From a virus (Duplodnaviria; Heunggongvirae; Uroviricota; Caudoviricetes): a DNA stretch of 64,000 bases. The stretch spans positions 64,001-128,000 of IMG/VR virus record IMGVR_UViG_3300049215_000772. One strand, 5' to 3'. The notes under the pieces are model-generated. The model ran no database searches. It was not told the DNA's origin and saw only the letters and a program-made list of their open reading frames with translations. Positions within the stretch are counted from its first letter, which is position 1, and each line of letters starts with the position of its first letter. Below are positions 1 to 64,000 of the stretch, in pieces. Both the position numbers and the translations under genes were made by a program.

Positions 1-628
1 GATCATCAAGGCGCTGGGGTTGCACTTCGAGGAAGACAACGAAGCCGACAGTAAAGTTGCTACGGCACTTCTGGTTGGCATCATCACCGACACCGAGTAT
101 CAAACTTCAGACGACACGACGGAATACGAACACGACGCCTACAGGGAGTTGTTTGAGTTCCGTAACTCCACAGCCCTGAAGCAGATCATTCGGTACAAAC
201 ATCCGAAGGAATGGGTAGAGGCCCGTTCCCGTGTCGCTATGAAGGCTCATGACCGCATCAAAGATGGTATCTTGATCCACGGCATCGGTTTTATTGACGC
301 CGGCAACCGTGACTTGGTTGCCGCCGTCGCCGATGAGATGCTGTCCTGGGAGAACGTCGAAACAGCCGTCGCCTTCGCCGTCATTGATGGGAATCGTATC
401 GAGGGGTCTGTTCGTTCCGGTAACGCCGCCATCGCTGTGCCCACGCTTTGCAAGGAATTGGGCGGGCAGTATGGTGGTGGAGGCGGCAAACTGAACAAGG
501 GGGCGTACTACTACAACCTGGGTAGCATGGCCTTGGACGCCGAGATGGACGAGTCCACCAAGGAAAAAATGTGGGAGTTCATCAACGACCGTGAAACGAA
601 GCGACTCTACAAGGCCATCAGGAAATGA
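1..628 (+). CDS. DHH/DHHA1 family phosphoesterase (NrnA/GdpP-like), 5'-truncated by window edge
   Basis: GIITDT motif, GSVRS and GGGGG DHHA1 C-terminal motifs; the reading frame is open to the window start. Confidence 0.85.
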   Translation, partial: IIKALGLHFEEDNEADSKVATALLVGIITDTEYQTSDDTTEYEHDAYRELFEFRNSTALKQIIRYKHPKEWVEARSRVAMKAHDRIKDGILIHGIGFIDAGNRDLVAAVADEMLSWENVETAVAFAVIDGNRIEGSVRSGNAAIAVPTLCKELGGQYGGGGGKLNKGAYYYNLGSMALDAEMDESTKEKMWEFINDRETKRLYKAIRK

Positions 629-1011
629 CGAAAGCCGAGTTCGAGCGAGCCGTCAGACTTAGAGAAGAACCCCTTCTTTGTGAAGCGTTGTACTGGTTAG
701 TTGGCGAGTTGTACGATCACATTCACAAGAAACGACAGCCAACCATCGACCGGGACGACTGGCTTCAGGAAGGGGTTCTTCTTTGCTACGAGAGGTTGAA
801 TAGGCATCCGATGCCCTGGGGTTTCTTCCCTGAAATCTACGACCCATTCCCAATGGGTGCAGAAGTCAAATCATATGAACAAACCAACTTGTTCAGGATG
901 TTTACCACCATTCTTGCCGGGCATTTCCAACAGATAACCAGGAAGCCGAAAAACTACAACCATTTGAAGGCGAAGTACAAGTCTTTCCTCAAGAATCGCA
1001 CTTCCCCGTAG
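625..1011 (+). CDS. T4 gp55-like late sigma factor (short)
   Basis: DRDDWLQEGVLLCYERL...NLFRMFTTIL..HFQQI parallels the gp55 pattern REDMISDGIENCL...NPFAYFTQI..AFLRRI. Confidence 0.55.
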   Translation: MTKAEFERAVRLREEPLLCEALYWLVGELYDHIHKKRQPTIDRDDWLQEGVLLCYERLNRHPMPWGFFPEIYDPFPMGAEVKSYEQTNLFRMFTTILAGHFQQITRKPKNYNHLKAKYKSFLKNRTSP

Positions 1012-1327
1012 AGATCGTCGGCAGCAGGCCCGGCGTCCACGTCTGTCCGTAAAATCGACGAAACTCGTCATCCGTCATTTCAGGACCGAGTTTTCTCGAA
1101 TCCATGCCATGTTTCTTGTACCAATTCACTACGTCATCAGCCGCATGAGTTTTCATATCATCATCGGTGATCGGGCGCAGTTCATAGGTGCTGCCTTCTT
1201 CTGAGCCATTTAACGGGCTGGTCGTCATATCCATGTAGTTGCCCATATCGTACTTCACGGGTGGCGGTACGCCATCTGTGTAGGGCTTGCCATTGATCTG
1301 ATCCCAAAACTGCAAGAAACTTTTCAC
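989..1327 (-). CDS. hypothetical protein with MKSFLQFW N-terminus (capsid-targeting-like)
   Basis: 112-aa ORF, GTG start preceded by GAGGAG. Confidence 0.6.
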   Translation of the reverse strand: MKSFLQFWDQINGKPYTDGVPPPVKYDMGNYMDMTTSPLNGSEEGSTYELRPITDDDMKTHAADDVVNWYKKHGMDSRKLGPEMTDDEFRRFYGQTWTPGLLPTISTGKCDS

Positions 1328-1345
1328 TTCTACTCCTCTATCTTC

Positions 1346-1549
1346 ATGTCAGCACCAAAATCTTTCATCATTAGATGTCTCAAGTGCCGGTGGGCGGAAA
1401 CCACCACTGGTATATCTAGTGATTTGACGCACTTGAATGAGATCAAGCAAAGTTGTCAAAACTGCGGCAAGCCGAGGGAGTTCAAATGTCCTCGCTGTGG
1501 CAGGGCAGCCAAGATGCTTCGTATCAAAGGAGGGCAAGCAAACCCATGA
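1346..1549 (+). CDS. small zinc-ribbon protein
   Basis: three CxxC pairs in 67 aa; ATGA overlap with the next gene. Confidence 0.7.
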   Translation: MSAPKSFIIRCLKCRWAETTTGISSDLTHLNEIKQSCQNCGKPREFKCPRCGRAAKMLRIKGGQANP

Positions 1550-2754
1550 GAATCTTCAAGGGTCGCCCATTTAACCCAGGCGACAAGAAGCCGATTGAAG
1601 TTGAAGAACAGATGGAGGACGTTAAGTTCAACGTCTACAAGTTCAACGCCAGGCGCAAGCCAGATGACAAAAAACAAATCATCGTTATCACCAATTTCTC
1701 GGAGTTCGGTTGCGAGTCTATTGCCTTGATGTACTGTATCCCTCGCATCCTCAAGATGTATCCGGGTGCCTATTTCATCGGCGTTGGTTGGTATGGACGT
1801 GAATATCTCTACCGTCATCTGGTTGATGAGTTTTGGGAGATCAAGGAGGAACATCAGTGGCTTCGTGAATACTCCCGTGCCTTCTCTCACGAAAGCAAGA
1901 ACCTTGCCAGGATTGAGAAGAACCTCGCCAGTTTCGGCCAGGTACTCTCCGGTGCCTACTTTGGCCACATCTGCCTGGGGAACACTTGTAGGAAGTGTAA
2001 GCATTTTTGGGGCGATGAACACTACGTTCCACGCTGCGTCGAGTGTGGTTCTACCGACGTTGAACGATCTTTGTTTGGTGATATTCCGCACTACCGGCAG
2101 GAAGCCGTCAACATTCCGAAGCCCGGACATGCCATGATCGAGAAGGCGAAAACCTACATCAACCAGAGCAAGTGCAGGACTTCTTCCGGTGATAAATGCG
2201 TTGGTATCTTCGCCCGTGGGCGGCAGTGCTACGGTCGGAACCTCCCACCAGAGTTCTACAGCAAGTTGATTGACCGTCTGGATATGTGGGGCTACAAGGT
2301 TATTTGGCTGGGGGAGAAGCAAAGTACGATCCCTGTGCCAGAAAATCACAGGGATCACGTTTTCGACTTCAGCCGTGACCCAGCCTCTCGTGACCTGGAG
2401 TTGACGCTGGCCCTCATCAGTCAGTGTGCTTTCACGGTCCAGTTCTGGACAGCCAGCACGAGGTTGGCGGCGATGATGGATGTACCGTGGATTTTGTTTG
2501 AAAGTCCCGACCAGATTGTTGGCCAGGGTCAGGAAGGAATGCGGATTGCGCTGACAACAGCGGAAAACAAGAAGAAGTTGATCTTGGCTCATTACCTCAA
2601 TGTGTTGAATGACCACGAGGGAGCGCTGGGATTGTTGGAAACTGCCGTGAAGGAGATGTGGCAGAACAAATGGGGCGATATTGTGGGCATGGTTGAGAAT
2701 GTTGACTTGGTGAAATCCATGCTTCAGAAAAAAATTGAGTGGGGGAGCAGGTGA
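1546..2754 (+). CDS. GT-B glycosyltransferase, GT9/heptosyltransferase-like, with CxxC..CxxC insert
   Basis: start moved to ATG 1546 (ATGA overlap); GCESIALMYCIPRI, VIWLGE, LELTLALISQCAFTV..TASTRLAAMMDVPWILF resemble GT9 motifs. Confidence 0.6.
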   Translation: MRIFKGRPFNPGDKKPIEVEEQMEDVKFNVYKFNARRKPDDKKQIIVITNFSEFGCESIALMYCIPRILKMYPGAYFIGVGWYGREYLYRHLVDEFWEIKEEHQWLREYSRAFSHESKNLARIEKNLASFGQVLSGAYFGHICLGNTCRKCKHFWGDEHYVPRCVECGSTDVERSLFGDIPHYRQEAVNIPKPGHAMIEKAKTYINQSKCRTSSGDKCVGIFARGRQCYGRNLPPEFYSKLIDRLDMWGYKVIWLGEKQSTIPVPENHRDHVFDFSRDPASRDLELTLALISQCAFTVQFWTASTRLAAMMDVPWILFESPDQIVGQGQEGMRIALTTAENKKKLILAHYLNVLNDHEGALGLLETAVKEMWQNKWGDIVGMVENVDLVKSMLQKKIEWGSR

Positions 2755-3890
2755 ACGTATCGGAATTTCTCAAACGAACAGCAGAACGAAATGGCTTCTT
2801 GCGTGAACGCTACGAGGAGCGGCGGGTCACTACGGACACAGAAAACATCACGGTGATGCCGTTTTTTGGCGACTATCGCAGTACGTTTTTGCTGTCTAGT
2901 TGGTTTCTGCATCGTTTCAAGGAGCAGCAGAAGGTAGGCAAATACTTCATTTTCGTTTCCTGGCCAGGCTTTCAAAGTTTCTTCCCCTATGTTGATGAAT
3001 ACTGGTCTTTGTCCGAGGAATCCCAGGTCAAGAAAATGTGGCTGGGAGCAGATGGTTTTCGCAACCGTTCCGATCTGGCAACCATCTACCAACGCAACTT
3101 GTATGAATACTTCAGGGATGTTGTTGATTGGCGCACAGTGGTCGAGCCTTACTACTACGGCGGTATCACACAGCAGTTTTGGGATACCTACAAGAACTTG
3201 AGGGTGTTTCTGCCGCACATCCCGTCCAGTGCTATTTTGGGGCGAGAATTAAACAAGGATTTGGCTACCAAGGCCGGGTACAAAGTGTTCATTCATCCGT
3301 TGCAGTTTTGCCAATCTTGGAGGAACGGCAAAAACGAAAATCAGTCGCTCAAGAAGGAGTTTTGGGCTGAGTTGGTGAAGCGACTGAGAAAGGATGGGTT
3401 TGTGCCTGTTGTGTGGCAAACGCAAATTACCCATGATTTGTCGGCAGAATTTACCAACGAGTGCTTATACATAAGTGACAAGGATGTTAGCAAGGTGTTA
3501 TCAACAATGCGAGCTTGCGGCTGTGTTCTCGACTTGTTCGGGGGTTTGTCGAGGCTTGCGATAGCTGCCAGATGTCCGTATCTGGCGCTAGATGAGAGGA
3601 GTCGGTATGCCGGCCTGAAGGAGCAGGAGGTAGACGACTTGTGCGGAAAAGAAGTGCCGAAGTCGTATATTTTTACGTTTAGCACTATTATATCTGACGG
3701 CACGGCACATAGTTGGAACGAAACTTTGTTCAACAACATCACGAACAGGTTGAATTCCTTCTTGCCTGGATTGAACCGTGATGACTGGCCTTCTACGGGC
3801 GAATCGAATGAGATCGTCTTGTACGATAGTGTGCGGAAAACCAAGAACAAGAAAATAGGAGCAAGGCTCCTAAAAGTCATGAGAGATTGA
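2739..3890 (+). CDS. second GT9-like glycosyltransferase paralogue
   Basis: FFGDY, VFIHP, LSTMRACGCVLDLFGGLSRLAIAARCPYLAL. Confidence 0.55.
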   Translation: MGEQVNVSEFLKRTAERNGFLRERYEERRVTTDTENITVMPFFGDYRSTFLLSSWFLHRFKEQQKVGKYFIFVSWPGFQSFFPYVDEYWSLSEESQVKKMWLGADGFRNRSDLATIYQRNLYEYFRDVVDWRTVVEPYYYGGITQQFWDTYKNLRVFLPHIPSSAILGRELNKDLATKAGYKVFIHPLQFCQSWRNGKNENQSLKKEFWAELVKRLRKDGFVPVVWQTQITHDLSAEFTNECLYISDKDVSKVLSTMRACGCVLDLFGGLSRLAIAARCPYLALDERSRYAGLKEQEVDDLCGKEVPKSYIFTFSTIISDGTAHSWNETLFNNITNRLNSFLPGLNRDDWPSTGESNEIVLYDSVRKTKNKKIGARLLKVMRD

Positions 3891-3900
3891 GGACGCAGCA

Positions 3901-4161
3901 ATGTCTGTTGCAAGAGCTAGGGTAGAACTCAAAGATGTATCACCCCACGCCTCCTATCAGGAGCGTGAAACTGCTTTCAGGAAAATGCTAACTGCTTTCA
4001 AGAAAGCAAGGGCTGAGGCGGGCATAGACCACGCCTACAAGCAGCATGAACACTACGAGAGCAAGGGCGTCAAGAAACGCAGAAAGCGAAGGGAGTCAGA
4101 AGTTCAACGCCTCAAGGCCAAGTTGAAAGAAAATTTCCCTGAACGCAAGAAGAGGGACTGA
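3901..4161 (+). CDS. rpsU: ribosomal protein bS21 homologue
   Basis: FRKMLTAFKKARAEAGIDHAYKQHEHYESKGVKKRRKRRE matches the S21 pattern (FKR..EKAG....R..EFYEKP...RKR). Confidence 0.8.
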   Translation: MSVARARVELKDVSPHASYQERETAFRKMLTAFKKARAEAGIDHAYKQHEHYESKGVKKRRKRRESEVQRLKAKLKENFPERKKRD

Positions 4162-4163
4162 AT

Positions 4164-4424
4164 ATGAAGAAATCCAACATCATGAGCCTGTCCGTAGAAC
4201 CGGAGATGCAGGAACATCTGAAGAAGGTTGCCAAGAAGAAGGGAGAATCTGTCTCCAAGCTGGTGCGTGACCTAATCCAGAAGTATCTTCCTGACGATGA
4301 CGGCACGGAGCAGGTGGACACAGTAATCTTGAAGATTCCAAGGGATTTGCGACAGCACCCGGAGGAACTGAAGAAGTGGATGGATGTTCGCATTGCGGGT
4401 GTTGTGAAGGCGTTGTCGTCCTGA
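4164..4424 (+). CDS. ribbon-helix-helix (CopG/Arc-like) DNA-binding protein
   Basis: IMSLSVEPEMQEHLKKVAKKKGESVSKLVRDLIQKYL. Confidence 0.75.
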   Translation: MKKSNIMSLSVEPEMQEHLKKVAKKKGESVSKLVRDLIQKYLPDDDGTEQVDTVILKIPRDLRQHPEELKKWMDVRIAGVVKALSS

Positions 4425-4436
4425 TACAATATCCAC

Positions 4437-4946
4437 ATGAAGAAGAACCAGCCGCCGCTCAAGATCGTTCCCATCGAAGACATCCCCAAAGCAGGCGATG
4501 TTCCTACCGAAAATCTCATCGACGTGTTCCGAATCTGCACGCAGATGGAGAAGATTTGTACCGACAACGACGGCATTGGCTTATCTGCCGTACAGGTCGG
4601 CATCCCCTGGAAGTTGTTCATCGTGTTGCACGACGAAAAAAAGAAGGGGTATTACTACAAGTATCTTCTGAACTGCGAATACGCCGGCCACGGCGACAAG
4701 GGCAAGTCTATTGAGGGCTGCCTTTCTCTACGCAATAGTGAAGGAAACTTGCGCCGGTTCGAGGTAAGTCGTTTTCCGAACGTGATCGTTACCGGCAAGG
4801 AACTGGCCATTACAGACAAGGGTTTGGAACTCAAGGACTTGAAGATAGCCCTGGATGGGCTGTATAGTATTGTGTACCAACACGAGATCGACCATCAGAA
4901 CGGCATATTGATTTCAGACATTGGCGTTGAGGTCGAACTCTACTAG
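4437..4946 (+). CDS. def: peptide deformylase
   Basis: all three motifs: GIGLSAVQ, EGCLS, HEIDH. Confidence 0.95.
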   Translation: MKKNQPPLKIVPIEDIPKAGDVPTENLIDVFRICTQMEKICTDNDGIGLSAVQVGIPWKLFIVLHDEKKKGYYYKYLLNCEYAGHGDKGKSIEGCLSLRNSEGNLRRFEVSRFPNVIVTGKELAITDKGLELKDLKIALDGLYSIVYQHEIDHQNGILISDIGVEVELY

Positions 4947-4954
4947 GAGAAATA

Positions 4955-5233
4955 ATGCCACTCAGTAGAAAACAACTACAGGACGTGTGCCTTCTATATG
5001 ATGGCACCTACAAGAAGTGCAAGTATTTGGCTCAGGACGACAATGACTGGAGCAAATACTACTGCTTGAAGAAGTCGCCCAAGAAGTCAGAAATCGACGT
5101 GGAAACTGACGACTTCATCCGGGAAACCCGCAAGAAAGGAAAAGACCCTCGCAAGGAAAATATCCCCCTGGGGGACAACTGCGAGGGGTATCCTATTCTA
5201 AAATATATAAACCAAGGCTATGACGCCCCATAA
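4955..5233 (+). CDS. hypothetical Cys-containing protein
   Basis: 92-aa ORF with RBS (AGGAG), overlapping the next start. Confidence 0.7.
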   Translation: MPLSRKQLQDVCLLYDGTYKKCKYLAQDDNDWSKYYCLKKSPKKSEIDVETDDFIRETRKKGKDPRKENIPLGDNCEGYPILKYINQGYDAP

Positions 5234-5697
5234 TGCCACACAAAGACCCACAAGCCAAGGCCGAGTACGCCCGCCAATACCGTGCTGCCAACCGAGAGAA
5301 GATAAGGGAGAACAGCAAGCGGTACTGGCAAAAGAACAAGGCAAGGTGTGCTGCCGCTAACCTGAAGTATCGCAGTGAAAACCAGGATAGAGTGAAAGAA
5401 CTCAATCAACTCTGGTGGGCGGCGAACAAGGATCGGTTGGTTGCCGAGAAGTACGGCCTTACGTTGGAAGAATACCAACAGATGCTTGATGCGACCGAAG
5501 GCAAGTGTCCGATATGTAGCGTCGAGTTAGTTTTCGAGGGTAAGTCGGCGGCACGAGCCTGCGTAGACCACGATCATGCGACCGGCAAAATACGAGGCAT
5601 CGTATGCAGCCGGTGCAACTTGTTGATTGGCAAGGCGAAGGATGATGCGGCCCTGTTGATGAGAGCCGCAGAATACTTGATGGCAGACAAGCCCTGA
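5233..5697 (+). CDS. endonuclease VII-type HNH nuclease (probable free-standing homing endonuclease)
   Basis: CPIC...VDHDHATGKIRGIVCSRCNLLIG plus basic N-terminal repeats. Confidence 0.9.
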   Translation: MPHKDPQAKAEYARQYRAANREKIRENSKRYWQKNKARCAAANLKYRSENQDRVKELNQLWWAANKDRLVAEKYGLTLEEYQQMLDATEGKCPICSVELVFEGKSAARACVDHDHATGKIRGIVCSRCNLLIGKAKDDAALLMRAAEYLMADKP

Positions 5698-5740
5698 TCG
5701 TATTGGAAATCCAACGAATTCCGTTGGATTTCCAATACGA
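5698..5740. repeat. 19-bp perfect inverted repeat between convergent genes (probable bidirectional terminator)
   Basis: TCGTATTGGAAATCCAACG-AATTC-CGTTGGATTTCCAATACGA. Confidence 0.8.
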
Positions 5741-5747
5741 GTGGGGC

Positions 5748-6260
5748 TTACTTCATCATCCCCAATATCTGCTTGTGCTTCGTGAGCAGGTGGTAAACAT
5801 GGGCTTCGGAGTCGGTGTTCATGGCTGCCCGCAGGACGTTATCTTGAAGGGTCAGATCGCCCGACCGAGCAACTTCAGCGGCCATAATATCTGCCGACTT
5901 CTCGGCCTTGACTGCCCTGCCGTGGAAGTAATACAGCAACATGCCAACCACGCCTAGCCCGAATACGAGGATCAAGGCACCATCTCCCTGTAGAATCTGG
6001 ACGCCGCTGTTTTCATTCCGGGAGACGGCGGCGTTCAGGTTTAACATGCCGTTCTGTACTTCTTTCAACTGGCTATTCTGAATCTCGGCGCTCTGCTTCA
6101 ATTTGAGCATATCCAGCATCACGCCGTTCTGATTGTTTTTGATTTCGTCGATCTTACCGTTCTGGTTGTCGATTTTGTTGTTCAGGCGGGGGTTGAGGTC
6201 CGCACAGCCTGTGACTAGAAGACACAGGCCGACCACAGCACTCAGAAAAATCCTTCTCAT
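5748..6260 (-). CDS. lipoprotein with coiled coil and a later transmembrane helix (u-spanin-like topology)
   Basis: start moved to 6260 (GGAGG RBS); signal ending LLVTGC; hydrophobic ALILVFGLGVVGMLLYYF. Confidence 0.65.
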   Translation of the reverse strand: MRRIFLSAVVGLCLLVTGCADLNPRLNNKIDNQNGKIDEIKNNQNGVMLDMLKLKQSAEIQNSQLKEVQNGMLNLNAAVSRNENSGVQILQGDGALILVFGLGVVGMLLYYFHGRAVKAEKSADIMAAEVARSGDLTLQDNVLRAAMNTDSEAHVYHLLTKHKQILGMMK

Positions 6261-6358
6261 ATATCGGCCTCCTTGTGGAGAATCCTCCCAAGTATGTATT
6301 GACCTGGCCCTGTATTTTGATAGCATTGACAATCGGCACATCTTCGGAGGAACCCCCT

Positions 6359-6850
6359 ATGACAGAACCAGCCACTTGGCTAGACGACGAGGATGGCGAG
6401 GAAGAACAGGAATGCGGCACTGGTAACGAAGCGAACTGCGTGTTTGCAACCGGCGTGCGAGTGATTGAGCCGATTGACACCGACATCAAGTCGGAGGACG
6501 TATATCGTGACGCATCCGAACTCGCCAAGCGTCGTATTGACGAGTTTTTCGCCGACAAGCAAATGCACTGCGGCGGCTCGATCCCCAAGCGTCTCCTGCA
6601 CGACCCCCAGCGGGTAAAGTGCGTTGTCAACTACAGCATTAGCAAGGCAGTCACCCGCTGCTATGCGGCGCTCAAACACACGATCACCGATGCGGAGCGA
6701 GCGGCAGCCAGGAAAACGGGTGACTCCACCAGGGACATCAAGCTGGTCAACGAAGCCCTCAAGTTGATGGCACGGTCTTGTGTGCCACAGGAATTTGCTG
6801 GGGGCATGTTGATGATGTATCTGGAATTCGTCGAAGGAGTCGAATTCTGA
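6359..6850 (+). CDS. hypothetical protein
   Basis: GGAGGA upstream of ATG 6359; acidic N-terminus. Confidence 0.7.
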   Translation: MTEPATWLDDEDGEEEQECGTGNEANCVFATGVRVIEPIDTDIKSEDVYRDASELAKRRIDEFFADKQMHCGGSIPKRLLHDPQRVKCVVNYSISKAVTRCYAALKHTITDAERAAARKTGDSTRDIKLVNEALKLMARSCVPQEFAGGMLMMYLEFVEGVEF

Positions 6851-6873
6851 ACCGTGATCTCAGCTTTCTCTCT

Positions 6874-7143
6874 TTGCAATTCGAGACGGTCGAGTTGCCG
6901 AGAGAGAAAGCGTATCTCTACAGGTATTTCAAGACCAAGATGCAGGAAGCCTTCTTGAAGTACATGCACGTTTTCGGTGATCCAACCCACTTCACCGACC
7001 ACACTGGCTTCCGTTGTACCCCTCGCTGGCTTAAAATACTAGAGAAGCGACTCGCCCGCTTGGAAAAATACCATCGAGAGGCGAAACAGAATTTCGATTT
7101 GGAAATCCTTGCCAAGATCGAAACGGGGAGATTCAAAGTATGA
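6874..7143 (+). CDS. hypothetical protein (start uncertain)
   Basis: fills the gap and overlaps the IDO start (ATGA); possible TTG start. Confidence 0.5.
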   Translation: MQFETVELPREKAYLYRYFKTKMQEAFLKYMHVFGDPTHFTDHTGFRCTPRWLKILEKRLARLEKYHREAKQNFDLEILAKIETGRFKV

Positions 7144-8288
7144 CCTGGAACATCAATGACCGTGGATTCCTTCCTCCACAAGACCCAATTGAAACCATCG
7201 TCACCCAAAATCCCAACTACGCTTCGCTTGAAGCTACACTGGAAAACCTCAGTGTTACCCTTCCTTCGCTTGTCGAAGAACGGCGTGTCCGGGAAGAACT
7301 TGTTGCCCAGCTTCGTAACGTCGCTGGCAAATATGATGAGTTGTGGGCAATCCATAATGGGGATGCCTGGGCCGAGCGGGTGATGTTGCTCTATTCCTAC
7401 TTCGCCAGCGCCTATCTCTACGCCAAACATGAGAACCCAGCCACTCGAATCCCCAAGGAAATCGCTATCCCACTCAACAGTATTGCCAAGCGAGTGGGTC
7501 GTCCTCCGATCCTTTCCTACGCTTCTTATTGTTTGACCAACTGGCGGCGTATTGACCCCAACAAACCCATCGAACTCGGCAACATCGAACTCCTTCAGAA
7601 CTTCTCGCAGGAAGCGAAGCGAGATGAGGATTGGTTCATCCTTGTTCATGTTGACATCGAGGCCAAAGCCGCTGATGCCGTCAACGCCATTGACCATTCC
7701 AAGTACATCTTTACCGAAGATGGGTTCGATAACTTTTCTCTCTACCGGATGTTCGAGCGCATCATCAAAAGCCTTCAAGGAATGAATGCCACCCTCGCCC
7801 GTATGCCGGAACAATGCAGCCCGGATGTTTACTACAGGTTGGTTCGTCCCTATATCTTCGGCTTCAAAGGCGTGGAATATGAGGGAGTCGGCAATCTGAC
7901 CCTCCGGGGCGAAACCGGCGCTCAGTCCAGCATCGTACCCATGCTTCTGATCGCCCTGGGGATCAAACATAAGGAATCCCTGCTGACTGTCCACCTGGAC
8001 GACATGCGCAACTACATGCCCCCGAAACACCGTGCGTTTCTCGAAAATCTCGCCGAACGTATGACGAATAACTCTTTGAGGGAGGCCGTGCTGAACAAGG
8101 TTCCAGGCTACCGTGAGGCGTACAACGAGTGCGTGAACCAGTTAATGATCTTCCGATCCATGCACTTTGAGTACGCCGTGAACTACATAGCCAAGAAGGT
8201 GGACAACCCGGAAGGCACGGGTGGAACGCCGTATATTCCTTGGCTGCAACAACTTAAAGACGAAACCTGGGCGCATCTGCTTCCTTGA
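7140..8288 (+). CDS. indoleamine 2,3-dioxygenase family heme protein
   Basis: GFLP, GRPPILSYASYCLTNW, DEDWFILVH, VRPYIFG, GETGAQSS, DMRNYMPPKHRAFL, FRSMH (heme His), GTGGT. Confidence 0.92.
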   Translation: MTWNINDRGFLPPQDPIETIVTQNPNYASLEATLENLSVTLPSLVEERRVREELVAQLRNVAGKYDELWAIHNGDAWAERVMLLYSYFASAYLYAKHENPATRIPKEIAIPLNSIAKRVGRPPILSYASYCLTNWRRIDPNKPIELGNIELLQNFSQEAKRDEDWFILVHVDIEAKAADAVNAIDHSKYIFTEDGFDNFSLYRMFERIIKSLQGMNATLARMPEQCSPDVYYRLVRPYIFGFKGVEYEGVGNLTLRGETGAQSSIVPMLLIALGIKHKESLLTVHLDDMRNYMPPKHRAFLENLAERMTNNSLREAVLNKVPGYREAYNECVNQLMIFRSMHFEYAVNYIAKKVDNPEGTGGTPYIPWLQQLKDETWAHLLP

Positions 8289-8296
8289 CCGGCTAC

Positions 8297-8325
8297 TTTA
8301 CAACCGCCCGAAATTGAAGTATGAT
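8297..8325 (+). promoter_or_regulatory. sigma70-type early promoter
   Basis: TTTACA-17 nt-TATGAT. Confidence 0.75.
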
Positions 8326-8353
8326 TGTCTTGCACGCTGAGGGTGGAGGAAAT

Positions 8354-9412
8354 ATGAAGAAAGTATTCACGACGGGCCTGTTGATTTTTGCGATGTTGTT
8401 CCTGGCATCTGCTGATGTGCAGGCGCAGCGGAGCTACAGCAGCAGGTCGTCAAGTTTCAGCAGCAAACCTTCATCTACATCTGGTAGTAGCTTCGGCAGA
8501 ACCTACAGCAGTGGCGGCAAGTCTGTCACGCAATCCAGTGGGAAGTCGTATTCCAATGGGCCGAAGCAATCTTCCGGCCCGGCTGCAACATCGCCTAGCG
8601 GGAGAACATTTTCTACTGGTTCGCCCCCGGCGAAGGTCGCCCCGGCCCAGCCATCAACTCCCCCGGCCTCGAAGTACACCAACGGTCCTCCGAAGACTGG
8701 ACCGCCAGCGGCCTCGAATAACAGCAGCAAGCCGGCGAGCAAGGGTTGGAACCCTGGTTTGAGCGCAGCGGCGCAGAAGGAGCAAAGCAGGCAGGCGTAT
8801 CAGAAGGCCACGCAGCCGGCAGCGACACCGAAGCCCACTTACAGATCGTCTACGGGCGTGGAGAAGCCACTGAACCCGCAGGCTCCGCAAGTGCAAACTG
8901 TTCGCCGCTATGTTACGCACGAGCGCTATGTCACTTACGAACACAGGGCCACGGTTTTCTATGGACCGTATTATGCCCACCCGGTATACTACAACGACTG
9001 GTACAGCCCTTTCATCATGGGTTACTTGCTCTCGGCGTCGGTGAATGCCAACGAGCGTGCTTATTGGGTCTACTGCCATCGAGCAGACATGGACCAGGCT
9101 CGCTACAATGAATTGTTGGCGAAAGATGCCGAGTTGTCGGCCCGGCTGAGGGTTTTGGAGAACAAGCAGGCTGCTGTCGATCCCAATTTCGTCTTGCCGA
9201 GCATGAGGGATAACCCGGACTTGCAGTACAGTCACGATTTTGTGACGGCGACCTACAATCCGCAATCTGTTCCGCCTGCTGGCGGCGGCGATGATGGGGA
9301 AGAACACGATCACAGTGGCGTCGGCCACTTCTTCTTCTGGTTCTTCGTGGTGATTTTGATCCTGGGCGTGGTTGCCTTGTTCGTGTGGCTGATGTTCGTC
9401 AAGGAATGGTAA
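8354..9412 (+). CDS. secreted, C-terminally membrane-anchored Ser/Gly/Pro-rich protein
   Basis: signal peptide MKKVFTTGLLIFAMLFLASADVQA, low-complexity region, Tyr-rich domain, C-terminal TM; GGAGG RBS. Confidence 0.8.
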   Translation: MKKVFTTGLLIFAMLFLASADVQAQRSYSSRSSSFSSKPSSTSGSSFGRTYSSGGKSVTQSSGKSYSNGPKQSSGPAATSPSGRTFSTGSPPAKVAPAQPSTPPASKYTNGPPKTGPPAASNNSSKPASKGWNPGLSAAAQKEQSRQAYQKATQPAATPKPTYRSSTGVEKPLNPQAPQVQTVRRYVTHERYVTYEHRATVFYGPYYAHPVYYNDWYSPFIMGYLLSASVNANERAYWVYCHRADMDQARYNELLAKDAELSARLRVLENKQAAVDPNFVLPSMRDNPDLQYSHDFVTATYNPQSVPPAGGGDDGEEHDHSGVGHFFFWFFVVILILGVVALFVWLMFVKEW

Positions 9413-9443
9413 CGGCCAACGAAGAACCTATTGAGGAGCAACG

Positions 9444-10130
9444 ATGAAGCTGTATGAATTGATTCTGAGGAAGATTGGGTGGTGGCCGAAAGACCCGCCC
9501 TTGGAGGCGAAGGTTTACAATCCCGTCTCCGAGAAGGCTGACAAGCCTTGTAAGGTCGGGTCCGCCGTGAGTATCGACAATCTGGACTACCGGAAACTTC
9601 AGTTCGTCGTGAAGGAAATCCGTGAAAACAGTGTGTCGATGGGCGGTGGGTTGAACAAGTTCACCGACTACGCTCTCCAGGCCAGGAACGGCAGCGGTGG
9701 GGACGTTTGGGTTCGCCTGCGTCTCATTCCTGATCCAGACACAACCACCAGGTTGTCGCATCGGGCTATTGTGCTGTCCTTGTACGACGAGATGGCCTAC
9801 AACGAGGGGCTTCACGGCGTTGTGAAGGATGAATCCGGCAAGTTCGTTGTGGACGACAAAGATGTTCATGACGAGTTCTGGCGGGTCAACGACGTGAAGA
9901 TGTCGTACACGTCCGATGTAACGTCCATGAAGGACGAAAACAACGATGGGAGGATTGACCCCAATGAAGTGAAGCACGAGCAGGTGGAGTTTTGGGATTT
10001 TTCCAGGATGACTACCATCGAAGGTGTCGAAGTCGAACAGTTCGTCTTCGTCGAAATGAACAAAGAAAACGGGTGGTTCCAAATCTGGAGAGGAACCGAC
10101 ATCAACCCTGAGAGCGTGAGCGTGTACTAA
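9444..10130 (+). CDS. DUF2491/DUF4178-like beta-rich protein (PspA partner)
   Basis: beta-strand-rich sequence (FTDY, EFWDF, GWFQIWRG); position between the anchored protein and PspA. Confidence 0.5.
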   Translation: MKLYELILRKIGWWPKDPPLEAKVYNPVSEKADKPCKVGSAVSIDNLDYRKLQFVVKEIRENSVSMGGGLNKFTDYALQARNGSGGDVWVRLRLIPDPDTTTRLSHRAIVLSLYDEMAYNEGLHGVVKDESGKFVVDDKDVHDEFWRVNDVKMSYTSDVTSMKDENNDGRIDPNEVKHEQVEFWDFSRMTTIEGVEVEQFVFVEMNKENGWFQIWRGTDINPESVSVY

Positions 10131-10161
10131 CTAACCCTTTACAAAGGAAAGCGAGAGAAAA

Positions 10162-11025
10162 ATGACTCCTCTGTTTGCATTCGGATTTTTTGAGATCGGC
10201 ATTGGTGCCCTGATCGTGGTCGGTCTGATCGCCGTGTTCAACTTCCGGGCGCTGAAGCGATTGTTCAGTGCCGGGAGTGTCCAGGTCGGCAAGATCGGAC
10301 GCTGGGCCAGCGAGAAAGACCCCCTGGCCGTGTACCAGGAGCGGATCGACGAGGGCACGGAGAAGATCGCCAAGGGTCGGCAGTTTTTGGGACAGGCGGG
10401 CGGTGAAGTACGGTCGGCCAAGCGGTCGGTGACGGAACTTCAAACCGAAGCCGTTCGCCTCAACAATCGCATCGACACCGCTGAGAAGGCGGGCGATCCC
10501 AACCACACCCTGGAGGGTTACGCCCTCGAACTGGCCGACGTGGAAGAAAAGCTGGGCCACGGGCCGCAGGGCGGCTGGAACTTCGATGGCAAGGAATGCA
10601 AGTTCGTTCAGACCCAGGAATCGCAGTGGTCCACGGAAGACCAGGGCACGGGCGCTCTCGGTCGGTTGTTCCGGGCGCAACTGAGGTTCGACAACTTCAG
10701 TGCCCAAATCCTACAGGGCCAGGAACAGATCGAGACGGCCCGCAAGGAGGCTCGTGACCTTGGTATGGAACTCCAGCAAAGCCAGCACGAGAAGGAAATG
10801 AACGAATTCGCCAACAGCTTCGACCCGTCCAGCTTCGGTTCGGACGACACCCTGAAGGCGGCTCGTGACAAGCTGAAGCAGCAGATCGACGACAACCGTG
10901 GTTCCGGCGATGCCAACGCCGCCCTCAACGTCAAGGCGTCGAGCCGGGCCAAGGATGCCCAACTGGAGCGGTCGGCACGGGCACAGGAAATCCTGGCCCG
11001 CCGCAAGAAGCCGGCTGAGGCGTAA
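10162..11025 (+). CDS. PspA/IM30 (ESCRT-III-like) protein with N-terminal TM
   Basis: DPLAVYQERIDE, long coiled coils, C-terminal ARAQEILARRK. Confidence 0.75.
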   Translation: MTPLFAFGFFEIGIGALIVVGLIAVFNFRALKRLFSAGSVQVGKIGRWASEKDPLAVYQERIDEGTEKIAKGRQFLGQAGGEVRSAKRSVTELQTEAVRLNNRIDTAEKAGDPNHTLEGYALELADVEEKLGHGPQGGWNFDGKECKFVQTQESQWSTEDQGTGALGRLFRAQLRFDNFSAQILQGQEQIETARKEARDLGMELQQSQHEKEMNEFANSFDPSSFGSDDTLKAARDKLKQQIDDNRGSGDANAALNVKASSRAKDAQLERSARAQEILARRKKPAEA

Positions 11026-11053
11026 AACAACAACCAGCCCAAAGGCTGATTTG

Positions 11054-11086
11054 AAGGGCGGGAGTCTCGTACTCCCGCCCTTTTTT
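11054..11086 (+). terminator. rho-independent terminator
   Basis: AAGGGCGGGAGT-CTCGT-ACTCCCGCCCTT followed by a T-run. Confidence 0.9.
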
Positions 11087-11099
11087 CGTTTCCGCATTG

Positions 11100-11106
11100 C
11101 TACATA
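11100..11106 (+). promoter_or_regulatory. putative late promoter box CTACATA
   Basis: immediately after the terminator, 9 nt before ATG 11116. Confidence 0.5.
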
Positions 11107-11115
11107 ATTGGAGCC

Positions 11116-12096
11116 ATGCGAAACTTCTACAGATACCTTTATGAGCGCTCGATTGTCGATCAACAACGGCGCATTGCCTATTTGATGGTGGAACAGGGTG
11201 TCAATCCGTACCGACACATTCAACACTACCTTGATTCTCAGCCTATCAATGAAGGTATTTTTGGCAATTTCTTTCAGCGCATCGGCAACGCCTGGCGTGC
11301 TTTCTGGAAGAACCCCAACCCCGAAGATTCCCCAATCACTCGCCTGGAAACCGCCAAAAAAGCGTTGGGCGAGCTACAACAAATGGTCCAACAAAACCAG
11401 GGAGCCGAGGCCGATGTCCTGGGTACGGTCCTGCGTGGCCTGGAACAATCGCTGACCATCATTAACAAGGTTGAGCCAACCATCCGAGATATGAGCGGTA
11501 GGATGCAGCAGTTTGCCCAGGATGGCATTGCCGGTAACGATCCGATGTACCAGTTGCCAGATGCCCAAAACAAACAATGGCATCAGATTATGGGCGAACT
11601 GGATGCTATCTTGAAGGAACCTGACAGCGAGCAGAAGTTGCAGAAGATTGGGCAGAATAGGGAGAAGTTCCTACAGTTCAAGCAACAGTTGGAGGATGAG
11701 TACCAGAAGATGGCTCCTGATCCTAACAACCAGGACAAAAAGCGTTTGGAGAATTTCTTGAGGCGTATAGATACTGATGCGTCATTCAGGGAAATCGAAG
11801 CGTTGATGGATTTTGCCCGGAGACGTGCAGGCAACACCGGCATGATGGTCGTCAAGCCTCAAGGCTATGAGGAAGTAATTGCTGCGTGGCGGCAGATTGC
11901 AAGAACAACGAGGGATGAGAATCAACAACGGGCACAATTGATAGCCTGGTACAACAAGCTACCCGCAAACCATCGCATCAGACAATTCATTCAAGGTGAG
12001 ATGCAAAATGTACCAGGGAAAAATGAGGCCGACTTGTTCTATGATTATGCTCATCAGTGGATAAATAAGTACGCTCATCACTTAACGGGAATGTAG
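11116..12096 (+). CDS. alpha-helical Gln-rich protein, candidate internal virion protein
   Basis: MRNFYRYLYE N-terminus; INE/G site. Confidence 0.75.
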   Translation: MRNFYRYLYERSIVDQQRRIAYLMVEQGVNPYRHIQHYLDSQPINEGIFGNFFQRIGNAWRAFWKNPNPEDSPITRLETAKKALGELQQMVQQNQGAEADVLGTVLRGLEQSLTIINKVEPTIRDMSGRMQQFAQDGIAGNDPMYQLPDAQNKQWHQIMGELDAILKEPDSEQKLQKIGQNREKFLQFKQQLEDEYQKMAPDPNNQDKKRLENFLRRIDTDASFREIEALMDFARRRAGNTGMMVVKPQGYEEVIAAWRQIARTTRDENQQRAQLIAWYNKLPANHRIRQFIQGEMQNVPGKNEADLFYDYAHQWINKYAHHLTGM

Positions 12097-12103
12097 AGGT
12101 AAT

Positions 12104-12532
12104 ATGGACGATTTTCAGTACAAACTCAAACGAATTTTGTTCGAGGCCGAAGAAGCGGAACTAACACCCATTGGTGCGCCCGACAAATTCAACATCGGCC
12201 ATCACGATACCGGCATGAAGAAAGCCGGCGAGAGTGGTGCTGCTTCCGAGGTTATTCAAAAGCATTTGGAGGCTCAGGCTTTCGAGTTTAAGAAGCTGAA
12301 AACGGCTTATGATGAGTTGGTGAAAACCGTCAATGAAGTCTTCAGCAAGTTGGGTACTTATGGCATCGAAGACAAGGGCTTCATGAAGGGCAAGATGCAG
12401 CCGATGGCCGTACCGCCTCATCTTCAGCAGCAGGGTCAGCCTTCTGGCGCTTCTACAGCACAAGCTATGGGTCAAAGTGCTTTCCGCCAGAGAATGCAGA
12501 CGCCGATCACCCCCAACGTGGACGATCTATAA
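12104..12532 (+). CDS. hypothetical protein, candidate internal virion protein
   Basis: GAGG RBS; MDDFQYKLKRILFE/AEE. Confidence 0.7.
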   Translation: MDDFQYKLKRILFEAEEAELTPIGAPDKFNIGHHDTGMKKAGESGAASEVIQKHLEAQAFEFKKLKTAYDELVKTVNEVFSKLGTYGIEDKGFMKGKMQPMAVPPHLQQQGQPSGASTAQAMGQSAFRQRMQTPITPNVDDL

Positions 12533-12540
12533 GGAGCAAA

Positions 12541-13275
12541 ATGAAGAAGAAAACCATTACAGAAGCAGACGCCCCAGCAGCCGCTCCGACGACCACGAAC
12601 ATTGGTCAGGAGTTTGCACAGGCGAAGAAGACCATCGGTGCTTTCTTGTCGAAGTTGGGACAGGCTTTCAACGAGTACGAAACTCGTCTCGGTCGTTTGA
12701 ACATGGCGTTGCAGCGTCAGATGGCTCCTTTGGCTGCCGGTGCCCAGGGCGCTTCCGACCGCATCAAGCAGTTGGAAGACGATTACGCAAAGCTGGAGCA
12801 GGACAGTGCCGAGGCTCTACGGAAGGCCAACGAAACGATTACAGATTTGAAGCGTCAATTGAAGGACGCTATGGCTTCTGGTTCTTCCCAGGGCGAGCAG
12901 TTGCGCATGGCGAATCAGGAACTTCAGCGTGCCGAGCAGACAATTGCCGACAAGCAGCAGGCCATTGAAGCCTATATCGAGAGGCTTTCCAAAGCTAAGG
13001 ATCGTATCCGGGCTGCTGCCGGTGCCCACGAGACTGACCGTGTTCAGTGGAACCAGCAGATGGATGCTTACGAGCAGCAGATCGACGAGTTGCGGAAGAA
13101 GAACGAAGAATTGGTGAAGCTGGCAGATGACGCTGTGGCTCGCTTCAACGAACTTTTGGCTGGTACTACAAGAACCGTAGACCAGGCGCACACGAAGCAC
13201 TATGGAGGCTTCGACCTCAAGGAACACCTGGAGAGGGCACGGAAGAAACAAGGGGTCACGGAAACTTGGTTCTGA
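12541..13275 (+). CDS. long coiled-coil protein, candidate internal virion protein
   Basis: AAGGAG RBS; MKKKTITE/AD; heptad-rich. Confidence 0.75.
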   Translation: MKKKTITEADAPAAAPTTTNIGQEFAQAKKTIGAFLSKLGQAFNEYETRLGRLNMALQRQMAPLAAGAQGASDRIKQLEDDYAKLEQDSAEALRKANETITDLKRQLKDAMASGSSQGEQLRMANQELQRAEQTIADKQQAIEAYIERLSKAKDRIRAAAGAHETDRVQWNQQMDAYEQQIDELRKKNEELVKLADDAVARFNELLAGTTRTVDQAHTKHYGGFDLKEHLERARKKQGVTETWF

Positions 13276-13317
13276 TGTAATATATACCGAACCAAGACGG
13301 GATAGGACATCGTGGAT

Positions 13318-13355
13318 AGAGGGGAGTTGTCAGATGGCAACTCCCCTCTCTTTTT
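13318..13355 (+). terminator. rho-independent terminator
   Basis: AGAGGGGAGTTG-N8-CAACTCCCCTCT-C-TTTTT. Confidence 0.85.
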
Positions 13356-13366
13356 GCGCTGGGAGG

Positions 13367-13373
13367 CTATATA
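13367..13373 (+). promoter_or_regulatory. putative late promoter box CTATATA
   Basis: 5 nt before ATG 13379; forms the loop of a GGAGG/CCTTC hairpin. Confidence 0.5.
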
Positions 13374-13378
13374 CCTTC

Positions 13379-13597
13379 ATGTTCCAGAAATTTGCAGAAT
13401 GGTTGAAGGTTCGAGAAACCACAGCTTTTACTCGATTAAGACGTGATTCAGCCAAGGGCTTGAAACCGCCTATTGCGGATTTTGACTCCCATTCCACTCC
13501 ATCTTGGGGTGGCGATTGGGAGCGCAAACAATTGGTGAAACATTTCAATGCTTCTCACAAGAAGCACAAACACAAGAAGGATGAAGACGATGAATGA
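13379..13597 (+). CDS. small protein, MFQKFAEWLKVRE N-terminus
   Basis: start moved to ATG after the terminator and late box. Confidence 0.6.
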   Translation: MFQKFAEWLKVRETTAFTRLRRDSAKGLKPPIADFDSHSTPSWGGDWERKQLVKHFNASHKKHKHKKDEDDE

Positions 13598-13997
13598 CAT
13601 GAAAACTTTCAGCGAATGGCGGAAGGGCCGTCCTGCCATGCGCAAACCAAGAAAGCCATCGGTGAAGAATCCATCTATTGACGCCTTCGTGAAGTCCGTG
13701 GATAGTTTGAAGAAGGATATGGATCAGCTTGATGCGGTTGAGAAGAAAGTCAAGCCGAAGCCGGAAGGGAAACCAGAAGAAAAACCGGACGACAAGAAAG
13801 CCTTCAACAGCTTCAAAGATTACAAGAAGAAGCGTGATTCCGAAGAAGGAAAGAATCAGGATGAGGAAGAAGACGATGATGAAGAAGGGCAGCAGCTTCC
13901 TGATGAGCCTGTAGAGCGGCCTCGTGTGTTGCCCAAGGCACCAGTGTTGCGACAAAAACTTCGCCGTCCAGTCAATCCCGAAGGAATGGAAGATTGA
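13590..13997 (+). CDS. highly charged protein, (MND)MKTFSEWRK N-terminus
   Basis: overlaps the previous stop; Lys-rich then acidic. Confidence 0.7.
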   Translation: MNDMKTFSEWRKGRPAMRKPRKPSVKNPSIDAFVKSVDSLKKDMDQLDAVEKKVKPKPEGKPEEKPDDKKAFNSFKDYKKKRDSEEGKNQDEEEDDDEEGQQLPDEPVERPRVLPKAPVLRQKLRRPVNPEGMED

Positions 13998-14057
13998 AAT
14001 TTGTTGCTGGCTTTCTACCTTGGATTTAGTGATATAATTCCCTTGTAAGGAGATGTC

Positions 14058-14531
14058 ATGCCAGACGAAATTAACCTGGCGGACGCACTGCTGGAGGATT
14101 GTGATAACCTCCTGATAGTGACACCCGAACTCAAGATCAGAGCCGCCAAGGATCAGAAGGAACACACGGAAGTCGTTGTTGCTTCTGAACGGACCTTCCT
14201 CATTGTTGTAGCCGTCCACAAAGATAAGTCACGGAATACCATCAACCGGATTTCCTGCAAGCGAGGCGTTCCGATTGGGGGTTATGTTTATGATGCGCAG
14301 TCGGAAGCCTACTCCTACGAGTGCAGCGATTACGCCATGATCGGCTATCTTCCTGTTTCATTCATTATGCGGGTCCAGGGTTCCTCGTGGCAGGTGCGAG
14401 TGCCCATGTGCGAATCTGTTCTGAAGAAGTTCATGACTAGCCTTCAGAAGCGGGAATTGAAGAATTTCAAGAACCACTTCAAGCCGGAAGACTATCACAT
14501 TGAATTCATTCAGATGATCGACCCGAACTGA
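14058..14531 (+). CDS. hypothetical protein
   Basis: AAGGAG RBS, 157 aa. Confidence 0.75.
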   Translation: MPDEINLADALLEDCDNLLIVTPELKIRAAKDQKEHTEVVVASERTFLIVVAVHKDKSRNTINRISCKRGVPIGGYVYDAQSEAYSYECSDYAMIGYLPVSFIMRVQGSSWQVRVPMCESVLKKFMTSLQKRELKNFKNHFKPEDYHIEFIQMIDPN

Positions 14532-15001
14532 TGAACAAAGTGCGGCGCAAGAATTTCCGAGAAAACATAAACCAGGACGACTACTGGATGGGCCTAGCCT
14601 TCTGGATCGCCGCTGGCAGCCGGAACCCGACAAATCCCCAGGGGGCGGTGATTGTTGGGCCGCAGGGGAATTTATTGGCCCAGGGTTTTGACTGTCCGCC
14701 CAAGTGCATGTACGACGGCGAGTACATGCGTCCCGCTGAGAAGGCGGCGATTCAGGACACTAGGTTCGTCATTTTTACCGGATCGACCCTTTACACAACC
14801 CACACACCTTCGGCGGAAGCGATTCTCGATGTTGTTGCCGCCGACATCAAGCGTGTTGTTTATTTCCCAACACAGCCTCTCAGTCCAGCCGCACAAGAAA
14901 TTATCCAGCAAGCCTACGGACAGGTTCAGGAGTTCCGGGGGAATCTAAGCTGGATGCGAGATCATATTTCAGTCCTCAAGTCCCTGGGCGTATTTTCATG
15001 A
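14531..15001 (+). CDS. dCMP deaminase/ComEB-fold protein lacking zinc ligands (probably inactive)
   Basis: DYWMGLAF..A..S, GAVIV, G(F)D, LYTTH-P framework, but HAE reads PAE and PCxxC reads PSAEA. Confidence 0.75.
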   Translation: MNKVRRKNFRENINQDDYWMGLAFWIAAGSRNPTNPQGAVIVGPQGNLLAQGFDCPPKCMYDGEYMRPAEKAAIQDTRFVIFTGSTLYTTHTPSAEAILDVVAADIKRVVYFPTQPLSPAAQEIIQQAYGQVQEFRGNLSWMRDHISVLKSLGVFS

Positions 15002-15008
15002 ACGGGGG

Positions 15009-15015
15009 CTAAATA
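15009..15015 (+). promoter_or_regulatory. putative late promoter box CTAAATA
   Basis: 5 nt before ATG 15021 of a virion-type gene. Confidence 0.55.
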
Positions 15016-15020
15016 CGAGT

Positions 15021-16247
15021 ATGACATGCCACAACCTACATTGCTCGTACACTCCTCCCCACGGCTGCCACGAGTGCCCGCCGCCCGGAGTTTGTCCAGA
15101 CTTCACCATCCGTCGTCACGACACCAAACCAGCCTTCAAGGTACATATTGAAGATTGCGATGGTCCGTTCAATATGGATGGGCTAGTGCTGGAAGCGTCT
15201 ATGTGGGCCAGGGGCAGATTGAAGAAGGGTATACAGGCCACGGATAATTTTTTTGCACTCGCTGACAATATCGGGTTTGAGCAGATAATGGTTGGTGATA
15301 TAATAGTCGTGGACCGTCCTCGACTACCCGAACAAATGCTTGTGATCGGTTTTGATGAAGACAACTACCTGGTCGAAGTTCAACGAGGGTATCATGGGAC
15401 TACTCCGCAGTGTTGGAAGAAAGGAACCCATGTACGAATAATCAAGTTCATGGGAGCTACAGCGCAAACCGAGATGGTTTTTCAGGACGTGATTCAGATT
15501 GACGGAACAACTAGAAACGAACTGACCAACAGTTTCCTTGTTTACGAGTGGGGGCCAACAGACACATGCCTGGCGGGTTGCTACTTCTTGGAGTTTAAGT
15601 TGCTCAAGATGATTGATGTGCCGGCCCCAACGCCGCCGCCATCGACTTGTCCGTTCCCCAAAATCATTGGGAATCCTGGCCCACCGCAGCCTTATTGTGC
15701 CTATGGCCCACATCCGGGTGGAACAGTTTTCGGTCCAGCCGGACCTTATGTTCGTGATGGAGAAAGTTACTCCGCAGGGGCTTATGGAATTCCTGGAACT
15801 GATACCCCACCCGTGCCACCAATCCCGATGTCACGGGAAGAAAGGCGTGACGATGAAGTGTTGGAAGATGAATACCGTTACAACCCGGAAGCATTTCCTG
15901 GTCGTGATGGGTCTTTGGATGAGCAGCGAGTCGTGATTCCGCCGCAAACCGGAGGTAATTCGCCTGTGGCTCCGTTGTACCCGGAACCATTGAGTATTGA
16001 CGCAGGAGCGAATCCACAATACTACAATCCGGGAGGCGTGGAACAATTCTACATGCCGCATCTGCCGACAGATGTTCCAAGTTTCACGTCGCCTAGCTGT
16101 ATTACACCAAGTTTTACCAGTCCATCACTCACACCAACGGACTTTGGTTGTGGTCTTGGAGCGGGAGTCGAATGGGTGCGTCGATTCCCGGTGGATGGTG
16201 AAGGATTTTTGATCCATATCACCGACAGCCCAACAGCAGAGTTATAA
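15021..16247 (+). CDS. BppU-like baseplate/tail Ig domain protein with Pro-rich insertion
   Basis: FTIRRHDTKP, YEWGPTDT..G.Y..EFK, RFPVDGEGFLIHI; also a QRGYHGTT tail-type motif. Confidence 0.6.
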   Translation: MTCHNLHCSYTPPHGCHECPPPGVCPDFTIRRHDTKPAFKVHIEDCDGPFNMDGLVLEASMWARGRLKKGIQATDNFFALADNIGFEQIMVGDIIVVDRPRLPEQMLVIGFDEDNYLVEVQRGYHGTTPQCWKKGTHVRIIKFMGATAQTEMVFQDVIQIDGTTRNELTNSFLVYEWGPTDTCLAGCYFLEFKLLKMIDVPAPTPPPSTCPFPKIIGNPGPPQPYCAYGPHPGGTVFGPAGPYVRDGESYSAGAYGIPGTDTPPVPPIPMSREERRDDEVLEDEYRYNPEAFPGRDGSLDEQRVVIPPQTGGNSPVAPLYPEPLSIDAGANPQYYNPGGVEQFYMPHLPTDVPSFTSPSCITPSFTSPSLTPTDFGCGLGAGVEWVRRFPVDGEGFLIHITDSPTAEL

Positions 16248-16259
16248 GGAGATGATGCC

Positions 16260-17891
16260 ATGCCGTCCGTAGCTGATTTTCTTATCGAACGTCTCGAAAA
16301 CACCGGAGTAAAACACATCTTCGGTGTGCCAGGCGACTATGTTCTAAACTTCATCAAGCGATTGGGTGACAGCAAAAAGATCAAGTTTGTCAACACGACA
16401 GATGAGAATCATGCCGGTTTTGCTGCCGATGCCTATGCCAGAGTCAACGGCATTGGCTGCGTTGCAACAACTTATAACGTCGGCACTTTGAAAGTATGCA
16501 ATTCGGTAGCAGGGGCATACGCTGAAAGGTCGCCGATGATCGTCCTATCCGGCTCTCCCGGATTGAAGGAACGAAACGAAGATTTCATGCTTCATCACGT
16601 TGTCAAAAGTTTCGACAACCAGTTGAAGATGTTCAAACATATCACCTGCTACAGTGTCATTCTGGAAGACCCCACCAAAGCCGGATTCCTGATCGACGAG
16701 GCGTTGGAGGCGCTGAAGTTTCACAAGCAGCCAATCTACATCGAGTTGCCTCGTGACGTGGCTGAAATGCCCATCCGGTATGATGTGTACCGCCAAGGCA
16801 CTCCACATGCTCGTGAAAGTGATGGCCAGAACCTCAAGGAAGCCTTGGGTGAGGTTTGCGAGTGGATTACAAATGCTTCCAATCCTGTCATTGTGGCAGG
16901 CGTTCAGCTTGCCAGAATGAACCTGGGTGGGCAACTGGTGCGGTGGGCCGAGCGACACAACATCCCAATGGTGACTACGTTGTTGAGCAAATCAACAGTC
17001 AACGAATACCACCCATTGTTTGCTGGTGTTTACAGTGGCCCGCAAACATCAGAAGACGCTGTTCGCAAATTGGTTGATGATTCGGACTGCTTGCTAATCC
17101 TGGGTGAGATGTTGACGGATATGATGCTGGGTTTTCAGTCGCCCAAATTCACCAAGCGTCAGACTGTGTTCTGCTCGATTGAGGGATTGAAGGTCCGCAA
17201 CCACGCATACAATGATGTATTGTTCACCGACTTCTGCGCTGAATTGTTCAGGGTGAACTTGCCGAAGAAGGCAGAACCGGCCCTTCCGCCAAAGAAGATG
17301 ATGGAAGGGTTCGTGCCGCAGAAGGACAAGAAGATGACGACTCAGCGATTCTTCGAGAAGGTCAACTCGATGTTGAACGAGAAGATTGCTGTGGTCGCCG
17401 ATATTGGTGAAGTTTTGTTCGGGGCTTCCTCGTTGGTAGTTTCCCATCATCATTTCATCAGCCCGGCCTTCTATTGCAGCATGGGTCTTGCGATCCCTGG
17501 TGCTTTGGGAGTGGGCCTGGCAAAACCGGAACTGCGTCCGGTCGTGCTGGTGGGCGATGGTGCCTTCCAGATGTCCGTGAGTGAACTCAGCAGTCACTTG
17601 GAAAACAAGTTGAATACCATCGTGTTCGTGCTGAATAACAAGGGCTACACTACCGAACGGTTCCTGCTCGACGGAAAGTTCAACAATATCCGCAACTGGA
17701 ACTACCATGCTGTTCCCCATTTGTTGGGCGGCGGGACGGGTTACTTTGTGGAGACGGAGGAACAACTGGAGGCGGCTGTGGCGGCTGCTTTGAAGAGCAA
17801 AGAATTGGCAATCGTCAACGTGTCTGTCGATCCGACCGACATTTCAACAGCTTTAAGGAGAATGGTCGAAAATCTCTCTAAGAGAGTTTAA
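16260..17891 (+). CDS. TPP-dependent 2-keto-acid decarboxylase (indolepyruvate/pyruvate decarboxylase family)
   Basis: IFGVPGDY, DENHAGFAADAYAR, GDGAFQM...NNKGYTTER. Confidence 0.92.
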   Translation: MPSVADFLIERLENTGVKHIFGVPGDYVLNFIKRLGDSKKIKFVNTTDENHAGFAADAYARVNGIGCVATTYNVGTLKVCNSVAGAYAERSPMIVLSGSPGLKERNEDFMLHHVVKSFDNQLKMFKHITCYSVILEDPTKAGFLIDEALEALKFHKQPIYIELPRDVAEMPIRYDVYRQGTPHARESDGQNLKEALGEVCEWITNASNPVIVAGVQLARMNLGGQLVRWAERHNIPMVTTLLSKSTVNEYHPLFAGVYSGPQTSEDAVRKLVDDSDCLLILGEMLTDMMLGFQSPKFTKRQTVFCSIEGLKVRNHAYNDVLFTDFCAELFRVNLPKKAEPALPPKKMMEGFVPQKDKKMTTQRFFEKVNSMLNEKIAVVADIGEVLFGASSLVVSHHHFISPAFYCSMGLAIPGALGVGLAKPELRPVVLVGDGAFQMSVSELSSHLENKLNTIVFVLNNKGYTTERFLLDGKFNNIRNWNYHAVPHLLGGGTGYFVETEEQLEAAVAAALKSKELAIVNVSVDPTDISTALRRMVENLSKRV

Positions 17892-17900
17892 CCAAAAATC

Positions 17901-18464
17901 ATGTACACCCAACGATATGACAAGGACAAGCGTTTCGGCAACAAGAAGAATGAGTACCCAATCAGGGTCAATTTCGGGATTAGAGTGCCAACGGTCAGGG
18001 TGGTACAAGAAGGAAAACAACTAGGAATAATGTCCACGGATCAGGCCAGGAAAATTGCCCAGGAAGCGGGCCTCGACTTGGTTGAGATCGTGCCGAATGC
18101 CCAACCGCCTGTGTGCGAGATCAAGGACTTCGGTAAGTGGAAGTTTGAGGAAAAAATCAAGCAAAAAGAGAGCGCCCGCAAGCAGCGTGAGTCTCAGGTA
18201 CAGTTGAAGGAAATTCGTCTTCGTCCTGGCATTGCTATGCACGATGTCGAAACGAAGGTGAACCAAGCGAAAGGATTTATCGCAGAAGGGAAGAACGTGC
18301 AGTTCAACCTTCAGTTCAAGGGACATCGTGAAATGTCTCACAAGGAACAAGGGTTCGCAGTCATCAACAAGATCGTCGCCGATCTAGCCGGGGTTTGTGC
18401 TGTCGAGAAAGCTCCCAAGATGGAGGGCAATCGAATCACATGCCGTTTAACCCCGAAGGGATAA
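17901..18464 (+). CDS. infC: translation initiation factor IF-3
   Basis: VRVV..G.QLGIM...AR.IAQEAGLDLVEIVPNAQPPVCEIKDFGKWKFE, KEIRLRP.I..HD..TK. Confidence 0.95.
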   Translation: MYTQRYDKDKRFGNKKNEYPIRVNFGIRVPTVRVVQEGKQLGIMSTDQARKIAQEAGLDLVEIVPNAQPPVCEIKDFGKWKFEEKIKQKESARKQRESQVQLKEIRLRPGIAMHDVETKVNQAKGFIAEGKNVQFNLQFKGHREMSHKEQGFAVINKIVADLAGVCAVEKAPKMEGNRITCRLTPKG

Positions 18465-19753
18465 TGGAAATAATCATGGCTGACGAGGCTTATTTCCGCA
18501 AAGTAGTTGAACTCCAAACAGAGTTCTTCAAGCGGTTGGAAACTCGTGACTCTCAACCAAGGGCCATGCCGCCCTCGTTGCTCGTTCGTTTGTTGGAATG
18601 CGATGACGAAATAATCGACTTGTCGCTCGGCAACATCGGACGGCGATTGAAAGGTTTTGCTGAGGAAGTGGATTTTACGCACCCTGATCTCTACACCATC
18701 TTCGATGGCGCATTGGTTGACGGGGCTGATTTCTCACAGGACTGCTTGGAATTGCTGTCGCTGGCCGAATTCGCCCGCAGCAAGCAACTGGTCCGCATCA
18801 TGCCGATGCTTGGCAAAATCATTACCAGGGAGTCGCTGGGCCGTAACGTCGTCCGCCGCATCGACAGCCCAGCCAGTGTCCGTATGCACGTTCGTTTGTT
18901 GAAAGACCCTGACGAGCGTGAAGAAATCCGTTCCACCAAGAAGATGCAGGTGATTGACCTGACATCCATCTACAAGAAGGGTGAGGACGCCTGGCGTGCC
19001 CAGCCTGACAACTTCCGCAGGTTCCTGCGTTTCGACACAGCCTACCAGGATGAGATCGCCAGGGCTGAGAAGAAGGCCACACGCTACAACGCCCTGGGCT
19101 GTTCGGCGCTGGCTGAAGAAATCATGAAAAGCGTGGAAGCCTTCCGTGAACACATGGACCAGGCTTACTATGGATTCAATCGCATTACTATGACCAATGC
19201 TGCCGTGGTGTTGGCGAAGTCCCTTGGCTACATCTACAACCCGCCCCCAGCCGGTGCGTTGTTCGCCAAAGATGAGCAGGCCGGCAAGATCGTGGTTTCC
19301 AGGAAGTTCTTCGGAAACTACAACTTCGACCCGGCCCACAACCCCATTGAGTATTCACCCATTGTCAGTGAGTCGGCTGGCACTCCTGTCTTCACCCAGC
19401 GGTATGCCCTGCCATTCCTATACGAACCTCGTGTATATCCATTACATCAGTTTTGGGATATTGCTCCTGAAGGTGTCCTGAAAACAGTTAGAACGCTGGA
19501 ATGCTTCCCGGATGCTGATGACAAGCCGATCTTCGATCACTTCGGCTTGATCGTGCCTAGCATCGGTTTCCCACCAGCGTCGAGTGAAGAAACTTACTCG
19601 TTTATCGACGATAAGGGGTTGTGTCGAACCTTCTCTCAGCGTGAGTCTGCGATGAAGGAACTGGACACCATCTTGATTCGCAATGGCCATTTCCATCCCA
19701 TTATCGTCGGAGAGAAAGATGGAAAGTGCTATTTTATTTCTTATTGGGTTTGA
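18464..19753 (+). CDS. hypothetical phage protein
   Basis: start moved to ATG 18464; C-terminal FDHFGLIVP...HPIIVGE....YFISYW. Confidence 0.75.
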   Translation: MEIIMADEAYFRKVVELQTEFFKRLETRDSQPRAMPPSLLVRLLECDDEIIDLSLGNIGRRLKGFAEEVDFTHPDLYTIFDGALVDGADFSQDCLELLSLAEFARSKQLVRIMPMLGKIITRESLGRNVVRRIDSPASVRMHVRLLKDPDEREEIRSTKKMQVIDLTSIYKKGEDAWRAQPDNFRRFLRFDTAYQDEIARAEKKATRYNALGCSALAEEIMKSVEAFREHMDQAYYGFNRITMTNAAVVLAKSLGYIYNPPPAGALFAKDEQAGKIVVSRKFFGNYNFDPAHNPIEYSPIVSESAGTPVFTQRYALPFLYEPRVYPLHQFWDIAPEGVLKTVRTLECFPDADDKPIFDHFGLIVPSIGFPPASSEETYSFIDDKGLCRTFSQRESAMKELDTILIRNGHFHPIIVGEKDGKCYFISYWV

Positions 19754-19787
19754 GTTCCCCGTTTTACAAGAACTCAGAAAGTAACAT

Positions 19788-20024
19788 ATGTCTACACATC
19801 GTATGTCTGATACGCAACCGCTTCATAGTATGAAGTTGGATAAATATACCCTTCGAGTTGAGCATAATGATCTTGGTATCACCATTGTTGATGAGAAGGG
19901 GAATACAGTATGTTGGCTCAACTGTATTGGCACTGCTGTATTGAAGGAATGGTTGAAGGATTTTGATCCGAAGGGACGCATGGCTAATCATCAATCGGTG
20001 AAAGAACATTTGGAGGAACAGTAA
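19788..20024 (+). CDS. hypothetical protein
   Basis: short ORF abutting the IscA start. Confidence 0.6.
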   Translation: MSTHRMSDTQPLHSMKLDKYTLRVEHNDLGITIVDEKGNTVCWLNCIGTAVLKEWLKDFDPKGRMANHQSVKEHLEEQ

Positions 20025-20362
20025 TGGCTTGTGTAATTTTGTCTGAGAAAGCTGTGAAGGAAATCAAGCGCCTGATGGCAGATCAGGACATGAAGCCTGA
20101 CAGCACCTATGTTCGGGCTGGCGTGCGTGGAGGCGGGTGTTCCGGCTTCCAGTACAGCTTCAATCTCGATGAAAACGTGGACGAAAACAAGGATGTAATC
20201 GAGGAGCAAGATGGTCTGAAGATCGTCGTGGACAAGCGCTCGATGATGTACATTCAGGGCACCATGATTGACTACCACGACCAGCTTGAGAAGCGAGGTT
20301 TCAGTTTCAACAATCCGAACGCTTCTGGTAAGTGTGGTTGTGGGAGTAGCTTCAACGTATGA
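20024..20362 (+). CDS. iscA: A-type Fe-S carrier (IscA/ErpA/HesB family)
   Basis: GGGCSGFQY and NPNASGKCGCGSSF. Confidence 0.95.
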   Translation: MACVILSEKAVKEIKRLMADQDMKPDSTYVRAGVRGGGCSGFQYSFNLDENVDENKDVIEEQDGLKIVVDKRSMMYIQGTMIDYHDQLEKRGFSFNNPNASGKCGCGSSFNV

Positions 20363-20682
20363 AGAAAAACTACCATGAAGTGAACTTGAAGGATTTGGGA
20401 GAATCACTTGCAGAGATTAACGAAAGTCTCTACAAGATGTATATCCAAATCGCTATGTTCGCCGGGCATAAGATATTGGGGCTGATATGCGGCCCGGAAA
20501 CGGCAAAGATATTGGTCAATCTACCTGGCGATCAGAAGCAATTACAAGAACTCGAATTTTACAAGATGGGCTACAATGGTATTACGCCTATTTATGTTGA
20601 TATGAGTCTTGGAGCAGGTGACATACTCGTAGTTTGCAAAACTGCAATCGAAAAAATTAGGGTGAAAGATTTGCATGGATAA
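20359..20682 (+). CDS. hypothetical protein
   Basis: overlapping start and stop with neighbours. Confidence 0.65.
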   Translation: MKKNYHEVNLKDLGESLAEINESLYKMYIQIAMFAGHKILGLICGPETAKILVNLPGDQKQLQELEFYKMGYNGITPIYVDMSLGAGDILVVCKTAIEKIRVKDLHG

Positions 20683-20881
20683 GTACGAAGTAAGAGCCAT
20701 TTGTTTTTTCATTTTTACCTGGATGTTGGTTGTTTGGGTTTTTTGCGATGTTGTTGCCTTGAAAAAGAAGGTGAAGGCATTGGAGCAAGATGTTCTGGTT
20801 ATAAAACAGTCTCCGCTTGTTCCAATCACGGAAGAAGAATTCCTGAAAATGCAAAAGGAAATGAAGGAACGGCGCAAGTGA
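20675..20881 (+). CDS. small membrane protein with coiled coil
   Basis: hydrophobic ICFFIFTWMLVVWVF. Confidence 0.6.
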   Translation: MDKYEVRAICFFIFTWMLVVWVFCDVVALKKKVKALEQDVLVIKQSPLVPITEEEFLKMQKEMKERRK

Positions 20882-20927
20882 ATCCAATTGTCCAGTTTGA
20901 CGGCTCCTTGCCTATTTGGGGCAGAAA

Positions 20928-21221
20928 ATGAAACCTGGTCCTCCTGCACTACACAAAGTCAGCGTTCGCCGGGCGTTGATGTACATCGAAAAAAAGTTGC
21001 GGGAAACTTTCAGGATAATGCTCGTCGAAGGCAAATCTGTGAAGTGGATGGAGGAACAAGTAGACCTGGAATTGTTTTGGATGAATGAACGTGGTGCCTT
21101 CTGGAACTACGAAGTGGCGCTGGGCGAGTATTCTTCGCTGGTGGCGATTCAACCACTCCCGTTCCAGGACTGGATATACATTGAACTTGAAAGGAAGAAT
21201 GAATGTCATACGTTGGAATGA
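20928..21221 (+). CDS. hypothetical protein
   Basis: about 97-aa ORF overlapping the ALDH start. Confidence 0.55.
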   Translation: MKPGPPALHKVSVRRALMYIEKKLRETFRIMLVEGKSVKWMEEQVDLELFWMNERGAFWNYEVALGEYSSLVAIQPLPFQDWIYIELERKNECHTLE

Positions 21222-22705
21222 ATTTCATCAACGGCAAGTTTTGCCACGCCCGCAGTGATTTCGTCAGCATTAACCCATCGACCGAAGAAGTAATCGGCGA
21301 TTTCCCCAAATCTAAACCCCATGAGTCCAACGAGGCCGTGGAAGCTGCACGGGCGGCGTTCCCTGGCTGGAGCGCCATGAGCCGCCTTCAGCGTGGCGAG
21401 TTCTTCGACCGGCTTTGTCAAATTCTGAAGGGGAAGCTGGGCGAGATTGCTTCGGCCATCTCGTTGGAAACCGGCAAGAATTTGAACGAGAGTCATGCCG
21501 AGGTCGTAGAAGCCCTGCACATGGCACAGTATTGCTTTGGCAAGGCTCGTGAGGCCACGGGGGAGGTTGTGGCTTCGGAGTTGCCAGAACGTGATTCCTA
21601 CGTCATCAGGAAGCCGAAGGGTGTTGTATTGTCTATCGCCCCTTGGAATTTCCCGTTCGCCATCGGTGGGTTCTGGACGGCAGGCCCAGCGTTGCTTGAG
21701 GGAAATACCGTCATCCTGAAACCTTCAGAAGACACGCCGATGGTCGGCCAGATCATCGCCGAGTTGTTCCAGGAGGCCGGCTTCCCTGTTGGCGTTTTCA
21801 ATCTGGTCCACGGCGACGGCATGACCGGCTCCTACCTTGCCGGCCACAAAGATATTGACCACATCTGTTTCACTGGCTCGGCGGAAGTTGGCCAGTACAT
21901 CCGAAAGACTTGCGCTGATTCCTGGCATAAAACCTGTAGCTGTGAGATGGGCAGCAAGTCTGCTGTCATGGTGTTCGAGGACGCCGACATGAACCTGGCC
22001 CTGGCAGCAACCATCGCCAGTGCTTTCAAGTTGTCCGGGCAGCGTTGTGTGAGTGCCGGAAGGTTGTTGATTGAGAGGCCCATCTTCGATTATTTCTGCA
22101 AGCAGTTCGTGGAGATGGCATCCAAGATCAAGGTTGGCGATCCTTTCAAGGATCGGGATGTCATGTTTGGACCACTCATCAACGGCCAACAGTTGGATCG
22201 GGTGATGTACTACAATCATCAGACATTGGGTATTTTCGCTCACGATACCCAGGTGTTGCTCAGGGGTGAAAGGATGGATCGGCGGGGCTACTATCTCACT
22301 CCGCATGTTTACAGCACGGAATGGAGTTTCGACGAAGGCAGGATGGATTTTGACTATTTGAAACCCTATTTGAAAAATGAAGTTTTCGGCCCGCATGTTG
22401 CGCTGATTCCTTTCGACAGTCTCGAACATGCGATTGCTATATACAATGACACCGACTACGGATTGAGTCTTGGCGTCATCACCAACGACTTCAAGAAGGC
22501 ACGGGAAGTTCGCAACAAGGCGGATTTTGGCCTGGGCTACTGGAACGGTGGGTCCATAGCAGCAGAAAGTCATTTGCCTTTTGGTGGCCTGAAAAAATCA
22601 GGTAATGGTTGGCCGTCTGCTGCCGGAACTTTTGATGCGGTATCACATAAAGTCGCATGGACAGTAAATCATGGAAATCTGTCGTTCCCACAGGGGTTGA
22701 AATGA
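21203..22705 (+). CDS. NAD(P)-dependent aldehyde dehydrogenase
   Basis: PWNFP, GNTVILKPSE, FTGS, CEMGSK (Glu), GQRC (Cys), EVFGP. Confidence 0.95.
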   Translation: MSYVGMNFINGKFCHARSDFVSINPSTEEVIGDFPKSKPHESNEAVEAARAAFPGWSAMSRLQRGEFFDRLCQILKGKLGEIASAISLETGKNLNESHAEVVEALHMAQYCFGKAREATGEVVASELPERDSYVIRKPKGVVLSIAPWNFPFAIGGFWTAGPALLEGNTVILKPSEDTPMVGQIIAELFQEAGFPVGVFNLVHGDGMTGSYLAGHKDIDHICFTGSAEVGQYIRKTCADSWHKTCSCEMGSKSAVMVFEDADMNLALAATIASAFKLSGQRCVSAGRLLIERPIFDYFCKQFVEMASKIKVGDPFKDRDVMFGPLINGQQLDRVMYYNHQTLGIFAHDTQVLLRGERMDRRGYYLTPHVYSTEWSFDEGRMDFDYLKPYLKNEVFGPHVALIPFDSLEHAIAIYNDTDYGLSLGVITNDFKKAREVRNKADFGLGYWNGGSIAAESHLPFGGLKKSGNGWPSAAGTFDAVSHKVAWTVNHGNLSFPQGLK

Positions 22706-23571
22706 AACTAGGAGTTGTTGGGCTAGGAATAGTTGGAAACGCCTTCTACGAGGGCATGAAGGATCATTTTGAGATTGTTCGCTATGACAAGTTCAACAAG
22801 GAACGCTCCGACGTGCCCGACATCCCTTGTCTGTGTTCAGAAGTAGATGGGCCAATCTTTGTCTGCGTGCCGACACCCATGAACGCAGATGGCACCTGCA
22901 ATGTGGATATTGTTGACAGTGTGCTGGAAGAAATTTTCAAGTCTGACTTCGAGCGGGCCAGTACCTTGTGTTGTGGCTACGCACCAAGGATCGTGGTGAT
23001 TAAATCCACGATCCCGCCAGGAACAACCAGGCAGTTTGGATTCAGTTCCAAATACAGCCTGAAGTTGGTTTTCAACCCGGAATTTTTGACCGAGGCCAAC
23101 CCTGTTGCAGACTTCAAGAACCAGGATCGGATTATCCTGGGTGGTGATCCTGATGCCACAAGCATTGTTGAAGATGTGTATGATGTCGCTTATCCGAGTG
23201 TGATGAAGGTTAGATGTAATCCGACCGCTGCGGAAATGGTGAAATATGTGGCGAACTGTTTCTTAGCGATGAAGGTTTCTTTCGCCAACGAGATTTACCA
23301 GATATGTTCGGCGCTGGGTATTGACTATAATACGGTGATAAATACCGCCACGTTGGACAAAAGGCTGGGTAGCTCTCACTGGAAGGTTCCTGGCCCTGAT
23401 GGGCACTACGGTTTTGGTCTTACTTGTTTTCCGAAAGATTTGAATGCTTTGATTCGTGTCGCCGAAAACATGGAGGTTGATCCGAAGGTGATGAAGGCTG
23501 TTTGGGAGAAGAATCTTGAAGTAAGGCCCGAAAGGGATTGGGAACAAATGAAAGGGAGAGCCGTCCTTTAA
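22702..23571 (+). CDS. UDP-glucose/GDP-mannose dehydrogenase family
   Basis: GLGIVG, CVPTP, KSTIPPG, NPEFL, AEMVKY..N, GFGLTCFPKD. Confidence 0.9.
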   Translation: MKLGVVGLGIVGNAFYEGMKDHFEIVRYDKFNKERSDVPDIPCLCSEVDGPIFVCVPTPMNADGTCNVDIVDSVLEEIFKSDFERASTLCCGYAPRIVVIKSTIPPGTTRQFGFSSKYSLKLVFNPEFLTEANPVADFKNQDRIILGGDPDATSIVEDVYDVAYPSVMKVRCNPTAAEMVKYVANCFLAMKVSFANEIYQICSALGIDYNTVINTATLDKRLGSSHWKVPGPDGHYGFGLTCFPKDLNALIRVAENMEVDPKVMKAVWEKNLEVRPERDWEQMKGRAVL

Positions 23572-23580
23572 GGAAGAAAA

Positions 23581-24117
23581 ATGCAGTCTTTCAAGATAAC
23601 CAAAGAAGAGTTGTTGAAGTTTGCCGAGCGCCTCTATAGTGAAGGGTGTTTCGGTTATTTTGATCTTTGTGAAGCTACAGCAGATAGGATGGTAACGGAT
23701 TTCCTTGACGGGAGAGAACCTATCACGCCTAGTATTTTGAGTCAGGCTGGTTTTGCTCCAAGTGTTAGTTTCGCTACCGGCCCAACTGTTACTGTTGCTC
23801 CACAAGGACTCAGCATTGACCCGGCTGGCCCGCCTCCCGCAGTTTGGGGAGGAGTAGGACCGATGATGGGTGGGGTTAATGTTCCAGTTCACGGCAGCAA
23901 CCAATCGGTGAGCATCACGGTGTCTGGCGGCGGTCCTCCGATGACCGACAGCGAGTACCGAGGTCACGGCGATGTTTCTCTTCCTCCATCGGGTGCGCCA
24001 GAAACAGCGGTTGGGAGTTCTTCAGATGGAATAATCATCATGGAAACTCCTGTAATTCGTGAAGAAGTTTTCACACGTCAAGAAAACTTTGTTGGAAATC
24101 CATCGGAACGCATTTAA
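23581..24117 (+). CDS. hypothetical Pro/Gly-rich protein
   Basis: RBS, 178 aa. Confidence 0.65.
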   Translation: MQSFKITKEELLKFAERLYSEGCFGYFDLCEATADRMVTDFLDGREPITPSILSQAGFAPSVSFATGPTVTVAPQGLSIDPAGPPPAVWGGVGPMMGGVNVPVHGSNQSVSITVSGGGPPMTDSEYRGHGDVSLPPSGAPETAVGSSSDGIIIMETPVIREEVFTRQENFVGNPSERI

Positions 24118-24133
24118 TTGAAAGGGATGAGAT

Positions 24134-24517
24134 ATGGCTAAGAGTAAGTTGATTGATGATACAGCGGGCGGTGTCCTGCTGAACACGGAGTCTTACAAGG
24201 CTTTTTCAGTACCGGCAGTCAACGGCGCAAAGCCGGCTGGCTCGCAGGTGCTTATCGAGATTCTGCACCCGCAGGAGTTGTTGGGGACTACCATCCCCAT
24301 CAGTGACAAAACCGACGTGAAGGTTCCTTTGCAGGGCTACGTCCGGGCTGTCGGACCCAATGTGAAGTTGGATGATTGGGGATTCAAGGTTGGTGATCGG
24401 GTTTTGATTTCCGGTAGCGGTGTCATGGTCCCGAACTACGCCAAGTCGCATCGTGAGAGTTTCTTCATGGAGCCTCATTCCATCAAGGGTGTTCTTTCTG
24501 AAGAATACGTCATCTAA
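24134..24517 (+). CDS. GroES/gp31-like co-chaperonin
   Basis: [25 protein letters not shown]. Confidence 0.75.
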
Positions 24518-24525
24518 GGGGGCTA

Positions 24526-25608
24526 ATGGCTAGAGACTATTATGAGGTCTTAGGCGTAGCCCGAACTGCGACAGAAGAAGAGATCAAGAAAGCATACCGA
24601 CAACTTGCAAGGCAGCACCACCCGGACAGGAATCCGGGCGACAAGGAAGCCGAAACAAGGTTCAAAGAGGTCCAGGAAGCCTACGATACGCTAAGTGACA
24701 AAGAAAAAAAGTCTTTGTACGATTTGCGTGGGCATTCTGGTCCCTCAATGCGATTCAGACGAAAACCAAAACCAGGGTCAGCGCCCAACCCTGGGTTTTC
24801 GTATGAAGATGTTGTTTCCGAGATGTTCGGCGGCAGTGTTTTTCGTGGTCGGAACATTCAAGTTCGAGTTGAAGTTGAACTTCTCGAAGTCCTTACCGGC
24901 TGTACCAAAACCATCAAGATTAAGAAACGCAAGCGTTGCATGACTTGTTCAGGCAACGGCTTCACGGGATTCACACCTTGTTCGGTCTGCGCAGGCTCAG
25001 GCGTCAAGTTGATCCAAGATGCTCCGTTTGATCTTCAGATGGCTTGTCCGGTCTGCCAGGGCAGTGGCAAGGCTGATGTGACTCGTTGCGGAGATTGTCT
25101 AGGCAGTGGGTTTACGCCTATGACAGACAAGATGCTCAACGTGCAGATTCCAGCCGGTATAGGCAATGGCATGGCCGTCCGTATCCGTGGCGAGGGGGAA
25201 GAAGCACAGAAAACGGGAACGCCTGGCGATGTGATGGTGGTCGTGCTGGTGAAGGAACACCCGATTTTCAGGGTTGAGGGGCCGAATTTGGCTGTCGATA
25301 TTCCAGTATCGTACACACAAGTAGCCCTTGGTGGGAAGATTGACATCCCAACTTTGGCTGAAGGCAAGGTAGAAGTAGACATTCCAGCGGGTGCGCAGTC
25401 GAATACAAGATTCCGGCTCAAAGGCCGTGGTTTGCCGACGCCAGCGGGAGTGATGGGTGATCTGGTAGCAACTGTAAAGGTGGAGACACCAAAGGCTTTA
25501 GACGAGGAGTACAAGAAGGTTCTGGAGCAATTGGCGGAACTTGAGAAGAAGGTTGTCACGCCGAGTCGTGAGGCGTGGAACAAAAAAGTCGGCGAAGCAA
25601 CTAAATAG
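24526..25608 (+). CDS. dnaJ: DnaJ chaperone
   Basis: J domain with HPD, four CxxCxGxG repeats, C-terminal domain. Confidence 0.95.
25601..25607 (+). promoter_or_regulatory. putative late promoter box CTAAATA
   Basis: inside the palindrome CAACTAAATAGTTG upstream of ORF 25646. Confidence 0.45.
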
Positions 25609-25645
25609 TTGTGGTAATGGACTACAGCGCCGATAAGGAGTTCAT

Positions 25646-25900
25646 ATGAATGACAATTTAACGAACAACAAGCTGTTTTGGGTTGTGATCGTTTTGGTAG
25701 CCGCCTTGCTCATCGTAGGAGTCGGAGGCAAGTTCCTGGTTGATAAAGTTTCTGATAGAGTCATCCAGAAGCTACAGAAGGAATACTCACCATCCCCATA
25801 TGGACCTGGCTTCGATCCAGACAAAATCGACGCTGAGAAACTGCGTCAAGGCACCCCTCCAACAAATCCGAACAAAACCGGATGGGAAAATTGGAAGTAA
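25646..25900 (+). CDS. small membrane protein
   Basis: AAGGAG RBS; N-terminal TM. Confidence 0.7.
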   Translation: MNDNLTNNKLFWVVIVLVAALLIVGVGGKFLVDKVSDRVIQKLQKEYSPSPYGPGFDPDKIDAEKLRQGTPPTNPNKTGWENWK

Positions 25901-26248
25901 TCAAGCCATCATGCACTTGGTAATGATCGACGGGTAGTCACTGTGATCGTCGTCTCGCCGCTGGAAGACGACGATCATATTTTTTCCCCTTTCTGGTTTC
26001 CCTTCAATTCTTCTGTATTCGTCATGCGTAAGGAATAGCTTCGTTCCATCCGACAATCCGATGTAAATCGGATTTTTTTTGTCAAGAATATGTTCGATGC
26101 GGGCGGTTTTGCGCACTGTGGGTAGGCCCAGGTCAATCTTGGGCAGCATGGAGGCGATGTCTTTGGTCCAGTGTTCCGGGACCATGATAGCTCCGTGCTT
26201 CTCGACGTACTCGCTCAGTGATATGAAGTCTGCGAAATTCGTTTCCAT
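25901..26248 (-). CDS. hypothetical protein, METNFADFISLSE N-terminus
   Basis: CTAAATA box at 26265-26271 on the minus strand. Confidence 0.7.
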   Translation of the reverse strand: METNFADFISLSEYVEKHGAIMVPEHWTKDIASMLPKIDLGLPTVRKTARIEHILDKKNPIYIGLSDGTKLFLTHDEYRRIEGKPERGKNMIVVFQRRDDDHSDYPSIITKCMMA

Positions 26249-26280
26249 ATTTACTACCTTGAAGTATTTAGTGACACTCC

Positions 26281-26484
26281 ATGAAAGTTCGAGAACTCAT
26301 TCAAAGGTTGTTGGAATTTGACCGTGACTACGACGTGGTTGTGGCTGAATACTACGCCATTGATGAGGAGAACGCCTTGCGGATCACCCACCATATTGCA
26401 GGACATTTGGTTGATGCTGCTGCCAAGGAGGTCATTTTCATCATTCCAAACAAGGAAGGAAAGATAGCCAATGAAGACATATAA
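26281..26484 (+). CDS. hypothetical protein
   Basis: MKVRELIQRL start, common in small phage ORFs. Confidence 0.6.
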   Translation: MKVRELIQRLLEFDRDYDVVVAEYYAIDEENALRITHHIAGHLVDAAAKEVIFIIPNKEGKIANEDI

Positions 26485-26770
26485 GCTGGTTTCATCGCAG
26501 GTTGCCATCCCTGTAATTGTCGAATACCAAGACGAAGAATTTCATGATATTCGGTCAGCCGTTGGGTATGTAAACTACGGTAAAGATCAGGTGTGGTTTC
26601 CGAACAACCCGGAGTTGCAAACGGACATGATGAGACGTGCTGTGTTGGCAACTCTCGATGTTGCGTATCCCAAGGAAGTTGAACTACCACAACATATTCT
26701 CAGACGAGTTGAAGAAATCAAAGCGGGAGAATACGGTCACACCATTCCAAATTACGACAGGAGTGAATAA
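26471..26770 (+). CDS. hypothetical protein
   Basis: overlapping gene chain. Confidence 0.65.
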   Translation: MKTYKLVSSQVAIPVIVEYQDEEFHDIRSAVGYVNYGKDQVWFPNNPELQTDMMRRAVLATLDVAYPKEVELPQHILRRVEEIKAGEYGHTIPNYDRSE

Positions 26771-27099
26771 TGCAAGGTACAGAACGTATGCGGGTGAAAG
26801 TTGTCTCGATGGGCAACCCCATTGTTGACAAGAGAAAGCCTTGCAATATGCGGCCAGTTACGCTAGAAGGTATATTGGCGTATATTGAGAATACGGTGAG
26901 GGATGAGCGGGTGCGTGAGGAAGTCAAGAAGGCTGCCGTGGCATACCCGTATCAAGCCTTGCCTATGTTCGGGAAGAACATTCGCCAGCATATTGAACGG
27001 GCACAGAAAAAAATCGCTCTTACTCCAGTGAACAAGGGAGAACTCGGTGAAGAAGCGCCAGCCAAAGAAAGCATCAAATATGGAAAAGAAGTGTTCTAA
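26770..27099 (+). CDS. hypothetical protein
   Basis: TAATG overlap. Confidence 0.6.
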   Translation: MQGTERMRVKVVSMGNPIVDKRKPCNMRPVTLEGILAYIENTVRDERVREEVKKAAVAYPYQALPMFGKNIRQHIERAQKKIALTPVNKGELGEEAPAKESIKYGKEVF

Positions 27100-27553
27100 C
27101 AACAGGATTCCGGCTGACATCGTTCCAGATGACGCCATGTTCATTCCGATGTATAAAACGCCCGGCAGCGCCGCAGCGGACCTGGTAGCCAACATTGAGC
27201 CGGACGGCGCTGGTCGCCGAGAGATCAAGATCGGACCAGGCCACATTGTTACCATTGATTGCGGCTTCCGAATGGCCCTGAAGCCGGGCTGGGAAGTACA
27301 AATCCGTGCCCGTAGTGGACTAGCTCGCCAGGGCATTCAAGTCACCAACGGCATTGGCACCATCGACGAAGACTATCGTGGACGGGTGCAGGTGATTCTC
27401 AACAACGCTGGGCGTGAGATTGTCGTCATCAAACATGGTGACAGAATTGCTCAGGCGGCTCTCAAGCCAGTGTACTATTTCGCCTGGAATGTTGTTACTG
27501 AGTTGGATGATACCACTCGTGGGCAGGGTGGGTTCGGGAGTACCGGCAAGTGA
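27080..27553 (+). CDS. dut: trimeric dUTPase
   Basis: GSAAADL, RARSGLA, GTIDEDYRG, GDRIAQ, RGQGGFGSTG. Confidence 0.95.
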   Translation: MEKKCSNNRIPADIVPDDAMFIPMYKTPGSAAADLVANIEPDGAGRREIKIGPGHIVTIDCGFRMALKPGWEVQIRARSGLARQGIQVTNGIGTIDEDYRGRVQVILNNAGREIVVIKHGDRIAQAALKPVYYFAWNVVTELDDTTRGQGGFGSTGK

Positions 27554-27747
27554 TTAAGCCTGCAATAATGAACAAGGTGCGTGAAGCAATTCGCTCCTTG
27601 GAGGGTCAGGGCGTAGATTTGTCTACGGCGTCTCACGCATCCATTGTTCCGTTGTTGGATGACGCCAGGCTTGCGGCTATGGTGCTGAGTGTGTTCCGTG
27701 GATATACAACTGATGAGGACGTGCAATGGCATTTCGTGAGAAGATGA
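27550..27747 (+). CDS. hypothetical protein
   Basis: overlapping gene chain. Confidence 0.55.
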   Translation: MIKPAIMNKVREAIRSLEGQGVDLSTASHASIVPLLDDARLAAMVLSVFRGYTTDEDVQWHFVRR

Positions 27748-28049
27748 AAAATCCCTGGGTGAAGGAAAAAGCCAGTGATAAGCTGCGAGAACTTGTGGGC
27801 GAGAAGGACTTCTACGGTGGCAGGTTCCCACCAGATGGACAATGGTTTTCGACGGGTAGAAGGATCGAGCCTTGTTCGGTTTGCGGTTGCGAGTCGGTAA
27901 CTTTCGTACAAGAAGTTGATGAAAATAGCCCGCATCGCTTGTGCAAACGAGGCGGTCAGTGTATTTGGTTGTGCGAGAAGCACGAGAAGGAATACTACTA
28001 CCTGTGGAGAGACAATCATGTACGACGCAATCAACGAAGCGTTTCTTGA
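27744..28049 (+). CDS. Cys-rich (zinc-binding) hypothetical protein
   Basis: CSVC, C..., CxxxC..H. Confidence 0.6.
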   Translation: MKNPWVKEKASDKLRELVGEKDFYGGRFPPDGQWFSTGRRIEPCSVCGCESVTFVQEVDENSPHRLCKRGGQCIWLCEKHEKEYYYLWRDNHVRRNQRSVS

Positions 28050-28254
28050 GTTTGCTCTCACCTGCAAATTCATGATGAATCGTGGCTGGGAATTCGGCGA
28101 GATTAACTATGGTGAACGTAGGCTCGGCATCGGTTCTTCTTTGAAGATTCGACGAGGCGATGAGGAACACGATGTCTATTGCGCCGAGGACATGGCACAC
28201 ATCCTTGAAAAAGAGTGCTATGAAGAAGATCGAAAGAAATGGGAGAGTAGATGA
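28018..28254 (+). CDS. hypothetical protein
   Basis: GGAG RBS before ATG 28018. Confidence 0.55.
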   Translation: MYDAINEAFLEFALTCKFMMNRGWEFGEINYGERRLGIGSSLKIRRGDEEHDVYCAEDMAHILEKECYEEDRKKWESR

Positions 28255-28460
28255 AAGTATTTGCAGTGATTTCCGTCGCCCGACAGGTTGAGGGTGAATA
28301 TGTCGTTGTCAAGGTCGAGAAGGCGTTCCTTCAAGCATCAAAGGCAGACGAATATGCGAAATCCATCGCAAGATCATACACGGAATCCATCCCAACAGCA
28401 ACCGGCCCCATTCAATGTGTCTGTGAACGTGGGGTCTTCGAGATGGATATTGAAGAATGA
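28251..28460 (+). CDS. hypothetical protein
   Basis: ATGA overlap. Confidence 0.65.
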   Translation: MKVFAVISVARQVEGEYVVVKVEKAFLQASKADEYAKSIARSYTESIPTATGPIQCVCERGVFEMDIEE

Positions 28461-28479
28461 CACGTCCTAAAGGAGAACT

Positions 28480-29220
28480 ATGCCCGTATCAGAATTGGTT
28501 CCGCACAACCCACTAGAAGGTGAGCGGGCCGAAATAGCAATTCCGCTTCACGAGAACACAGCAGAACAGGTTTCCATCATCGTCGTCCACAAGGACCGCC
28601 CGGAATACTTGAATATCTGTCTTCAGTCGATTGCGGTCACATCTTACAACAACAACTACGAAATCATCGTAGTTGACAACAACAGTGGCAAAGATTCGCA
28701 GGCTTTCCTCAACGACATCGAGTCCGAGGTCAAGCTGGTGCGTAACGACAAGAATTTGTACTGGTCAGCCGCTTGTAACAAGGGCGTCCAGAAGGCAGAC
28801 AAAAACTCGAAGTACCTCGTGTTTCTGCACTCGGATGTTGTAATTACGAATCCAGCCTGGCTGGATGTGCTTATCAATGTTGCCGAGTCTAAAAATGCCG
28901 GCATGGTGGGGATTGACACTCAATCTTACATGATGGGCAGTCAAAAGGTAGAATTCATTCAGGAGTACATGCTTCTCATGACTCGTGAATGCTGGAATGA
29001 CATCGGCCCGTGGCCCGAACAGCTTCCGCTGGTCGGCAACGCCTTCGTCATGACCCTCAAGGCGCAGAACCTTGGGCACAGCCCACAGGTCATGAAGAAC
29101 CCCATCTGTCATCACTACAAGATATTCGGCATTGACATCAACGAATATGAACGCCTCACTGAGCAGGCAATGGTGACGATTCCTAAGTTGTTGTCTGATG
29201 TCAATTCGAGAGCAGTCTAA
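28480..29220 (+). CDS. glycosyltransferase family 2
   Basis: VSIIVVH, EIIVVDNNS, NKG, FLHSD. Confidence 0.85.
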   Translation: MPVSELVPHNPLEGERAEIAIPLHENTAEQVSIIVVHKDRPEYLNICLQSIAVTSYNNNYEIIVVDNNSGKDSQAFLNDIESEVKLVRNDKNLYWSAACNKGVQKADKNSKYLVFLHSDVVITNPAWLDVLINVAESKNAGMVGIDTQSYMMGSQKVEFIQEYMLLMTRECWNDIGPWPEQLPLVGNAFVMTLKAQNLGHSPQVMKNPICHHYKIFGIDINEYERLTEQAMVTIPKLLSDVNSRAV

Positions 29221-29423
29221 TGGCTAACTTCAAAATATACGAAGAAATGTTGACTGAATATAACTTCGTGGACGACTTTCAGAAGCCGAACGAGTTGTTC
29301 GAGGCGGAAGCCGACTCCCCTGATGAGGCTTATCGTCAATTTGTTGAACAATTCCCCCACAAGGCCCGCACGCAAGTTATTGTGAAGTCCGGTCGGCTTG
29401 AGAAGCGTTTCGGTCATGACTGA
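29220..29423 (+). CDS. hypothetical protein
   Basis: TAATG overlap. Confidence 0.55.
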   Translation: MANFKIYEEMLTEYNFVDDFQKPNELFEAEADSPDEAYRQFVEQFPHKARTQVIVKSGRLEKRFGHD

Positions 29424-29904
29424 CCTTGCCTTGGGGCACTTTGTTCTTGATGAAGGCCATCCATTCAGGGTGGTGGTAGATGATTAGCTTATGCTTGGCG
29501 TAACAGCAAGCATAAGACATGCAGAAGATTTCTTCGGGGTCTTGGTCCAGGGCGTCGGTCTTCTGAGTTTTTTCCACTTGTTTGGCGTGGGCGTTTTTTG
29601 TTTTCTTGACGAGATCGGCCCACTCCTTCTTGAGTTGTGGCGTCATCAGGTACTCGTAGACCAAGTGGGCAATTTCATGTAACGTCGTGAATTCACGTCC
29701 GTAATTCCACGGCGCAGCTACAGTGATCTTGTCCTTGTAGATCAGCCCAATGTTGCCTTTATCACCTTTCATGGTGTTGCCAGGCTGGTACTTGAACTTG
29801 TAACCATCAAGCAGTTTGGCGTGGCCTGCCGGCAACTTCCGAATCATGGCTGAGACATTTTCTTCTTCTTCGGTTTCCAGAAGGAAATCTTTGAATGTTG
29901 TCAT
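29377..29904 (-). CDS. zincin-like metallopeptidase with capsid-targeting-like N-terminus
   Basis: MTTFKDFLLE; TTLHEIAH (HExxH); downstream PEEIFC. Confidence 0.75.
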   Translation of the reverse strand: MTTFKDFLLETEEEENVSAMIRKLPAGHAKLLDGYKFKYQPGNTMKGDKGNIGLIYKDKITVAAPWNYGREFTTLHEIAHLVYEYLMTPQLKKEWADLVKKTKNAHAKQVEKTQKTDALDQDPEEIFCMSYACCYAKHKLIIYHHPEWMAFIKNKVPQGKVSHDRNASQADRTSQ

Positions 29905-29925
29905 GATGATATATAGCTGTAGAAT
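29898..29925 (+). promoter_or_regulatory. sigma70-like promoter for the downstream ncRNA
   Basis: TTGTCA-16 nt-TAGAAT. Confidence 0.5.
29910..29916 (-). promoter_or_regulatory. putative late promoter box CTATATA
   Basis: 5 nt before ATG 29904, no SD sequence. Confidence 0.5.
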
Positions 29926-29931
29926 GCAGTA

Positions 29932-30363
29932 AATCACGGCCCCGTCAGGGGAGGAGCCGATTGCCTCAAACATCGGGGTGGGTCAGACCAACCTTATCGG
30001 TTCGACGTAGTGTCCTCAACGTAATGAGGCGTGGCGTCCACTAGCCTAGAAAAGTGGATAGGTGACGAAACGACCGAAAACTGACGGAAAGCCCTTGGGA
30101 GCAGCAATCCCATACCGTGAGTAGGAATCTTTGTTGGTCATTACGAATCGTTCATTGCAGCACGTCCTATAGGACGAAGGAAGTTGAGGGTTATTTTGCC
30201 GCATAACCTTCAAAACCCAAGCTGGCTTCCTTCAAGTCTTGGGACCGGCCATCGGTAGTTCGACAGAGTAAGCCTTCCGAGAAAGTTGGCCTGGGCCTCC
30301 CAACCCTGTGATTAACTACGAGATTTCCGGTAAGCCCTGTGTGATAAACACAGGGCTTATTTT
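29932..30363 (+). ncRNA. unassigned structured RNA with two H-type pseudoknots (resembles the tmRNA mRNA-like domain)
   Basis: no long ORF; closing helices 29993-30000/30327-30334 and 30006-30011/30315-30320; pseudoknots at 30037-30063 and 30176-30243. Confidence 0.6.
30331..30363 (+). terminator. rho-independent terminator
   Basis: TAAGCCCTGTGT-GATAA-ACACAGGGCTTA-TTTT. Confidence 0.85.
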
Positions 30364-30406
30364 ATTCTGAGGGATATATACTTCTGAGCCAGCTACAGGA
30401 GGTAAC

Positions 30407-30976
30407 ATGGCACGGAAGATCATTTGCACCGTTCCTCAAGGTGCCATCAAGACAGAAGTTCTTGATGTAAGACAAAACACCAACTTTTCTTGCGGCGCTG
30501 CCGCACTTCATGCTGTTTGTGCATATTGGGGCGTCGGACCAGAAAGTGAATACGACTACATGAAGTCGCTTCACTCCGATCCCAGCATGGGTACGACCCC
30601 GCAACACATCATTGAATATGCAAAGCATCGTGGTTTGAAAGTTGATGCGAGGGATTGTATGACTGTTTTGGACCTGAAGACCCATCTCGACAAGGGCCGT
30701 CCCGTCATCGTTCTCATTCAGGCGTGGGGCGACAAGAAGCGCTATCGAGACTATGATGAGAATGGACACTATGTCGTGGCTATTGGCTACGACGATAAGC
30801 GAATTTACTTCGAGGAGCCTGTAATGTTGGGACACCGGGCATTTCTCACCTACAAGGAGTTCGACGAGCGTTGGCACGACGAGGACGCTTTTGGTAGGAA
30901 GTATATTCGTTATGGCATGGCTATGTGGAAGAAAGGAAAGCCGAGCCTGATTCATCAGGCAGAAAAGATCGGTTGA
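30407..30976 (+). CDS. C39-like papain-fold cysteine peptidase
   Basis: QNTNFSCGAAAL, GHYVVAIGYD, YFEEP. Confidence 0.85.
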   Translation: MARKIICTVPQGAIKTEVLDVRQNTNFSCGAAALHAVCAYWGVGPESEYDYMKSLHSDPSMGTTPQHIIEYAKHRGLKVDARDCMTVLDLKTHLDKGRPVIVLIQAWGDKKRYRDYDENGHYVVAIGYDDKRIYFEEPVMLGHRAFLTYKEFDERWHDEDAFGRKYIRYGMAMWKKGKPSLIHQAEKIG

Positions 30977-30990
30977 TACTTAACTACATC

Positions 30991-31176
30991 ATGCAACCAG
31001 TGTTAGACTCGATCAGACGCTTGTGGGAAGGGAACGGCTTCAGGATGGAGATCAAAGACGCTCCGAATGGAGCCGTGACCTTCGACAAGATGTTGATAGT
31101 ATTCAACGAATCCAACAAGATTCGCTCTCTGTATTTTTACTCTTCCAAAGAGGACAAAATCCTTGGGTGCTTCTAA
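30991..31176 (+). CDS. hypothetical protein
   Basis: short ORF, start moved to ATG 30991. Confidence 0.5.
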   Translation: MQPVLDSIRRLWEGNGFRMEIKDAPNGAVTFDKMLIVFNESNKIRSLYFYSSKEDKILGCF

Positions 31177-31187
31177 ATAAGGGTATC

Positions 31188-31880
31188 ATGGCAAAGAAAA
31201 ACACACCCGCAACGAAGTCCGAACACAAAGCAGGAGGCAAGCGGTCGGGTCCGTTCCACCTGGAATTTCTCAACCAGGCACAAAAAATGGCCTGGGGAGC
31301 CTTCGACCAACATGACGTACTTTTCCTTCTCGGCCCAGCGGGGTGTGGTAAAACGCACCTTGCTTGCGCTTTCGCCATCAGTGAACTTCTCGCCAAGAAG
31401 AAACGCAAGATCGTACTAACCCGCCCTATTGTGGAAGCCGGCGAAAGCCTTGGCTATTTGCCGGGCACGTTTGACGAGAAGGTGAATCCCTACATGATGC
31501 CGATGTATGATTGCATCGAGAAAATGCTCGGTCCCACCTATGATGGCAACTCGCAGCGGGAGCAAATTAACCGTGCGATGGAAGTGGCCCCGATAGCGTA
31601 TATGCGGGGTCGTACATTTGACAATGCCGTGTGTATCTTCGACGAGGCTCAAAATGCTACGAGGATGCAGTTGAAGCTGTTCATGACCCGTTTCGGCGTG
31701 AACTCCAAGATCATTATCACGGGCGACCCAATGCAAAGCGACATTCGTGACCCTGCTTTGATGGATGTCGTCAAGAAACTTGAGGATTTGCAGGGAATTG
31801 GGGTTATCCACTTCAAGGCCAATAGCATTGTGCGGCACCCGTTGATTGCCAACATCCTCGAAAGGCTGGAGGACAAGTAA
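31188..31880 (+). CDS. phoH: PhoH-like ATPase
   Basis: GPAGCGKT, RPIVEAGESLGYLPG, YMRGRT, DEAQN, GDPMQSD; CTAAATA at 31173-31179. Confidence 0.95.
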   Translation: MAKKNTPATKSEHKAGGKRSGPFHLEFLNQAQKMAWGAFDQHDVLFLLGPAGCGKTHLACAFAISELLAKKKRKIVLTRPIVEAGESLGYLPGTFDEKVNPYMMPMYDCIEKMLGPTYDGNSQREQINRAMEVAPIAYMRGRTFDNAVCIFDEAQNATRMQLKLFMTRFGVNSKIIITGDPMQSDIRDPALMDVVKKLEDLQGIGVIHFKANSIVRHPLIANILERLEDK

Positions 31881-32320
31881 TGTCTGCAAAAGTTACATCG
31901 AACGGAGAATACGCCAACAACTTACTGTTGTTGATTTTCAACGCTACGCCTTTTGCGAACATGGCGGATAACGCTGCTAGTAGTCCGTTTACGAACTTGT
32001 ACGTCAGCTTGCATACCGGCAGCCCCGGTGCTTCGGGCGATCAAACCACCAACGAGGCAACTTATGTTGGTTACTCTCGTGTTGCCGTGGCGAGAACTTC
32101 GGGCGGCTGGACTGTCACGGGTAATTCCGTCAGCCCAGCCTCGAACATTTTCTTCCCCCAGGCGACAGGTGGCTCGGAAACTGAAACTTTCTTTGGTATT
32201 GGTACTGCTTCTTCTGGCGCTGGACACCTTCTCTATTTCGGCGCACTCAGTCCTACAATTGCCGTCTCTAACGGAGTTACACCGGAAATTCAAACTGGTA
32301 CAGCCATCTCCGAAAGCTAA
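31880..32320 (+). CDS. virion structural protein (tail-associated family)
   Basis: LYVSLHTGSPG...EATY.GYSRVAV...FP.ATG...FGIG...G.LLYFGAL pattern seen in phage tail proteins. Confidence 0.7.
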   Translation: MSAKVTSNGEYANNLLLLIFNATPFANMADNAASSPFTNLYVSLHTGSPGASGDQTTNEATYVGYSRVAVARTSGGWTVTGNSVSPASNIFFPQATGGSETETFFGIGTASSGAGHLLYFGALSPTIAVSNGVTPEIQTGTAISES

Positions 32321-32330
32321 AGGAGGATGA

Positions 32331-34034
32331 ATGGCGATAGGTACAGCCTTCGGTGATAGCTCTGCCCTTGGCGTCGGAGCATCCATTGCTGCAAGTACGG
32401 GCGCAGCACCAGGCGATAGCACTGGTGTTGGCGTCGGTGCTTCCATTGCAAGTAGCACCGGCACGGCCCAGGGCACTAGCTCTGCCTTGGGCGTTGGAGC
32501 CGCAGTTGTTAGTTCTACAGGCACAGCCGAAGGCGATAGTTCCGCCTCCGGTGTTGGTGTTTGGAATCAGTTTTTCACTGCCAGCGGCGGCGCTAGTGTC
32601 GGCGGTAGCTCCCCATCAATAGTTTACTACACCTGGTTCATCACGGAAAGTTGGAACGTAAATGGCATCATTACGTTCTCGAAAACCTTCACATGGGATG
32701 ATGGCCAGCAGCCAATGAAGTGGTATAGGGTCGAGGGTTGCTGCCGTTATCCAACCGCAGCGGGTTCCGGTTTGCCGCCTCCAAACAACCAGCCAGGTGG
32801 TTGTAGTGTTCTTCCTTTCCAATCACAGGACAGCAAGTGTCAAGGTGCCCTGGGTCAGAATACGTTCATTCAGGTGATTGCCGCTCACAACTTGTCGGAA
32901 GTGTGTCAGATTCTTACCGCAATGAATTGGCAGTGGCCTATCTGCGGCATCTCCGTTTTCAGCACGCCAGCCGACAATAGGTTTGTCACGCCAGACATGA
33001 AATGCAACACGTTGACCGACCTACCGCAGCCAAACTGGTGCAGCTTGCCAGCCTGTCAGGAATTGTGTTTGCAGACCCACGGCATCACCGACATGGGGAT
33101 GAATGTCACGGGTGGTATCATCTTGTTCCAGTACACTGGCAATGGTGGTGTTCATGTTGGTGGTTCAGGAAGCTATGCTCCGCTTACAGGTGGAATTACC
33201 ACGGGTCCGAATTGGCAGTACAGGGGCAACGGCGGCGTGCATGTTGGCGGGTCTGCGCCAGCGGTAAACATTCCTAACCTTGGCTATATCAGCAATATGG
33301 GCATGGATGTAGAAGTTCAGGACTTGAGCGTGGTGTTTTCTACCATAACCGACACCAATCTGCCGGCTATTCCCACAGAAACGGGGACCGTGGGTACGAG
33401 TTGTTCTGGTTGTGACAACATGCCATTCGTGATGTCTTTGGTTACAAATCTGAACGAGGCGTCTGTGTTGGCCGAGTTTTGCACCAGGAATGCCATCGTG
33501 TTCCCAACGACCATGACAATGCACTATGTTGGTAGGACGGATGCTTGGGAGTCTTCTATCCATTTTACAGGCGTTGGCGACGACAACGATGGTACATTGG
33601 AGTATTGGCGTATCGTGATTGACTGGTCTTGTACCAACATCATCGCCGGCCAAGATTTAGGCAGTTACTTCTGGAAGCTGGGTTTGTCAACTTTGCGAAA
33701 AAAGCTGGGCACAGGTGAAACCTACAACACCAGGCTGATGTTGGTTTTCCCGCCTGGGACTATTTGTACAAGCAATCCAACTACTGGTTTTGATTTCAAG
33801 GTCACATTGGACACGCAGGCTTTGCAGGTTGCAACAAATGCTCCGGGTGTTGCCGCCCAGCAGATTGTGTTGTACGATAATATCGGGATGTTCACAACCC
33901 AAACCTGGGTGAACTCTCCTGATCTTGGTTTTGAAATATCGCAGAACCCTGTAGTTTCTGGTTTCATATCGCAGGACATTTCTTCGATATTCCCACAGCC
34001 AACACAGAACACTGGAACAGGAGTAACAGCATAA
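32331..34034 (+). CDS. large virion-type protein with Gly/Ala/Ser repeats and Cys-rich segments
   Basis: four 20-aa GTAxGDSSALGVGA repeats; three (Y/F)xGxGGxxVGGS motifs. Confidence 0.7.
   Translation: MAIGTAFGDSSALGVGASIAASTGAAPGDSTGVGVGASIASSTGTAQGTSSALGVGAAVVSSTGTAEGDSSASGVGVWNQFFTASGGASVGGSSPSIVYYTWFITESWNVNGIITFSKTFTWDDGQQPMKWYRVEGCCRYPTAAGSGLPPPNNQPGGCSVLPFQSQDSKCQGALGQNTFIQVIAAHNLSEVCQILTAMNWQWPICGISVFSTPADNRFVTPDMKCNTLTDLPQPNWCSLPACQELCLQTHGITDMGMNVTGGIILFQYTGNGGVHVGGSGSYAPLTGGITTGPNWQYRGNGGVHVGGSAPAVNIPNLGYISNMGMDVEVQDLSVVFSTITDTNLPAIPTETGTVGTSCSGCDNMPFVMSLVTNLNEASVLAEFCTRNAIVFPTTMTMHYVGRTDAWESSIHFTGVGDDNDGTLEYWRIVIDWSCTNIIAGQDLGSYFWKLGLSTLRKKLGTGETYNTRLMLVFPPGTICTSNPTTGFDFKVTLDTQALQVATNAPGVAAQQIVLYDNIGMFTTQTWVNSPDLGFEISQNPVVSGFISQDISSIFPQPTQNTGTGVTA
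32337..32560 (+). repeat. imperfect 60-bp (20-aa) tandem repeats
   Basis: recurring GGCGATAG..CT...G.GTTGG and TCCATTGC units. Confidence 0.7.
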
Positions 34035-34405
34035 TGTGGTTCGTTTACACGTTGCTTGTCATTGGTAGTATCGCTTCCATCGTCAATTTGGGGTTGTTGT
34101 TTGCGTTGGCGCTGTTCGTTGTAAGAAGTCGTGCCCGTCAGGATGAGTTCAATAGCGATCTCGTCATGATGATCTCAGGCTTCGAGCCGCCAGAAGAACC
34201 TGTTGTACAACCACAAATGATGCGGCCTAAGACCTGGGACGAGAAGTATGAAGAAGAATTGGCGTCTGTCGAACAACGAATGCGTGGTGACGCTGGGTTG
34301 ACGGATTTGCCGGAACCGAAAGCTACATTCGGCGAACCGCCAGCGGCCAACACGGAGGCACGAGAAGGATTGACCTTCCGTGATGCTGAGGGTAATATGC
34401 GGTGA
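34034..34405 (+). CDS. membrane protein
   Basis: long hydrophobic N-terminus. Confidence 0.7.
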   Translation: MWFVYTLLVIGSIASIVNLGLLFALALFVVRSRARQDEFNSDLVMMISGFEPPEEPVVQPQMMRPKTWDEKYEEELASVEQRMRGDAGLTDLPEPKATFGEPPAANTEAREGLTFRDAEGNMR

Positions 34406-34420
34406 TGAGGGGATATTCCC

Positions 34421-35446
34421 ATGAGCCGCATTATCAGGTACTCGAAATTCGAGAGCAAACGAAACTTCGGGGTTGAATTTGAAATCAACAACACGGTGCC
34501 CAAATACCGTATCAAGAACATCATCAAGTCTGTTTCCAACCGACAGATTCAGATGTCCTATTGGGGCAAGGACAACGGCAACACCTACTGGCACATCAAA
34601 GATGACTCTTCATGTGGACCGCAGGGTATGGACGGTCCCAGGGGCTTCGAGATAGCTTCCTACGTCGGCAGCGGCATTGATGACATCATTCATATGGCCG
34701 ATGTCGCCGACTTGCTGCAAGAAAAAAAAGTTGAAGTAACCCCTCACTGCGGCCTGCACATCCATGCCGATTGTTCCGATCTCACTGTTCTTCAAGTCGG
34801 TACAATCGTTGCGTATTGGTTGAAGATCGAATATATCCTGGGCATGGCACTTCCCCAGCGCCGGCGAGGGAATATCTTCTGCCGTTATATGCACCAGGGC
34901 TGTAACTGGCGGGTTGATCGACGAGCCAATTACACCGCCCAGCAAGTGTGGGATTTGTTCAAACCAGAAAACCTTTCCGAACAAGACAACGACGAACGGC
35001 GAGTCACGCTGAACCTGGTCAACTACGCCAGGGCAGTGTGGTACAAGTGGTACACCCGCAAAACCATTGAGCTACGCTGGCCCGAAGGTACGCTGGACGG
35101 GCGTAACATCAAGAACTGGTTGAGGTTATTTCTACACTTCATTGAAACCGTCAAAAACAAGCCGATGCCGGAACACACGGATCATTGCACTTCTTTGGCA
35201 GAAGCCCTCACCATTCTCGGTCTGCACCATTCCGACGATGAATTCCTGATCCTGAGTGAAGGATTGATGGATACGAAGACTTGGCTGCTGGAACGTATAT
35301 GGTACTTTCTGTATTGGGAGGGGGACCGATATGCCAGCAAGGAGAAGGAGCAATATAGCGCTGAGGCCCGGCGAATGCTCAACTATATGTGGACGCCGTT
35401 GGGCAAATACACTGTGGTCGAAGATATATACCCATACGACTTGTAA
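34421..35446 (+). CDS. putative amidoligase (COOH-NH2 ligase type 2)
   Basis: FGVEFEI, DDSS, FEIAS, CGLHIH, KTIELRWPEGTLD. Confidence 0.85.
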   Translation: MSRIIRYSKFESKRNFGVEFEINNTVPKYRIKNIIKSVSNRQIQMSYWGKDNGNTYWHIKDDSSCGPQGMDGPRGFEIASYVGSGIDDIIHMADVADLLQEKKVEVTPHCGLHIHADCSDLTVLQVGTIVAYWLKIEYILGMALPQRRRGNIFCRYMHQGCNWRVDRRANYTAQQVWDLFKPENLSEQDNDERRVTLNLVNYARAVWYKWYTRKTIELRWPEGTLDGRNIKNWLRLFLHFIETVKNKPMPEHTDHCTSLAEALTILGLHHSDDEFLILSEGLMDTKTWLLERIWYFLYWEGDRYASKEKEQYSAEARRMLNYMWTPLGKYTVVEDIYPYDL

Positions 35447-35509
35447 CGACGCATTACGTCACTTACAATACACTGACTACTTTCAACTACTAACCAACAA
35501 AGGACGAAA

Positions 35510-36028
35510 ATGACTGCGCACGCACTTATCACTGAAAACCTTCAATTTGCAAGAAACGTGGCCCGCCAGAAGTACGGAAAATATCCCTCCGTTTCCTACG
35601 ACGAAATCGAATCTGCTGCCTACATGGGGCTGGTCGAGGCTGCCCAAAAATACGACCCGGAACTGAATGATACTTTCCCTGGTTATGCGTATCCTCGCAT
35701 TGCTGGTGCGATTGGCGATTACGTCCGGGAACTGCAATGGGGCACACGAGCCAATCCAGTAGACCGAGAGGAGATCAACGAGGAGGTTGTTGGGAAGAAC
35801 AATTTGGCGGACGACGGCGAGTTCTTTGACAAGCTGACGTTCAACTTGAACAAAAGCAGCAAGACCGTGATGCGGTCTTACTATGTTGAGAACAAGAAGA
35901 TTCGTGAAATCGCCGAGGAGATGGGAGTCCACGAATCCAGGGTTTCGCAAGTTCTGTCTGAGTCACGCATGAAGTTGAAGGCATCTTGGCAGGACTACGA
36001 GTCCGAATTATGGGCCGAGGTCGCCTAA
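35510..36028 (+). CDS. RNA polymerase sigma factor, FliA/WhiG-like
   Basis: SAAYMGLVEAAQKYDP...FPGYAYPRIAGAIGDYVR; EIAEEMGVHESRVSQ. Confidence 0.9.
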   Translation: MTAHALITENLQFARNVARQKYGKYPSVSYDEIESAAYMGLVEAAQKYDPELNDTFPGYAYPRIAGAIGDYVRELQWGTRANPVDREEINEEVVGKNNLADDGEFFDKLTFNLNKSSKTVMRSYYVENKKIREIAEEMGVHESRVSQVLSESRMKLKASWQDYESELWAEVA

Positions 36029-36031
36029 ATA
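36025..36031 (+). promoter_or_regulatory. putative late promoter box CTAAATA
   Basis: at the apex of a GTCGCC/GGTGAC hairpin upstream of ORF 36053. Confidence 0.45.
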
Positions 36032-36052
36032 TGGGTGACAGGGAGGACTTGT

Positions 36053-36958
36053 ATGAGATACATTCTTGCAATTGCATTACTGCTTGGATTAACTGCCTCG
36101 CTGGGTGTGGTCAACGCCGACCCGCCCGGCGTGGTTTATCCTGTAGGCGCTCAGGTTCCAACGGACCCTGATCTCAAAAACCTACAGTGGAATCGCTACA
36201 CTTCTGGTAATTTCACCATTTTGAGCATTGACGACGGCCAGGGCAAGTGGCTTTCTGCCAATCTCGGCAAGGTCAAAACCTGGTGCGTCACTCGCTGGGG
36301 TTTCCCTGACGTGGAATTTTCTCACGAGTGTAGGATCATGTGCGTCCCCAACAAGCAGTTGATGAAGAAGTTGTTCGGCCTGGAGCAGTCGAAGTCGGAA
36401 GTCCGCCGCAAGAACGGACAAATTGAGATGACCGTCATGTGGCTCGTCCTTGATGACAAGCCATCGAAAACCGTCCCGACATTTTTCACTTCTGTTTGTT
36501 TAGCCGAATTCGAGGCCCGACACAATGTTAAATTGCCATTCTTCGCCGTGCGTGGCATGTCGCTTCTCAATGCTACAGTTCCAGAAATCAGGCAGCAACT
36601 TGGGAGTCTTGGACAGACCATTGCGAAGGATAGTCCAGTTTTCATCAGCCAGAAGATGTGTACGATGACAGAAGATGATTACGGCAAGTTGAAGATGGAA
36701 GACAAGAAAGTGTTTGATACGCAAGCCGTTGCTTTGTGTTTGATGTTGAGGAAGGAATTTGGCGAAGCCAAGCTACAGGGCTTCCTCCGCATGTCGAATA
36801 GCAATAACCCGGAAGCTGTTATGCAAACTGTCTATCGTTTCCGCAGTTTTGCGCATTTTGACTCTAGCTACGCCCGGTACATGCGTGACCTGACCAATGA
36901 TATTTTCAGGTCCAAGACGCCGGATTCATACTTGAATATCATTCCTGTTGCTCGATAA
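36053..36958 (+). CDS. secreted/exported hypothetical protein
   Basis: signal peptide MRYILAIALLLGLTASLGVVNA; GGAGG RBS. Confidence 0.75.
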   Translation: MRYILAIALLLGLTASLGVVNADPPGVVYPVGAQVPTDPDLKNLQWNRYTSGNFTILSIDDGQGKWLSANLGKVKTWCVTRWGFPDVEFSHECRIMCVPNKQLMKKLFGLEQSKSEVRRKNGQIEMTVMWLVLDDKPSKTVPTFFTSVCLAEFEARHNVKLPFFAVRGMSLLNATVPEIRQQLGSLGQTIAKDSPVFISQKMCTMTEDDYGKLKMEDKKVFDTQAVALCLMLRKEFGEAKLQGFLRMSNSNNPEAVMQTVYRFRSFAHFDSSYARYMRDLTNDIFRSKTPDSYLNIIPVAR

Positions 36959-36967
36959 GGAGGTTCC

Positions 36968-37273
36968 ATGTTTACGATTCTGATGTGGATTGTGTTTGGT
37001 TTTGTTGTCGGATTGATCGCAAGGGCGCTGCACCCGCAGGACGCCCCGGTTGGTTGTCTGCCGACCATTGGTGTTGGCGTGGCAGGTTCGTTTATCGGCG
37101 GCGGCATCAACTGGTTGCTGGGTTTCGGCCACAGCCCGTTCGAGCCGTCCGGCTTCTTGATGTCGATTTTGGGTGGCTTTCTATGCCTGATGGCCTGGCG
37201 CTGGTACGTTTTGAAGACTTCTCCGCAGGGGCCAAGAAGTTTCTTTAGCGGAAAGCTAATCAAGAAGAATTAA
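36968..37273 (+). CDS. GlsB/YeaQ/YmgE transglycosylase-associated membrane protein
   Basis: WIVFGFVVGLIARALHP, TIGVGVAGSFIGG, MSILGG. Confidence 0.9.
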   Translation: MFTILMWIVFGFVVGLIARALHPQDAPVGCLPTIGVGVAGSFIGGGINWLLGFGHSPFEPSGFLMSILGGFLCLMAWRWYVLKTSPQGPRSFFSGKLIKKN

Positions 37274-37320
37274 GCAAATACGAATGTTGCTTTAGTTTTC
37301 TCTTAAAGGTAAGATAATTC

Positions 37321-37557
37321 ATGCTCGATCACAAGATCGTACAAGGGTTGAAGGATCGGTATTCGCATATCCATCCGTTGCTTTTCCAGCGTTCCCTGGA
37401 GCGGGCGAAAAGCAACGGGGATTTGTTTGACATCTTGGATACCGTCCCCGACCGTTTTCCCATTGTGTGGGATGAATCCAGTTCTCGCTGGGTGACGACG
37501 GACGATCTTCTGCAATCGAAGGATTTCAGCCTTGGAGAAAGCAGAAAAGACAGATGA
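37321..37557 (+). CDS. hypothetical protein
   Basis: ATGA overlap with the next gene. Confidence 0.65.
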   Translation: MLDHKIVQGLKDRYSHIHPLLFQRSLERAKSNGDLFDILDTVPDRFPIVWDESSSRWVTTDDLLQSKDFSLGESRKDR

Positions 37558-38396
37558 CGAAAGCATTCGCTGCTTTGCTTGTTACAGGGCTGGCAGTGTT
37601 CGCAACGCCAGCCGCCTATGGACAATGTGTCAAAGAAAACATCAACTACTACGGCACTATTTCTTCAAAGTACAACGCCACGGTTCGGACGCCTGATGGT
37701 CGTTATTTGAGTGTGCCGGTCATCAATGGTATGCTCCCCAGCATTGATGAAGTGACCGGGTGTGGCGTGACCACTCGCACCTACAGTTACTATTCTGGTG
37801 TCAAGCACGTCCCCGGAACGATTCCGACTTATCATGATAGATGCACGCCGTCATCGCCGCCAGTCATAACGGCGACAATAACAAGACCTACTGTGACGGA
37901 ATACACCGAGAAGAAGCCTTACACCTATCCGGCTCCGTCGAGTACCGACAGCTACTACAAAACGTACTACGACCGGCCCCCGATTGTGACGGAATCTCGT
38001 TCTTACAACGATAGTTACTACAAGCCACTTTATGGTGGTAGCTCGTCGAACTTGGATAGCGTCAAGAAGGACATCCAGGAGTTGCGGGAAAAACTCGACA
38101 AGCTGATTGATAGGTATGACAAGGAGAAAAAGTCGCCCGTTACACTGCCCGCACCAAGTTCAACCAAGGATTTGGATGAGGCGAAAGCGGCGATTTACGA
38201 TCTGAAGGAAGAGGTCAAAAAGTTGCGGGCGCTTACTATGAAGTATGAGGAGGAGCGGAAAGCCAAGGAGTTTGAGAAGGCACCTGCCCCAACGCCAAAG
38301 GAGCCGCCGAAGGTCGTGCAGCCTCCAATTACTTTGCCAGCGCCCCGGCCCGATGGGATGGTGAAGCCATCAGAATTGGGCAAGAAGAAGGAATGA
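37554..38396 (+). CDS. exported Tyr/Pro-rich protein with coiled coils
   Basis: signal peptide MTKAFAALLVTGLAVFATPAAYG. Confidence 0.7.
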   Translation: MTKAFAALLVTGLAVFATPAAYGQCVKENINYYGTISSKYNATVRTPDGRYLSVPVINGMLPSIDEVTGCGVTTRTYSYYSGVKHVPGTIPTYHDRCTPSSPPVITATITRPTVTEYTEKKPYTYPAPSSTDSYYKTYYDRPPIVTESRSYNDSYYKPLYGGSSSNLDSVKKDIQELREKLDKLIDRYDKEKKSPVTLPAPSSTKDLDEAKAAIYDLKEEVKKLRALTMKYEEERKAKEFEKAPAPTPKEPPKVVQPPITLPAPRPDGMVKPSELGKKKE

Positions 38397-38397
38397 G

Positions 38398-39009
38398 ATG
38401 CGACTGTACGAGGAGTATTTCCAACGTCATAACATCCAGGGCATTCCCGTTGTAAACCATTGCAGTCATGGGGCATTGATTCTGCGAACTTTGGACCCGG
38501 ATATTTGGCAGAACCGATGGATTCTCGTGACAATCAAATGGGTTGACCACCCACAACATCCGGGAAGCTACCATATCGAGTTCTCTGTCCCTGTCCATGA
38601 TGGCGAGGCCAAGGGAAAATTATTCACCCGCCTTCCAACCACTGAGAAGGAATGGGACGAATACGAAGATTACCTTCTGGAATGGTCGCAGAAACTACAA
38701 GGCGTCTCCCCGGTGCGAGGACATAAACAAATTGTCCTCGCTGCCTGGGAGATGTTTGTTTATTGCTACGATAGCTGGTTTCGCCGCCAAAGCGCCGAAC
38801 TCAAAGACTTGTTGTTTCGCAGCCTAGATGAAGACCTGTCCGATACCGACCGATATATCGGGTATCAAGATACTATCATACATCTGTCCACGCACCATCC
38901 CAGCGTTCTGAAGGCATGGAAGTATGAAATGCTTTCTCAGGTGACGTGTTATTCCGACTGGCTGGCTAGATTGGTAGAAACGAGATGCGGTACTCTCCAG
39001 TACAAGTAA
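38398..39009 (+). CDS. hypothetical protein
   Basis: 203-aa ORF directly after the previous stop. Confidence 0.7.
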   Translation: MRLYEEYFQRHNIQGIPVVNHCSHGALILRTLDPDIWQNRWILVTIKWVDHPQHPGSYHIEFSVPVHDGEAKGKLFTRLPTTEKEWDEYEDYLLEWSQKLQGVSPVRGHKQIVLAAWEMFVYCYDSWFRRQSAELKDLLFRSLDEDLSDTDRYIGYQDTIIHLSTHHPSVLKAWKYEMLSQVTCYSDWLARLVETRCGTLQYK

Positions 39010-39413
39010 AAAATCCAACTTCCCAACATCATTTGGTACGTTTGCTGCCAGACCAAGAACTTCTCGTTATTCTGACCCGCCCGGAGTATCAAGAAGCGGA
39101 AATTTTGGTTCAAAGCGACTTCTTGTTTCTTTCCCAGGATTTCGACAATCAGTCCCAGCATTTTCGCCGACTGACGTTTCACCAGCGGGTTTTCATGCCA
39201 ACGTCATGTTTCCTTGGAGAAATACTGGTGAACAGCCCGATCCTGTCGGCTTGCCTGGTCATTTATTCGGAGGTCAACGATTACTACGGCGGTAGAAACA
39301 ACCGTCATCAGCGTCAAAAAAAACAGCTTATGACTTGCCCGGTTTCCTTCAACAAACTTCGGTGTACGGACATGGAAACTGGATGCAACGTAATTTTCTC
39401 CAGATGCTCTTGA
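38985..39413 (+). CDS. hypothetical protein (start uncertain)
   Basis: fills the gap in the + strand chain. Confidence 0.5.
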   Translation: MRYSPVQVKNPTSQHHLVRLLPDQELLVILTRPEYQEAEILVQSDFLFLSQDFDNQSQHFRRLTFHQRVFMPTSCFLGEILVNSPILSACLVIYSEVNDYYGGRNNRHQRQKKQLMTCPVSFNKLRCTDMETGCNVIFSRCS

Positions 39414-39435
39414 TCTGGATTGCTACATAGTCATA

Positions 39436-40107
39436 ATGACTTTGCGGGAGGGTTGCTGGGGTATGAAAGCCAAGTTTGGTCCCAACAAAGAGTTCAAGCA
39501 GTCTTATTCGCTGCCTCCGGTCGGAAACTTCGCCTTGGAAGTAGAGCCGCCGAAGACTCCTCATTGGGATCACTGTCGGGAGCAGTTTGCTTCCAAATTC
39601 AACGAAACTGTGCAGGGTTTCTACTACTCGGTGCATCCGGGCACTTGTGAAGATGTGGCCGAGTTCTTGGCGAAATGTGAAGAAATTGTCGGGATTGATG
39701 TTCGATCCTCGTATTGTAAGACTGACAAGAGTACAATACTATGGATTGCTCCTAGTTCGTTCTGGCTCGACTGCGATATGAAGCGTTCGTTCCTAACCAT
39801 GATGTTGCGGTGCGGGCTGAACTACAACAAGGAGAAGGACAATTTCGATGAGGCTTTGTTCTCCGAAGTTTTCAAGGAGAACAAATGGGCGAGGGAAACC
39901 AAAGCCGCAACGATGCGGTTCTTGTTTGGTTTCACTCGCTGGATGGATCAGCGTTCAAAGGAACGAACGCCATATGAAACCAACAAACATGGTTGGCACG
40001 AAGAGTTCTCCAGGATGGATAATCTTGGTATCCGTAAGAAGTTGGCCCTGCCAGAAGGCGAAGTGAGAGAAACCTCCATAATCGGGGTTGAGTCACTTTG
40101 GGCATAA
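39436..40107 (+). CDS. hypothetical protein
   Basis: CTACATA box at 39423-39429, 6 nt before ATG. Confidence 0.7.
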   Translation: MTLREGCWGMKAKFGPNKEFKQSYSLPPVGNFALEVEPPKTPHWDHCREQFASKFNETVQGFYYSVHPGTCEDVAEFLAKCEEIVGIDVRSSYCKTDKSTILWIAPSSFWLDCDMKRSFLTMMLRCGLNYNKEKDNFDEALFSEVFKENKWARETKAATMRFLFGFTRWMDQRSKERTPYETNKHGWHEEFSRMDNLGIRKKLALPEGEVRETSIIGVESLWA

Positions 40108-40164
40108 TATCCAATAAATTTTGTGTTATAGGTTAAAAAAGAACGGGCACAACCAGGGTGAAGA

Positions 40165-40464
40165 ATGAAATCAGTTACAACAGAAAATTTCACCCAGGAA
40201 ATCGACGCACCATGCCTTGCCTATTTTTGGGCGGCATGGTGCGGCCCGTGTTTCAATCAGGAAGAAGAACTTAAAATCTTGGAGAAGGAATTCCCCAAGA
40301 TCGGCTTCCTGAAAATCAACTGCGACGAGAACCACCAATTGGCAAACGATCACAACATCATCGCCGTGCCTACGACGATTCTATTCAAGAACGGCAAGGT
40401 GGTTCAACGACTCGCTGGAATGCAGAAAGTTAGTGCGATGAGGGAAGCGTTGAAAAAACTATGA
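40165..40464 (+). CDS. thioredoxin
   Basis: WAAWCGPC, cis-Pro VPT. Confidence 0.9.
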   Translation: MKSVTTENFTQEIDAPCLAYFWAAWCGPCFNQEEELKILEKEFPKIGFLKINCDENHQLANDHNIIAVPTTILFKNGKVVQRLAGMQKVSAMREALKKL

Positions 40465-41507
40465 GGAAGCGAGTTTTGCTTACTGGAGTCGGTGGATTCA
40501 TCGGCTCTCATTGCCTGAGATACTTTCTCGATCACACGGACTGGCATATCATCGGTCTTGATTCTTTCCGTCACAAAGGCACTTATTCCCGCCTGGACGA
40601 CATCTACGCTGATGGCGAACGAGTCACCCTGCTAAAGCATGACCTGACTGTACCCATCGACTTCGCCCTCGAAAGTCGTATCATGGGCCGGGAACTAGAA
40701 GGTAATCGTGTTATTGAGCCGGGTCTGGACTACATCATCAGCATGGCCTCCGATTCCGCTGTGGAGCGCAGTGTATCTGACCCCGGCGCTTGCTGGCGGA
40801 ACAACTGCGAACTTGTCTACAACATGCTGGAATTTGCCCGCAAGGTGAAGCCCCGGATATTTTTTCAGATCAGTACCGATGAAATCTACGGTGATTGTCC
40901 TCCGGGATATTCCCACCCGGAGTGGGACACAATCCTTCCGTCCAACCCCTATGCAGCCAGCAAAGCCGCCCAAGAAGCCCTCGCTATATCTTACTGGCGC
41001 AGCTTCCATGTTCCGGTGGTCATTACCAACTGCATGAACTGCATTGGCATCACCCAGGATAAGGAAAAATTCCTTCCTAAGCTGATCTGGAAGATTGCTA
41101 CAGGGCAGGAGATGGAAATCTACGCCGACCTGTTGCCTGATGGAACTCACCATATTGGTACTAGGTTCTATCTCCATTGCGAAAATCACGCCGATGCCCT
41201 GGTGTGGCTGTCGGAGAGATCAGTTGCCAAGTACGGCGGCGATGTTCGTGTCCCTGACAGATACAACATTTGCGGCGAAGTCGAACTCAACAACCTGGAG
41301 ATGGCCGAGTTGGTGGCTGACATCATGGGTAAGTCCCTGAAGTACAAGTTGGTTCCTTCCCAATCAGCACGCCCTGGTTACGACCGACGTTATGCGCTGG
41401 ACGGAAGCAAGATTCGCAACCTGGGATGGAAGGCACCTGTTGAGTTTGAGGCGGGCCTCGAAAGAATCATTCAGTGGCAGATGGATCACCCCTGGTGGGT
41501 GATATAA
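40461..41507 (+). CDS. NAD-dependent epimerase/dehydratase (dTDP-glucose 4,6-dehydratase-like)
   Basis: TGVGGFIG, STDEIYG, PSNPYAASK, RPGYD.RY. Confidence 0.9.
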   Translation: MRKRVLLTGVGGFIGSHCLRYFLDHTDWHIIGLDSFRHKGTYSRLDDIYADGERVTLLKHDLTVPIDFALESRIMGRELEGNRVIEPGLDYIISMASDSAVERSVSDPGACWRNNCELVYNMLEFARKVKPRIFFQISTDEIYGDCPPGYSHPEWDTILPSNPYAASKAAQEALAISYWRSFHVPVVITNCMNCIGITQDKEKFLPKLIWKIATGQEMEIYADLLPDGTHHIGTRFYLHCENHADALVWLSERSVAKYGGDVRVPDRYNICGEVELNNLEMAELVADIMGKSLKYKLVPSQSARPGYDRRYALDGSKIRNLGWKAPVEFEAGLERIIQWQMDHPWWVI

Positions 41508-41529
41508 TACCCGCAAAAATCAGGCACTT

Positions 41530-41576
41530 TGGCCTCCTCCGTCATACATATGATATGGCAAGGAATAAGGAGGCCA
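41530..41576 (+). promoter_or_regulatory. RBS-sequestering hairpin with a late-type box ATACATA inside
   Basis: TGGCCTCCT (41530-38) is complementary to AGGAGGCCA (41568-76); box at 41544-50. Confidence 0.65.
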
Positions 41577-41577
41577 C

Positions 41578-42099
41578 ATGGAAGAAAACAGGAAGACAGA
41601 CGAAACCCAAGGCACCGATCTGAGTGCGGAACAGGTGCTTGGGTTGAGTGTGGCAAGCCAGCCTACCGAGGCGGCAATCCCACACCCTGAAACCGACGTG
41701 CCTACTATTTGGAAGGTTTTCGGCGGTGCAATCGTTTCGATCATCTTCATGTTGATAGTGACGATTTTCGGTTACATTTTCAACAACGCCCAAAACATCC
41801 AGAACAATATCAACACGTTGAATGCCGAGTCCGTGAAGAAAACGGAACTCAATGACCGCATTACAACTATCTGGCAGACGCTCCGACAAGTTGACGTGTT
41901 GAAAGATCGTCTCGACATTGTTGAGAAACGGCTGCCTGCCTTCGATTCCATGAAGGAAAAATCAGGCGCTACAGATCAGCGTGTTCTCATGCTGGAAACC
42001 CAGGTTAAAACGCTTCAGGAGGAGAACAAGACGCAAGGCCGTGACATTACGGCACTTCGGGAACGGCTTGCCGTGGTCGAGGCGGCGCAAAAGAAGTGA
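41578..42099 (+). CDS. single-TM coiled-coil protein (late; lysis-related candidate)
   Basis: TM VFGGAIVSIIFMLIVTIFGYIF followed by a long coiled coil. Confidence 0.75.
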   Translation: MEENRKTDETQGTDLSAEQVLGLSVASQPTEAAIPHPETDVPTIWKVFGGAIVSIIFMLIVTIFGYIFNNAQNIQNNINTLNAESVKKTELNDRITTIWQTLRQVDVLKDRLDIVEKRLPAFDSMKEKSGATDQRVLMLETQVKTLQEENKTQGRDITALRERLAVVEAAQKK

Positions 42100-42100
42100 C

Positions 42101-42129
42101 TTTACAACCTCACTCGGCGGTGGTAGAAT
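42101..42129 (+). promoter_or_regulatory. sigma70-type early promoter
   Basis: TTTACA-17 nt-TAGAAT. Confidence 0.8.
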
Positions 42130-42161
42130 ACCCGTGAGTAAAACGAGAAGTGAGGAAAGAA

Positions 42162-43049
42162 ATGTCTTGGTTCTACGCAAGCGATTGGCATTTGGGCCAC
42201 TCGAACATCATCAAATACTGCCGGCGACCTTTCGTGAATGACACGGAGGCTGAACTGCTGGCAATGGCCGACCGGGGAACGATCCCTGCGTCGGAAGTGA
42301 AAATCAGCCCGGAATCTACGAAGTGGATGACGGACACGATCATCGACAACACCAACGCAGTCGTCGGCGAGGGAGACAAACTCATCCATGCCGGCGACTT
42401 GCTGTTCGCCCCCAGGGACGAATTGTTCGAGCGGCTTCGTGACTACCGCAAGCGCATCGTGTGCAGGGACATCACCCTGATTTGGGGCAATCACGACGAT
42501 TCGCTTCGTGATCTCTGGTATAACACTGGTCGTTACCGTGGCCCGCAATGGGCGAAAGCGTCCGCCGAAACAAAGCAGATGTTCTCGGCGGCATACGACC
42601 AATATATGTTCAACTGCAACGGCCAGAAGATTTGGGTCAACCATTACCCTGGCCGTTCCTGGGATTGTGCCCACCACGGCGCATGGATGCTGTACGGGCA
42701 TGTCCACGACTTGTTCCGATACGAGGACAATGGGGAACTGTCGCCCTACACCGCCAGCTACCTCGAAGATCACTTCAGGGCCGTTCTGGAGAATCACTTC
42801 GGGGCCGGCTTCGGTGATGCCGTGATCCGTGACTTGTTGGATCAGGTCGCTTCGCTCAACGGGATCGACCTGACGGTTGACATCGGTGTTGACAATACCA
42901 TTCGCCAGGGCGTTCCTTGGGGGACGCCGTGGAGCATGGACGATCTCCATAACTACATGGCGAAGAAGAAACCCAAGTGGGAGGCTCGCAGTGCAGGCTA
43001 CGCCTCGCAGCGGCCAAAGTCCACCATGAAGGATCACGTCAAATTCTAA
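42162..43049 (+). CDS. calcineurin-like metallophosphoesterase
   Basis: SDWHLGH, GDL, GNHD, NHYP, GHVH. Confidence 0.9.
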   Translation: MSWFYASDWHLGHSNIIKYCRRPFVNDTEAELLAMADRGTIPASEVKISPESTKWMTDTIIDNTNAVVGEGDKLIHAGDLLFAPRDELFERLRDYRKRIVCRDITLIWGNHDDSLRDLWYNTGRYRGPQWAKASAETKQMFSAAYDQYMFNCNGQKIWVNHYPGRSWDCAHHGAWMLYGHVHDLFRYEDNGELSPYTASYLEDHFRAVLENHFGAGFGDAVIRDLLDQVASLNGIDLTVDIGVDNTIRQGVPWGTPWSMDDLHNYMAKKKPKWEARSAGYASQRPKSTMKDHVKF

Positions 43050-43058
43050 GGGGACGAC

Positions 43059-43400
43059 ATGCACCGGGATTCCATCGACTTCGACACGTTTCGTGACAAC
43101 TACATCGCTCACGCCGAAGGCGGGTTCTACCCTGTCTACTCGAAGTTCGAGGAATCCCACAATGGGAACAACCTTCGGGTCGTTCAGATGGACATGATCT
43201 GTGAATGGCGTCTCGATGACGGCAAGATCAGGTTCATCGAAGTCCCCTTCGACACGGAAGACCAGTTCAACCAGATTGTCGCCTACTTGAAGGCGTGTGC
43301 CGGTTACTTGAACGCCGCCATTCTCGAACGCATCGACGAACTCAAATTCGCCGACACTGTTGAGGAAGACGAGGAAGAAGACGATGAATCCGACGACTGA
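43059..43400 (+). CDS. hypothetical acidic protein
   Basis: RBS AAGGGG. Confidence 0.65.
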   Translation: MHRDSIDFDTFRDNYIAHAEGGFYPVYSKFEESHNGNNLRVVQMDMICEWRLDDGKIRFIEVPFDTEDQFNQIVAYLKACAGYLNAAILERIDELKFADTVEEDEEEDDESDD

Positions 43401-43575
43401 AGAACTGCTTCTGCTGGCACTGAAGCAGGTTGCCGCCAATCAGCGGCTTATCATCAATCGCCTTTTCAACAGGGATGAAGCTGTTGCCCTGGCTCTCAGC
43501 AACACCGACAAGTTGTGTGAAGCCATCGACAACGGCATCAGGCTGATTCCGAGGCCAGGCATCCAGAAATGTTGA
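43384..43575 (+). CDS. hypothetical protein
   Basis: overlapping chain. Confidence 0.5.
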   Translation: MNPTTEELLLLALKQVAANQRLIINRLFNRDEAVALALSNTDKLCEAIDNGIRLIPRPGIQKC

Positions 43576-43922
43576 AACTCATACCAGGCAACTGTGACTT
43601 GTACAACTTCGTGGATGGCACGAAGAAGATCGGCAAGGTTCGCCTGGTTCCCGCAGGCCAAGGTGGTTGGTATCTTGCCAACTTCCTGATTTACAGCCGC
43701 TACCGTGGCAATGGCTACGGCAACAACCTGATGGAAGCTGTCATGTTGCTTGCCAGAAGGAAACGAAAGAAGTCAATCTTCCTGTGGGTAAGCGCCAACA
43801 ACGAGGCGGCGATCAAAATCTACAACAAAGCCGGTTTCAAACGTCTGGTAGATGGTAAAATCTGCTTGTACTTATGGTTGAGCGAACAACATGGTCAGCA
43901 TGATAGGCTACATGCTTCGTGA
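43569..43922 (+). CDS. GNAT acetyltransferase (RimI-like)
   Basis: RYRGNGYG motif A; LWVSANNEAAIKIYNKAGF motif B. Confidence 0.9.
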   Translation: MLKLIPGNCDLYNFVDGTKKIGKVRLVPAGQGGWYLANFLIYSRYRGNGYGNNLMEAVMLLARRKRKKSIFLWVSANNEAAIKIYNKAGFKRLVDGKICLYLWLSEQHGQHDRLHAS

Positions 43923-44112
43923 CCGAAAAACTGGTCGCTGGCATAATTGGGGCGGTTTGACCGAATGGCTGCCCGACTCACCGCAGGGCGGAACCATCTG
44001 GACGGATAAGGAAAAGGCCGAGAAATTCGCACGAGAGTACAAAGTGTGCGATGTTGAAGTCGTTCCTGTTCTGATTCAGGAGTTGCCGCCGTGTCCACCG
44101 TTCCGAATCTAA
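43891..44112 (+). CDS. hypothetical protein
   Basis: overlapping chain. Confidence 0.5.
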   Translation: MVSMIGYMLRDRKTGRWHNWGGLTEWLPDSPQGGTIWTDKEKAEKFAREYKVCDVEVVPVLIQELPPCPPFRI

Positions 44113-44324
44113 CCGAATCTCAACAAGCCGTCGTGATGGGAATGGCGCTCCTTGCCGCCACCACTGTCGAGCGGGCTGTTTACGAGAACGTCAAAAACGG
44201 CAAGCAGGCATGGGATGAAGTTCTTGCCTTGGGTCTGATCGTCAAGGACGATGGTTTCTACGTCCTCAGCGATAATGGCCGAAAGGCCGTCAAAACCATT
44301 CACCAGCAATACCACCACCAATGA
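44091..44324 (+). CDS. hypothetical protein
   Basis: GGAG RBS before GTG. Confidence 0.55.
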   Translation: MSTVPNLTESQQAVVMGMALLAATTVERAVYENVKNGKQAWDEVLALGLIVKDDGFYVLSDNGRKAVKTIHQQYHHQ

Positions 44325-44337
44325 GTCCGAGGAAATC

Positions 44338-45264
44338 ATGAACGAAGTCGTTATCGTTATGGGCTACCCGGCTGCCGGGAAGACCCGCACCACCCAGGGC
44401 TACGTTGACAAGGGGTTCGCCCGTCTCAATCGTGACACCCAGGGCGGAACCGTCGCCGATCTACTTCCACAACTCGACGTGTTGCTTTCCAGCAAGAAGA
44501 ACGTCGTGATGGACAATCTTTTCGCTACCAGGGCCAGTCGTGCCGGCGTCCTGGCTACGGCGAAGAAGCACAAGGCCAGGGTGACGTGTGTGAACCTGGG
44601 GGCGTCTCTCGAAGACGCTCAATTCAATGCCTGCCTTCGCATGATGGAACGGGCCGGCAAGATTCTCGATCCCACGGAGAAGACCGGCGACCCGAACCTG
44701 TTCCCGATGGCGGTCATCTACAAGTATCGGAAGGAATACGAGAGGCCGCTCGACTCGGAGGGTTTCGAGGAAATCCGCAGCGTTCCCTTCGTCCGGGAAT
44801 GGCCGAAGGACTGGACGAACGCTGCCTTCATCTTCGACTACGACGGCACACTCCGGGACACGAAGAATGGCGACAAGTTCCCGACCAGCACGGACAACAT
44901 CGTGATTCTACCGGGCCGGAAGGAAAAGCTGGCAAAGCTGAAGAAGGACGGGGCACTCCTGTTGGGAGTTTCCAATCAGTCCGGCATCGCCAAGGGCGAA
45001 CTGACCAAGGACCGGGCCATCGAGTGTTTCCAGCATACCAACAAGCTGCTGGGCGTGGACATCGACTTCCAGTTCTGCCCCCACAAGGTTCCACCAATCA
45101 CCTGCTACTGTAGGAAGCCCGGCACCGGCCTGGGGGTGGCGCTGATCGTCAAGTACAAGCTGGACCCCAGGAAGTGTGTGTTCGTTGGCGACATGGGAAC
45201 CGACAAGTCCTTCGCCGAGCGCTGCCACTTCCAGTTCCAGGATCAAAACAGGTTCTTCGGGTGA
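44338..45264 (+). CDS. bifunctional polynucleotide kinase / HAD phosphatase (PseT/PNKP-like)
   Basis: GYPAAGKT P-loop, DNLF..R; DYDGTL, NQSG, RKP, GD HAD-IIIA motifs. Confidence 0.9.
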   Translation: MNEVVIVMGYPAAGKTRTTQGYVDKGFARLNRDTQGGTVADLLPQLDVLLSSKKNVVMDNLFATRASRAGVLATAKKHKARVTCVNLGASLEDAQFNACLRMMERAGKILDPTEKTGDPNLFPMAVIYKYRKEYERPLDSEGFEEIRSVPFVREWPKDWTNAAFIFDYDGTLRDTKNGDKFPTSTDNIVILPGRKEKLAKLKKDGALLLGVSNQSGIAKGELTKDRAIECFQHTNKLLGVDIDFQFCPHKVPPITCYCRKPGTGLGVALIVKYKLDPRKCVFVGDMGTDKSFAERCHFQFQDQNRFFG

Positions 45265-45267
45265 TTT

Positions 45268-45960
45268 ATGCAAATCGTCGTGAACAAACAGCCGATGGAA
45301 CTGGAAGCAGGACGGCGTTTTACCTGCATCGTCCACCAACAAGGCATCCGTGTTGACATTCCCGAAGCCGTCGAGATCAACGGTCGAAATACCATCGACT
45401 GTATGGAGAAGATGAGTCAGCGGGCGTGGGAACATATCAGCACGGGCCAGTTGTTTCGGATGTTGTTCACGACGGTTTTCCCGCCTGAAGACTACAATGA
45501 TCGCCCCCATGACCCGGATGATGAGTTTCCGCCCCCGGAGCCACAATACGTTGATATTGAGGTTCCCGACGAAGAAGGTAAGACCAAAACGGAACGCATC
45601 GGCATCGGCATGAGGCCGGGCGTCCCCATCCCGGCCACGATTGAGGAATTGAACAGCGGCGATTTCGGCGTCATTCATGTTTCCGGCATGATCGTCCTGG
45701 GTTGTGAGGCCATCTTCGCCGGCAAGACAAAGATTTTCTTCCGCACCCCGGAAGATCATCTTCACCCAAAGGCAGAACGTCGCATCGTCGGCATGTTCAG
45801 GCAGATGATGATTCTGGCTGGCGCTGCTGGCACAATCACAGAAGAAGCACCGAGGGTTGCCGACGCCGCTACGGGCATTACACAATACTTGCCGGAAGAT
45901 GTTCCACCCGCACCAGAACCGCCCAAGAAGAGAAGAAGGAAGAAGAAAGATGATTCTTGA
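45268..45960 (+). CDS. hypothetical protein
   Basis: 230-aa ORF, basic C-terminus. Confidence 0.7.
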   Translation: MQIVVNKQPMELEAGRRFTCIVHQQGIRVDIPEAVEINGRNTIDCMEKMSQRAWEHISTGQLFRMLFTTVFPPEDYNDRPHDPDDEFPPPEPQYVDIEVPDEEGKTKTERIGIGMRPGVPIPATIEELNSGDFGVIHVSGMIVLGCEAIFAGKTKIFFRTPEDHLHPKAERRIVGMFRQMMILAGAAGTITEEAPRVADAATGITQYLPEDVPPAPEPPKKRRRKKKDDS

Positions 45961-46681
45961 TCGTGTTGCCATCACCGGCGCTGACGAAAGCATCGACCCG
46001 AAACAGTTGTTGGATTTGACCGCCGACTTCCCCTTCGTGGAGTGGGCTATCTTGCTTTCCAGGTCGTCGGAAGGCAAGCGTCCTCGTTACCCTGGTCGGA
46101 AGTGGATGGACAAGTTGCTTCGGGTTGCTGACGAGAACAAAAACCTTCGCTGGGCCGGGCATCTGTGTGGAAGCTGGGTTCGGGAGTGGGTGTATCACGG
46201 TGAGATGACGTTCGAGGCTGAACGCCCGGACTACTTGCCAATCTTCTCCCGGCTGCAAATCAACTTCCACGGAGCCGAATACCATCAGCCCCACAAGGAC
46301 TACTGGCGCTGGTTGCAGGAAAACAAGCTGATCCAGTACATCCTTCAGATGGATGGCGTGAATGACGCCATGCTTCCGTGGGCACTGGAGAAGAAGATCA
46401 ACGCTGTGCCGTTGTTCGACAGAAGCGGCGGCGACGGCATCACGCCGGAAAGCTGGCCGATGCCCTGGCCGAATCTCTACAACGGCTACGCCGGGGGCAT
46501 CGGCCCGGACAATATCCGGGATGAGATCAATCGCATCAGCGGGGCGGTCGGCGGCAATGTCCGCATTTGGATCGACATGGAGAGCAAGGTCCGGGACGAC
46601 CAGGACAAGTTCGATCTCACAAAGGTCCGGGCTTGTCTGGAAGCGGCAAAACAGTTTGGCGCAGCTTTACAAGCCGGCTGA
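45950..46681 (+). CDS. phosphoribosylanthranilate isomerase (TrpF)-like TIM barrel
   Basis: VAITG, QINF, LFDRSGGDG, YAGGIGPDNI, WIDMESKV...FDL.KV. Confidence 0.65.
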   Translation: MILDRVAITGADESIDPKQLLDLTADFPFVEWAILLSRSSEGKRPRYPGRKWMDKLLRVADENKNLRWAGHLCGSWVREWVYHGEMTFEAERPDYLPIFSRLQINFHGAEYHQPHKDYWRWLQENKLIQYILQMDGVNDAMLPWALEKKINAVPLFDRSGGDGITPESWPMPWPNLYNGYAGGIGPDNIRDEINRISGAVGGNVRIWIDMESKVRDDQDKFDLTKVRACLEAAKQFGAALQAG

Positions 46682-46694
46682 CCCGTGGTAGTAT
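46666..46694 (+). promoter_or_regulatory. sigma70-type early promoter
   Basis: TTTACA-17 nt-TAGTAT. Confidence 0.8.
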
Positions 46695-46699
46695 ACCCG

Positions 46700-46895
46700 T
46701 GCTGAAAGATGTCGCCCAACAGATGTTTCTTCATTGAGATGGGGGCGAAGCCTTAGCGCAGCGATAGGTGAGTCCGGCCACCGGCATTGCCGAGTTCGGT
46801 CCACCGCCCGGCCAGCCCCGCACAAGAGCTATTCAACCACCCTTGGAGCCGCACATGGGAGCGAGAGGCCCGCCGCAGTGACCAAATGAATTCCG
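46700..46895 (+). ncRNA. candidate roughly 200-nt ncRNA containing the CCGG-CCA-CCGG motif
   Basis: own promoter, no substantial ORF, motif at 46774-46784 followed by CCGAGTTCGG. Confidence 0.45.
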
Positions 46896-46897
46896 TG

Positions 46898-46938
46898 AGG
46901 AGGGGCTGGTTTACAACCAGCCCCTCCTGTGGTATTAT
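46898..46938 (+). promoter_or_regulatory. early promoter (46910-46938) whose -35 box sits in a 13-bp inverted repeat
   Basis: AGGAGGGGCTGGT-TTACA-ACCAGCCCCTCCT; TTTACA-17 nt-TATTAT. Confidence 0.75.
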
Positions 46939-46978
46939 CCCTGCCAGTTATTCACACACTTGAAACGGAGATTTCCTC

Positions 46979-49099
46979 ATGAGCGTTGTCGTCGATCCCG
47001 AAGTTGCCGAACTGGAACTGGTCATCGAAGCCCTCGATACCGCCTTCGAGGAAGGGTCCGACTGCATCCATCCCATCACCAACAAGATCGTTTCCAACAG
47101 CGAGTACGACCAGCTTCGCAAGCGCCTGCAAGAACTGCACCCGGAATCCGAGAAGCTGAAAGCTGTCACGGCGTCGAAACTCAGCAGCACCGCCAAGAAG
47201 GTCGCTCACAACCCTCCCTTCACTTCCATCAGCAAGGCCATCGGCGAACTGGCCGACCGGGACGCCACCCTGAAGAAGTTTCAGGCCGAAGTGACGGCGG
47301 AACTGAAGTATTCCGACCCGCCCGAAAAATGGCTGGTGCAAGCCTACAAGCGTGATGGCGTGGCCGTGGCCCTCTACTACGAACACGGCAAGCTGGTCCG
47401 TGCCGGCCTCCGTCCCCGCAAGGTGCAGGATGGTGAGGACGTGACCGAAAACGTCCAGTACGTTGAAGGAATCCCCGCCGAGTTGTGGGAACACGACCGG
47501 GCCGGCAACCGCATCAAGTTCCTGGATGTGACCTGTTGCATCCGGGGCGAACTGGAATGCAAGAAGTCCGTGTTCCGCAAGATCAAGGACAACTGGCAAG
47601 ACCCCGAATACGATCTCGACCGTGAGCCGGCCAATCCCCGCAACTACACGGCGGGCAGCATTCGACAGTTCAACAACCCGAAGATCACCAAGGTCCGCAA
47701 GCTGTCTTTCACCGGCTACAGCATCCTGGGCTGGCACGCCGCCGACAACAGCGCCCCGCCGTTCAAGACCGAGGTTGAGCGGGCCAAGTACGCCAACGCC
47801 GTGCTTCGGGTTCCCTTCGTTCAGGTCCGACCCTTCCGCTACCAGGACTTGAAGGTTCTGGAAGACCTTCAGGGCAACCTCGATTATGAAGTGGACGGCG
47901 TTGTTCTTTCGGTCAACAACCTGGAAGACGCCGAGCAGATGGGCAACATCGGCGGCACGGCCTACGGCAACCCGAAGGCGAAGCTGGCCTGGAAGTTTTC
48001 CGAGCAGTCGGCCATCACCAAGGTCAAGGACGTTGAATGGCAGGTGGGTCGCACCGGCGCTCTGTGCCCGGTCATGAGGGTCGAACCCGTCAACTTGGAT
48101 GGCACGACCGTCACCTATGTCACCGGCCACAGCCTGGGGTTCATGAAGGGAACCAGCAAAAGCAGCCTGGGTGAGATCAGCGAGGATGCCGAGATTCGCA
48201 TCATCAAATCGGGCAAGATCATCCCGAAGGTGATCGAGATCGTCAAGAAGGGCTGGGGCAGCCTCCGCATCCCCAACCACTGTCCGAGTTGCTACAAGAA
48301 CCTGGACATCGTGAAGGGAACGGATGGCACGGAACTGGTCTGCAACAACGAGTTCTGTGGCGTTCGGGCCGTGGCACACTTCACCCACTACCTTTCCACT
48401 TTCGGGGTGAAGGGCGTGGCCGAATCCGCCCTGACGAAGATGTACGAGGCAGGGGCCGTCAAGGATGTTTCCGATCTCTACAATCTCACTGTGCCCCGGC
48501 TGGAGAACATCCAGGGTTTCAGCAAGCGGCAGGTATTGCTGGCCGTGGCTCGCATCTGGATGTGTTCGGACCCGACCGGCATGGACGACGATGCCCTGGA
48601 GAAGTGGATCAAGAAAGCCCAGGACAGCAAGGTGAAGGTTCCGGCCTGGAAGCTGTTCGCTTCCCTGGGCATCGAAGGGGCCGGAAAAACGGCGGGGCAG
48701 GCGCTCATCGCCCACTTCGGAAGTTTCAAAGCCGTCAGGAAGGCAAGCCTCGCCGAACTGGAAGCCGTTCCCGACATTGGCGAAACGACGGCGAAAGCCA
48801 TCCACGGCTTCTTCCAGAAGTGGAAGGATTTGATCGACTCCCTGTTGGAGAACGTCGAGCCGGAAGACCCGAAGGTGGGCAAGTTCACCGGCAAGTCCTT
48901 CTGTTTCACGGGCGGTTTCCCCGGTGGCAAGCAGAAGTGGGAGCAGGCCGTCATGGATCACGGGGCCAAGGTGTCCAGTTCCGTCAGCAAAACGACTTCC
49001 TACGTCGTTGTCGGATCGGACGCTGGTTCCAAAGAAGAAAAGGCGAAGGAGTTGGGCATCACCCGGCTCTCGCTCGCTGATCTGGAGAAAATGCTGTGA
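46979..49099 (+). CDS. ligA: NAD-dependent DNA ligase
   Basis: YDQL, KRDG adenylation motif, NPRN..AG, EVDGVV, AWKF, QVGRTG, C4 zinc finger, HhH, BRCT. Confidence 0.97.
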   Translation: MSVVVDPEVAELELVIEALDTAFEEGSDCIHPITNKIVSNSEYDQLRKRLQELHPESEKLKAVTASKLSSTAKKVAHNPPFTSISKAIGELADRDATLKKFQAEVTAELKYSDPPEKWLVQAYKRDGVAVALYYEHGKLVRAGLRPRKVQDGEDVTENVQYVEGIPAELWEHDRAGNRIKFLDVTCCIRGELECKKSVFRKIKDNWQDPEYDLDREPANPRNYTAGSIRQFNNPKITKVRKLSFTGYSILGWHAADNSAPPFKTEVERAKYANAVLRVPFVQVRPFRYQDLKVLEDLQGNLDYEVDGVVLSVNNLEDAEQMGNIGGTAYGNPKAKLAWKFSEQSAITKVKDVEWQVGRTGALCPVMRVEPVNLDGTTVTYVTGHSLGFMKGTSKSSLGEISEDAEIRIIKSGKIIPKVIEIVKKGWGSLRIPNHCPSCYKNLDIVKGTDGTELVCNNEFCGVRAVAHFTHYLSTFGVKGVAESALTKMYEAGAVKDVSDLYNLTVPRLENIQGFSKRQVLLAVARIWMCSDPTGMDDDALEKWIKKAQDSKVKVPAWKLFASLGIEGAGKTAGQALIAHFGSFKAVRKASLAELEAVPDIGETTAKAIHGFFQKWKDLIDSLLENVEPEDPKVGKFTGKSFCFTGGFPGGKQKWEQAVMDHGAKVSSSVSKTTSYVVVGSDAGSKEEKAKELGITRLSLADLEKML

Positions 49100-49356
49100 G
49101 AGTTTATTTCCAACCTGACGGCTCCGAGGAATGGCTGAAAGGCACTATCGTCAGCATGTCCGGGGGCCGTCAGGTCAGCGTTGTCAGTCGAGATGATGCT
49201 GGCAGGATCGTACATCAGATCACTATGTCCAACACGGAAACCTTGTTCTACGGATCAGGGTTTTGCGTGACTGGATACGCCAGGGATGCCGGCGAGAATT
49301 TGTTCAAACTCGTGTCTATCAACTTCCGGTGGACGAAGCCAAGGAAGGGTGACTGA
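49096..49356 (+). CDS. hypothetical protein
   Basis: GTGA overlap. Confidence 0.6.
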   Translation: MRVYFQPDGSEEWLKGTIVSMSGGRQVSVVSRDDAGRIVHQITMSNTETLFYGSGFCVTGYARDAGENLFKLVSINFRWTKPRKGD

Positions 49357-49790
49357 TGCTCGCATTTCGTTGCCAGTGTGGGTGTCTTCAAGGTTGGTTC
49401 GATCATCCCGATGTGATGAAAATCGAGAAGTTCGACCAGCAGTGGAAGCCCATGTTCACTGGTGGAGTCACCACTTGGAATTGTCCGCAGTGTGGGCAAG
49501 AGCATCAACGGGATCATATTCCTAGCCTTCGCCCGGCAACCAAGGAAGAAATCGACGAGGTTGCCTACTACTTGTGGGACGAAGCTGGCAGGCCAACCAG
49601 TGATGGCAAAGAATTTTGGTATCTGGCTGAAACAAAGTTGAAGAAAGGCGTGCCGAGCAAGCCACTCTACAAGGAGGAGTGGGTTGGTCCTTGTTCTTGT
49701 GGGAAGCCACTTGGTAATTCGCCATTCTCCTACTGTCTCGATTGTGCTAAGAAGAAGGACAAGAAGGAAAAGAAGTCCAAGAAGGAGTAA
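49356..49790 (+). CDS. zinc-finger protein with central DUF2934-like motif
   Basis: IDEVAYYLWDEAGRP.SDG.EFWYLAE flanked by CxC/CxxC motifs. Confidence 0.7.
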   Translation: MLAFRCQCGCLQGWFDHPDVMKIEKFDQQWKPMFTGGVTTWNCPQCGQEHQRDHIPSLRPATKEEIDEVAYYLWDEAGRPTSDGKEFWYLAETKLKKGVPSKPLYKEEWVGPCSCGKPLGNSPFSYCLDCAKKKDKKEKKSKKE

Positions 49791-49827
49791 TCGCTGCGAT
49801 TTTTCCCACAGAAGGGTAAATACAGCG

Positions 49828-50640
49828 ATGGCACGATCAACAGGCGATATTGGTGTTTACAGTAGTCTTGACCCGGATGAAATCTACAAGCCCGGTTCGC
49901 AGACGTTTTTCTACGTTCCCGCTTCCGGGAATCTCTACGTTGAACCCTTCCCGACAAACCATCGTGACATGCTCGAAAACAATGATGAATTGTTTTTCGA
50001 GTTGTACCCTGATTTGAAGAAAAGATTCAAAACGCCTGGCCTGGACCCGGAACTTGTCAGGGCGCAAAGGGCTAACCTCTCCTCACGAGGCCAGGCTTTG
50101 GCGAGAACAAACGCCCTGCTTGGTCGCATTGGCGCTGCTGGGGACGCCATCTGCATCGTTTTCTGGACAGACCCAACTCCTGAAGTGTTTGGTAATTTCC
50201 TATCAAAACTTTTTGCCAAGTTTACCCAATTTCGAGCTATCCAGGATAAGGTCGTGGTCGTTAGTCCACGTCAGGGAGCGAAGGCGCTAACCGACATGAT
50301 CGGTGGTCCGCCTGCCGAGCGTGCCGTCGCCTTGAAGAAGCCCAGGAAGAAGAAAGCCGCCGCACCTGCTGCCGCCGCACTTCCTGCCCCAACAAGGACT
50401 TATAGCGACGAAGAGATCGAGTTATACCGCAGGATGCACCTGGCAACGGGCGATGAGAAGAAGCAAATCATGGCACGGCTCGGCGTTGGCGGCATGGGGA
50501 GTAATGTCGAACATCCCTGGAAGAAAGCCCTACGAGTTGCCGGTTTGCCTGGCGGCGGACCAGGCCAGAAGTGGTGGGCACCTACCAGTGAAGGGTTCAC
50601 CTTCCGAGACTGGATCGCATATCAAGACGCCATATCATGA
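49828..50640 (+). CDS. hypothetical protein (late box upstream)
   Basis: GTAAATA at 49816-22, 5 nt before ATG 49828. Confidence 0.7.
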   Translation: MARSTGDIGVYSSLDPDEIYKPGSQTFFYVPASGNLYVEPFPTNHRDMLENNDELFFELYPDLKKRFKTPGLDPELVRAQRANLSSRGQALARTNALLGRIGAAGDAICIVFWTDPTPEVFGNFLSKLFAKFTQFRAIQDKVVVVSPRQGAKALTDMIGGPPAERAVALKKPRKKKAAAPAAAALPAPTRTYSDEEIELYRRMHLATGDEKKQIMARLGVGGMGSNVEHPWKKALRVAGLPGGGPGQKWWAPTSEGFTFRDWIAYQDAIS

Positions 50641-50641
50641 C

Positions 50642-50670
50642 TTTACAACCAGACTAAATGCTGGTAATAT
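50642..50670 (+). promoter_or_regulatory. sigma70-type early promoter
   Basis: TTTACA-17 nt-TAATAT. Confidence 0.75.
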
Positions 50671-50676
50671 AGGTGC

Positions 50677-51267
50677 ATGAGTGAACCGTTCCTGCACCCG
50701 ATTTTGTGGCGGAAGGACCGACCCTGTTACCAGGCAGGCATTTTTGATGCCACCGGGACGGAGCCGGTCGATCCTGCCGAGTTCATCGAGTTGCACCAGC
50801 ACAGCACGCTTGGTCTTGGAAATATCACCTATTCCCTGGAGGAACATTTCGCACGCTTGGAGGCTTCCGAGAGGTACAGGAAGTCGCTTGGCATCCCGGA
50901 CATGAACTATCTTGCCTACAGCTTCAACGCCGGCTACAACGTCGAGCAAGTAATTGCTTTGATCGAGAAGTGTCGGGAGTTGGGCTACGAGGTTCGAGGA
51001 TGGTTCAACGAAGAATCGGCCATGATGGTGATTGCCGCTGCCACTTACGACTTGACGGAGGATTCAGGGTGGGAGTTGTACGAATGGGCGAAACTCAAAG
51101 GCAACTGTCCTAGCGACAGCTACGGGCACGCCAGTTGGTATGAATTCTGCTTGTTCGGCATCCCCATCTACGACACATGGGCGTTGCAAAACACATCCCC
51201 ATTCAGGAACGGAAAGTTGATCGCTGTGTCACCCGATGGGCAAAGGATCGCTTTCTTCGGACCCTAA
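50677..51267 (+). CDS. hypothetical protein
   Basis: 196-aa ORF after the promoter. Confidence 0.7.
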   Translation: MSEPFLHPILWRKDRPCYQAGIFDATGTEPVDPAEFIELHQHSTLGLGNITYSLEEHFARLEASERYRKSLGIPDMNYLAYSFNAGYNVEQVIALIEKCRELGYEVRGWFNEESAMMVIAAATYDLTEDSGWELYEWAKLKGNCPSDSYGHASWYEFCLFGIPIYDTWALQNTSPFRNGKLIAVSPDGQRIAFFGP

Positions 51268-51281
51268 CATGGCGGGGTCGA

Positions 51282-51839
51282 ATGTTGACGACGTTGACGT
51301 TGATTGAAGCTGAGATCGAAGTTGCCGAACATCTTGGTTTGGCGCACAAGGTCGCTCGGCAGTTCGCTGACAAAAGCATCCCGATCAGAGATTCGGAGGA
51401 ATACTCCGAAGCGTGCATGGCATTGGTGGAGGCGGCGAGAGATTACGATCCCAATGATGGAGAATTTTCTACTGTTGCTTGTCGCCAGATGCAACAGGCC
51501 ATCATTGATTCGTACCGTCGCCGTGAACGGCAGAAGCGGAAGGGGAAGCTTGATAAGGGCGCAAAACTGGATGATGTCCCATCCAGGGAGGAACATGAGC
51601 CTATTCCTTCTGATCTTCTGTATCAGTTTTTGGCGGATCATCCCAGCGAGTCCAAGCAAGATCGTTCCGACAAGTTGCTGCTGATCGAGGTTTTCCTGGG
51701 TGGCAACAAAGTTTCCGACATCGCTGAACGCTTATGCGTTTCTCGTCCCACGATCTACAACAGGATCGAGCGATGTCTTGCCAAAATCAGAGAGAGGCAT
51801 CCCGACTTGTTGGAACGATACCAAGAGGCGTTCCAATGA
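51282..51839 (+). CDS. sigma-70 family (ECF-like) sigma factor
   Basis: HLGLAHKVARQF, ALVEAARDYDP..GEFST.A, DIAERLCVSRPTIYNRI. Confidence 0.85.
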   Translation: MLTTLTLIEAEIEVAEHLGLAHKVARQFADKSIPIRDSEEYSEACMALVEAARDYDPNDGEFSTVACRQMQQAIIDSYRRRERQKRKGKLDKGAKLDDVPSREEHEPIPSDLLYQFLADHPSESKQDRSDKLLLIEVFLGGNKVSDIAERLCVSRPTIYNRIERCLAKIRERHPDLLERYQEAFQ

Positions 51840-52345
51840 CAATCAGCAGAACCCCGGTGAAGGACTCGCTCGTGGTCTTCACTGAAGGGGCCAAAGTCAA
51901 TTTCAAGCTGTTCGGTTTCGTCGCCCCGGTGTTCGGATGTAACATCAACGGCGAACCACGACTTGTTCCGGTCAAGATTGAAAACCAGGCAGACAAGGAA
52001 AAGTTCCGGCAGCAAATCCTGGCGATGATCGCCGATGGATCGCTGTCCGAATTTGTTTTCGTCTCTGAAGCCTGGATGGTGTCAACCAGCGACCCCCAGG
52101 AAGCCAAGGTCTGGCTGGCCGAGCATGGCAGTCTCGAAGGCTTTCCGGGCCGGCGAGAGGCTGTTCAGGTGTTTTATTGTTCTGCAAACGAGGAAATCTG
52201 CTATACAGCTTGGATAGAACGGGGTAGTATACCAGCAACTCTCAGCGAGTGGGAAGTCCAGACCCGTTCCGGCCATTTCACACTCCCTGACCTGGAAACC
52301 CGATTCCAAGGGCTGTTCGCACAAGGCAAGGCAGGAAATAACTGA
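51836..52345 (+). CDS. hypothetical protein
   Basis: ATGA overlap; FVFVSEAW motif. Confidence 0.7.
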   Translation: MTISRTPVKDSLVVFTEGAKVNFKLFGFVAPVFGCNINGEPRLVPVKIENQADKEKFRQQILAMIADGSLSEFVFVSEAWMVSTSDPQEAKVWLAEHGSLEGFPGRREAVQVFYCSANEEICYTAWIERGSIPATLSEWEVQTRSGHFTLPDLETRFQGLFAQGKAGNN

Positions 52346-53385
52346 TGGCAGCTACCCAAAAGGAAATCGTTGATGCTGTGGCGTCGGCGCTCCAGCACAA
52401 AAACCTCTCACAGCAAGCGGTGGCCGTTATCCACCGCTCGACGGAGAAGGTGTTGAAACGCATCCAACAGGATGTCGGGGCGCAGTTCAAGGAAGATGGC
52501 GATGATGTCGTTGAAGACTTCTGCAAGAACCTGGCGACCAAGCTAGGGCAGATGAGCCAGAACTGGTACGACGGCATTCGCAACGAACTCATCGTGTACC
52601 CTGAAGGAACCCGGTTCATCTACCGTGACGGCACTACTGTTGTCATCGTTGTGGAGCAGCAGCCCCAGGTCCGCACCATCAACGTCAACGGCACGATGCA
52701 CCACCTGGCGTTCCCCTACGTCGTGTTCATCATGGGGTTCAACAATGGAGCCTGGAACGGGGCGCTGGACGTGGCCATTCGCACCAGGCCGCTGACCAGC
52801 CTCGACGACCCGCTTTGTTCGATTGGTCTTCCCAACATCAGCGGCTACCGGGTGTGCATGGGCGATTTCCGCAACAACCCGAAGACCAACATGACGGAAC
52901 AAACGCAGGCCGTCATCGGTTCCTTCTGGCAAAGCCAGTTCGGGGGCGACATTCGCAATCTCCCTAGTTGGGAGCGGCAGACGAAGCGTGACCCTTTGTA
53001 CGTCCTGCACGAGAACTACACCCAGGTCGGCCCGCTTCGTCAGGTCGTGTCGGCGGTAAGCCGCAATGCCGGCGAACGCCCCGATATTGTCAATACGCTC
53101 AAACAGGAGATCATCACGGCGGTCGGCACTATCGGAGCCGAGATTCAGAAGACTATGCTGACCCTCGATATGGTCAAGCAGAACAAGGAAAAGGTCCATA
53201 TCGAGACGCTGGATGAAATTCTGAAGGAAATCATCGTCCAGGCGTATGCCGAACTGTGGGAATATCTCCAGGCCCAACTCCAGCGGGAGCGTGCCAAGAT
53301 GCAGCAGGAGATGGTTTCCCTCCTCAAGCGGAAGACCGGCTACTCGGACGAGTACGAGAAGACTACCAAATGGGGCAACGGATGA
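52345..53385 (+). CDS. prokaryotic E2 (family D-like) protein, copy 1
   Basis: LAFPYVVF, L...PL.SLDDPL...LPNI....VCMG (putative catalytic Cys), FWQSQF. Confidence 0.75.
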   Translation: MAATQKEIVDAVASALQHKNLSQQAVAVIHRSTEKVLKRIQQDVGAQFKEDGDDVVEDFCKNLATKLGQMSQNWYDGIRNELIVYPEGTRFIYRDGTTVVIVVEQQPQVRTINVNGTMHHLAFPYVVFIMGFNNGAWNGALDVAIRTRPLTSLDDPLCSIGLPNISGYRVCMGDFRNNPKTNMTEQTQAVIGSFWQSQFGGDIRNLPSWERQTKRDPLYVLHENYTQVGPLRQVVSAVSRNAGERPDIVNTLKQEIITAVGTIGAEIQKTMLTLDMVKQNKEKVHIETLDEILKEIIVQAYAELWEYLQAQLQRERAKMQQEMVSLLKRKTGYSDEYEKTTKWGNG

Positions 53386-54371
53386 TGGTGACTTCCAATG
53401 CTGTTCGTCAAAGCCTGGAACGCATCCGGGCCGAGGCTATCCGAAAAGCCCGCCTTGGTATCGCTGAGAAAAAGTCCAAGGTACGGGTCGATCTTGTTGA
53501 GGAAGCTGTACAAAAACTGCAACAGGGTGTTCGTGGCCCTGTTGCAGTTGAAGTTTCCAACAAGGTCTGTCGGAAAGTCGTGGATCGCTTTCTGACAATC
53601 TTCCAAAATGGCCTCGACGAGTTTCGGGAGGCGCTGGCAGAACGTACCACCTTTCCTAGTGCCGCCAGGACCAGCAACAACGAGATCATGGTTTACCCGG
53701 AAGGTTGCCGGTTCATGTACACGGACCAGCGCAGCCAGGGCGTAATGGTTATCGAGCAGCAGCCGCAGGTTCGCACGGTTTTGCTTTCGGACAGGACGAA
53801 GAAGCATATTCCACTGCCGTATGTTATCTTCATTGTCCAATACACTGTCAGACATGGGAATTACAACTACGCCGGCCTCCGGGTTGGGTTTCGTAATAGC
53901 CCAATTAAAAGTCTGGAAGACCGCCTATATCTTCCTTCATTGCCCAACTTCACCGAGCATCAGGTGTGCATGGGATCATATGAGGGGGTGACTGGTGGGG
54001 ATACGCCGAGCGACGTTGCCGACGACATTATCGGCACGTTCTGGCAAAGCGTATTCGGCAGCGGGTTCCACGGTTTCAAGTATGGGAACTCGAATATCTC
54101 TTCTTGGACTTCCTGGGAAGCTATTGCTGGGAACAACCCGCTCAATATCCTGAAGGCAAAATGGCGGCAAGGGAAGCTGTTGTCGGACTTGATCTCGCAA
54201 TACAGTGAGGCCAATTCCGGCGACGGGCGGCAGGTGAACGATTTTGTTCAGAAAACGTGGAACCGGCTCGCCAACGAACTGGATGCTGAAGAAGCGCAAA
54301 TACTCATCCAGGGAGCCGCCCAGGAGATTTTGGCCCAACTTCTCAATGATCTGGCTTTACAACCTCAATGA
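53382..54371 (+). CDS. prokaryotic E2 (family D-like) protein, copy 2
   Basis: IPLPYVIF, PIKSLEDRLY...LPNF....VCMG, FWQSVF. Confidence 0.75.
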   Translation: MMVTSNAVRQSLERIRAEAIRKARLGIAEKKSKVRVDLVEEAVQKLQQGVRGPVAVEVSNKVCRKVVDRFLTIFQNGLDEFREALAERTTFPSAARTSNNEIMVYPEGCRFMYTDQRSQGVMVIEQQPQVRTVLLSDRTKKHIPLPYVIFIVQYTVRHGNYNYAGLRVGFRNSPIKSLEDRLYLPSLPNFTEHQVCMGSYEGVTGGDTPSDVADDIIGTFWQSVFGSGFHGFKYGNSNISSWTSWEAIAGNNPLNILKAKWRQGKLLSDLISQYSEANSGDGRQVNDFVQKTWNRLANELDAEEAQILIQGAAQEILAQLLNDLALQPQ

Positions 54372-54384
54372 TCGGTAGTAGAAT
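54356..54384 (+). promoter_or_regulatory. sigma70-type early promoter
   Basis: TTTACA-17 nt-TAGAAT. Confidence 0.8.
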
Positions 54385-54428
54385 CCACACCATGACAAGC
54401 TGATATGGCTTCAGCAAGAAGGGAGACA

Positions 54429-55313
54429 ATGATGGCTGACGAGAAACCCCTGGCACTGTTCCCGGTCTACCTCTACGAAGAGGGAGTCCAGTTGCCGACG
54501 AAGGGGCGATATTACCTCATCACCAAGAACGGCATCTACATGCACAAGGAAACCAAGGTGGGTTCCGGTTTGGTGAAGGTGGACGGCATTCCGTGGCTCC
54601 AGGGCGTCAGCGCCAATATGAGGCTCGGCCTGCCCAAGATCACTGGCGACATCATCGCCACGGCCCTGAACTTCTTTCGTCGGGTGTTTCAGGTCCATAA
54701 GAGCGAGGCTTACGTCACGCTCCTGTACAGCAGCAAACTCAACAAGTACCGGCTGTGGTGCCCCAAGCAACGAGTCACTGCCGGCTCCGTCAACTACGAC
54801 CGAACCGACCAGCCGCAGTTCTCCGAGCGACTGACCGACGACTGGCAGATGGTCGGAACCATCCATTCCCACTGTGACTTCTCGGCGTTCCACAGCGGGA
54901 CCGACACGTTCGACGAGTCCACGTTCGACGGCATCCACATCACCCTGGGGCACGTCAACCGGGACAACTTCAGCATGGTCGCTTCCATCGCTTTCAACAA
55001 CCAGCGGGAGCAGATGGAACCCGAAAACTGCACCCTGGGCGTGGCTCGTGTCGGCAACAAGCAGGTGTCCGGCAGCAAGTGGATGACGTTCGGGGACGCC
55101 AACTACTTCACCCTGGAACTCTCCGAAGAAGACGCCCAGGCCATGCCCGCCGTGATGGAAATGATCGAGCAGGAATGGATGCCGAAGGTCGAACACGGCT
55201 GGAAAGGGGGTGGGTCTGACGACAGTTTTTTTCAGGAGGGAAGCGGGGGCGGAAGGGGAAGCGGAGGTAGCTGGTGGAACAAGCTGGGGTTCGGCGGCGG
55301 ATTCCTTGGCTAA
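54429..55313 (+). CDS. JAB/MPN+ (JAMM) metallo-isopeptidase, PRTRC protein A-like
   Basis: SEAYV, VGTIHSH.DFSAFHSGTD..DE. Confidence 0.9.
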   Translation: MMADEKPLALFPVYLYEEGVQLPTKGRYYLITKNGIYMHKETKVGSGLVKVDGIPWLQGVSANMRLGLPKITGDIIATALNFFRRVFQVHKSEAYVTLLYSSKLNKYRLWCPKQRVTAGSVNYDRTDQPQFSERLTDDWQMVGTIHSHCDFSAFHSGTDTFDESTFDGIHITLGHVNRDNFSMVASIAFNNQREQMEPENCTLGVARVGNKQVSGSKWMTFGDANYFTLELSEEDAQAMPAVMEMIEQEWMPKVEHGWKGGGSDDSFFQEGSGGGRGSGGSWWNKLGFGGGFLG

Positions 55314-55375
55314 CGAAGATGAACTGACCGAGGAAGAAATCGACCGGCTACTCGACGAAAGGGAGTGGGATTAAC

Positions 55376-62657: not shown

Positions 62658-62728
62658 TGCGGTTTAGAGGAGTGGTCCCTTGCCAGGCTCATAACCTGGA
62701 GACGCTGGTTCAAATCCAGCAGCCGCAA
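62658..62728 (+). tRNA. tRNA(CAT), elongator Met or Ile2
   Basis: full cloverleaf, CCAGG/CCTGG anticodon stem. Confidence 0.9.
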
Positions 62729-62730
62729 CT

Positions 62731-63000
62731 AAGGTGACTCGTTGTCGCCTGCTTTACGAAAGACACGCCCTGCGGGGCACAAGTGGAGCTAGTACAATGT
62801 CTTGTTTCGCACGGACTCAGTGGCATAACGAACGTGGGCAAAATCAGCCCCGTCCGACGCCGTGCGCCGGTAAGCCTGTACAGCCAAATACCATTTGCAC
62901 CGTCGAAGATAAAGCAGCCATCGAGTCCTAAACCGCCACAAGCTGGCCGGTGAGGGACGAAAAATCCTGAGCCGGTAAGCTGAGATAACCGTAAATCACA
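62731..63000 (+). ncRNA. unassigned roughly 270-nt RNA
   Basis: no credible ORF; hairpins; CCGGTAAGC twice; ends at a terminator. Confidence 0.4.
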
Positions 63001-63002
63001 GC

Positions 63003-63045
63003 AACCCCTGCTCAGGAGAGAAGTCTCCAGTGCAGGGGTTTTTTG
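63003..63045 (+). terminator. rho-independent terminator
   Basis: AACCCCTGC...GCAGGGGTT-TTTTG with inner GGAGA/TCTCC. Confidence 0.8.
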
Positions 63046-63087
63046 TTGGAATACATCGAGATACGGCAGGCCAGAACCGACAGGAGT

Positions 63088-63315
63088 ATGAAGAAGGTTT
63101 CGGACCTGATTGAAGATTTGAAAAAATTTCCGCCTGACGCATACGCTGCGGCGTACTCAGCAGAAGCAACAGGCATTGTGATCTACCCGGAGACGTTCGG
63201 AATTTACGACTTCTGGAATGATCCGAGGGCTGAGAAGGCAGACGAGAGCGTAGGGTTCATTGACTTGTACTACTACGATCCTCGAACCGACAAGGAGAAA
63301 GAACATGACTTATAA
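63088..63315 (+). CDS. hypothetical protein
   Basis: AGGAG RBS; MKKVSDLIEDL. Confidence 0.65.
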   Translation: MKKVSDLIEDLKKFPPDAYAAAYSAEATGIVIYPETFGIYDFWNDPRAEKADESVGFIDLYYYDPRTDKEKEHDL

Positions 63316-63339
63316 ACGCACCCCCATCCACGCAATTAT

Positions 63340-63413
63340 GGGGCTGTAGCTCAAGTGGGCAGAGTACCCGCCTTTTAAGCGGAGGGATGTCGGATCGTGG
63401 CCGACCGGCCCTA
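63340..63413 (+). tRNA. tRNA-Lys(TTT) with non-canonical T loop ATCGTGG
   Basis: acceptor, D and T stems pair; loop CT-TTT-AA; C27:A43 mismatch. Confidence 0.75.
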
Positions 63414-63429
63414 CTCAAACAGGTGACGG

Positions 63430-63915
63430 ATGTTGAAGGTTTCGGAGACAACGAATCTCGGAGAAACTAGCCCGATACAAGGGCATCTGGAAATGGTGGA
63501 TGACCTGGTAAAACACCAACACGGCTGGGCCGTGATTCACCGAAAACTTCCAGTTGAAGAAATCTACGCCGGATTCCTCACCCACCTGGGGCATCCGGTC
63601 AGGAAGCGAAGGGTGGACGAAGATGAAGTGAGGGCGTACTCGAAGTGGTTGAAGGATAACGGCGAGCCGGTGTTCTCAACTATCATCGAGGGCATGAGAG
63701 AACGAGGAAAAACCCCTCATGCCATTAGGATTACGATGATGTTCCTGATCGCCAATTTGGAATGGTTGAAAGAAAAAGAAGCCCTGGAGGGAAGAAACCG
63801 AAGCATAGATGATGGTTCTGTTGGCGAAGCGCCTATAGCTCAATTGGTAGAGCAACAGACTTTTAATCTGTGGGTTCCGAGTTCGAGTCTCGGTGGGCGC
63901 ACAAAACGGCCTTAG
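63430..63915 (+). CDS. hypothetical protein whose frame runs through tRNA-Lys
   Basis: AGG upstream; protein-like composition up to about 63828. Confidence 0.55.
   Translation: MLKVSETTNLGETSPIQGHLEMVDDLVKHQHGWAVIHRKLPVEEIYAGFLTHLGHPVRKRRVDEDEVRAYSKWLKDNGEPVFSTIIEGMRERGKTPHAIRITMMFLIANLEWLKEKEALEGRNRSIDDGSVGEAPIAQLVEQQTFNLWVPSSSLGGRTKRP
63829..63901 (+). tRNA. tRNA-Lys(TTT), canonical
   Basis: full cloverleaf, T loop TTCGAGT. Confidence 0.95.
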
Positions 63916-63976
63916 TTGTAACGGTGCATATCGCTCTGATAAGGCGACGGATCGGGTTCGACTCCCGGAAGGCCGA
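63907..63976 (+). tRNA. tRNA-Ile(GAT)
   Basis: 7-bp acceptor CGGCCTT/AAGGCCG, loop CT-GAT-AA, T loop TTCGACT; A8. Confidence 0.85.
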
Positions 63977-64000
63977 CTGAAACAAGCGATCCTATTTTGG

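What the first reader, a model, noticed from the sequence alone, without database searches (positions are those of the whole stretch)
7140..8288. Phage-encoded indoleamine 2,3-dioxygenase
Seen: an intact IDO-family sequence with the proximal heme His (FRSMH), substrate Arg (VRPY), the GxxGAQSS loop and the GTGG loop. Established: IDO converts Trp to N-formylkynurenine, the entry to kynurenine-route NAD synthesis; related folds act in secondary metabolism (PrnB). I do not recall IDO as a typical phage auxiliary gene. Inference: it could boost NAD supply (against NAD-depleting defences), deplete Trp, or make a signal molecule.
Basis: partly seen in the sequence, partly recalled or inferred. Interest (0 to 1): 0.85.

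Follow-up and report, generated by a model that had tools for sequence, protein, structure and literature searches.

The report
Tryptophan-opening haem enzyme in huge phages
A giant bacteriophage from a moss microbiome carries an intact copy of the haem enzyme IDO, which opens the ring of tryptophan. Some of its relatives inherited the gene too, but I found no evidence that it feeds NAD synthesis, so its benefit to the phage is unknown.

Summary
Window 7140-8288 (+) encodes an intact 382-aa IDO-family protein: Pfam PF01231 at 226 bits, and an AlphaFold model with TM 0.80-0.86 to human IDO1/IDO2.

The context is a real huge phage with a T4-type capsid gene, gp32, bS21, IF3, a tRNA cluster and a 673-kb parent contig.

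New here:
- The gene sits at one fixed spot in a conserved block in at least 8 related huge-phage contigs, including a complete 511-kb genome.
- It is accessory. Ten related records, including a complete 572-kb genome, lack it.
- Its divergence tracks that of a linked core gene (r = 0.90), which suggests old inheritance followed by losses.
- Its nearest cellular relatives are Planctomycetota (Gemmataceae).

The NAD-supply reading is not supported. The IDO-positive phage genomes show no formamidase, kynureninase, aminotransferase or QPRT. In Gemmataceae, NadA is in 40 of 41 genomes, and IDO holders mostly lack kynureninase.

Best reading: a stand-alone Trp to N-formylkynurenine dioxygenase of unknown benefit. 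I found no prior description in GenBank phages, PHROGs or the searchable literature. This scan had flagged a phage IDO on other DNA before (e1-5385550).

The parts
7140..8288 (+). IDO-family haem dioxygenase gene (382 aa)
   Evidence: PF01231 at 225.7 bits. AF2 model pLDDT 86.8, TM 0.80-0.86 to hIDO1/IDO2. Catalytic residues mapped. Syntenic copies in 7 other huge-phage contigs.
6847..7143 (+). Conserved ~98-aa gene of unknown function. Its stop overlaps the IDO start (ATGA). The probable start is non-canonical (CTG 6847 or ATT 6844, after GAAGGAG); the mechanical ORF starts at TTG 6778.
   Evidence: Alignment A2; DNA. Present in 24 of 26 clade loci with or without IDO, so it is a backbone gene marking the left edge of the cargo slot, not an IDO partner. 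The family has 246 clusters of ~100-aa proteins.
8297..8325 (+). Promoter-like site (TTTACA-17-TATGAT) just after the IDO stop, heading the next three genes. No terminator-like site lies between IDO and it.
   Evidence: Consensus scan only. It suggests IDO is read with the upstream small gene and the downstream genes separately.
8321..14528 (+). Rest of the variable cargo slot: about 10 genes of unknown function, including the three-gene unit 8321-11025.
   Evidence: Shared only with the closest relatives L002, L098 and L099, not with L005, L006 or L008. Slot length is 0.8-7.9 kb across the clade. No Pfam hits.
14531..15001 (+). Deaminase-like backbone gene marking the right edge of the slot
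   Evidence: PF00383 at 23 bits, under the cut-off. Conserved position in clade loci.
16260..17891 (+). Core clade gene used as marker: TPP-dependent 2-keto-acid decarboxylase, indolepyruvate/phenylpyruvate-decarboxylase-like
   Evidence: Pfam TPP_enzyme_N/M/C. TIGR03394 at 325 bits, below its equivalog cut-off of 554. More than 120 homologues at 59-96% identity, on contigs up to 673 kb.
3901..4946 (+). Upstream backbone genes: bS21-like (3901-4161), RHH protein (4164-4424), peptide deformylase (4437-4946)
   Evidence: Pfam. Same order in L098, L099 and L100.

Best explanation
The gene encodes a catalytically competent, monomeric haem-b dioxygenase of the IDO family. In the infected cell it most likely binds host haem and converts L-tryptophan plus O2 to N-formylkynurenine. 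That product would then hydrolyse, spontaneously or through a host amidase, to kynurenine plus formate.

The gene is accessory cargo of a clade of huge phages (about 340-670 kb). It always sits as the first gene of one variable slot, read together with a conserved small backbone gene. It appears to have been acquired once, from or shared with a Planctomycetota (Gemmataceae-like) lineage, which is therefore the best guess for the host. It was then inherited vertically and lost in many relatives.

It works alone: neither the phage nor the likely host lineage supplies the steps from kynurenine to NAD. Any benefit should therefore come from draining tryptophan or O2, or from the kynurenine-type product itself.

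Shown: family membership, fold, conserved catalytic residues, phage context, synteny, patchy distribution, co-divergence, and absence of follow-up enzymes. Inferred: substrate, activity, host, and biological benefit.
For: Family and fold:
- PF01231 at 225.7 bits.
- Model pLDDT 86.8, with TM 0.80-0.86 to hIDO1/IDO2.

Active site, by profile alignment to hIDO1; all these residues are invariant in 28 relatives:
- H342 = proximal His346, and R339 = R343.
- R236 = carboxylate-binding R231.
- F166 = F163, and Y231/Y232 = F226/F227.
- GETGAQSS = loop 261-268.
- T360-G-G-T363 = JK-loop T379-T382.
- H170 stands where hIDO1 has S167.

Phage context:
- Gp23-type capsid, gp32, RecA, split PolIII alpha, aaRS and CCA enzyme in the same record.
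- bS21, PDF, IF3, DnaJ and 7 tRNAs in the window.
- The exact protein occurs on a 673-kb contig.

Synteny:
- IDO is in the same place in L002 (340 kb), L005 (436 kb), L006/L007, L008 (511 kb, terminal repeats, 100% complete), L098, L099 and L100 (634 kb).

Accessory status:
- Only 4 distinct genomes among 26 clade loci carry it.
- Whole-record searches were negative in 10 records, including a complete 572-kb genome.

Co-divergence:
- Pairwise identities of IDO and the linked TPP gene correlate at r = 0.90.

Origin:
- In a 129-sequence tree, all phage IDOs fall in one clade (support 92). Its only cellular members are Planctomycetota, and their contexts are truly cellular.

Stand-alone status:
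- Follow-up enzymes were not found in the phage genomes.
Against: - No activity, haem binding or substrate has been measured. The IDO family includes members with low Trp activity and other roles; Ball et al. 2014 (PMC4191572) suggest ancestral IDOs were broad indole oxidisers.
- The JK loop is about 12 residues shorter than in hIDO1 and is modelled with low confidence (pLDDT under 50 at 355-363).
- The host is inferred from one gene tree whose inner branching is an unresolved polytomy. The direction of transfer is not shown.
- That complete relatives do without the gene shows it is dispensable, so a weak or conditional benefit is possible.
- Only 134 kb of the 673-kb parent contig could be read, so follow-up genes elsewhere in this particular phage are not excluded. 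They were, however, absent from a complete 511-kb IDO-positive relative.
Confidence: 0.6

Rival explanations
1. NAD supply. The phage IDO raises flux into the kynurenine route so that the host rebuilds NAD during infection, for example against NAD-depleting defences.
For: IDO is the first step of the Trp to quinolinate route (established knowledge). The phage uses NAD: an NAD-dependent DNA ligase lies at 46979-49099. A complete relative carries a NAPRTase/Nampt-family gene, so NAD economy matters to these phages.
Against: None of the five phage records searched has KynB-type cyclase, kynureninase or QPRT; four of them carry IDO, one of those complete at 511 kb. The three IDO-positive records searched (G001-G003) also lack Abhydrolase_3 formamidase and class I/II aminotransferase. 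In Gemmataceae, NadA is in 40 of 41 genomes. IDO is in 6 and kynureninase above cut-off in 11, with only one fragmentary overlap. The NAD gene found in a relative is a salvage enzyme, not a de novo one.
Confidence: 0.1
2. Same fold, other job. The enzyme oxidises another indole compound (D-Trp, tryptamine, 5-hydroxy-Trp, indole, a halogenated Trp, or a Trp-derived signal), or mainly consumes O2 or superoxide or acts as a haem sensor. It would then serve signalling, detoxification or counter-defence rather than Trp catabolism.
For: The IDO family has a broad substrate range and non-catalytic members, such as IDO-like myoglobin (PMC4191572). The distal residue is His rather than the Ser of hIDO1, and the JK loop is shorter. 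Gene neighbourhoods of cellular relatives are highly variable: 428 clusters from 519 neighbour ORFs, so no pathway is fixed. There is a weak PrnB hit at 17.7 bits.
Against: The residues that hold the amino-acid moiety of L-Trp in hIDO1 (R231 and T379 equivalents) are invariant. The PrnB score is below its cut-off of 27.
Confidence: 0.2
3. Not a phage gene: host DNA joined to phage DNA by misassembly, or host flank of a provirus. The record is labelled 'provirus' with 27% completeness.
For: IMG/VR classes the 134-kb record as a provirus cut from a longer contig. IDO relatives are common in bacteria, with more than 577 species genomes matching.
Against: IDO lies 71 kb into the record, with phage backbone genes on both sides, in the same order as in 7 other huge-phage contigs from other samples, one of them a complete genome with terminal repeats. 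Independent short assemblies repeat the local gene order. Four DNA runs hold at least 95% of the words of 5200-11200. The start codon overlaps the stop of a phage backbone gene.
Confidence: 0.02
4. Neutral passenger: a captured host gene with no role in infection, on its way to being lost.
For: It is missing from most relatives, including two complete or nearly complete genomes. It evolves faster than the linked core gene: 41-64% against 51-83% identity.
Against: It stays intact, with all catalytic residues invariant, across phage lineages whose core genes have diverged to about 50% identity. It remains translationally coupled at the same spot.
Confidence: 0.08

Closest known systems
Human IDO1 / IDO2 (e.g. 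PDB 2D0T, 7P0R, 6E43, 9UYY)
   Same: Same Pfam family and two-domain helical fold (TM 0.80-0.86, about 27% identity). Same proximal His, substrate Arg, aromatic pocket, 261-268 loop and GTGG of the JK loop.
   Different: His instead of Ser167 on the distal side: the residue engineered into hIDO1 in PDB 6CXU, and, from my own knowledge, the state seen in TDO. The JK loop is about 12 residues shorter. No N-terminal extension. Encoded by a phage.
Bacterial IDOs (Yuasa, Ushigoe and Ball 2011, Gene 485:22, cited in PMC4191572), especially those of Planctomycetota/Gemmataceae
   Same: Nearest cellular relatives at about 50% identity, sharing one tree clade. Single-domain-architecture proteins of about 370-390 aa with variable gene neighbourhoods.
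   Different: The phage copies sit in a fixed slot of a huge-phage backbone. The biological role of the bacterial enzymes is itself poorly known. In the Gemmataceae sampled, they do not travel with kynureninase.
Auxiliary metabolic genes of huge and jumbo phages (Al-Shayeb et al. 2020, PMC7162821; Iyer et al. 2021, PMC7824862), and phage NAD salvage genes (PMC11662467)
   Same: A host-type metabolic enzyme carried by a very large phage alongside translation genes (bS21, IF3, PDF, aaRS, tRNAs).
   Different: Neither survey mentions tryptophan, kynurenine or IDO. The jumbo-phage NAD paper does not contain the word kynurenine. This enzyme is not linked to NAD genes here.
PrnB and TDO (other haem-dependent Trp-ring enzymes)
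   Same: Related chemistry. PrnB shares the IDO-like fold, and TDO shares a distal His.
   Different: PrnB scores 17.7 bits, below its cut-off of 27. No TDO family appears in the Pfam scan.

Membership tests
IDO family (Pfam PF01231) | Profile match above the curated cut-off over most of the domain | tested here: met
   225.7 bits against a cut-off of 26; profile positions 8-359 of 412.
IDO family (Pfam PF01231) | IDO fold (small and large helical domains) | tested here: met
   AF2 pLDDT 86.8, pTM 0.88. The top 50 Foldseek PDB hits are all hIDO1 or IDO2, with TM 0.79-0.86.
IDO family (Pfam PF01231) | Proximal haem-ligand His (hIDO1 H346) with the preceding Arg (R343) | tested here: met
   H342 and R339 align to them and are invariant in 28 relatives.
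IDO family (Pfam PF01231) | Residues holding the L-Trp amino-acid moiety (R231; T379 in the GTGG of the JK loop) and the 261-268 loop | tested here: met
   R236, T360-G361-G362-T363 and G257-S263 are aligned and invariant. The JK loop is shorter and modelled with low confidence.
IDO family (Pfam PF01231) | Binds haem and converts L-Trp to N-formylkynurenine | not testable with these tools
   Needs expression, a Soret spectrum and an activity assay.
Phage auxiliary metabolic gene | Lies inside a bona fide phage genome, with phage genes on both sides | tested here: met
   Capsid, gp32 and other phage genes in the record. Syntenic in 7 other huge-phage contigs, including a complete 511-kb genome.
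Phage auxiliary metabolic gene | Homologue of a cellular metabolic gene of the host lineage | tested here: inconclusive
   The nearest cellular relatives are Planctomycetota, but the host is not independently known.
Kynurenine route to NAD (as a phage NAD-supply module) | Follow-up enzymes (formamidase, KMO, kynureninase, HAAO, QPRT) in the phage or its host | tested here: not met
   Phage records: no KynB cyclase, kynureninase, QPRT, Abhydrolase_3 or class I/II aminotransferase. Gemmataceae: NadA in 40 of 41; kynureninase in only 1 (fragmentary) of 6 IDO holders. KMO and HAAO were not searched.
PrnB (PF08933) | Profile match above the cut-off | tested here: not met
   17.7 bits against a cut-off of 27.

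The most novel reading that the evidence does not exclude
The phage IDO is an effector enzyme rather than a nutrient-pathway step. It makes a kynurenine-type compound, or destroys an indole or Trp-derived one, that acts as a signal or inhibitor. That could serve counter-defence or superinfection control. Alternatively, together with the clade's conserved indolepyruvate-decarboxylase-like enzyme and aldehyde dehydrogenase, it could be part of a phage programme that rewires aromatic and indole metabolism of moss-associated Planctomycetota. From my own knowledge, kynurenine inhibits plant auxin synthesis, and arylacetates are auxins.
Probability: 0.07. Interest if true: 0.85.

Novelty: new member of a known kind. 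Interest (0 to 1): 0.5.

Why it matters
IDO is one of the most studied enzymes of human immunometabolism, yet its role in bacteria is barely known and I found no description of it in phages. This work shows that a whole lineage of the largest known phages (genomes of 0.34-0.67 Mb) has kept a working-looking copy at one genomic spot over deep divergence.

That adds a haem-dependent amino-acid-degrading enzyme to the list of phage auxiliary genes. It gives a tentative host clue (Planctomycetota) for an uncultured huge-phage clade. It also yields a short, soluble, easily testable protein.

The attractive NAD counter-defence story is unlikely here, which keeps a wrong annotation out of the record. 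If the product turns out to be a signal or inhibitor, it would be a new way for phages to manipulate cells.

Tried and rejected
1. Partner hypothesis. The small gene whose stop overlaps the IDO start looked like a dedicated partner, such as a redox or haem helper. I rejected this because the gene is present in 24 of 26 clade loci whether or not IDO is there. It belongs to a family of 246 clusters.
2. The complex prediction of IDO, haem and the small protein gave no verdict. It is not evidence either way.
3. Peptide deformylase as an N-formylkynurenine deformylase. It is a backbone gene present without IDO, so there is no specific link.
4. IDO plus TPP decarboxylase plus ALDH as one pathway. 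Both partners are core genes present without IDO, and no phage aminotransferase was found. ALDH or TPP genes next to cellular IDOs occur in only a few related genomes. This is a lead only.
5. Conserved operon partners in bacteria. None was found: 428 clusters from 519 neighbour ORFs.
6. Single-sequence scans of IMG/VR found nothing. Alignment-based scans were needed.
7. GenBank phages gave no DNA or protein match.
8. The 673-kb parent contig could not be read, so the rest of this phage is unseen.
9. Four of the 11 IMG/VR IDO contigs (L009-L012) belong to a different IDO branch. The flanks of L009 look cellular (DAO oxidoreductase, HtrA, SOD), so I did not count them as phage.
10. RNA-library contigs identical to the window cover scattered pieces, including 7531-7792 and 8095-8330. 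These are assembled contigs of low depth, and DNA carry-over cannot be excluded, so this is only a weak hint of transcription. Parts without cover mean nothing.
11. Literature searches for IDO or kynurenine with phage terms returned only unrelated reviews.

Full report
**Observation**

The ORF at 7140-8288 (+) is real and intact, at 382 aa.
- It matches Pfam IDO (PF01231) at 225.7 bits, against a gathering score of 26.
- It matches human IDO1 and IDO2 chains at E about 1e-33 by sequence and 5e-51 by profile.
Their key residues are invariant in an alignment of 28 relatives.
- An AlphaFold2 model built on that alignment has mean pLDDT 86.8 and pTM 0.88. Its 50 best Foldseek matches in the PDB are all human IDO1 or IDO2, with TM 0.79-0.86 at about 27% identity.

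**Active site**

I mapped residues through the profile alignment to hIDO1. Numbering was checked on the F163/F164/S167 stretch of chain 4U74.

| This protein | hIDO1 equivalent | Role |
|---|---|---|
| H342 | H346 | proximal haem ligand |
| R339 | R343 | precedes the ligand His |
| R236 | R231 | binds the Trp carboxylate |
| F166 | F163 | aromatic pocket |
| Y231/Y232 | F226/F227 | aromatic pocket |
| Y127 | Y126 | aromatic pocket |
| G257-S264 | loop 261-268 | flexible loop |
| T360-G-G-T363 | T379-T382 | JK loop |

Two differences stand out.
- The distal position holds an invariant His (H170) where hIDO1 has S167. That His is the one engineered into hIDO1 in entry 6CXU and, from my own knowledge, is the state seen in TDO.
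- The JK loop is about 12 residues shorter and poorly modelled.

The residues that hold the amino-acid part of L-Trp are kept, which favours L-Trp or a close analogue as substrate. PrnB scores under its cut-off and no TDO family appears.

**Is it a phage?**

Yes. The window is bases 64,001-128,000 of a 134-kb IMG/VR record.
- The first 64 kb hold a T4-type Gp23 capsid gene, gp32, a RecA/UvsX-like gene, a split PolIII alpha, a class I aminoacyl-tRNA synthetase, a CCA-adding enzyme, and PrkA plus DUF444.
- The window itself holds bS21, peptide deformylase, IF3, DnaJ, a GroES-like gene, an NAD-dependent ligase and seven tRNA genes. Nearly all genes are on one strand.
- The identical IDO and the identical neighbouring TPP enzyme are on record on a 673,178-bp contig.
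- Earlier notes of this scan on the same genome also read it as a huge phage.

The 'provirus, 27% complete' label probably reflects trimming of a very large phage contig. Related records with terminal repeats are 511 and 572 kb.

**Relatives and position**

An IMG/VR scan with the IDO alignment gave 11 contigs. Five of them are syntenic with the window for about 20 kb around IDO: L002 (340 kb), L005 (436 kb), L006/L007, and L008 (511 kb, terminal repeats, CheckV 100%).

The shared order is two paralogous about 380-430-aa genes, bS21, PDF, a lipoprotein gene on the other strand, a small gene, IDO, a deaminase-like gene, a 408-aa gene, a TPP enzyme, then ALDH, UGDH and DnaJ.

Three more contigs from other assemblies show the same order: L098, L099 (binned in an NCBI MAG) and L100 (634 kb). 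This excludes misassembly or a host flank. So do the independent short contigs with the same local order, and the four DNA runs that hold at least 95% of the words of 5200-11200.

**Core or accessory?**

I collected the clade through its well-conserved TPP enzyme (alignment A3). That gave 26 IMG/VR loci with the same backbone.
- Only the four distinct genomes named above carry IDO.
- In each, IDO is the first gene of a variable slot between the small gene and the deaminase-like gene. The slot is 0.8-7.9 kb long and otherwise holds small unknown ORFs, a methyltransferase, or a LAGLIDADG endonuclease.
- Whole-record searches with PF01231 were negative in ten such records. These include a complete 572-kb genome with terminal repeats and a 97%-complete 430-kb one. 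The same search finds the gene in the window's record.

IDO is therefore dispensable cargo. Yet among the eight IDO-positive phages, pairwise IDO identity (41-64%) tracks pairwise identity of the linked TPP gene (51-83%), with Pearson r 0.90. The pairs are not independent, so this is only descriptive. It fits old acquisition, vertical descent and repeated loss better than recent shuffling.

**Origin**

I built a maximum-likelihood tree of 129 IDOs: phage copies, the 36 best metagenome hits, and 78 loci from species genomes of many phyla.
- All syntenic phage copies and all top metagenome hits fall in one clade (SH-aLRT 92).
- Its only cellular members are two Planctomycetota MAG contigs (one Gemmataceae) and two metagenome proteins (subclade support 99).
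- The contexts of two of these are clearly cellular: G6PD, NDK, squalene-hopene cyclase, DUF1501 and a branching enzyme.
- Branching inside the clade is a polytomy, so the direction of transfer is not shown.

Planctomycetota are the best, still tentative, guess for the donor and host.

**Testing the NAD idea**

No follow-up enzyme turned up in the phage records, which were searched in two sets.
- Cyclase-type kynurenine formamidase, kynureninase and QPRT were sought in the window's record (G000), G001, G002, G003 (the complete 511-kb IDO-positive genome) and the partial record G004. None was found.
- Abhydrolase_3-type formamidase and class I/II aminotransferase were sought in G001, G002, G003 and two IDO-negative relatives, G050 and G051. 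None reached its cut-off.
- The complete genome has a NAPRTase/Nampt-family gene, which is a salvage enzyme.

In a sample of 41 Gemmataceae genomes:
- NadA (the aspartate route to quinolinate) is in 40.
- IDO is in 6 and kynureninase above cut-off in 11. The only overlap is one genome with kynureninase fragments.

So in the nearest cellular lineage, IDO is not the entry to NAD synthesis, and the phages add nothing downstream. KMO and HAAO were not searched, the MAGs are incomplete, and the host is not proven. The idea is therefore weakened rather than excluded, and I give it about 0.1.

**Neighbours**

- The small gene upstream overlaps the IDO start (ATGA). Its conserved N-terminus has no ATG, GTG or TTG; a CTG or ATT follows a GAAGGAG. 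It is a backbone gene found with or without IDO, so it is not an IDO-specific partner.
- No promoter-like site precedes IDO. One follows its stop and heads the next three genes.
- The TPP enzyme scores best against indolepyruvate/phenylpyruvate decarboxylase, at 325 bits, under the equivalog cut-off. With the ALDH it is core to the clade, which is interesting in itself but not tied to IDO.
- Cellular IDO neighbourhoods are not conserved.

**Habitat and expression**

- The DNA is held almost completely by four moss-metagenome runs, two of which are possibly the source.
- Contigs from four metatranscriptome libraries match pieces of the first 20 kb at 100% identity. Two pieces lie inside or at the end of IDO.
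- Because these are low-depth contigs and DNA may be present in such libraries, this is only a weak hint that the phage is active there.

**Prior knowledge**

- There is no IDO in 50,697 GenBank phage records by tblastn, and no PHROG family.
- The two large surveys of huge and jumbo phage gene content mention neither tryptophan nor IDO.
- Full-text searches joining IDO or kynurenine with phage terms found nothing relevant.
- Bacterial IDOs are known (Yuasa et al. 2011, cited in PMC4191572).
- This scan had already flagged a phage IDO on other DNA (e1-5385550).

**Verdict**

This is a genuine, probably active IDO carried as long-lived but dispensable cargo by a clade of huge phages, most likely acquired from a Planctomycetota-like lineage. 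It is a new member of a known kind: a phage auxiliary metabolic gene of a known enzyme family. The enzyme call is firm. The biological role is open, and the NAD-supply story is unlikely. Interest 0.5.

Noticed in passing
window 16260-17891 and 21203-22705: A TPP-dependent 2-keto-acid decarboxylase scores best against indolepyruvate/phenylpyruvate decarboxylase (TIGR03394, 325 bits, under its cut-off). With an aldehyde dehydrogenase, it is a core gene of this huge-phage clade, with more than 120 homologues at 59-96% identity. No phage aminotransferase was found. Together they could turn aryl-pyruvates into aryl-acetates.
   Followed up: partly
window 6778-7143: A conserved ~98-aa backbone gene has no ATG, GTG or TTG at its conserved N-terminus. 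The probable start is CTG 6847 or ATT 6844, after GAAGGAG. The family has 246 clusters of ~100-aa proteins of unknown function.
   Followed up: partly
window 8321-11025: Another note (e1-5388067) labels the three genes after IDO as surface protein, DUF2491-like and PspA. Pfam hmmscan at E up to 0.01 gave no hit for any of them.
   Followed up: partly
window 60474-60569: ARAGORN reports a 96-nt tRNA-like gene with a four-base anticodon (agtt), next to tRNA-Ile in the tRNA cluster.
   Followed up: no
L113:2740-7526: In one IDO-negative relative, the same cargo slot holds a 516-aa LAGLIDADG endonuclease protein and a 247-aa ORF with a Terminase_6N match. The slot may be a target for mobile elements.
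   Followed up: no
G005-G048 (Gemmataceae sample): In 41 Gemmataceae genomes, IDO (6 genomes) and kynureninase (11 genomes) almost never co-occur, while NadA is nearly universal. The cellular role of IDO in this family is therefore not NAD synthesis.
   Followed up: partly
L067, L071, L082, L093, L085, L049, L034: In some Acidobacteriota and Desulfobacteraceae genomes, an aldehyde dehydrogenase lies directly beside IDO. In one Actinomycetota genome, a TPP enzyme does. These are the same enzyme classes that lie near IDO in the phage. The events are too few and too closely related to call it a link.
   Followed up: partly
whole record (G000) and relatives G003, G050: The 'provirus, 27% complete' label of the 134-kb record looks like an artefact of trimming. 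The parent contig is 673 kb, and relatives with terminal repeats are 511 and 572 kb, among the largest phage genomes on record.
   Followed up: partly
L004:9206-11098: Another IMG/VR contig (69 kb) has an IDO sister to that of L005, but in a different context: it lies directly after a PD-(D/E)XK/Cas4-like nuclease and near a Toprim primase and a Volactin gene. IDO may therefore also sit elsewhere in related phages.
   Followed up: partly

Follow-up and report, generated by a model that had tools for sequence, protein, structure and literature searches.

A T4-like N-terminal leader on unrelated proteins of an uncultivated bacteriophage: a candidate capsid-targeting signal

The question raised by positions 11116 to 13997 of the phage DNA analysed here (a stretch of 64,000 nucleotides, hereafter the window) is whether the short N-termini of the proteins encoded there could be an address for the capsid, as they are in bacteriophage T4. 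The T4 internal proteins IPII and IPIII both start with MKTYQEFIAE and, according to section 2.6 of PMC9026906, residues 4 and 7 of IPIII (Tyr4 and Phe7) serve targeting and residues 8 and 10 serve processing. A preliminary description of the window had likened its N-termini to this signal, with cut sites of the prohead-protease type. Every N-terminus that it quoted (at 11116, 12104, 12541, 13379, 13599, 29904, 26248 and 1327) is indeed present, and its statement that gp21 cuts after L/I-x-E agrees with what PMC9026906 reports. As for the T4 starts that it named, MKTYQEFIAE is correct for IPII and IPIII, whereas MKTFKEF belongs to gp61.1, which is annotated as hypothetical and is no known internal protein.

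The window comes from an uncultivated bacteriophage with a genome of about 500 kb, and the record containing it covers 134 kb, or 27% of that genome, with 174 called genes (calls and starts are crude and made in-house). We compared it with a relative, G001 (340 kb, 69% complete), and with LR756511.1 (595 kb, 925 genes, uncultured), the nearest complete relative by the capsid-like gene. The lineage is T4-like, with T4-type head genes: the 134-kb record carries a Gp23-family capsid gene (E=4.9e-21) together with gp32-like and RecA/UvsX-like genes, and the nearest relatives by the Gp23-family gene are LR756511.1 and RaK2-type phages. A gp21-type Peptidase_S77 was found above cut-off in LR756511.1 and LR756508.1, the nearest complete relatives by the capsid-like gene, and in LR756511.1 it adjoins a coiled-coil scaffold-like gene and the capsid gene. 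Neither a Peptidase_S77 at E<=1 nor a T4-type portal match was found on the record (27% complete) or in G001 (69% complete), and no protease or scaffold gene flanks the Gp23-like gene of the record. That gene may be a paralogue, since fragments closer to the capsid gene of LR756511.1 lie elsewhere. The phage also has IF3 and S21 genes of its own.

On the 134 kb, counting small uncalled ORFs as well, we find 17 leader proteins among approximately 185 genes (about one gene in 11). The leader is short and amphipathic and consists of Met, one to four residues, an aromatic residue (F/Y), two residues, a second aromatic (F/W/Y), an aliphatic residue and, zero to four residues later, Glu. In all 17 candidates the start codon is followed by the motif inside residues 2-15, a length fitting a signal of about 10-19 residues at the extreme N-terminus. 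The aromatics stand at exactly positions 4 and 7 in seven of the 17, an equally spaced pair is shifted by one to four residues in eight, and the pair is absent in the remaining two (12104 and 12541); Glu follows the pair after zero to four residues in 12 of 17. All four T4 positions are in exact register in four proteins (MKSYQDWLTE, MKTFAQFLAE, MTTFKDFLLE and MRNFYRYLYE). Once the first 16 residues are removed, the 17 proteins give no non-self BLASTP match at E<=0.01, so that the leader sits on unrelated bodies. Eight of the nine leader proteins shorter than 120 aa are basic after the putative cut (pI 8.7-10.1), which recalls the highly basic character reported for the internal proteins of T4. 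BLAST detects a homologue in G001 for only four of 15 leader proteins, compared with 80 of the 174 genes overall.

Could such a motif arise by chance, or from a compositional bias of phage N-termini sharpened by free choice of start codons? A motif scan of the 134-kb record gives more matches than chance would. The exact T4-register pattern (^M..[FY]..[FWY][LIVM].E, that is, aromatics at 4 and 7, an aliphatic at 8 and Glu at 10) occurs in four of the 174 genes against 0.08 expected (maximum 2), and a looser pattern in eight against 1.05 (maximum 4), the expectations being drawn from 300 shuffles of each N-terminus that kept its composition. The strict core [FY]x[DEQ][FW][LIVM] occurs 12 times in the called genes, six of them within five residues of a start candidate, although eligible positions make up only 6% (binomial P=3e-5). 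The loose pattern is found in 10 genes of G001 against 2.2 expected, and in 29 of the 925 genes of LR756511.1 against 4.5 (maximum 12), where the exact pattern occurs six times against 0.31. In T4, used as a control, the exact pattern gives three matches against 0.09 expected, namely ipII, ipIII and gp61.1, while RaK2, a jumbo phage with an S77 protease, shows nothing when passed through the same pipeline (exact 0; loose 2 against 2.96). It is true that the gene calls are crude, that several leader matches use an internal ATG rather than the start of the longest ORF, and that the enrichment is weaker in a six-frame scan (9 of 28 cores after a Met, P=4e-4); nevertheless, orthologues from independent assemblies begin at the same leader Met, and we consider an origin by chance hardly credible.

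The conservation is at the protein level, as synonymous codons vary among 12 instances of the leader (TTT/TTC; CTG/TTG/CTT; TGG versus TTT/TTC/TAC). This bears on another reading, in which the N-terminal codons would act on the RNA, in translation or regulation, for example through leaderless mRNAs started from CTA(A/T)ATA, with no protein signal at all. Upstream of some leader genes there is in fact an element of this type (Table 1), and at 13367 it looks like a promoter -10 placed so as to give an almost leaderless mRNA. The string CTATATA[CT], followed after 3-4 nt by ATG, occurs five times in G000 and G001, always before leader genes. A broader element ([CT]TA[ATG]AT[AT] within -22 to -3) precedes seven of 19 leader genes against seven of 427 others in G001, and 16 of 54 against 47 of 871 in LR756511.1 (P ~1e-7 each). 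However, it precedes only one of 10 called leader genes in G000, several leader genes have an ordinary Shine-Dalgarno (AGGAGG before MTFKEWL, GGAG before MKTFAQFLAE), and Trp, Phe and Glu are conserved across families at 40-50% identity, residue classes being kept where synonymous sites are free to vary. An RNA-level role in place of a protein signal is thus, in our opinion, very improbable.

Table 1. Coordinates of the features in the window; a slash marks a putative cut.
Feature	Position	Strand	Remark
112-aa acidic protein, (M)KSFLQFWDQ	989..1327	-	GTG start
326-aa all-helical protein, MRNFYRYLYE	11116..12096	+	F4, Y7, L8, E10 in exact T4 register
142-aa protein, MDDFQYKLKRILFEA; MDDFQYKLKRILFE/A	12104..12532	+	looser leader, [ILM]-x-E-[AG] at residues 12-15
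244-aa coiled-coil protein, MKKKTITE/A	12541..13275	+	no aromatic pair; I-x-E-A only
CTATATAC element	13367..13374	+	4 nt upstream of ATG at 13379
72-aa basic protein, MFQKFAEWLKVRET; MFQKFAEWLKVRE/TTAF, lysine-rich tail	13379..13597	+	internal ATG of ORF 13202-13597
132-aa Lys/Glu/Pro-rich protein, MKTFSEWRKG	13599..13997	+	ATG inside ORF 13548-13997
115-aa protein, METNFADFISLSE/Y	25901..26248	-	N-terminus at 26248
175-aa HExxH protein, MTTFKDFLLE/TEEEE	29377..29904	-	exact T4 register
CTATATAT element	29909..29916	-	4 nt upstream of ATG at 29904
C39-like gene	30407-30976		

Within the cluster itself the likeness to T4 holds only in part: the conserved positions are the same four, yet the strict aromatic core is present in only two of the five ORFs. 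The 326-aa protein has 11 homologues and no Pfam or PHROG family was found for it; its AlphaFold model (pLDDT 58) has helices throughout. The seven homologues with a full N-terminus (alignment A1) all retain F4, an aromatic residue at 7 and L/M/I at 8; their residue 10 reads E, D, S, D, G, A and D, and Glu stands at that position in only one of the 11 listed homologues. The 142-aa protein has F4 and L8, with a non-aromatic position 7; its positional orthologues start with MNDFQDTLKRLLEAD (L047), MKDFQQVLRMLMEGD (L008) and MKDFQDYLKTIIEGD (L045), and [ILM]-x-E-[AG] is kept in all four orthologues. For the 244-aa protein a family search returned only coiled-coil noise below cut-offs; its L047 orthologue starts with MKNKKIDEA, and its C-terminus is homologous to the end of a 344-aa protein of L008 (E=2e-6). 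The 72-aa protein belongs to a conserved family of small proteins (29 representatives at E<=1e-3), in whose 30-row alignment Glu is kept in every row, Trp in 28 and a Ser after the Glu in 25, the residue two before Glu being A, S or T in 14. A pI of 9.5 is obtained for the putative mature part. The Glu of the prohead-protease-type sites proposed in the preliminary description is kept almost without exception in this family and in the HExxH family described below, and is not conserved in the 326-aa family.

The last ORF of the cluster is instructive. Residues 27-50 of the 132-aa protein match residues 90-113 of P0155, a long family member (E=2e-6), so that the ORF corresponds to the C-terminal half of what, in relatives, is one protein spanning the 72-aa and 132-aa ORFs. 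Where the split form occurs (the window, L008 and L047), the downstream half begins with a leader of its own: MNFSEWLIDEA in L008, MELFSEWVLDEG in L047 and, in the window, a version with F4 and W7 that lacks the aliphatic residue at 8 and the Glu at 10.

Elsewhere in the window the best-conserved case is the 175-aa protein. Its family has 154 homologues, and 116 of the 120 listed have an aromatic pair and Glu in their first 25 residues. In alignment A3 conservation reaches 90% or more at F4, E10 and E12, and H76, E77 and H80 never vary. The leader Glu is kept in 104 of 105 aligned rows of the family, the residue two before it being F or Y in 81 and L in 22. The model (pLDDT 81.8) is confident for the body and falls below 50 for residues 1-8. 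Comparison of folds yields weak matches to M34-type peptidases (E 0.08-0.8). The product is probably a small zinc metallopeptidase. A search of a phage collection with this family matched only the uncultured LR756511.1. The 115-aa protein has a G001 orthologue that starts with MKNNFKNYIDLIEC (55% identity overall). The 112-aa protein is a weak member, with F4 and F7 but no Glu. Finally, the internal TSEGFTFRDW near 50590, which the preliminary description had added to the set, is not N-terminal: it stands close to the other end of its protein, 12 residues short of the C-terminus of ORF 49684-50640, with no sign that a cut occurs there. We also considered double-glycine leaders, which end in Gly-Gly (or GA/GS) some 15-30 residues after the start and are cut by C39 peptidases, and rejected them; inspected by eye, the first 30 residues contain GG in a single protein of the 17, at residues 24-25 of MRTNLSGF....

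A more serious alternative is that the leader is an N-terminal amphipathic helix with another job, either binding a membrane or docking on a common hub protein of host or phage, in which case the cluster would be a membrane-associated module with its PspA-like neighbour and packaging would not occur. PspA/Vipp1 binds membrane through its first helix, and the leader may resemble that of PspA. The cluster lies among auxiliary genes, away from the head genes, and directly follows a gene (10162-11025) with an N-terminal transmembrane stretch. In G001 the orthologue of this gene aligns with positions 22-217 of the 220-position PspA_IM30 profile (E=1.1e-5, short of the curated cut-off), and synteny is maintained there from the PspA-like gene as far as the 132-aa gene. 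The cluster proteins are helical or coiled-coil, and neither a protease nor a scaffold gene is nearby. In a family of 269-aa proteins the aromatic pair followed by Glu is found in 113 of 120 members, and in 48 of these 113 it lies 8-16 residues from the predicted start, which also speaks for the helix; three such members (P0246, P0253 and P0266) are on contigs of 1.2-7.6 Mb, where the motif may belong to the fold itself or the genes may come from a cell or a prophage. On the other hand, the hydrophobic face of the leader has only three residues, and the acidic residues that usually follow it (TEEEE, SEEE, the near-invariant Glu) are unfavourable for an anionic membrane. Moreover, the conserved positions are exactly the four of the T4 signal, and the motif is also carried by enzymes and unrelated proteins across three genomes. 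We regard this helix explanation as unlikely.

How close, then, is the leader to known capsid addresses? As in T4, we have an N-terminal signal of about ten residues that in four of the 17 proteins combines aromatics at 4 and 7 with an aliphatic residue 8 and a Glu 10; the carriers are small, basic and otherwise unrelated proteins, encoded in tandem away from the head genes, in a lineage with a Gp23-type capsid. The differences are that Trp is common here at position 7, that the distances from Met to the first aromatic (one to four residues) and from the aliphatic to Glu (zero to four) both vary, and that two residues ahead of Glu F/Y (HExxH family) or A/S/T (72-aa family) are about as common as an aliphatic, or commoner; the strict L/I-x-E rule of T4 does not hold. 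Carriers are also far more numerous: T4 gives three regex matches, whereas LR756511.1 has at least 29 and the 134 kb analysed here about 17. The 134-kb record has no protease gene, the system here being known from its sequence. T4 gp61.1 (54 aa), with its MKTFKEFIKE start and lysine-rich tail, has the build of the small leader proteins, without detectable homology beyond nine leader residues (hhalign probability 1%).

In the phiKZ-like giant phages (phiKZ, 201phi2-1 and SPN3US), as described in the relevant parts of PMC5694885 and PMC9026906, many proteins are likewise loaded into the head and trimmed after Glu by a diverged gp21 homologue (gp175/gp245, cutting head and ejection propeptides at S/A-x-E), and paralogues may share an identical N-terminal stretch; in these accounts, however, the propeptides are mostly longer than 100 residues and have no common aromatic motif. 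We rejected a phiKZ-like affiliation of the present phage, given its Gp23-family capsid gene and the relatives nearest by it. In P1, according to the portion of PMC9024508 on DarB, an N-terminal segment is enough by itself to bring a foreign protein into the capsid, but the length that it requires lies above 9 and below 30 residues, the Dar proteins have no consensus and no cleavage motif is described; the lineage is unrelated.

Taken with slightly better than even confidence, our preferred explanation is that the leader would be a T4-type capsid-targeting leader, the counterpart of MKTYQEFIAE. From this likeness we infer targeting, cleavage, packaging and injection: the two aromatics would dock the newly made protein onto the prohead scaffolding core, a gp21-type serine protease would cut after the conserved Glu, and the mature protein would remain with the DNA inside the head. 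On this view the cluster would form a conserved operon of head-internal proteins, comprising the 326-aa helical protein, which is probably targeted but uncut because its Glu is not conserved, the 142-aa protein, the coiled-coil 244-aa protein, the lysine-tailed 72-aa protein and the 132-aa protein, whose gene would be the former C-terminal half of the 72-aa protein, now with its own leader. The preliminary description saw here a reservoir of effectors; the five proteins, being syntenic and helical, coiled-coil or lysine-rich, are better suited to internal or core proteins, and look like internal head, core, scaffold-like or DNA-binding proteins rather than obvious effectors. Other leader proteins, such as the HExxH protein, are better candidates for injected enzymes.

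A bolder proposal, which we consider possible but doubtful, is that the T4 address code has been scaled up in this clade to a general loading system, combined with leader duplication and leaderless transcription. The leader would send the products of 3-9% of all genes into the capsid, among them DNA-binding proteins with lysine tails and a zinc metallopeptidase-like protein present throughout the clade, and the splitting of a gene would have to duplicate the leader to keep both halves aboard. Many leader genes would stand on a T4-late-like CTA(A/T)ATA element near the ATG that yields leaderless mRNAs, a feature to which the IF3 and S21 genes of the phage might be linked.

Nearly everything known of huge phages comes from metagenomes, so that what their capsids carry and inject is not directly measurable. 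In the literature that our search covered, the T4 signal is discussed for T-even relatives and phiKZ-like phages, and the 15 best-ranked of 412 matches held only huge-phage, megaphage or metagenome terms. Since the leaders are short and match the T4 determinants, they can be tested in the existing T4 expression-packaging-processing system, and the split gene with a leader on each half would amount to a natural experiment, suggesting that the signal acts on each polypeptide separately. If the leader does serve as an address for the capsid, sequence could reveal which proteins an entire uncultivated clade packages, providing a short list of candidates for host takeover in the first minute of infection and for counter-defence.

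The short N-terminal leader shared by these genes, with aromatic residues at about positions 4 and 7, an aliphatic residue at 8 and Glu at 10, is a real motif. Every N-terminus quoted in the preliminary description lies where it was placed, and the record-wide motif scan proposed there finds leaders above chance. Among 174 genes called in the record by a simple codon-usage model (which missed some small ORFs), four carry the exact T4 pattern, all four positions in register, against 0.08 in shuffles that preserve the composition of each N-terminus, and eight carry a looser version against 1.05. The strict core [FY]x[DEQ][FW][LIVM] occurs 12 times in the 174 called proteins, six times at most 5 residues from a start candidate, a zone that takes in 6% of positions (P=3e-5). 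The internal TSEGFTFRDW near 50590, also quoted there, is the C-terminal end of an ORF and no leader. Counting uncalled small ORFs and looser cases, we list 17 leader proteins on 134 kb, and these show no mutual similarity once their first 16 residues are removed. Codons at synonymous sites differ between leader instances, so the constraint acts on the protein. A BLAST-detectable homologue in G001, a relative of 340 kb, exists for 4 of 15 leader proteins as against 80 of the 174 genes overall, and, of the nine leader proteins shorter than 120 aa, eight would be basic (pI 8.7-10.1) once the putative cut is made.

The same pipeline gives three exact matches in T4 (ipII, ipIII and gp61.1; 0.09 expected) and four loose ones (1.20 expected). 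RaK2, which has a gp21-type protease, gives no exact match (0.26 expected) and two loose ones (2.96 expected); the leader enrichment is thus absent there in the pattern scan against shuffles, so that its published virion proteome offers no link to leader proteins, and this phage serves as a negative control. In the complete huge phage LR756511.1 the loose pattern is found in 29 of 925 genes against 4.5 expected (maximum 12) and the exact one in 6 against 0.31, the set including a 58-aa protein whose start resembles that of the 72-aa protein of the window. A T4 pattern match at 114210, considered as gp67, is placed by the annotation inside uvsW and was therefore discarded. The T4 gene gp61.1, annotated as hypothetical, has a near-perfect capsid-targeting-like leader and a lysine-rich tail at its end, yet it is absent from the head proteins in the T4 record; its similarity to the 72-aa family ends with the leader, and we do not retain it as a homologue.

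T4 IPII and IPIII start with MKTYQEFIAE. In the passages on this signal in a review of Black laboratory work (PMC9026906), the first 10 residues are all that packaging needs, residues 4 and 7 serve chiefly for targeting and 8 and 10 for processing, Asp at 10 stops cutting but not targeting, and gp21 cleaves after L/I-x-E. The same four positions are conserved in the leaders described here, and MKSYQDWLTE, MKTFAQFLAE, MTTFKDFLLE and MRNFYRYLYE satisfy all four, whereas the remaining leaders are offset by 1-4 residues or lack the Glu. Of the four, MRNFYRYLYE heads the 326-aa ORF and MTTFKDFLLE the HExxH protein; genes at G000 22205 and 28222 also carry leaders in exact register. The best explanation, to which we give a confidence slightly better than even, is that the leader is a T4-type capsid-targeting signal, and those leaders that have the conserved Glu would be cut after it; packaging, cleavage and injection are inferred.

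The record is 134,115 bp long and 27% complete (CheckV), which suggests a genome near 500 kb, and a blastn search with 7.9 kb of its DNA against 50,697 phage records returned no nucleotide match. Its genes lie mainly on the + strand. The window's gene content is mainly auxiliary (S21-like protein, peptide deformylase, endonuclease VII, indoleamine dioxygenase, TPP enzyme, IF3, aldehyde dehydrogenase, DnaJ, Cpn10-like protein, dUTPase, PhoH, two sigma factors, NAD ligase and an E2/JAB/ThiF set), and a Gp23-family capsid gene (E=4.9e-21) occurs, together with gp32-like, RecA/UvsX-like and ClpP-family protease genes and a terminase fragment, in the 64 kb of the record that precede the window. By the capsid-like gene, the closest records are LR756511.1, a phage of 595 kb with 32.6% identity, and LR756508.1 (484 kb), both huge and uncultured, followed by RaK2-type jumbo phages at about 21-23% identity. 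This Gp23-like gene may however be a paralogue, because short fragments closer to the capsid gene of LR756511.1 (reaching 78% identity to its major capsid protein in a 51-residue stretch) occur elsewhere in the record and in G001, separate from the full-length gene; these fragments may derive from a capsid gene that has been broken up, or be remnants. Around one of them, a stretch of about 25 residues appears twice in translated frames, which indicates a direct DNA repeat.

Neither a Peptidase_S77 protease nor a T4 portal was matched on the record (27% complete) or on G001 (69% complete). Both LR756511.1 and LR756508.1 encode a Peptidase_S77 protease, and in the former it is followed by a 310-aa coiled-coil, scaffold-like gene (MNKFVEVLKNLLPE...) and then by the capsid gene (MSANAKFLNEA...). 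Just 3' of that capsid gene lies a 165-aa protein with a leader-like start, Trp standing at position 4, and a body that we take to resemble a YbiA/NADAR-type domain, which makes it a candidate for a packaged enzyme beside the head module.

Positions of the features discussed, with N-termini where reported
Feature	Location	Strand	N-terminus	Relatives or remarks
326-aa cluster ORF	window, start 11116
142-aa cluster ORF	window, start 12104		MDDFQYKLKRILFEA	MNDFQDTLKRLLEAD, MKDFQQVLRMLMEGD, MKDFQDYLKTIIEGD
244-aa cluster ORF	window, start 12541		MKKKTITEA	MKNKKIDEA
72-aa cluster ORF	window, start 13379		MFQKFAEWLKVRET	MALLSFKDWRSSLGEA, MALISFKDWRLSLGES
132-aa cluster ORF	window, start 13599		MKTFSEWRKG	MNFSEWLIDEA, MELFSEWVLDEG
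228-aa conserved protein	window 9444-10130	+	MKLYELILRKIG	G001, L008:8319-9023, MKLYELLLRKIG
287-aa upstream neighbour of cluster	window 10162-11025	+		G001, L008:9083-9874
HExxH protein, 175 aa	window 29377-29904	-
Peptidase_C39-like gene	window 30407-30976	+
269-aa family member	G000 (134-kb record) 8321-9130
Full-length Gp23-like gene	G000 2737-3813
Capsid-like fragments (short ORFs)	G000 40274-40486, 23709-23990; G001 124974-125126 (L010:1486-1743)			N-terminal or middle part of LR756511.1 major capsid protein
Repeated stretch	G000 ~40100-40900			upstream of window
165-aa protein	LR756511.1, L011:5503-6000		MLTWTEFLEA
gp61.1	T4 18966-19130	-	MKTFKEFIKE
CTATATA[CT] element	window 13367-13374	+
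CTATATA[CT] element	window 29909-29916	-
CTATATA[CT] element	G001 120341, 198946, 230022			LR756511.1 has many sites of the CTATATAC or CTAAATA type

An exhaustive HMMER search returned 29 cluster representatives for the 72-aa protein. All 30 rows of the family alignment have the Glu, 28 have the Trp, and 25 have Ser directly after the Glu; two residues ahead of the Glu, 14 rows have an aliphatic residue or Phe, 14 have A/S/T and two have K. The HExxH protein has 154 homologues, and 116 among the 120 listed have an aromatic pair followed by Glu in their first 25 residues; here Glu occupies 104 of 105 alignment rows, and two residues ahead of it 81 rows have F/Y and 22 have L. If a protease cuts at these leaders, its rule would be wider than that of T4, because this residue is so often F/Y in the one family and A/S/T in the other. 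The HExxH model (pLDDT 81.8), in which the first eight residues are disordered, matches M34-type zinc peptidases weakly (E 0.08-0.8, TM up to 0.5), and one homologue has a precomputed Pfam ATLF match, so we regard the protein as a candidate small zinc metallopeptidase. LR756511.1 is the sole record of the phage collection with this family. Divergent from the HExxH gene lies a gene of the bacteriocin-leader peptidase family (E=9.5e-15), which we do not tie to the leaders since these lack a terminal Gly-Gly.

In the 269-aa family the motif and its Glu are present in 113 of 120 homologues. For 48 of these the predicted start is 8-16 residues away from the motif, and contigs of 1.2-7.6 Mb carry three of the 48. 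Either these starts are miscalled, or the genes belong to prophages, or the motif belongs to the fold; a Leu codon two residues ahead of the Phe is common among the homologues, which bears on the first of these possibilities.

Among the 29 relatives found for the 72-aa protein, 12 to 14 are longer proteins (125-232 aa), the long forms, whose second half matches the 132-aa protein of the window (P0155, residues 90-113 against 27-50, E=2e-6; P0138, E=0.009). In the window, in G001 and in the metagenome contig L047 the gene is split in two and the downstream gene has its own leader, whereas the family alignment has no leader-like motif at the junction of the long forms. That each half starts with a leader fits an address tag required on every separate polypeptide. 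The three split loci are related, and the split may therefore be a single event.

These two genes close the cluster at 11116-13997, whose five ORFs are co-directional with gaps of 7, 8, 103 and 1 nt. The starts of the last two are internal ATGs in longer frames, and orthologues use the same starts. Gene order and leaders are kept in G001, whose 326-aa protein is 48% identical, and in L047; the latter picks up the cluster at the end of the 326-aa gene, and of the two only G001 also has the genes upstream. None of the five ORFs matches a Pfam or PHROGs family, the 244-aa ORF giving only coiled-coil noise; aligning its ITEA with an internal ILEA of a 344-aa protein of G001 (L008) was rejected, as BLASTP aligns the C-termini only. 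The 326-aa family conserves F4, an aromatic residue at 7 and an aliphatic one at 8, and has E, D, S, D, G, A or D at residue 10; by T4 precedent, this variation suggests that it would be targeted but not cut. Its AlphaFold model is all-helical and of low confidence (pLDDT 58), too poor for a structure search; no match in the ESM Atlas rose above lead level, a single-sequence search found no IMG/VR relative, and the family profile matched neither LR756511.1 nor LR756508.1. In one study, four metatranscriptome runs (X5, X7, X9, X11) yielded contigs that cover parts of 8.1-14.5 kb at 99% identity or better, a single one spanning 11801-12632, which speaks for presence in RNA libraries and not for transcription, starts or timing; the gap at 14532-15951 is uninformative.

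The cluster had been proposed as a reservoir of effectors; it is best read as a set of conserved head-internal or core proteins. Its context also allows a membrane-related role, since it lies directly downstream of a PspA/IM30-like membrane protein. In this 287-aa neighbour, syntenic in relatives, a long coiled coil comes after an N-terminal transmembrane stretch. The match of its G001 orthologue to Pfam PspA_IM30 spans almost the full profile but stays below the cut-off (E=1.1e-5; 25.7 bits, cut-off 33.9), and the neighbour itself has no match among PDB sequences; we regard it as a candidate PspA/ESCRT-III-like membrane protein encoded by the phage. The 228-aa protein, also syntenic with the cluster, has a faint EF-hand-like loop near residues 165-177.

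Many leader genes have CTATATAC or a CTAAATA-type element 3-9 nt ahead of the ATG; in the cluster, CTATATAC lies in the 103-nt gap, 4 nt upstream of the ATG at 13379. CTATATA[CT] followed after 3-4 nt by ATG occurs five times in the record and G001 together, always ahead of a leader gene. A broader form, [CT]TA[ATG]AT[AT] at most 22 nt ahead of the start, precedes leader genes far more often than other genes in G001 (7/19, others 7/427) and in LR756511.1 (16/54, others 47/871); in the 134-kb record the difference (1/10, others 3/164) is not significant. Among the 47 non-leader genes of LR756511.1 with the element, we scanned the 43 that each lie within a single locus: 15 match a PHROG family, three of these structural, the others including helicase, methyltransferase and thioredoxin. 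The CTA(A/T)ATA-type element resembles the T4 late promoter TATAAATA. So close to the ATG it leaves no room for a Shine-Dalgarno sequence, and a T4-late-like promoter may give such leader genes leaderless mRNAs; the phage encodes an IF3 and an S21-like protein of its own.

We think that the interest of the leader set lies in its scale, in its belonging to a clade of uncultivated huge phages and in the ease with which it can be tested.

Follow-up and report, generated by a model that had tools for sequence, protein, structure and literature searches.

Do the 2-oxo-acid decarboxylase and the aldehyde dehydrogenase of a moss-associated huge phage belong to one pathway?

A 64,000-nucleotide stretch of viral DNA (IMGVR_UViG_3300049215_000772:64001-128000; hereafter the window), which is part of a huge phage genome of moss microbiome origin, encodes a ThDP-dependent 2-oxo-acid decarboxylase (DC) and, 3.3 kb further on the same strand, an aldehyde dehydrogenase (ALDH). 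To our knowledge, ThDP 2-oxo-acid decarboxylases have not been recognised among phage auxiliary genes, and a literature search retrieved no published description of one in huge phages. The locus raises the question of whether the two enzymes act in succession. A preliminary description of the window had suggested that they do, either in an aromatic amino-acid catabolic route alongside an IDO gene at 7 kb and a TrpF-like gene at 46 kb, or in a bypass of PDH. Its identification of the enzymes was correct: genes of the two expected families are located at 16260 and 21203, and both products keep all of their catalytic residues. The proposed route fared less well.

Gene array and its conservation

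DC and ALDH reside in a co-directional array with terminator-like hairpins at its two ends:

13318..13349, + strand: strong terminator-like hairpin with a 14-bp stem, 5' of the array
15021..16247, + strand: gene directly 5' of DC, 408 aa here versus ~260 aa in relatives, no Pfam family
16260..17891, + strand: DC, 543 aa, PDC/IPDC/KdcA superfamily (Pfam, NCBIfam, PDB)
17901..18464, + strand: translation initiation factor IF3 (IF3_N and IF3_C), next after DC in every related locus
18464..19753, + strand: conserved protein of 429 aa, its own ATG at 18464 overlapping the IF3 stop as TAATG
20024..20362, + strand: IscA-type Fe-S cluster carrier (PF01521, E 4e-19)
21203..22705, + strand: ALDH, 500 aa (PF00171, E 9e-127)
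22702..23571, + strand: truncated UDP-glucose/GDP-mannose-dehydrogenase-like (UGDH-like) gene, 289 aa (Pfam, PHROG, sequence)
24526..25608, + strand: DnaJ (Pfam), closing the conserved co-directional block
26055..26074, + strand: terminator-like hairpin, 3' of the array

Small ORFs, IF3, the 429-aa gene and IscA separate DC from ALDH, and between the two hairpins there is no plus-strand terminator of strength comparable to the first. An AAGGAG ribosome-binding site precedes the ATG of DC by 8 nt. The start of the UGDH-like gene overlaps the ALDH stop (ATGA), and in the window ALDH is predicted to be translationally coupled to this gene, which has the NAD-binding and central domains, GxGxxG and a catalytic-type Cys and is devoid of the C-terminal nucleotide-sugar domain. 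The T4 late-promoter box TATAAATA is absent from the window, and a scan of the window for sigma-70 promoters gave hits at chance level. Moss/plant metatranscriptome contigs from three runs of one study were 100% identical to pieces of DC, IscA, ALDH and the ALDH/UGDH-like junction, albeit at a low depth at which carry-over DNA is possible and gaps in coverage are uninformative.

Neither a megablast search of GenBank phages with the region nor a single-protein scan of IMG/VR returned a match; relatives were subsequently recovered with an alignment-based query. The DC of the window is also present on a 673 kb contig, and 29 related huge-phage loci were retrieved with DC itself as the query. The order tail-like gene, DC, IF3 is fixed in all 29, the 429-aa gene follows in 26, and IscA is frequently placed between this block and ALDH. 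The upstream gene was found by tblastn just 5' of DC in every one of these loci (49–71% identity). The conserved parts of its product are residues 27-200 and ~350-408; the Pro-rich insert between them (~200-350) is unmatched in every related locus, and the protein weakly resembles PHROG tail proteins (E 5e-6 and 2e-5). The 429-aa protein had no informative match in Pfam, NCBIfam, PHROG or the protein atlas.

Identity and probable substrates of the two enzymes

All three ThDP-enzyme domains of DC scored above the Pfam cut-offs (TPP_enzyme_N, PF02776, E 2e-30; M, PF00205, E 3e-21; C, PF02775, E 7e-23). Among solved structures KivD/KdcA were the best matches (E 1e-77), followed by PPDC, IPDC and PDC. 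The catalytic set is intact (cofactor-activating E49, catalytic D26, H112, H113 and E466, and G432-D433-G434 and N460 of the Mg-ThDP motif GDG...NN) and aligns with E49, D26, H112, H113 and E462 of KivD. The best curated NCBIfam model, TIGR03394, matched over the full length with 325.5 bits (cut-off 554.5), TIGR03393 with 292.5 (cut-off 946). Bacterial relatives of DC are also below the IPDC/PPDC cut-offs (381–421 bits); the subfamily that they form with the phage enzymes within the PDC/IPDC/KdcA-like group is uncharacterised.

A pocket signature (M/I/V288, L386, F387, T465, L/I469, M/L535, L539) is common to the phage and bacterial members; pocket residues as such are weak predictors of substrate. 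The positions occupied by Y290/W392/I472/W551 in Zymomonas PDC and by S286/F381/V461/M538 in KdcA (PMC13003428) are M288, L386, T465 and M535 in the phage enzyme. The bulky Tyr290, Trp392 and Trp551 of the Zymomonas-type pyruvate-specific pocket are not present, and with a hydrophobic pocket free of these aromatics a pyruvate-only DC looks unlikely. The substrate would most likely be a medium-sized or large hydrophobic 2-oxo acid of the branched-chain or aryl-pyruvate type. Phosphonate metabolism, with a phosphonopyruvate decarboxylase and a PhnY-like ALDH, was considered and rejected, as the middle domain of DC is complete and the enzyme clusters with KdcA/IPDC; a paper that mentions huge phages screened them for PEP mutase only.

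DC homologues were found in more than 120 clusters at at least 59% identity. In the tree the phage sequences group into one clade (SH-like support 100), with Planctomycetota/Verrucomicrobiota sequences of 43–48% identity around it, a pattern which indicates that DC was captured once by the ancestor of this phage lineage; the host is probably of the Planctomycetota/Verrucomicrobiota type. Inspection of 80 bacterial DC loci revealed no conserved neighbour, so that genomic context is uninformative on the DC substrate. A further set of 'viral' DC loci (L030-L053) was considered as an independent viral acquisition; the idea was dropped, since the loci look like cellular DNA from their neighbours (thiolase, FadB-like protein, PRPP synthetase, pyrophosphatase, DHODH and PanD).

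ALDH is most similar among PDB entries to ALDH1B1-type enzymes (E 3e-74). The catalytic C282, the general base E248, the oxyanion N149 and the NAD motifs G225...G230 (GxxxxG) and E393-F395-G396-P397 (EEIFGP type) are invariant in its family, and the enzyme is probably NAD-preferring. It missed every NCBIfam equivalog cut-off, the top model scoring 321 against 770 bits and StyD (phenylacetaldehyde dehydrogenase) 283 against 850; the best family scores are distributed evenly among a large number of specificities, phenylacetaldehyde dehydrogenase being one of them. A search of three PVC genomes with ALDH gave no match at E <= 1e-80, so the enzyme is not nameable by orthology.

ALDH homologues comprise more than 120 clusters at at least 58% identity, and most members are found on large phage contigs without DC, at least partly T4-like (rIIB-bearing). 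Among 80 viral ALDH loci, DC is nearby in six and absent from 74, a Glyoxalase_4 (VOC/glyoxalase-fold) gene lies directly 5' of ALDH in 51, and a truncated UGDH-like gene adjoins it in 24; downstream there is an arginine-dihydrolase-like gene in 23 and a LAT-family (lysine/ornithine-type) aminotransferase gene in 21. None of the VOC, arginine-dihydrolase-like and aminotransferase partners occurs in the 134 kb searched of this genome. The family has two sides, one from huge phages and one linked to VOC and aminotransferase genes, which have 127 conserved positions in common, R281-C282 among them, and zero fixed differences, suggesting that it is probably isofunctional. Arg281 stands immediately N-terminal to the catalytic Cys282; in ALDH7A1 the Arg at this place, Arg301, forms an ion pair with the carboxylate of the substrate (PMC11362210). 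From this residue and the usual gene partners we infer that the ALDH substrate is an amino-acid-derived semialdehyde with a carboxylate group, or else a reactive aldehyde.

One pathway or two separate genes

On balance, and with a modest degree of confidence, we regard the two as separate auxiliary metabolic genes that share one co-directional array and serve no dedicated pathway. DC would be a catalytically competent enzyme that uses ThDP to turn a hydrophobic 2-oxo acid into an aldehyde and has kept its place next to IF3 since its capture by the clade ancestor, and ALDH would represent a distinct phage gene family with a semialdehyde or reactive aldehyde of its own. In this phage ALDH could also oxidise the DC product, though nothing requires that it does.

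Co-occurrence across related phages, which the preliminary description had named as a check, gave a divided answer. Both genes are present in nine of the ten genomes or contigs of large relatives examined, and roughly one related locus in two has them within the same 5-kb block. However, one complete 572 kb genome has an intact DC and zero PF00171 genes, and in two other relatives ALDH is ~46 and 60 kb away from DC. Loci L018/L019 retain an ALDH of 63% identity, although the DC next to it is catalytically dead, with D26, H112, the GDG motif and the catalytic Glu all gone. Added to these are the 74 viral ALDH loci that have no DC and the bacterial DC loci, only one of which (1/80) has an adjoining ALDH. 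Judged by joint presence and integrity across relatives, DC and ALDH do not behave as a dedicated pair; a functional link between them in this sub-lineage is conceivable.

The strongest alternative, which we nevertheless hold to be unlikely, is a sequential Ehrlich- or auxin-type route: DC would convert host branched-chain or aryl-pyruvates (phenylpyruvate, indolepyruvate) to aldehydes and ALDH would oxidise these to acids, yielding phenylacetate, indole-3-acetate or isobutyrate together with NADH and removing toxic aldehyde. It is favoured by the integrity of the pair within one array without a strong internal terminator, by its joint presence in most large relatives, by the hydrophobic DC pocket and by the fact that the top NCBIfam model for DC is an indolepyruvate/phenylpyruvate decarboxylase. 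Yet the scores for both steps are far from the respective cut-offs (325 versus 554.5 bits for DC, 283 versus 850 for ALDH with StyD), either gene persists where the other is missing or dead, ALDH orthologues mostly occur without DC, and the DC-ALDH association is traceable to one inherited event. Nor did a class I/II (aromatic/aspartate-type) aminotransferase (PF00155) score above the cut-off when this genome's 134 kb and four large relatives, two represented by complete genomes, were searched. A host enzyme could stand in as tryptophan aminotransferase.

The tryptophan context of the preliminary description has also weakened. IDO is genuine (7140-8288; PF01231, E 1e-66), but it is sporadic, being present in two of five large relatives, and it is chemically off-pathway: IDO opens the indole ring and competes with, rather than feeds, the indolepyruvate route. 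The 'TrpF-like' ORF (45857-46681) is sub-threshold, with 17.8 bits for PRAI against a cut-off of 22.7. What stands of the proposed route is a chemically possible two-step conversion of a 2-oxo acid to an acid; an aromatic or tryptophan route, or a dedicated pair, is unsupported by the comparison. That the two enzymes act sequentially on host aryl-pyruvates, so that infected cells release auxin-type acids (phenylacetate or indole-3-acetate) through which the phage could influence the plant on which its bacterial host lives, is very doubtful.

A PDH bypass, in which DC would be a pyruvate decarboxylase and ALDH would oxidise acetaldehyde to acetate with a gain of NAD(P)H, appears improbable. DC does belong to the PDC superfamily with a complete catalytic set, and the solved structures closest to ALDH are of the ALDH1/2 type. 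With the family profile, however, PDCs score 295 bits against 358 for KdcA, and also below IPDC and PPDC. The pocket-narrowing Y290, W392 and W551 of Zymomonas PDC are M, L and M in DC, and the uncoupling of the two genes counts here as well.

Equally improbable is the view that DC is retained mainly for a structural or regulatory role, perhaps tied to IF3, with its chemistry secondary. Three sub-lineages (L018/19, L023/48 and L027/28) keep an ORF of 503–530 aa in the same position (43–53% identity) though the ThDP-binding and catalytic residues are gone, and the DC-IF3 adjacency is universal among related loci. Against this, the DC of the window and 25 of the 28 aligned phage DCs (seven further phage loci were left out of the alignment) keep every catalytic residue and the pocket of the bacterial enzymes, and the dead copies, with their truncated C-termini, may just be decaying.

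Finally, that the region is host DNA carrying ordinary bacterial genes in a mis-called record, as the IMG/VR label (provirus, 27% completeness) and the cell-like IF3, DnaJ, IscA, DC and ALDH might suggest, can be dismissed almost entirely, given that the same gene order recurs in 346–634 kb contigs, in complete viral genomes with terminal repeats (511 and 572 kb) and in a huge phage of 595 kb from GenBank, that the majority of genes flanking DC and ALDH are ORFans, and that bacterial DC loci have no neighbours in common with the region.

Significance and comparison with known systems

Comparison across genomes reveals different evolutionary partners for two enzymes that are near each other and could form a pathway. 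DC is found in all 29 related huge-phage loci recovered, and its pocket is common to the Planctomycetota/Verrucomicrobiota subfamily, so that identification of its substrate would account at once for a host enzyme family and for a conserved part of the metabolism of huge phages. The ALDH cluster of related phages, with VOC-fold, arginine-dihydrolase-like, lysine/ornithine aminotransferase and truncated sugar-dehydrogenase-like genes, is an undescribed candidate amino-acid-catabolic module.

The sole GenBank phage record with both genes is LR756511.1, the 595 kb genome of an uncultured huge phage, in which they lie 5.5 kb apart on one strand (53% identity for DC, 58% for ALDH); the record carries no annotation, and a literature search found no paper on its two genes. 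The indole-3-pyruvate auxin pathway (IpdC and ALDH), the Ehrlich pathway and the yeast PDC/ALDH bypass use the same two enzyme classes, which here are intact and within 3.3 kb. The phage locus differs from them in having no aminotransferase partner in the sequences searched, a pair that is not obligate in relatives and no equivalog-level match for either step.

KdcA and KivD are branched-chain 2-keto-acid decarboxylases. The Lactococcus lactis enzymes (PDB 2vbf, 6vgs, 9msa) are the best solved matches to DC (358 bits with the family profile) and are like it in the three-domain ThDP fold, the Asp/Glu/His-His/Glu set, GDG...NN and the hydrophobic pocket. They are nonetheless distant: specificity positions S286, F381, V461 and F542 are M, L, T and L in the phage enzyme, which falls into a subfamily of its own with its centre in PVC bacteria. 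Where IPDC has the Gln of its 'ADQG' motif, which we take to be the substrate-contacting Gln383, the aligned residue of phage DC is Ile. Azospirillum PPDC (PDB 2nxw, TIGR03394) and Enterobacter IPDC (PDB 1ovm, TIGR03393) are the corresponding curated families, for both of which DC scores far below the equivalog cut-offs.

As for ALDH, an orthologue in related phages is flanked by arginine-dihydrolase-like and LAT-family genes, reminiscent of the cyanobacterial arginine dihydrolase (ArgZ) route; these flanking genes are absent in the searched 134 kb of this genome. PutA/P5CDH and AstD are carboxylate-anchoring semialdehyde dehydrogenases too. Overall, the models for P5CDH, AstD and P6C dehydrogenase match ALDH no better than do those for betaine-aldehyde or 2-hydroxymuconate-semialdehyde dehydrogenases, and all are far below cut-off. 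At the active site ALDH resembles ALDH7A1 (aminoadipate semialdehyde dehydrogenase), which has an Arg directly before the catalytic Cys, as in R281-C282.

The gene array and its phage origin

The window covers bases 64001-128000 of a 134 kb IMG/VR record. The decarboxylase and the aldehyde dehydrogenase (ALDH) are encoded in a packed, co-directional array on the + strand, which comprises, in order, a tail-like gene, the decarboxylase, IF3, a 429-aa ORF, IscA, small ORFs, the ALDH, a truncated UDP-glucose/GDP-mannose-dehydrogenase-like (UGDH-like) gene, two ORFs and DnaJ. Strong terminator-like hairpins flank the array on both sides, and a terminator scan revealed none of comparable strength between them.

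Features of the array (window coordinates)
13318-13349, strong terminator-like hairpin
16260-17891, + strand, ThDP-dependent 2-oxo-acid decarboxylase, 543 aa, all three ThDP-enzyme domains
21203-22705, + strand, ALDH, 500 aa, PF00171 (E 9e-127)
22702-23571, + strand, UGDH-like gene, 289 aa; GxGxxG and catalytic-type Cys kept, C-terminal nucleotide-sugar-binding domain absent
26055-26074, strong terminator-like hairpin

The gene order is repeated in contigs of 346, 462, 602 and 634 kb, in IMG/VR records that include terminal-repeat complete genomes of 511 and 572 kb, and in the huge phage LR756511.1 (GenBank, 595 kb); the decarboxylase of the window was also found on a 673 kb contig. The region is phage DNA. 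Its origin from a host flank is ruled out by the recurrence of the gene order in large phage contigs and complete genomes.

The gene preceding the decarboxylase (15021-16247) contains a Pro/Gly-rich insert of ~150 residues (residues about 200-350) with no match in any of 29 related loci, while its conserved parts bear weak resemblance to phage tail proteins. The stop codon of IF3 overlaps the start codon of the 429-aa ORF (TAATG, 18462-18466), and the TTG listed as the start of this ORF at 18395 is probably not the true one. Three moss/plant metatranscriptome libraries from one study contained, at low depth, contigs 100% identical to parts of the decarboxylase, of IscA, of the ALDH and of the junction between the ALDH and the UGDH-like gene, which is compatible with transcription of the decarboxylase/IscA/ALDH region, although DNA carry-over may also account for them.

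The decarboxylase of huge phages

The assignment of the enzyme to the IpdC/PDC family in the preliminary description is borne out. Among solved structures it is closest to KivD/KdcA, the branched-chain keto-acid decarboxylases of Lactococcus (E 1e-77); phenylpyruvate, indolepyruvate and pyruvate decarboxylases come next, and a profile of the phage family ranks them in the same way (358, 330, 325 and 295 bits, respectively). The catalytic residues D26, E49, H112, H113 and E466 are present, pairing without gaps with D26, E49, H112, H113 and E462 of KivD, as is the GDG...NN Mg-ThDP motif; judged by this set, the enzyme is intact. Specificity is set by four positions, occupied by S286/F381/V461/M538 in KdcA and Y290/W392/I472/W551 in Zymomonas PDC (PMC13003428). 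The corresponding M288/L386/T465/M535 of the phage enzyme provide a hydrophobic pocket without the aromatics that confine PDC to pyruvate and without a basic residue at these positions. The aligned phage and bacterial members have a pocket signature in common. A hydrophobic 2-oxo acid of medium or large size is the predicted substrate.

In metagenomes, homologues at ≥59% identity fall into more than 120 protein clusters, all about 543 aa long, and the block of tail-like gene, decarboxylase and IF3 is invariant in the 29 huge-phage loci (24 distinct once duplicates are dropped). For a huge-phage gene the decarboxylase is unusual, and it is strongly conserved; full-text literature searches turned up neither a keto-acid decarboxylase nor an ALDH of the window type described in huge or jumbo phages. 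The nearest cellular homologues (43–48% identity) belong overwhelmingly to Planctomycetota and Verrucomicrobiota; Nitrospira and Nitrososphaera contribute some. Kolteria novifilia (L076) is one planctomycete with an orthologue. Since the phage sequences group together in one clade (SH-like support 100) amid the Planctomycetota/Verrucomicrobiota-type sequences, with no clear sister group, the tree points to a single ancient capture and vertical descent thereafter. The phage enzyme (325 bits) and its bacterial homologues (381–421 bits) score too low for TIGR03394 (indolepyruvate/phenylpyruvate decarboxylase; cut-off 554.5 bits), the curated family nearest to them, and therefore represent an uncharacterised subfamily. 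Across 80 bacterial loci the homologues have no conserved neighbour, and an ALDH is near in one locus only.

A further group of contigs listed as 'viral' in IMG/VR (L030-L053, e.g. L035:4278-17682) carries a 33–35% identical decarboxylase amid genes of cellular appearance (thiolase, FadB-like protein, lipase, PRPP synthetase, FTR1, pyrophosphatase, DHODH and PanD), and is probably bacterial DNA filed under viral. A planctomycete-type decarboxylase on contig L079, whose label is that of a Klebsiella pneumoniae MAG, probably reflects a binning error.

Not all phage copies have remained active-looking. In L018 (10001-11545) and its duplicate L019 the homologue lacks D26, H112 and the GDG motif, and a 12-residue deletion takes out the catalytic Glu as well; similarly dead copies occur in two further lineages, L023 (duplicate L048) and L027 (duplicate L028). 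All three lineages lack the Asp, one His, the GDG motif and the catalytic Glu, and their C-termini are shortened; the frames remain open at the conserved position 5' of IF3. Either these genes are decaying or their products are pseudoenzymes that serve a different role.

The proposed decarboxylase–ALDH pathway

It had been proposed that the decarboxylase and the ALDH, alongside IDO and a TrpF-like gene, might constitute an aromatic amino-acid (auxin/phenylacetate) or PDH-bypass route. Both ORFs are confirmed, as is IDO (7140-8288), so the underlying observation holds apart from its TrpF element: ORF 45857-46681 matches phosphoribosylanthranilate isomerase at 17.8 bits, below the cut-off of 22.7. 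This ORF is flanked by a polynucleotide kinase/phosphatase-like gene and an NAD-dependent DNA ligase. The pathway's ties to IDO and to TrpF have no support. Ring opening of indole by IDO would make this enzyme a rival to an indolepyruvate route rather than its feeder; furthermore, IDO occurs in only two of five large relatives, and the complete genome G001, the near-complete G003 and LR756511.1 lack it. Neither the 134 kb record nor four large relatives yielded a class I/II aminotransferase, and the class III aminotransferases of the complete genomes G001 and G002 lie far from the ALDH, or the ALDH is absent.

The two enzymes do not always occur together in relatives. An ALDH lies within 10 kb of the decarboxylase in about half of the 29 loci, but the distance is about 46 kb in G002 and about 60 kb in G003, and the 572 kb G001, whose decarboxylase is intact, has no ALDH-family gene. 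Conversely, a reciprocal scan from the ALDH yielded 80 viral loci, of which just six have a decarboxylase nearby, and in L018/L019 the ALDH (63% identity) is kept beside the dead homologue. Judged from these genomes, the ALDH is not an obligate partner of the decarboxylase. Both enzymes are intact members of well-known superfamilies and a pathway joining them is possible, but it is without support as a dedicated unit.

The ALDH and its partners in other phages

The ALDH was correctly recognised; among solved structures, ALDH1B1/ALDH2-type enzymes match it best. C282, E248, N149 and the NAD motifs are present and invariant across the aligned family; judged by these residues, the enzyme is intact. 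The Glu of its K-P-S-E motif, which we take to be equivalent to ALDH2 Glu195, suggests a preference for NAD. The ALDH tree divides into a side made up of huge phages (17 rows, support 100) and a side linked to VOC-fold and aminotransferase genes (62 rows), and the decarboxylase–ALDH link therefore goes back to one lineage. Both sides have in common 127 positions with ≥90% conservation, R281 beside the catalytic C282 among them, and no fixed differences separate the two sides; nothing in the sequences points to a change of specificity in huge phages.

Within the window the ALDH is physically tied more closely to the UGDH-like gene than to the decarboxylase: its stop overlaps the UGDH-like start (ATGA, 22702-22705), and the two genes are translationally coupled. 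Because this shortened version also accompanies ALDH orthologues in 24 of the 80 viral loci, the UGDH-like substrate is probably not a nucleotide sugar. Other recurrent partners are a Glyoxalase_4 (VOC-fold) gene directly upstream (51/80), an arginine-dihydrolase-like gene (23/80) and, directly downstream, a lysine/ornithine-type (LAT-family) class III aminotransferase (21/80); rIIB is close by in eight loci. In large phage contigs (L137:9501-14337; also L142-L164, L205, L212 and L219) the ALDH orthologue lies inside a five-gene cluster of VOC/Glyoxalase_4, ALDH, arginine-dihydrolase-like (ArgZ N-domain type), LAT-family aminotransferase and truncated UGDH-like genes. We found no published description of this cluster, a candidate catabolic module leading from arginine/ornithine (or lysine) to glutamate-type products.

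The VOC neighbour suggests a reactive aldehyde such as methylglyoxal as an alternative ALDH substrate. A carboxylate-bearing, amino-acid-derived semialdehyde is favoured by the neighbours in other phages and by the Arg before the catalytic Cys, the residue that in ALDH7A1 forms an ion pair with the substrate carboxylate (PMC11362210).

Follow-up and report, generated by a model that had tools for sequence, protein, structure and literature searches.

Comparison among homologues indicates, to a degree that we count as shown, that the region 29898-30363 of an uncultured huge phage holds an RNA gene on the + strand, which is non-coding, conserved as a family and established in most of its helices. 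The window, that is, the whole stretch of DNA that was analysed, is 64 kb long and belongs to a 134-kb fragment of the phage genome (CheckV completeness 27%). The gene would rather probably be a free-standing one for a structured non-coding RNA of ~430 nt (29933 to ~30362, +), which represents an uncatalogued family and acts in trans through its fold. The features that make up the gene and its surroundings are listed in Table 1.

Table 1. Predicted elements of the RNA gene and neighbouring features (window coordinates)
Feature	Position	Strand	Remark
Promoter-like site TTGTCA-16 nt-TAGAAT	29898-29925	+	consensus scan, 10/12 matches
P-alpha, 5' strand ATCACGG	29933-29939	+	pairs with 30115-30121, closes the 5' domain
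P1 hairpin CCCC GTCA GGGG	29940-29951	+	3/4 pairs changed on both sides (n=15)
P2 hairpin with conserved 10-nt loop TGCCTCAAAC	29957-29976	+	C-G/U-A and A-U/G-C covariation in the closing pairs
P3 hairpin of variable sequence and length	29977-29993	+	by eye; missing from the shortest members only, letters differ
Pseudoknot 1	30037-30063	+	stem 1 30037-42/30053-58; stem 2 30044-48/30059-63
Unpaired conserved block ACGGAAAGC	30084-30092	+	CGG..AGC invariant in 15 sequences
H5 hairpin with near-invariant loop GCAGCAA	30096-30112	+	95.6% paired, 4/6 pairs changed on both sides (n=15)
P-alpha, 3' strand CCGTGAG	30115-30121	+	directly after the H5 hairpin
P-delta	30124-30130 / 30321-30328	+	79% paired, 4/7 pairs changed on both sides (n=4)
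P-gamma	30133-30141 / 30308-30316	+	97% paired, 5/9 pairs changed on both sides (n=4)
Pseudoknot 2 region	30176-30243	+	stem 1 30176-83/30226-33; stem 2 30216-21/30238-43
Pseudoknot 2 inner hairpin	30186-30211	+	
Invariant CCAAGCTGG	30217-30225	+	in the pseudoknot 2 region
Intrinsic terminator	30329-30361	+	11-14 bp stem, then T-rich tail
TATATAC box, candidate phage-type promoter	30375-30381	+	between the terminator and the next gene
C39-like cysteine peptidase gene	30407-30976	+	PF13529, E 9.5e-15; between the RNA and phoH
phoH (context, outside the RNA)	31023-31880	+	PF02562, E 7.5e-65

The RNA lies in an intergenic gap (29905-30406) between the C39-like peptidase gene and, on the opposite side, a gene of 175 aa (29377-29904, -) whose product is small, has no Pfam match and is putatively zincin-like. 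Fifteen further copies of 274-497 nt were found in uncultured huge-phage contigs, which gives 16 with that of the window. They were collected by searching IMG/VR with the protein of the small upstream gene, by a 23-mer scan of JGI metagenomes and by a motif scan of IMG/VR; in addition, loci from among the 154 relatives of the upstream protein were looked up in ENA, Logan and NCBI assemblies. The contigs come from moss, lake and sediment metagenomes. In every copy the RNA adjoins the small zincin-like gene. Because homologues were found via this upstream gene, adjacency to it holds by construction. The RNA of the closest relative (L078) is 92.6% identical to that of the window, and four short members do not have the whole pseudoknot 2 region. 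Other routes to relatives brought almost nothing: an IMG/VR search with the C39-like peptidase found none, GenBank phages gave no BLAST match to the region, the 18-mer taken from the 5' block matched coding DNA by chance only, except for the L009 contig, and a 16-mer from the central block returned ~40 chance matches.

On the downstream side, phoH follows on the same strand in 15 of the 16 copies (the window and 14 of the 15 others), directly or after one small gene. In the remaining copy (L222), a 328-aa gene without Pfam match stands in its place. The gene immediately 3' of the RNA varies by member and may be the C39-like peptidase gene, a 62-aa ORF that precedes phoH (L079 and L218), phoH itself or the 328-aa gene. 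Of the members fetched, only the window, its closest relative (L078) and the P0003 contigs have the RNA separated from phoH by the C39-like peptidase gene. At one locus (L081:1-1117, -), phoH is called as 573 aa and has a weak LAGLIDADG_3 match besides PhoH, which suggests an intein or a homing-endonuclease insertion. Elsewhere in the window, a tRNA cluster occupies 60398-63977, with seven tRNAs by ARAGORN; it includes a 96-nt tRNA-like gene (60474-60569) for which ARAGORN calls a four-base anticodon, and a tRNA at 61596-61668 comes from Rfam and is missing from the ARAGORN list.

Several observations bear on whether the region is coding and on which strand is used. No ORF in 29898-30363 is conserved across the homologues. 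Pairwise comparisons revealed neither a third-position excess nor codon periodicity, and insertions and deletions are mostly of 1-2 nt. The initial annotation had pointed to a tag-like mini-ORF, DGKPLGAAIPYRE followed by a stop; the aligned frame runs for 4-49 codons across the homologues, is shifted by the 1-2 nt indels from one homologue to another, and has neither a common nor a hydrophobic end. The missing third-position excess, the short indels and a mini-ORF without a shared end together mark the region as non-coding. The + strand folds better than its shuffles (z -2.8). Furthermore, G-U cells outnumber A-C cells in the tested pairs (20 vs 6), a bias that an RNA with the + strand sequence would produce.

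These counts also bear on a reading in which the region works at the level of DNA, as a replication origin, a packaging site or a recombination site, or is a decaying spacer without RNA function. Such a reading fits in so far as the region is intergenic and divergent, and relatives hold the RNA, other inserts or nothing at this place. However, compensatory changes keep RNA pairs, the surplus of G-U over A-C fits one transcribed strand, the -10-like site and the terminator are oriented and conserved, and loops stay invariant among members that are merely ~50% identical overall. A DNA element or spacer is thus very unlikely in our estimate.

The fold itself was examined by two covariation tests. 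The first used a 15-sequence alignment of the 5' half with five helices and 27 pairs: 91.7% of cells were paired, against 81.2% in shuffles, and 18 of the 27 pairs had changed on both sides, a count that 0 of 500 shuffles reached. When the partners were slid by 1-3 columns as a control, pairing was 32-52%. The second used an alignment of four full-length members with 43 pairs, where 94.2% of cells were paired and 21 pairs had changed on both sides (0/500 shuffles reach this), with no more than 48% pairing for slid partners. Compensatory changes on the + strand were therefore found in both alignments (n=15 and n=4), which was the outcome of the covariation check that the initial annotation had proposed. 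RNAalifold, run on the four full-length members, independently recovered P-alpha, together with P-delta and P-gamma.

In the architecture that these changes support, the 5' end of the RNA pairs with 30115-30121 and encloses P1, P2, P3, pseudoknot 1 and H5 as a 5' domain. The 3' domain is closed by pairing of 30124-30141 with 30308-30328; inside it lie the invariant CCAAGCTGG and a long helix with its inner hairpin. The two tandem closed domains are followed by the hairpin of the terminator. P-alpha has 96% of its cells paired, and six of its seven pairs changed on both sides (n=15); its two strands read ATCACGG/CCGTGAG in the window, ACTACGA/TCGTAGC in L079, GTCATAG/CTATGAC in L082 and ATCACAG/CTGTGAT in L222. 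P-gamma was also seen in an alignment-free search, which placed it at corresponding positions, in letters that differ, in the window, L078, L079, L081 and L084. Among the hairpins, P1 has GNRA or UUCG loops in the homologues, the P2 loop letters GCC..AAAC are nearly invariant, and H5 has an invariant loop closed by two invariant pairs.

The sequence elements named in the initial annotation, including the terminator at 30329-30361, two copies of TTCGAC, GAAGGAAG/CTTCCTTC and the mini-ORF, all lie where it had placed them, and the two pseudoknots that it described were borne out in part. In pseudoknot 1, stem 1 (TCCACT/AGTGGA) is fully paired, with five of its six pairs changed on both sides (100% paired, n=4), whereas stem 2 (GCCTA/TAGGT) forms all five pairs solely in the window, L078 and L218. 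The 3' strand of stem 2 is shared with a hairpin, GGT 30061-63/ACC 30073-75, that covaries as U-A, C-G and U-G. Since stem 2 competes with this covarying hairpin, it is a lineage-limited or alternative pairing. Pseudoknot 2 presents a similar division: stem 1 (GAAGGAAG/CTTCCTTC) is kept with 8/8 pairs in different letters in 6 of the 9 long homologues, whereas stem 2 (CCCAAG/CTTGGG) is lineage-limited, with 6/6 pairs in the window only, 5/6 in L078 and L079, and no such stem elsewhere. Three other pairings were considered and set aside. GTGACGA 30062-68/TCATTAC 30138-44 looks good by eye but overlaps P-gamma, for which covariation is stronger; GCAA of the H5 loop could form a kissing contact with TTGC of the P2 loop, but the one variant pair (L083/L084, by eye) contradicts it; and P-delta took the place of a closing pairing between GGAG, 3' of P1, and TCC, 5' of the terminator.

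One of the two readings in the initial annotation was a tmRNA-derived RNA. It would be an mRNA-like domain without tRNA-like domain that serves as a decoy for SmpB or the ribosome, or one piece of a split tmRNA. The letters of the window by themselves invite this thought, with GGTTCGAC, a short ORF and, after a pseudoknot, an A-rich stretch, and the RNA resembles tmRNA (SsrA, RF00023) and two-piece tmRNAs in size, pseudoknots and long-range helices. Unlike them, it matches no tmRNA model, has no tRNA-like domain and conserves neither a tag frame nor UUCGAC. The initial annotation was right that a tRNA-like domain is absent: ARAGORN and Rfam both give no match, and no acceptor stem, T arm and 3' CCA context of the kind described by RF00023 and RF01849-RF01851 was found. 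The other tmRNA hallmarks fared no better, as neither a tag frame with a resume codon and a hydrophobic ..ALAA-type end nor a conserved 5' GGAUUCGAC-type element with an end-joining helix 2 was found. The GGTTCGAC motif is not conserved, with TTAGAC in place of TTCGAC already in the closest relative and no counterpart in other homologues. The end-pairings that had been proposed as helix-2-like (CTTATCGG/CCGGTAAG and CGTAGT/ACTACG) fail, being 66% paired, which is the level of shuffles (141/500 reach it), and they overlap the covarying P-gamma and P-delta.

The phage also has a tmRNA of its own. A canonical complete tmRNA (RF00023, 103.5 bits) lies at C1:47560-47923 (L002:1501-1864), 46 kb upstream of the RNA and outside the window, and it is the only RF00023 match in the whole genome; its tag, read from the sequence, ends in ..FAMAA. 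That huge phages encode tmRNA is known (PMC7162821). Related phages likewise have full tmRNAs (129.7 bits in G018; 104-120 bits in G008, G010 and G017), which occur with or without the RNA, and there is no tmRNA match at the phoH locus. An SmpB gene was not found in the 134-kb fragment. One further point could be taken for a tmRNA connection, namely a perfect complement of 12 nt between 30225-30236 and positions 135-146 of the phage's tmRNA, a length that 0 of 100 shuffles reach. In terms of structure, it joins the 3' strand of pseudoknot 2 stem 1 to L002:1635-1646, just 3' of the tmRNA tag. However, between the RNA and the tmRNA of G018 nothing above chance was found, and the complement sits in a stem whose letters covary among homologues; as it is not repeated in G018, it is probably due to chance. 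Judged by these comparisons of sequence and predicted fold, the RNA is not a tmRNA relative and the tmRNA-like letters in the window are chance; a tmRNA-derived decoy or split piece is, in our view, extremely improbable.

Known families offered no other home for the RNA. With Rfam 15, nothing was found at the RNA locus at the gathering score in the window, 861 bases searched at E up to 10 gave no match, tmRNA included, and eight homologue loci searched at E up to 5 gave chance-level unrelated matches only. The Rfam 15 models for GOLLD, ROOL, OLE, raiA, HEARO, RNase P, SRP, 6S and group I/II introns had no match, and an ARAGORN tmRNA search of the window found none. The check proposed at the outset, against tmRNA, ROOL, GOLLD and RNase P, hence produced no match to tmRNA or to an unrelated family. 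With no Rfam 15 match, the alternative that the initial annotation had offered, a new RNA class, holds for this conserved, covarying, multi-helix RNA. GOLLD, ROOL, OLE and raiA are large, 'ornate' non-coding RNAs, several of them borne by phages or prophages, with GOLLD and ROOL in phages. The RNA described here is like them in being large for its kind, highly structured and lineage-restricted, and in having long-range helices, pseudoknots and GNRA loops; it is smaller than GOLLD, ROOL and OLE, consists of two tandem closed domains and occurs in ~0.5-Mb uncultured phages.

The distribution of the family was followed with a core covariance model of 65 positions (R1), which was used instead of a full 5'-domain model because several helices were misaligned by MAFFT. 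This genome, G001 and G018 gave R1 scores of 70-81 bits; in 16 other records of related huge phages the score did not exceed 19.5 bits, and the core motif is absent from them. No match to R1 was found in 151 Bacteroidota and 151 Pseudomonadota genomes. A motif scan of 185,579 species genomes gave at least 120 matches, and among the matches listed nhmmer extended none beyond the motif. The RNA is likely absent from bacteria. Confinement of the family to a subclade of ~0.5-Mb uncultured phages is one component of the favoured reading, and the modest preference that we give to that reading taken whole extends to it. In related phages, the site before phoH is found in three states, with the RNA, with another non-coding insert or with no insert. 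Inserts of the second kind, which have terminators and are unrelated in sequence, lie at L015:2601-3000, L016:2591-2880, L018:2662-2998, L022:2501-2998 and L024:2871-2998; those in L015, L016, L018 and L022 were excluded as family members by nhmmer, the motif and R1. The site is without insert in the close relatives L013, L014, L019 and L080.

How the RNA is transcribed is suggested by the elements at its two ends. The promoter proposed in the initial annotation is present in the window (TTGTCA at 29898-29903, TAGAAT at 29920-29925), and its -10 part is conserved: a TATAAT-like hexamer is kept 0-7 nt 5' of the first paired base in most homologues. The TTGTCA-like hexamer at the canonical 16-nt spacing did not hold up beyond the window and its closest relative, the spacing being variable elsewhere. 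The 5' end of the RNA was placed solely from the -10-like hexamer. In three members no nucleotide separates this hexamer from the first paired base, too short a distance for a standard sigma-70 start. In several members (e.g., L084:1459-1500 and L081:1460-1500, on the - strand of the loci), the TATAAT hexamer is preceded at 2-9 nt by a conserved TTTTTGTCG-type stretch, which is too close to be a -35 element. At the other end, a comparable terminator hairpin with a T run closes every homologue.

Beyond the terminator, a different kind of signal appears. In the 60 nt before the ORFs of this genome, TATATAC and CTAAATA are the most enriched 7-mers, Shine-Dalgarno sequences aside, with 7 occurrences of TATATAC against 0.7 expected and 6 of CTAAATA against 0.5 expected. 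The homologues have CTAAATA at the spot that matches TATATAC at 30375-30381 of the window. Both boxes are similar to the T4 late box TATAAATA, and they are candidates for phage-specific promoters. A candidate box of this type also occurs at 29906-29916 (-) of the window.

The main rival reading assembles the same elements into a cis-acting leader, in which the region would be the 5' UTR of a phoH operon and the terminator a regulated attenuator, riboswitch-like or protein-controlled, before the peptidase gene and phoH. A promoter, a conserved fold and a terminator followed after 40-70 nt by a gene on the same strand speak for it, as does phoH at no more than 1 kb in 15 of the 16 copies. In the window, moreover, the base of the terminator stem (30329-30334) can instead pair with 29993-30000, but this alternative pairing is not conserved and a search by eye found no conserved anti-terminator. 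A leader would also be expected to stay with its gene; the gene directly downstream differs among members, and close relatives have phoH without a leader. The ORF-associated boxes between the terminator and the next gene suggest that this gene has a promoter of its own, and a size of up to 497 nt with two closed domains is unusual for an attenuator. Taken together, a leader is possible but doubtful. The differing downstream gene, the boxes and the RNA's own terminator favour a free-standing RNA, and the -10-like hexamer, the box before the next gene and, again, the differing downstream gene point to a separate transcription unit. The RNA would then have a promoter of its own and be a discrete transcript.

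A free-standing RNA of this kind may act in trans via its fold and the invariant loops GCAGCAA, GCC..AAAC, ACGGAAAGC and CCAAGCTGG, and would most likely be the RNA part or the ligand of a protein. The neighbouring PhoH-type ATPase would be the leading candidate partner, although the link is weak: the adjacency could be a matter of synteny alone, phoH occurs in relatives that do not have the RNA, and a PIN domain is missing. In the phage PhoH proteins (198-285 aa), Pfam found matches to PhoH and P-loop families only and none to a PIN domain. The phoH adjacency may merely reflect conserved gene order. The RNA is not needed by PhoH in cis, given that the four close relatives with an empty site have phoH without it. 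phoH is a widely used viral marker gene, and we know of no established function for phage PhoH.

There is a parallel in bacteria, where a preprint reports lineage-specific structured RNAs adjoining PhoH2 genes; these PhoH2-associated RNAs form COMPASS clusters (e.g., #1,412,455, ~360 nt) that are non-homologous (bioRxiv 10.64898/2026.10.21.760802). Like the phage RNA, they are long, multi-stem and covarying, lack a known family and lie on the same strand as the gene for a PhoH-family ATPase, and at both the bacterial PhoH2 and the phage phoH sites the RNA architecture differs by lineage. A structured RNA directly beside a PhoH-family gene is what 15 of the 16 phage copies show. The bacterial neighbour is PhoH2 (PIN_4 and PhoH), whereas that of the phage has the PhoH domain only. 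The two groups of RNAs are compared here by description, and R1 has no match in the 302 bacterial genomes. From this analysis, the RNA as a dedicated partner of the phage PhoH ATPase, be it a cofactor, a substrate mimic or a regulator, is a candidate that we rate as distinctly unlikely.

Large RNAs that keep an elaborate fold are, to our knowledge, rare, and each class that has been solved proved fundamental or unexpected. This one is carried by phages with genomes of ~0.5 Mb, in which tRNAs and tmRNA are encoded as well. If the PhoH partnership were true, huge phages and bacteria would have repeatedly paired PhoH-family enzymes with ornate RNAs of their own, and the different RNAs at the same spot in related phages would be interchangeable versions of that partnership. 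A defined RNA-protein pair would make the question of what PhoH-family ATPases target directly testable, and would provide the first experimental handle on the role of phage PhoH.
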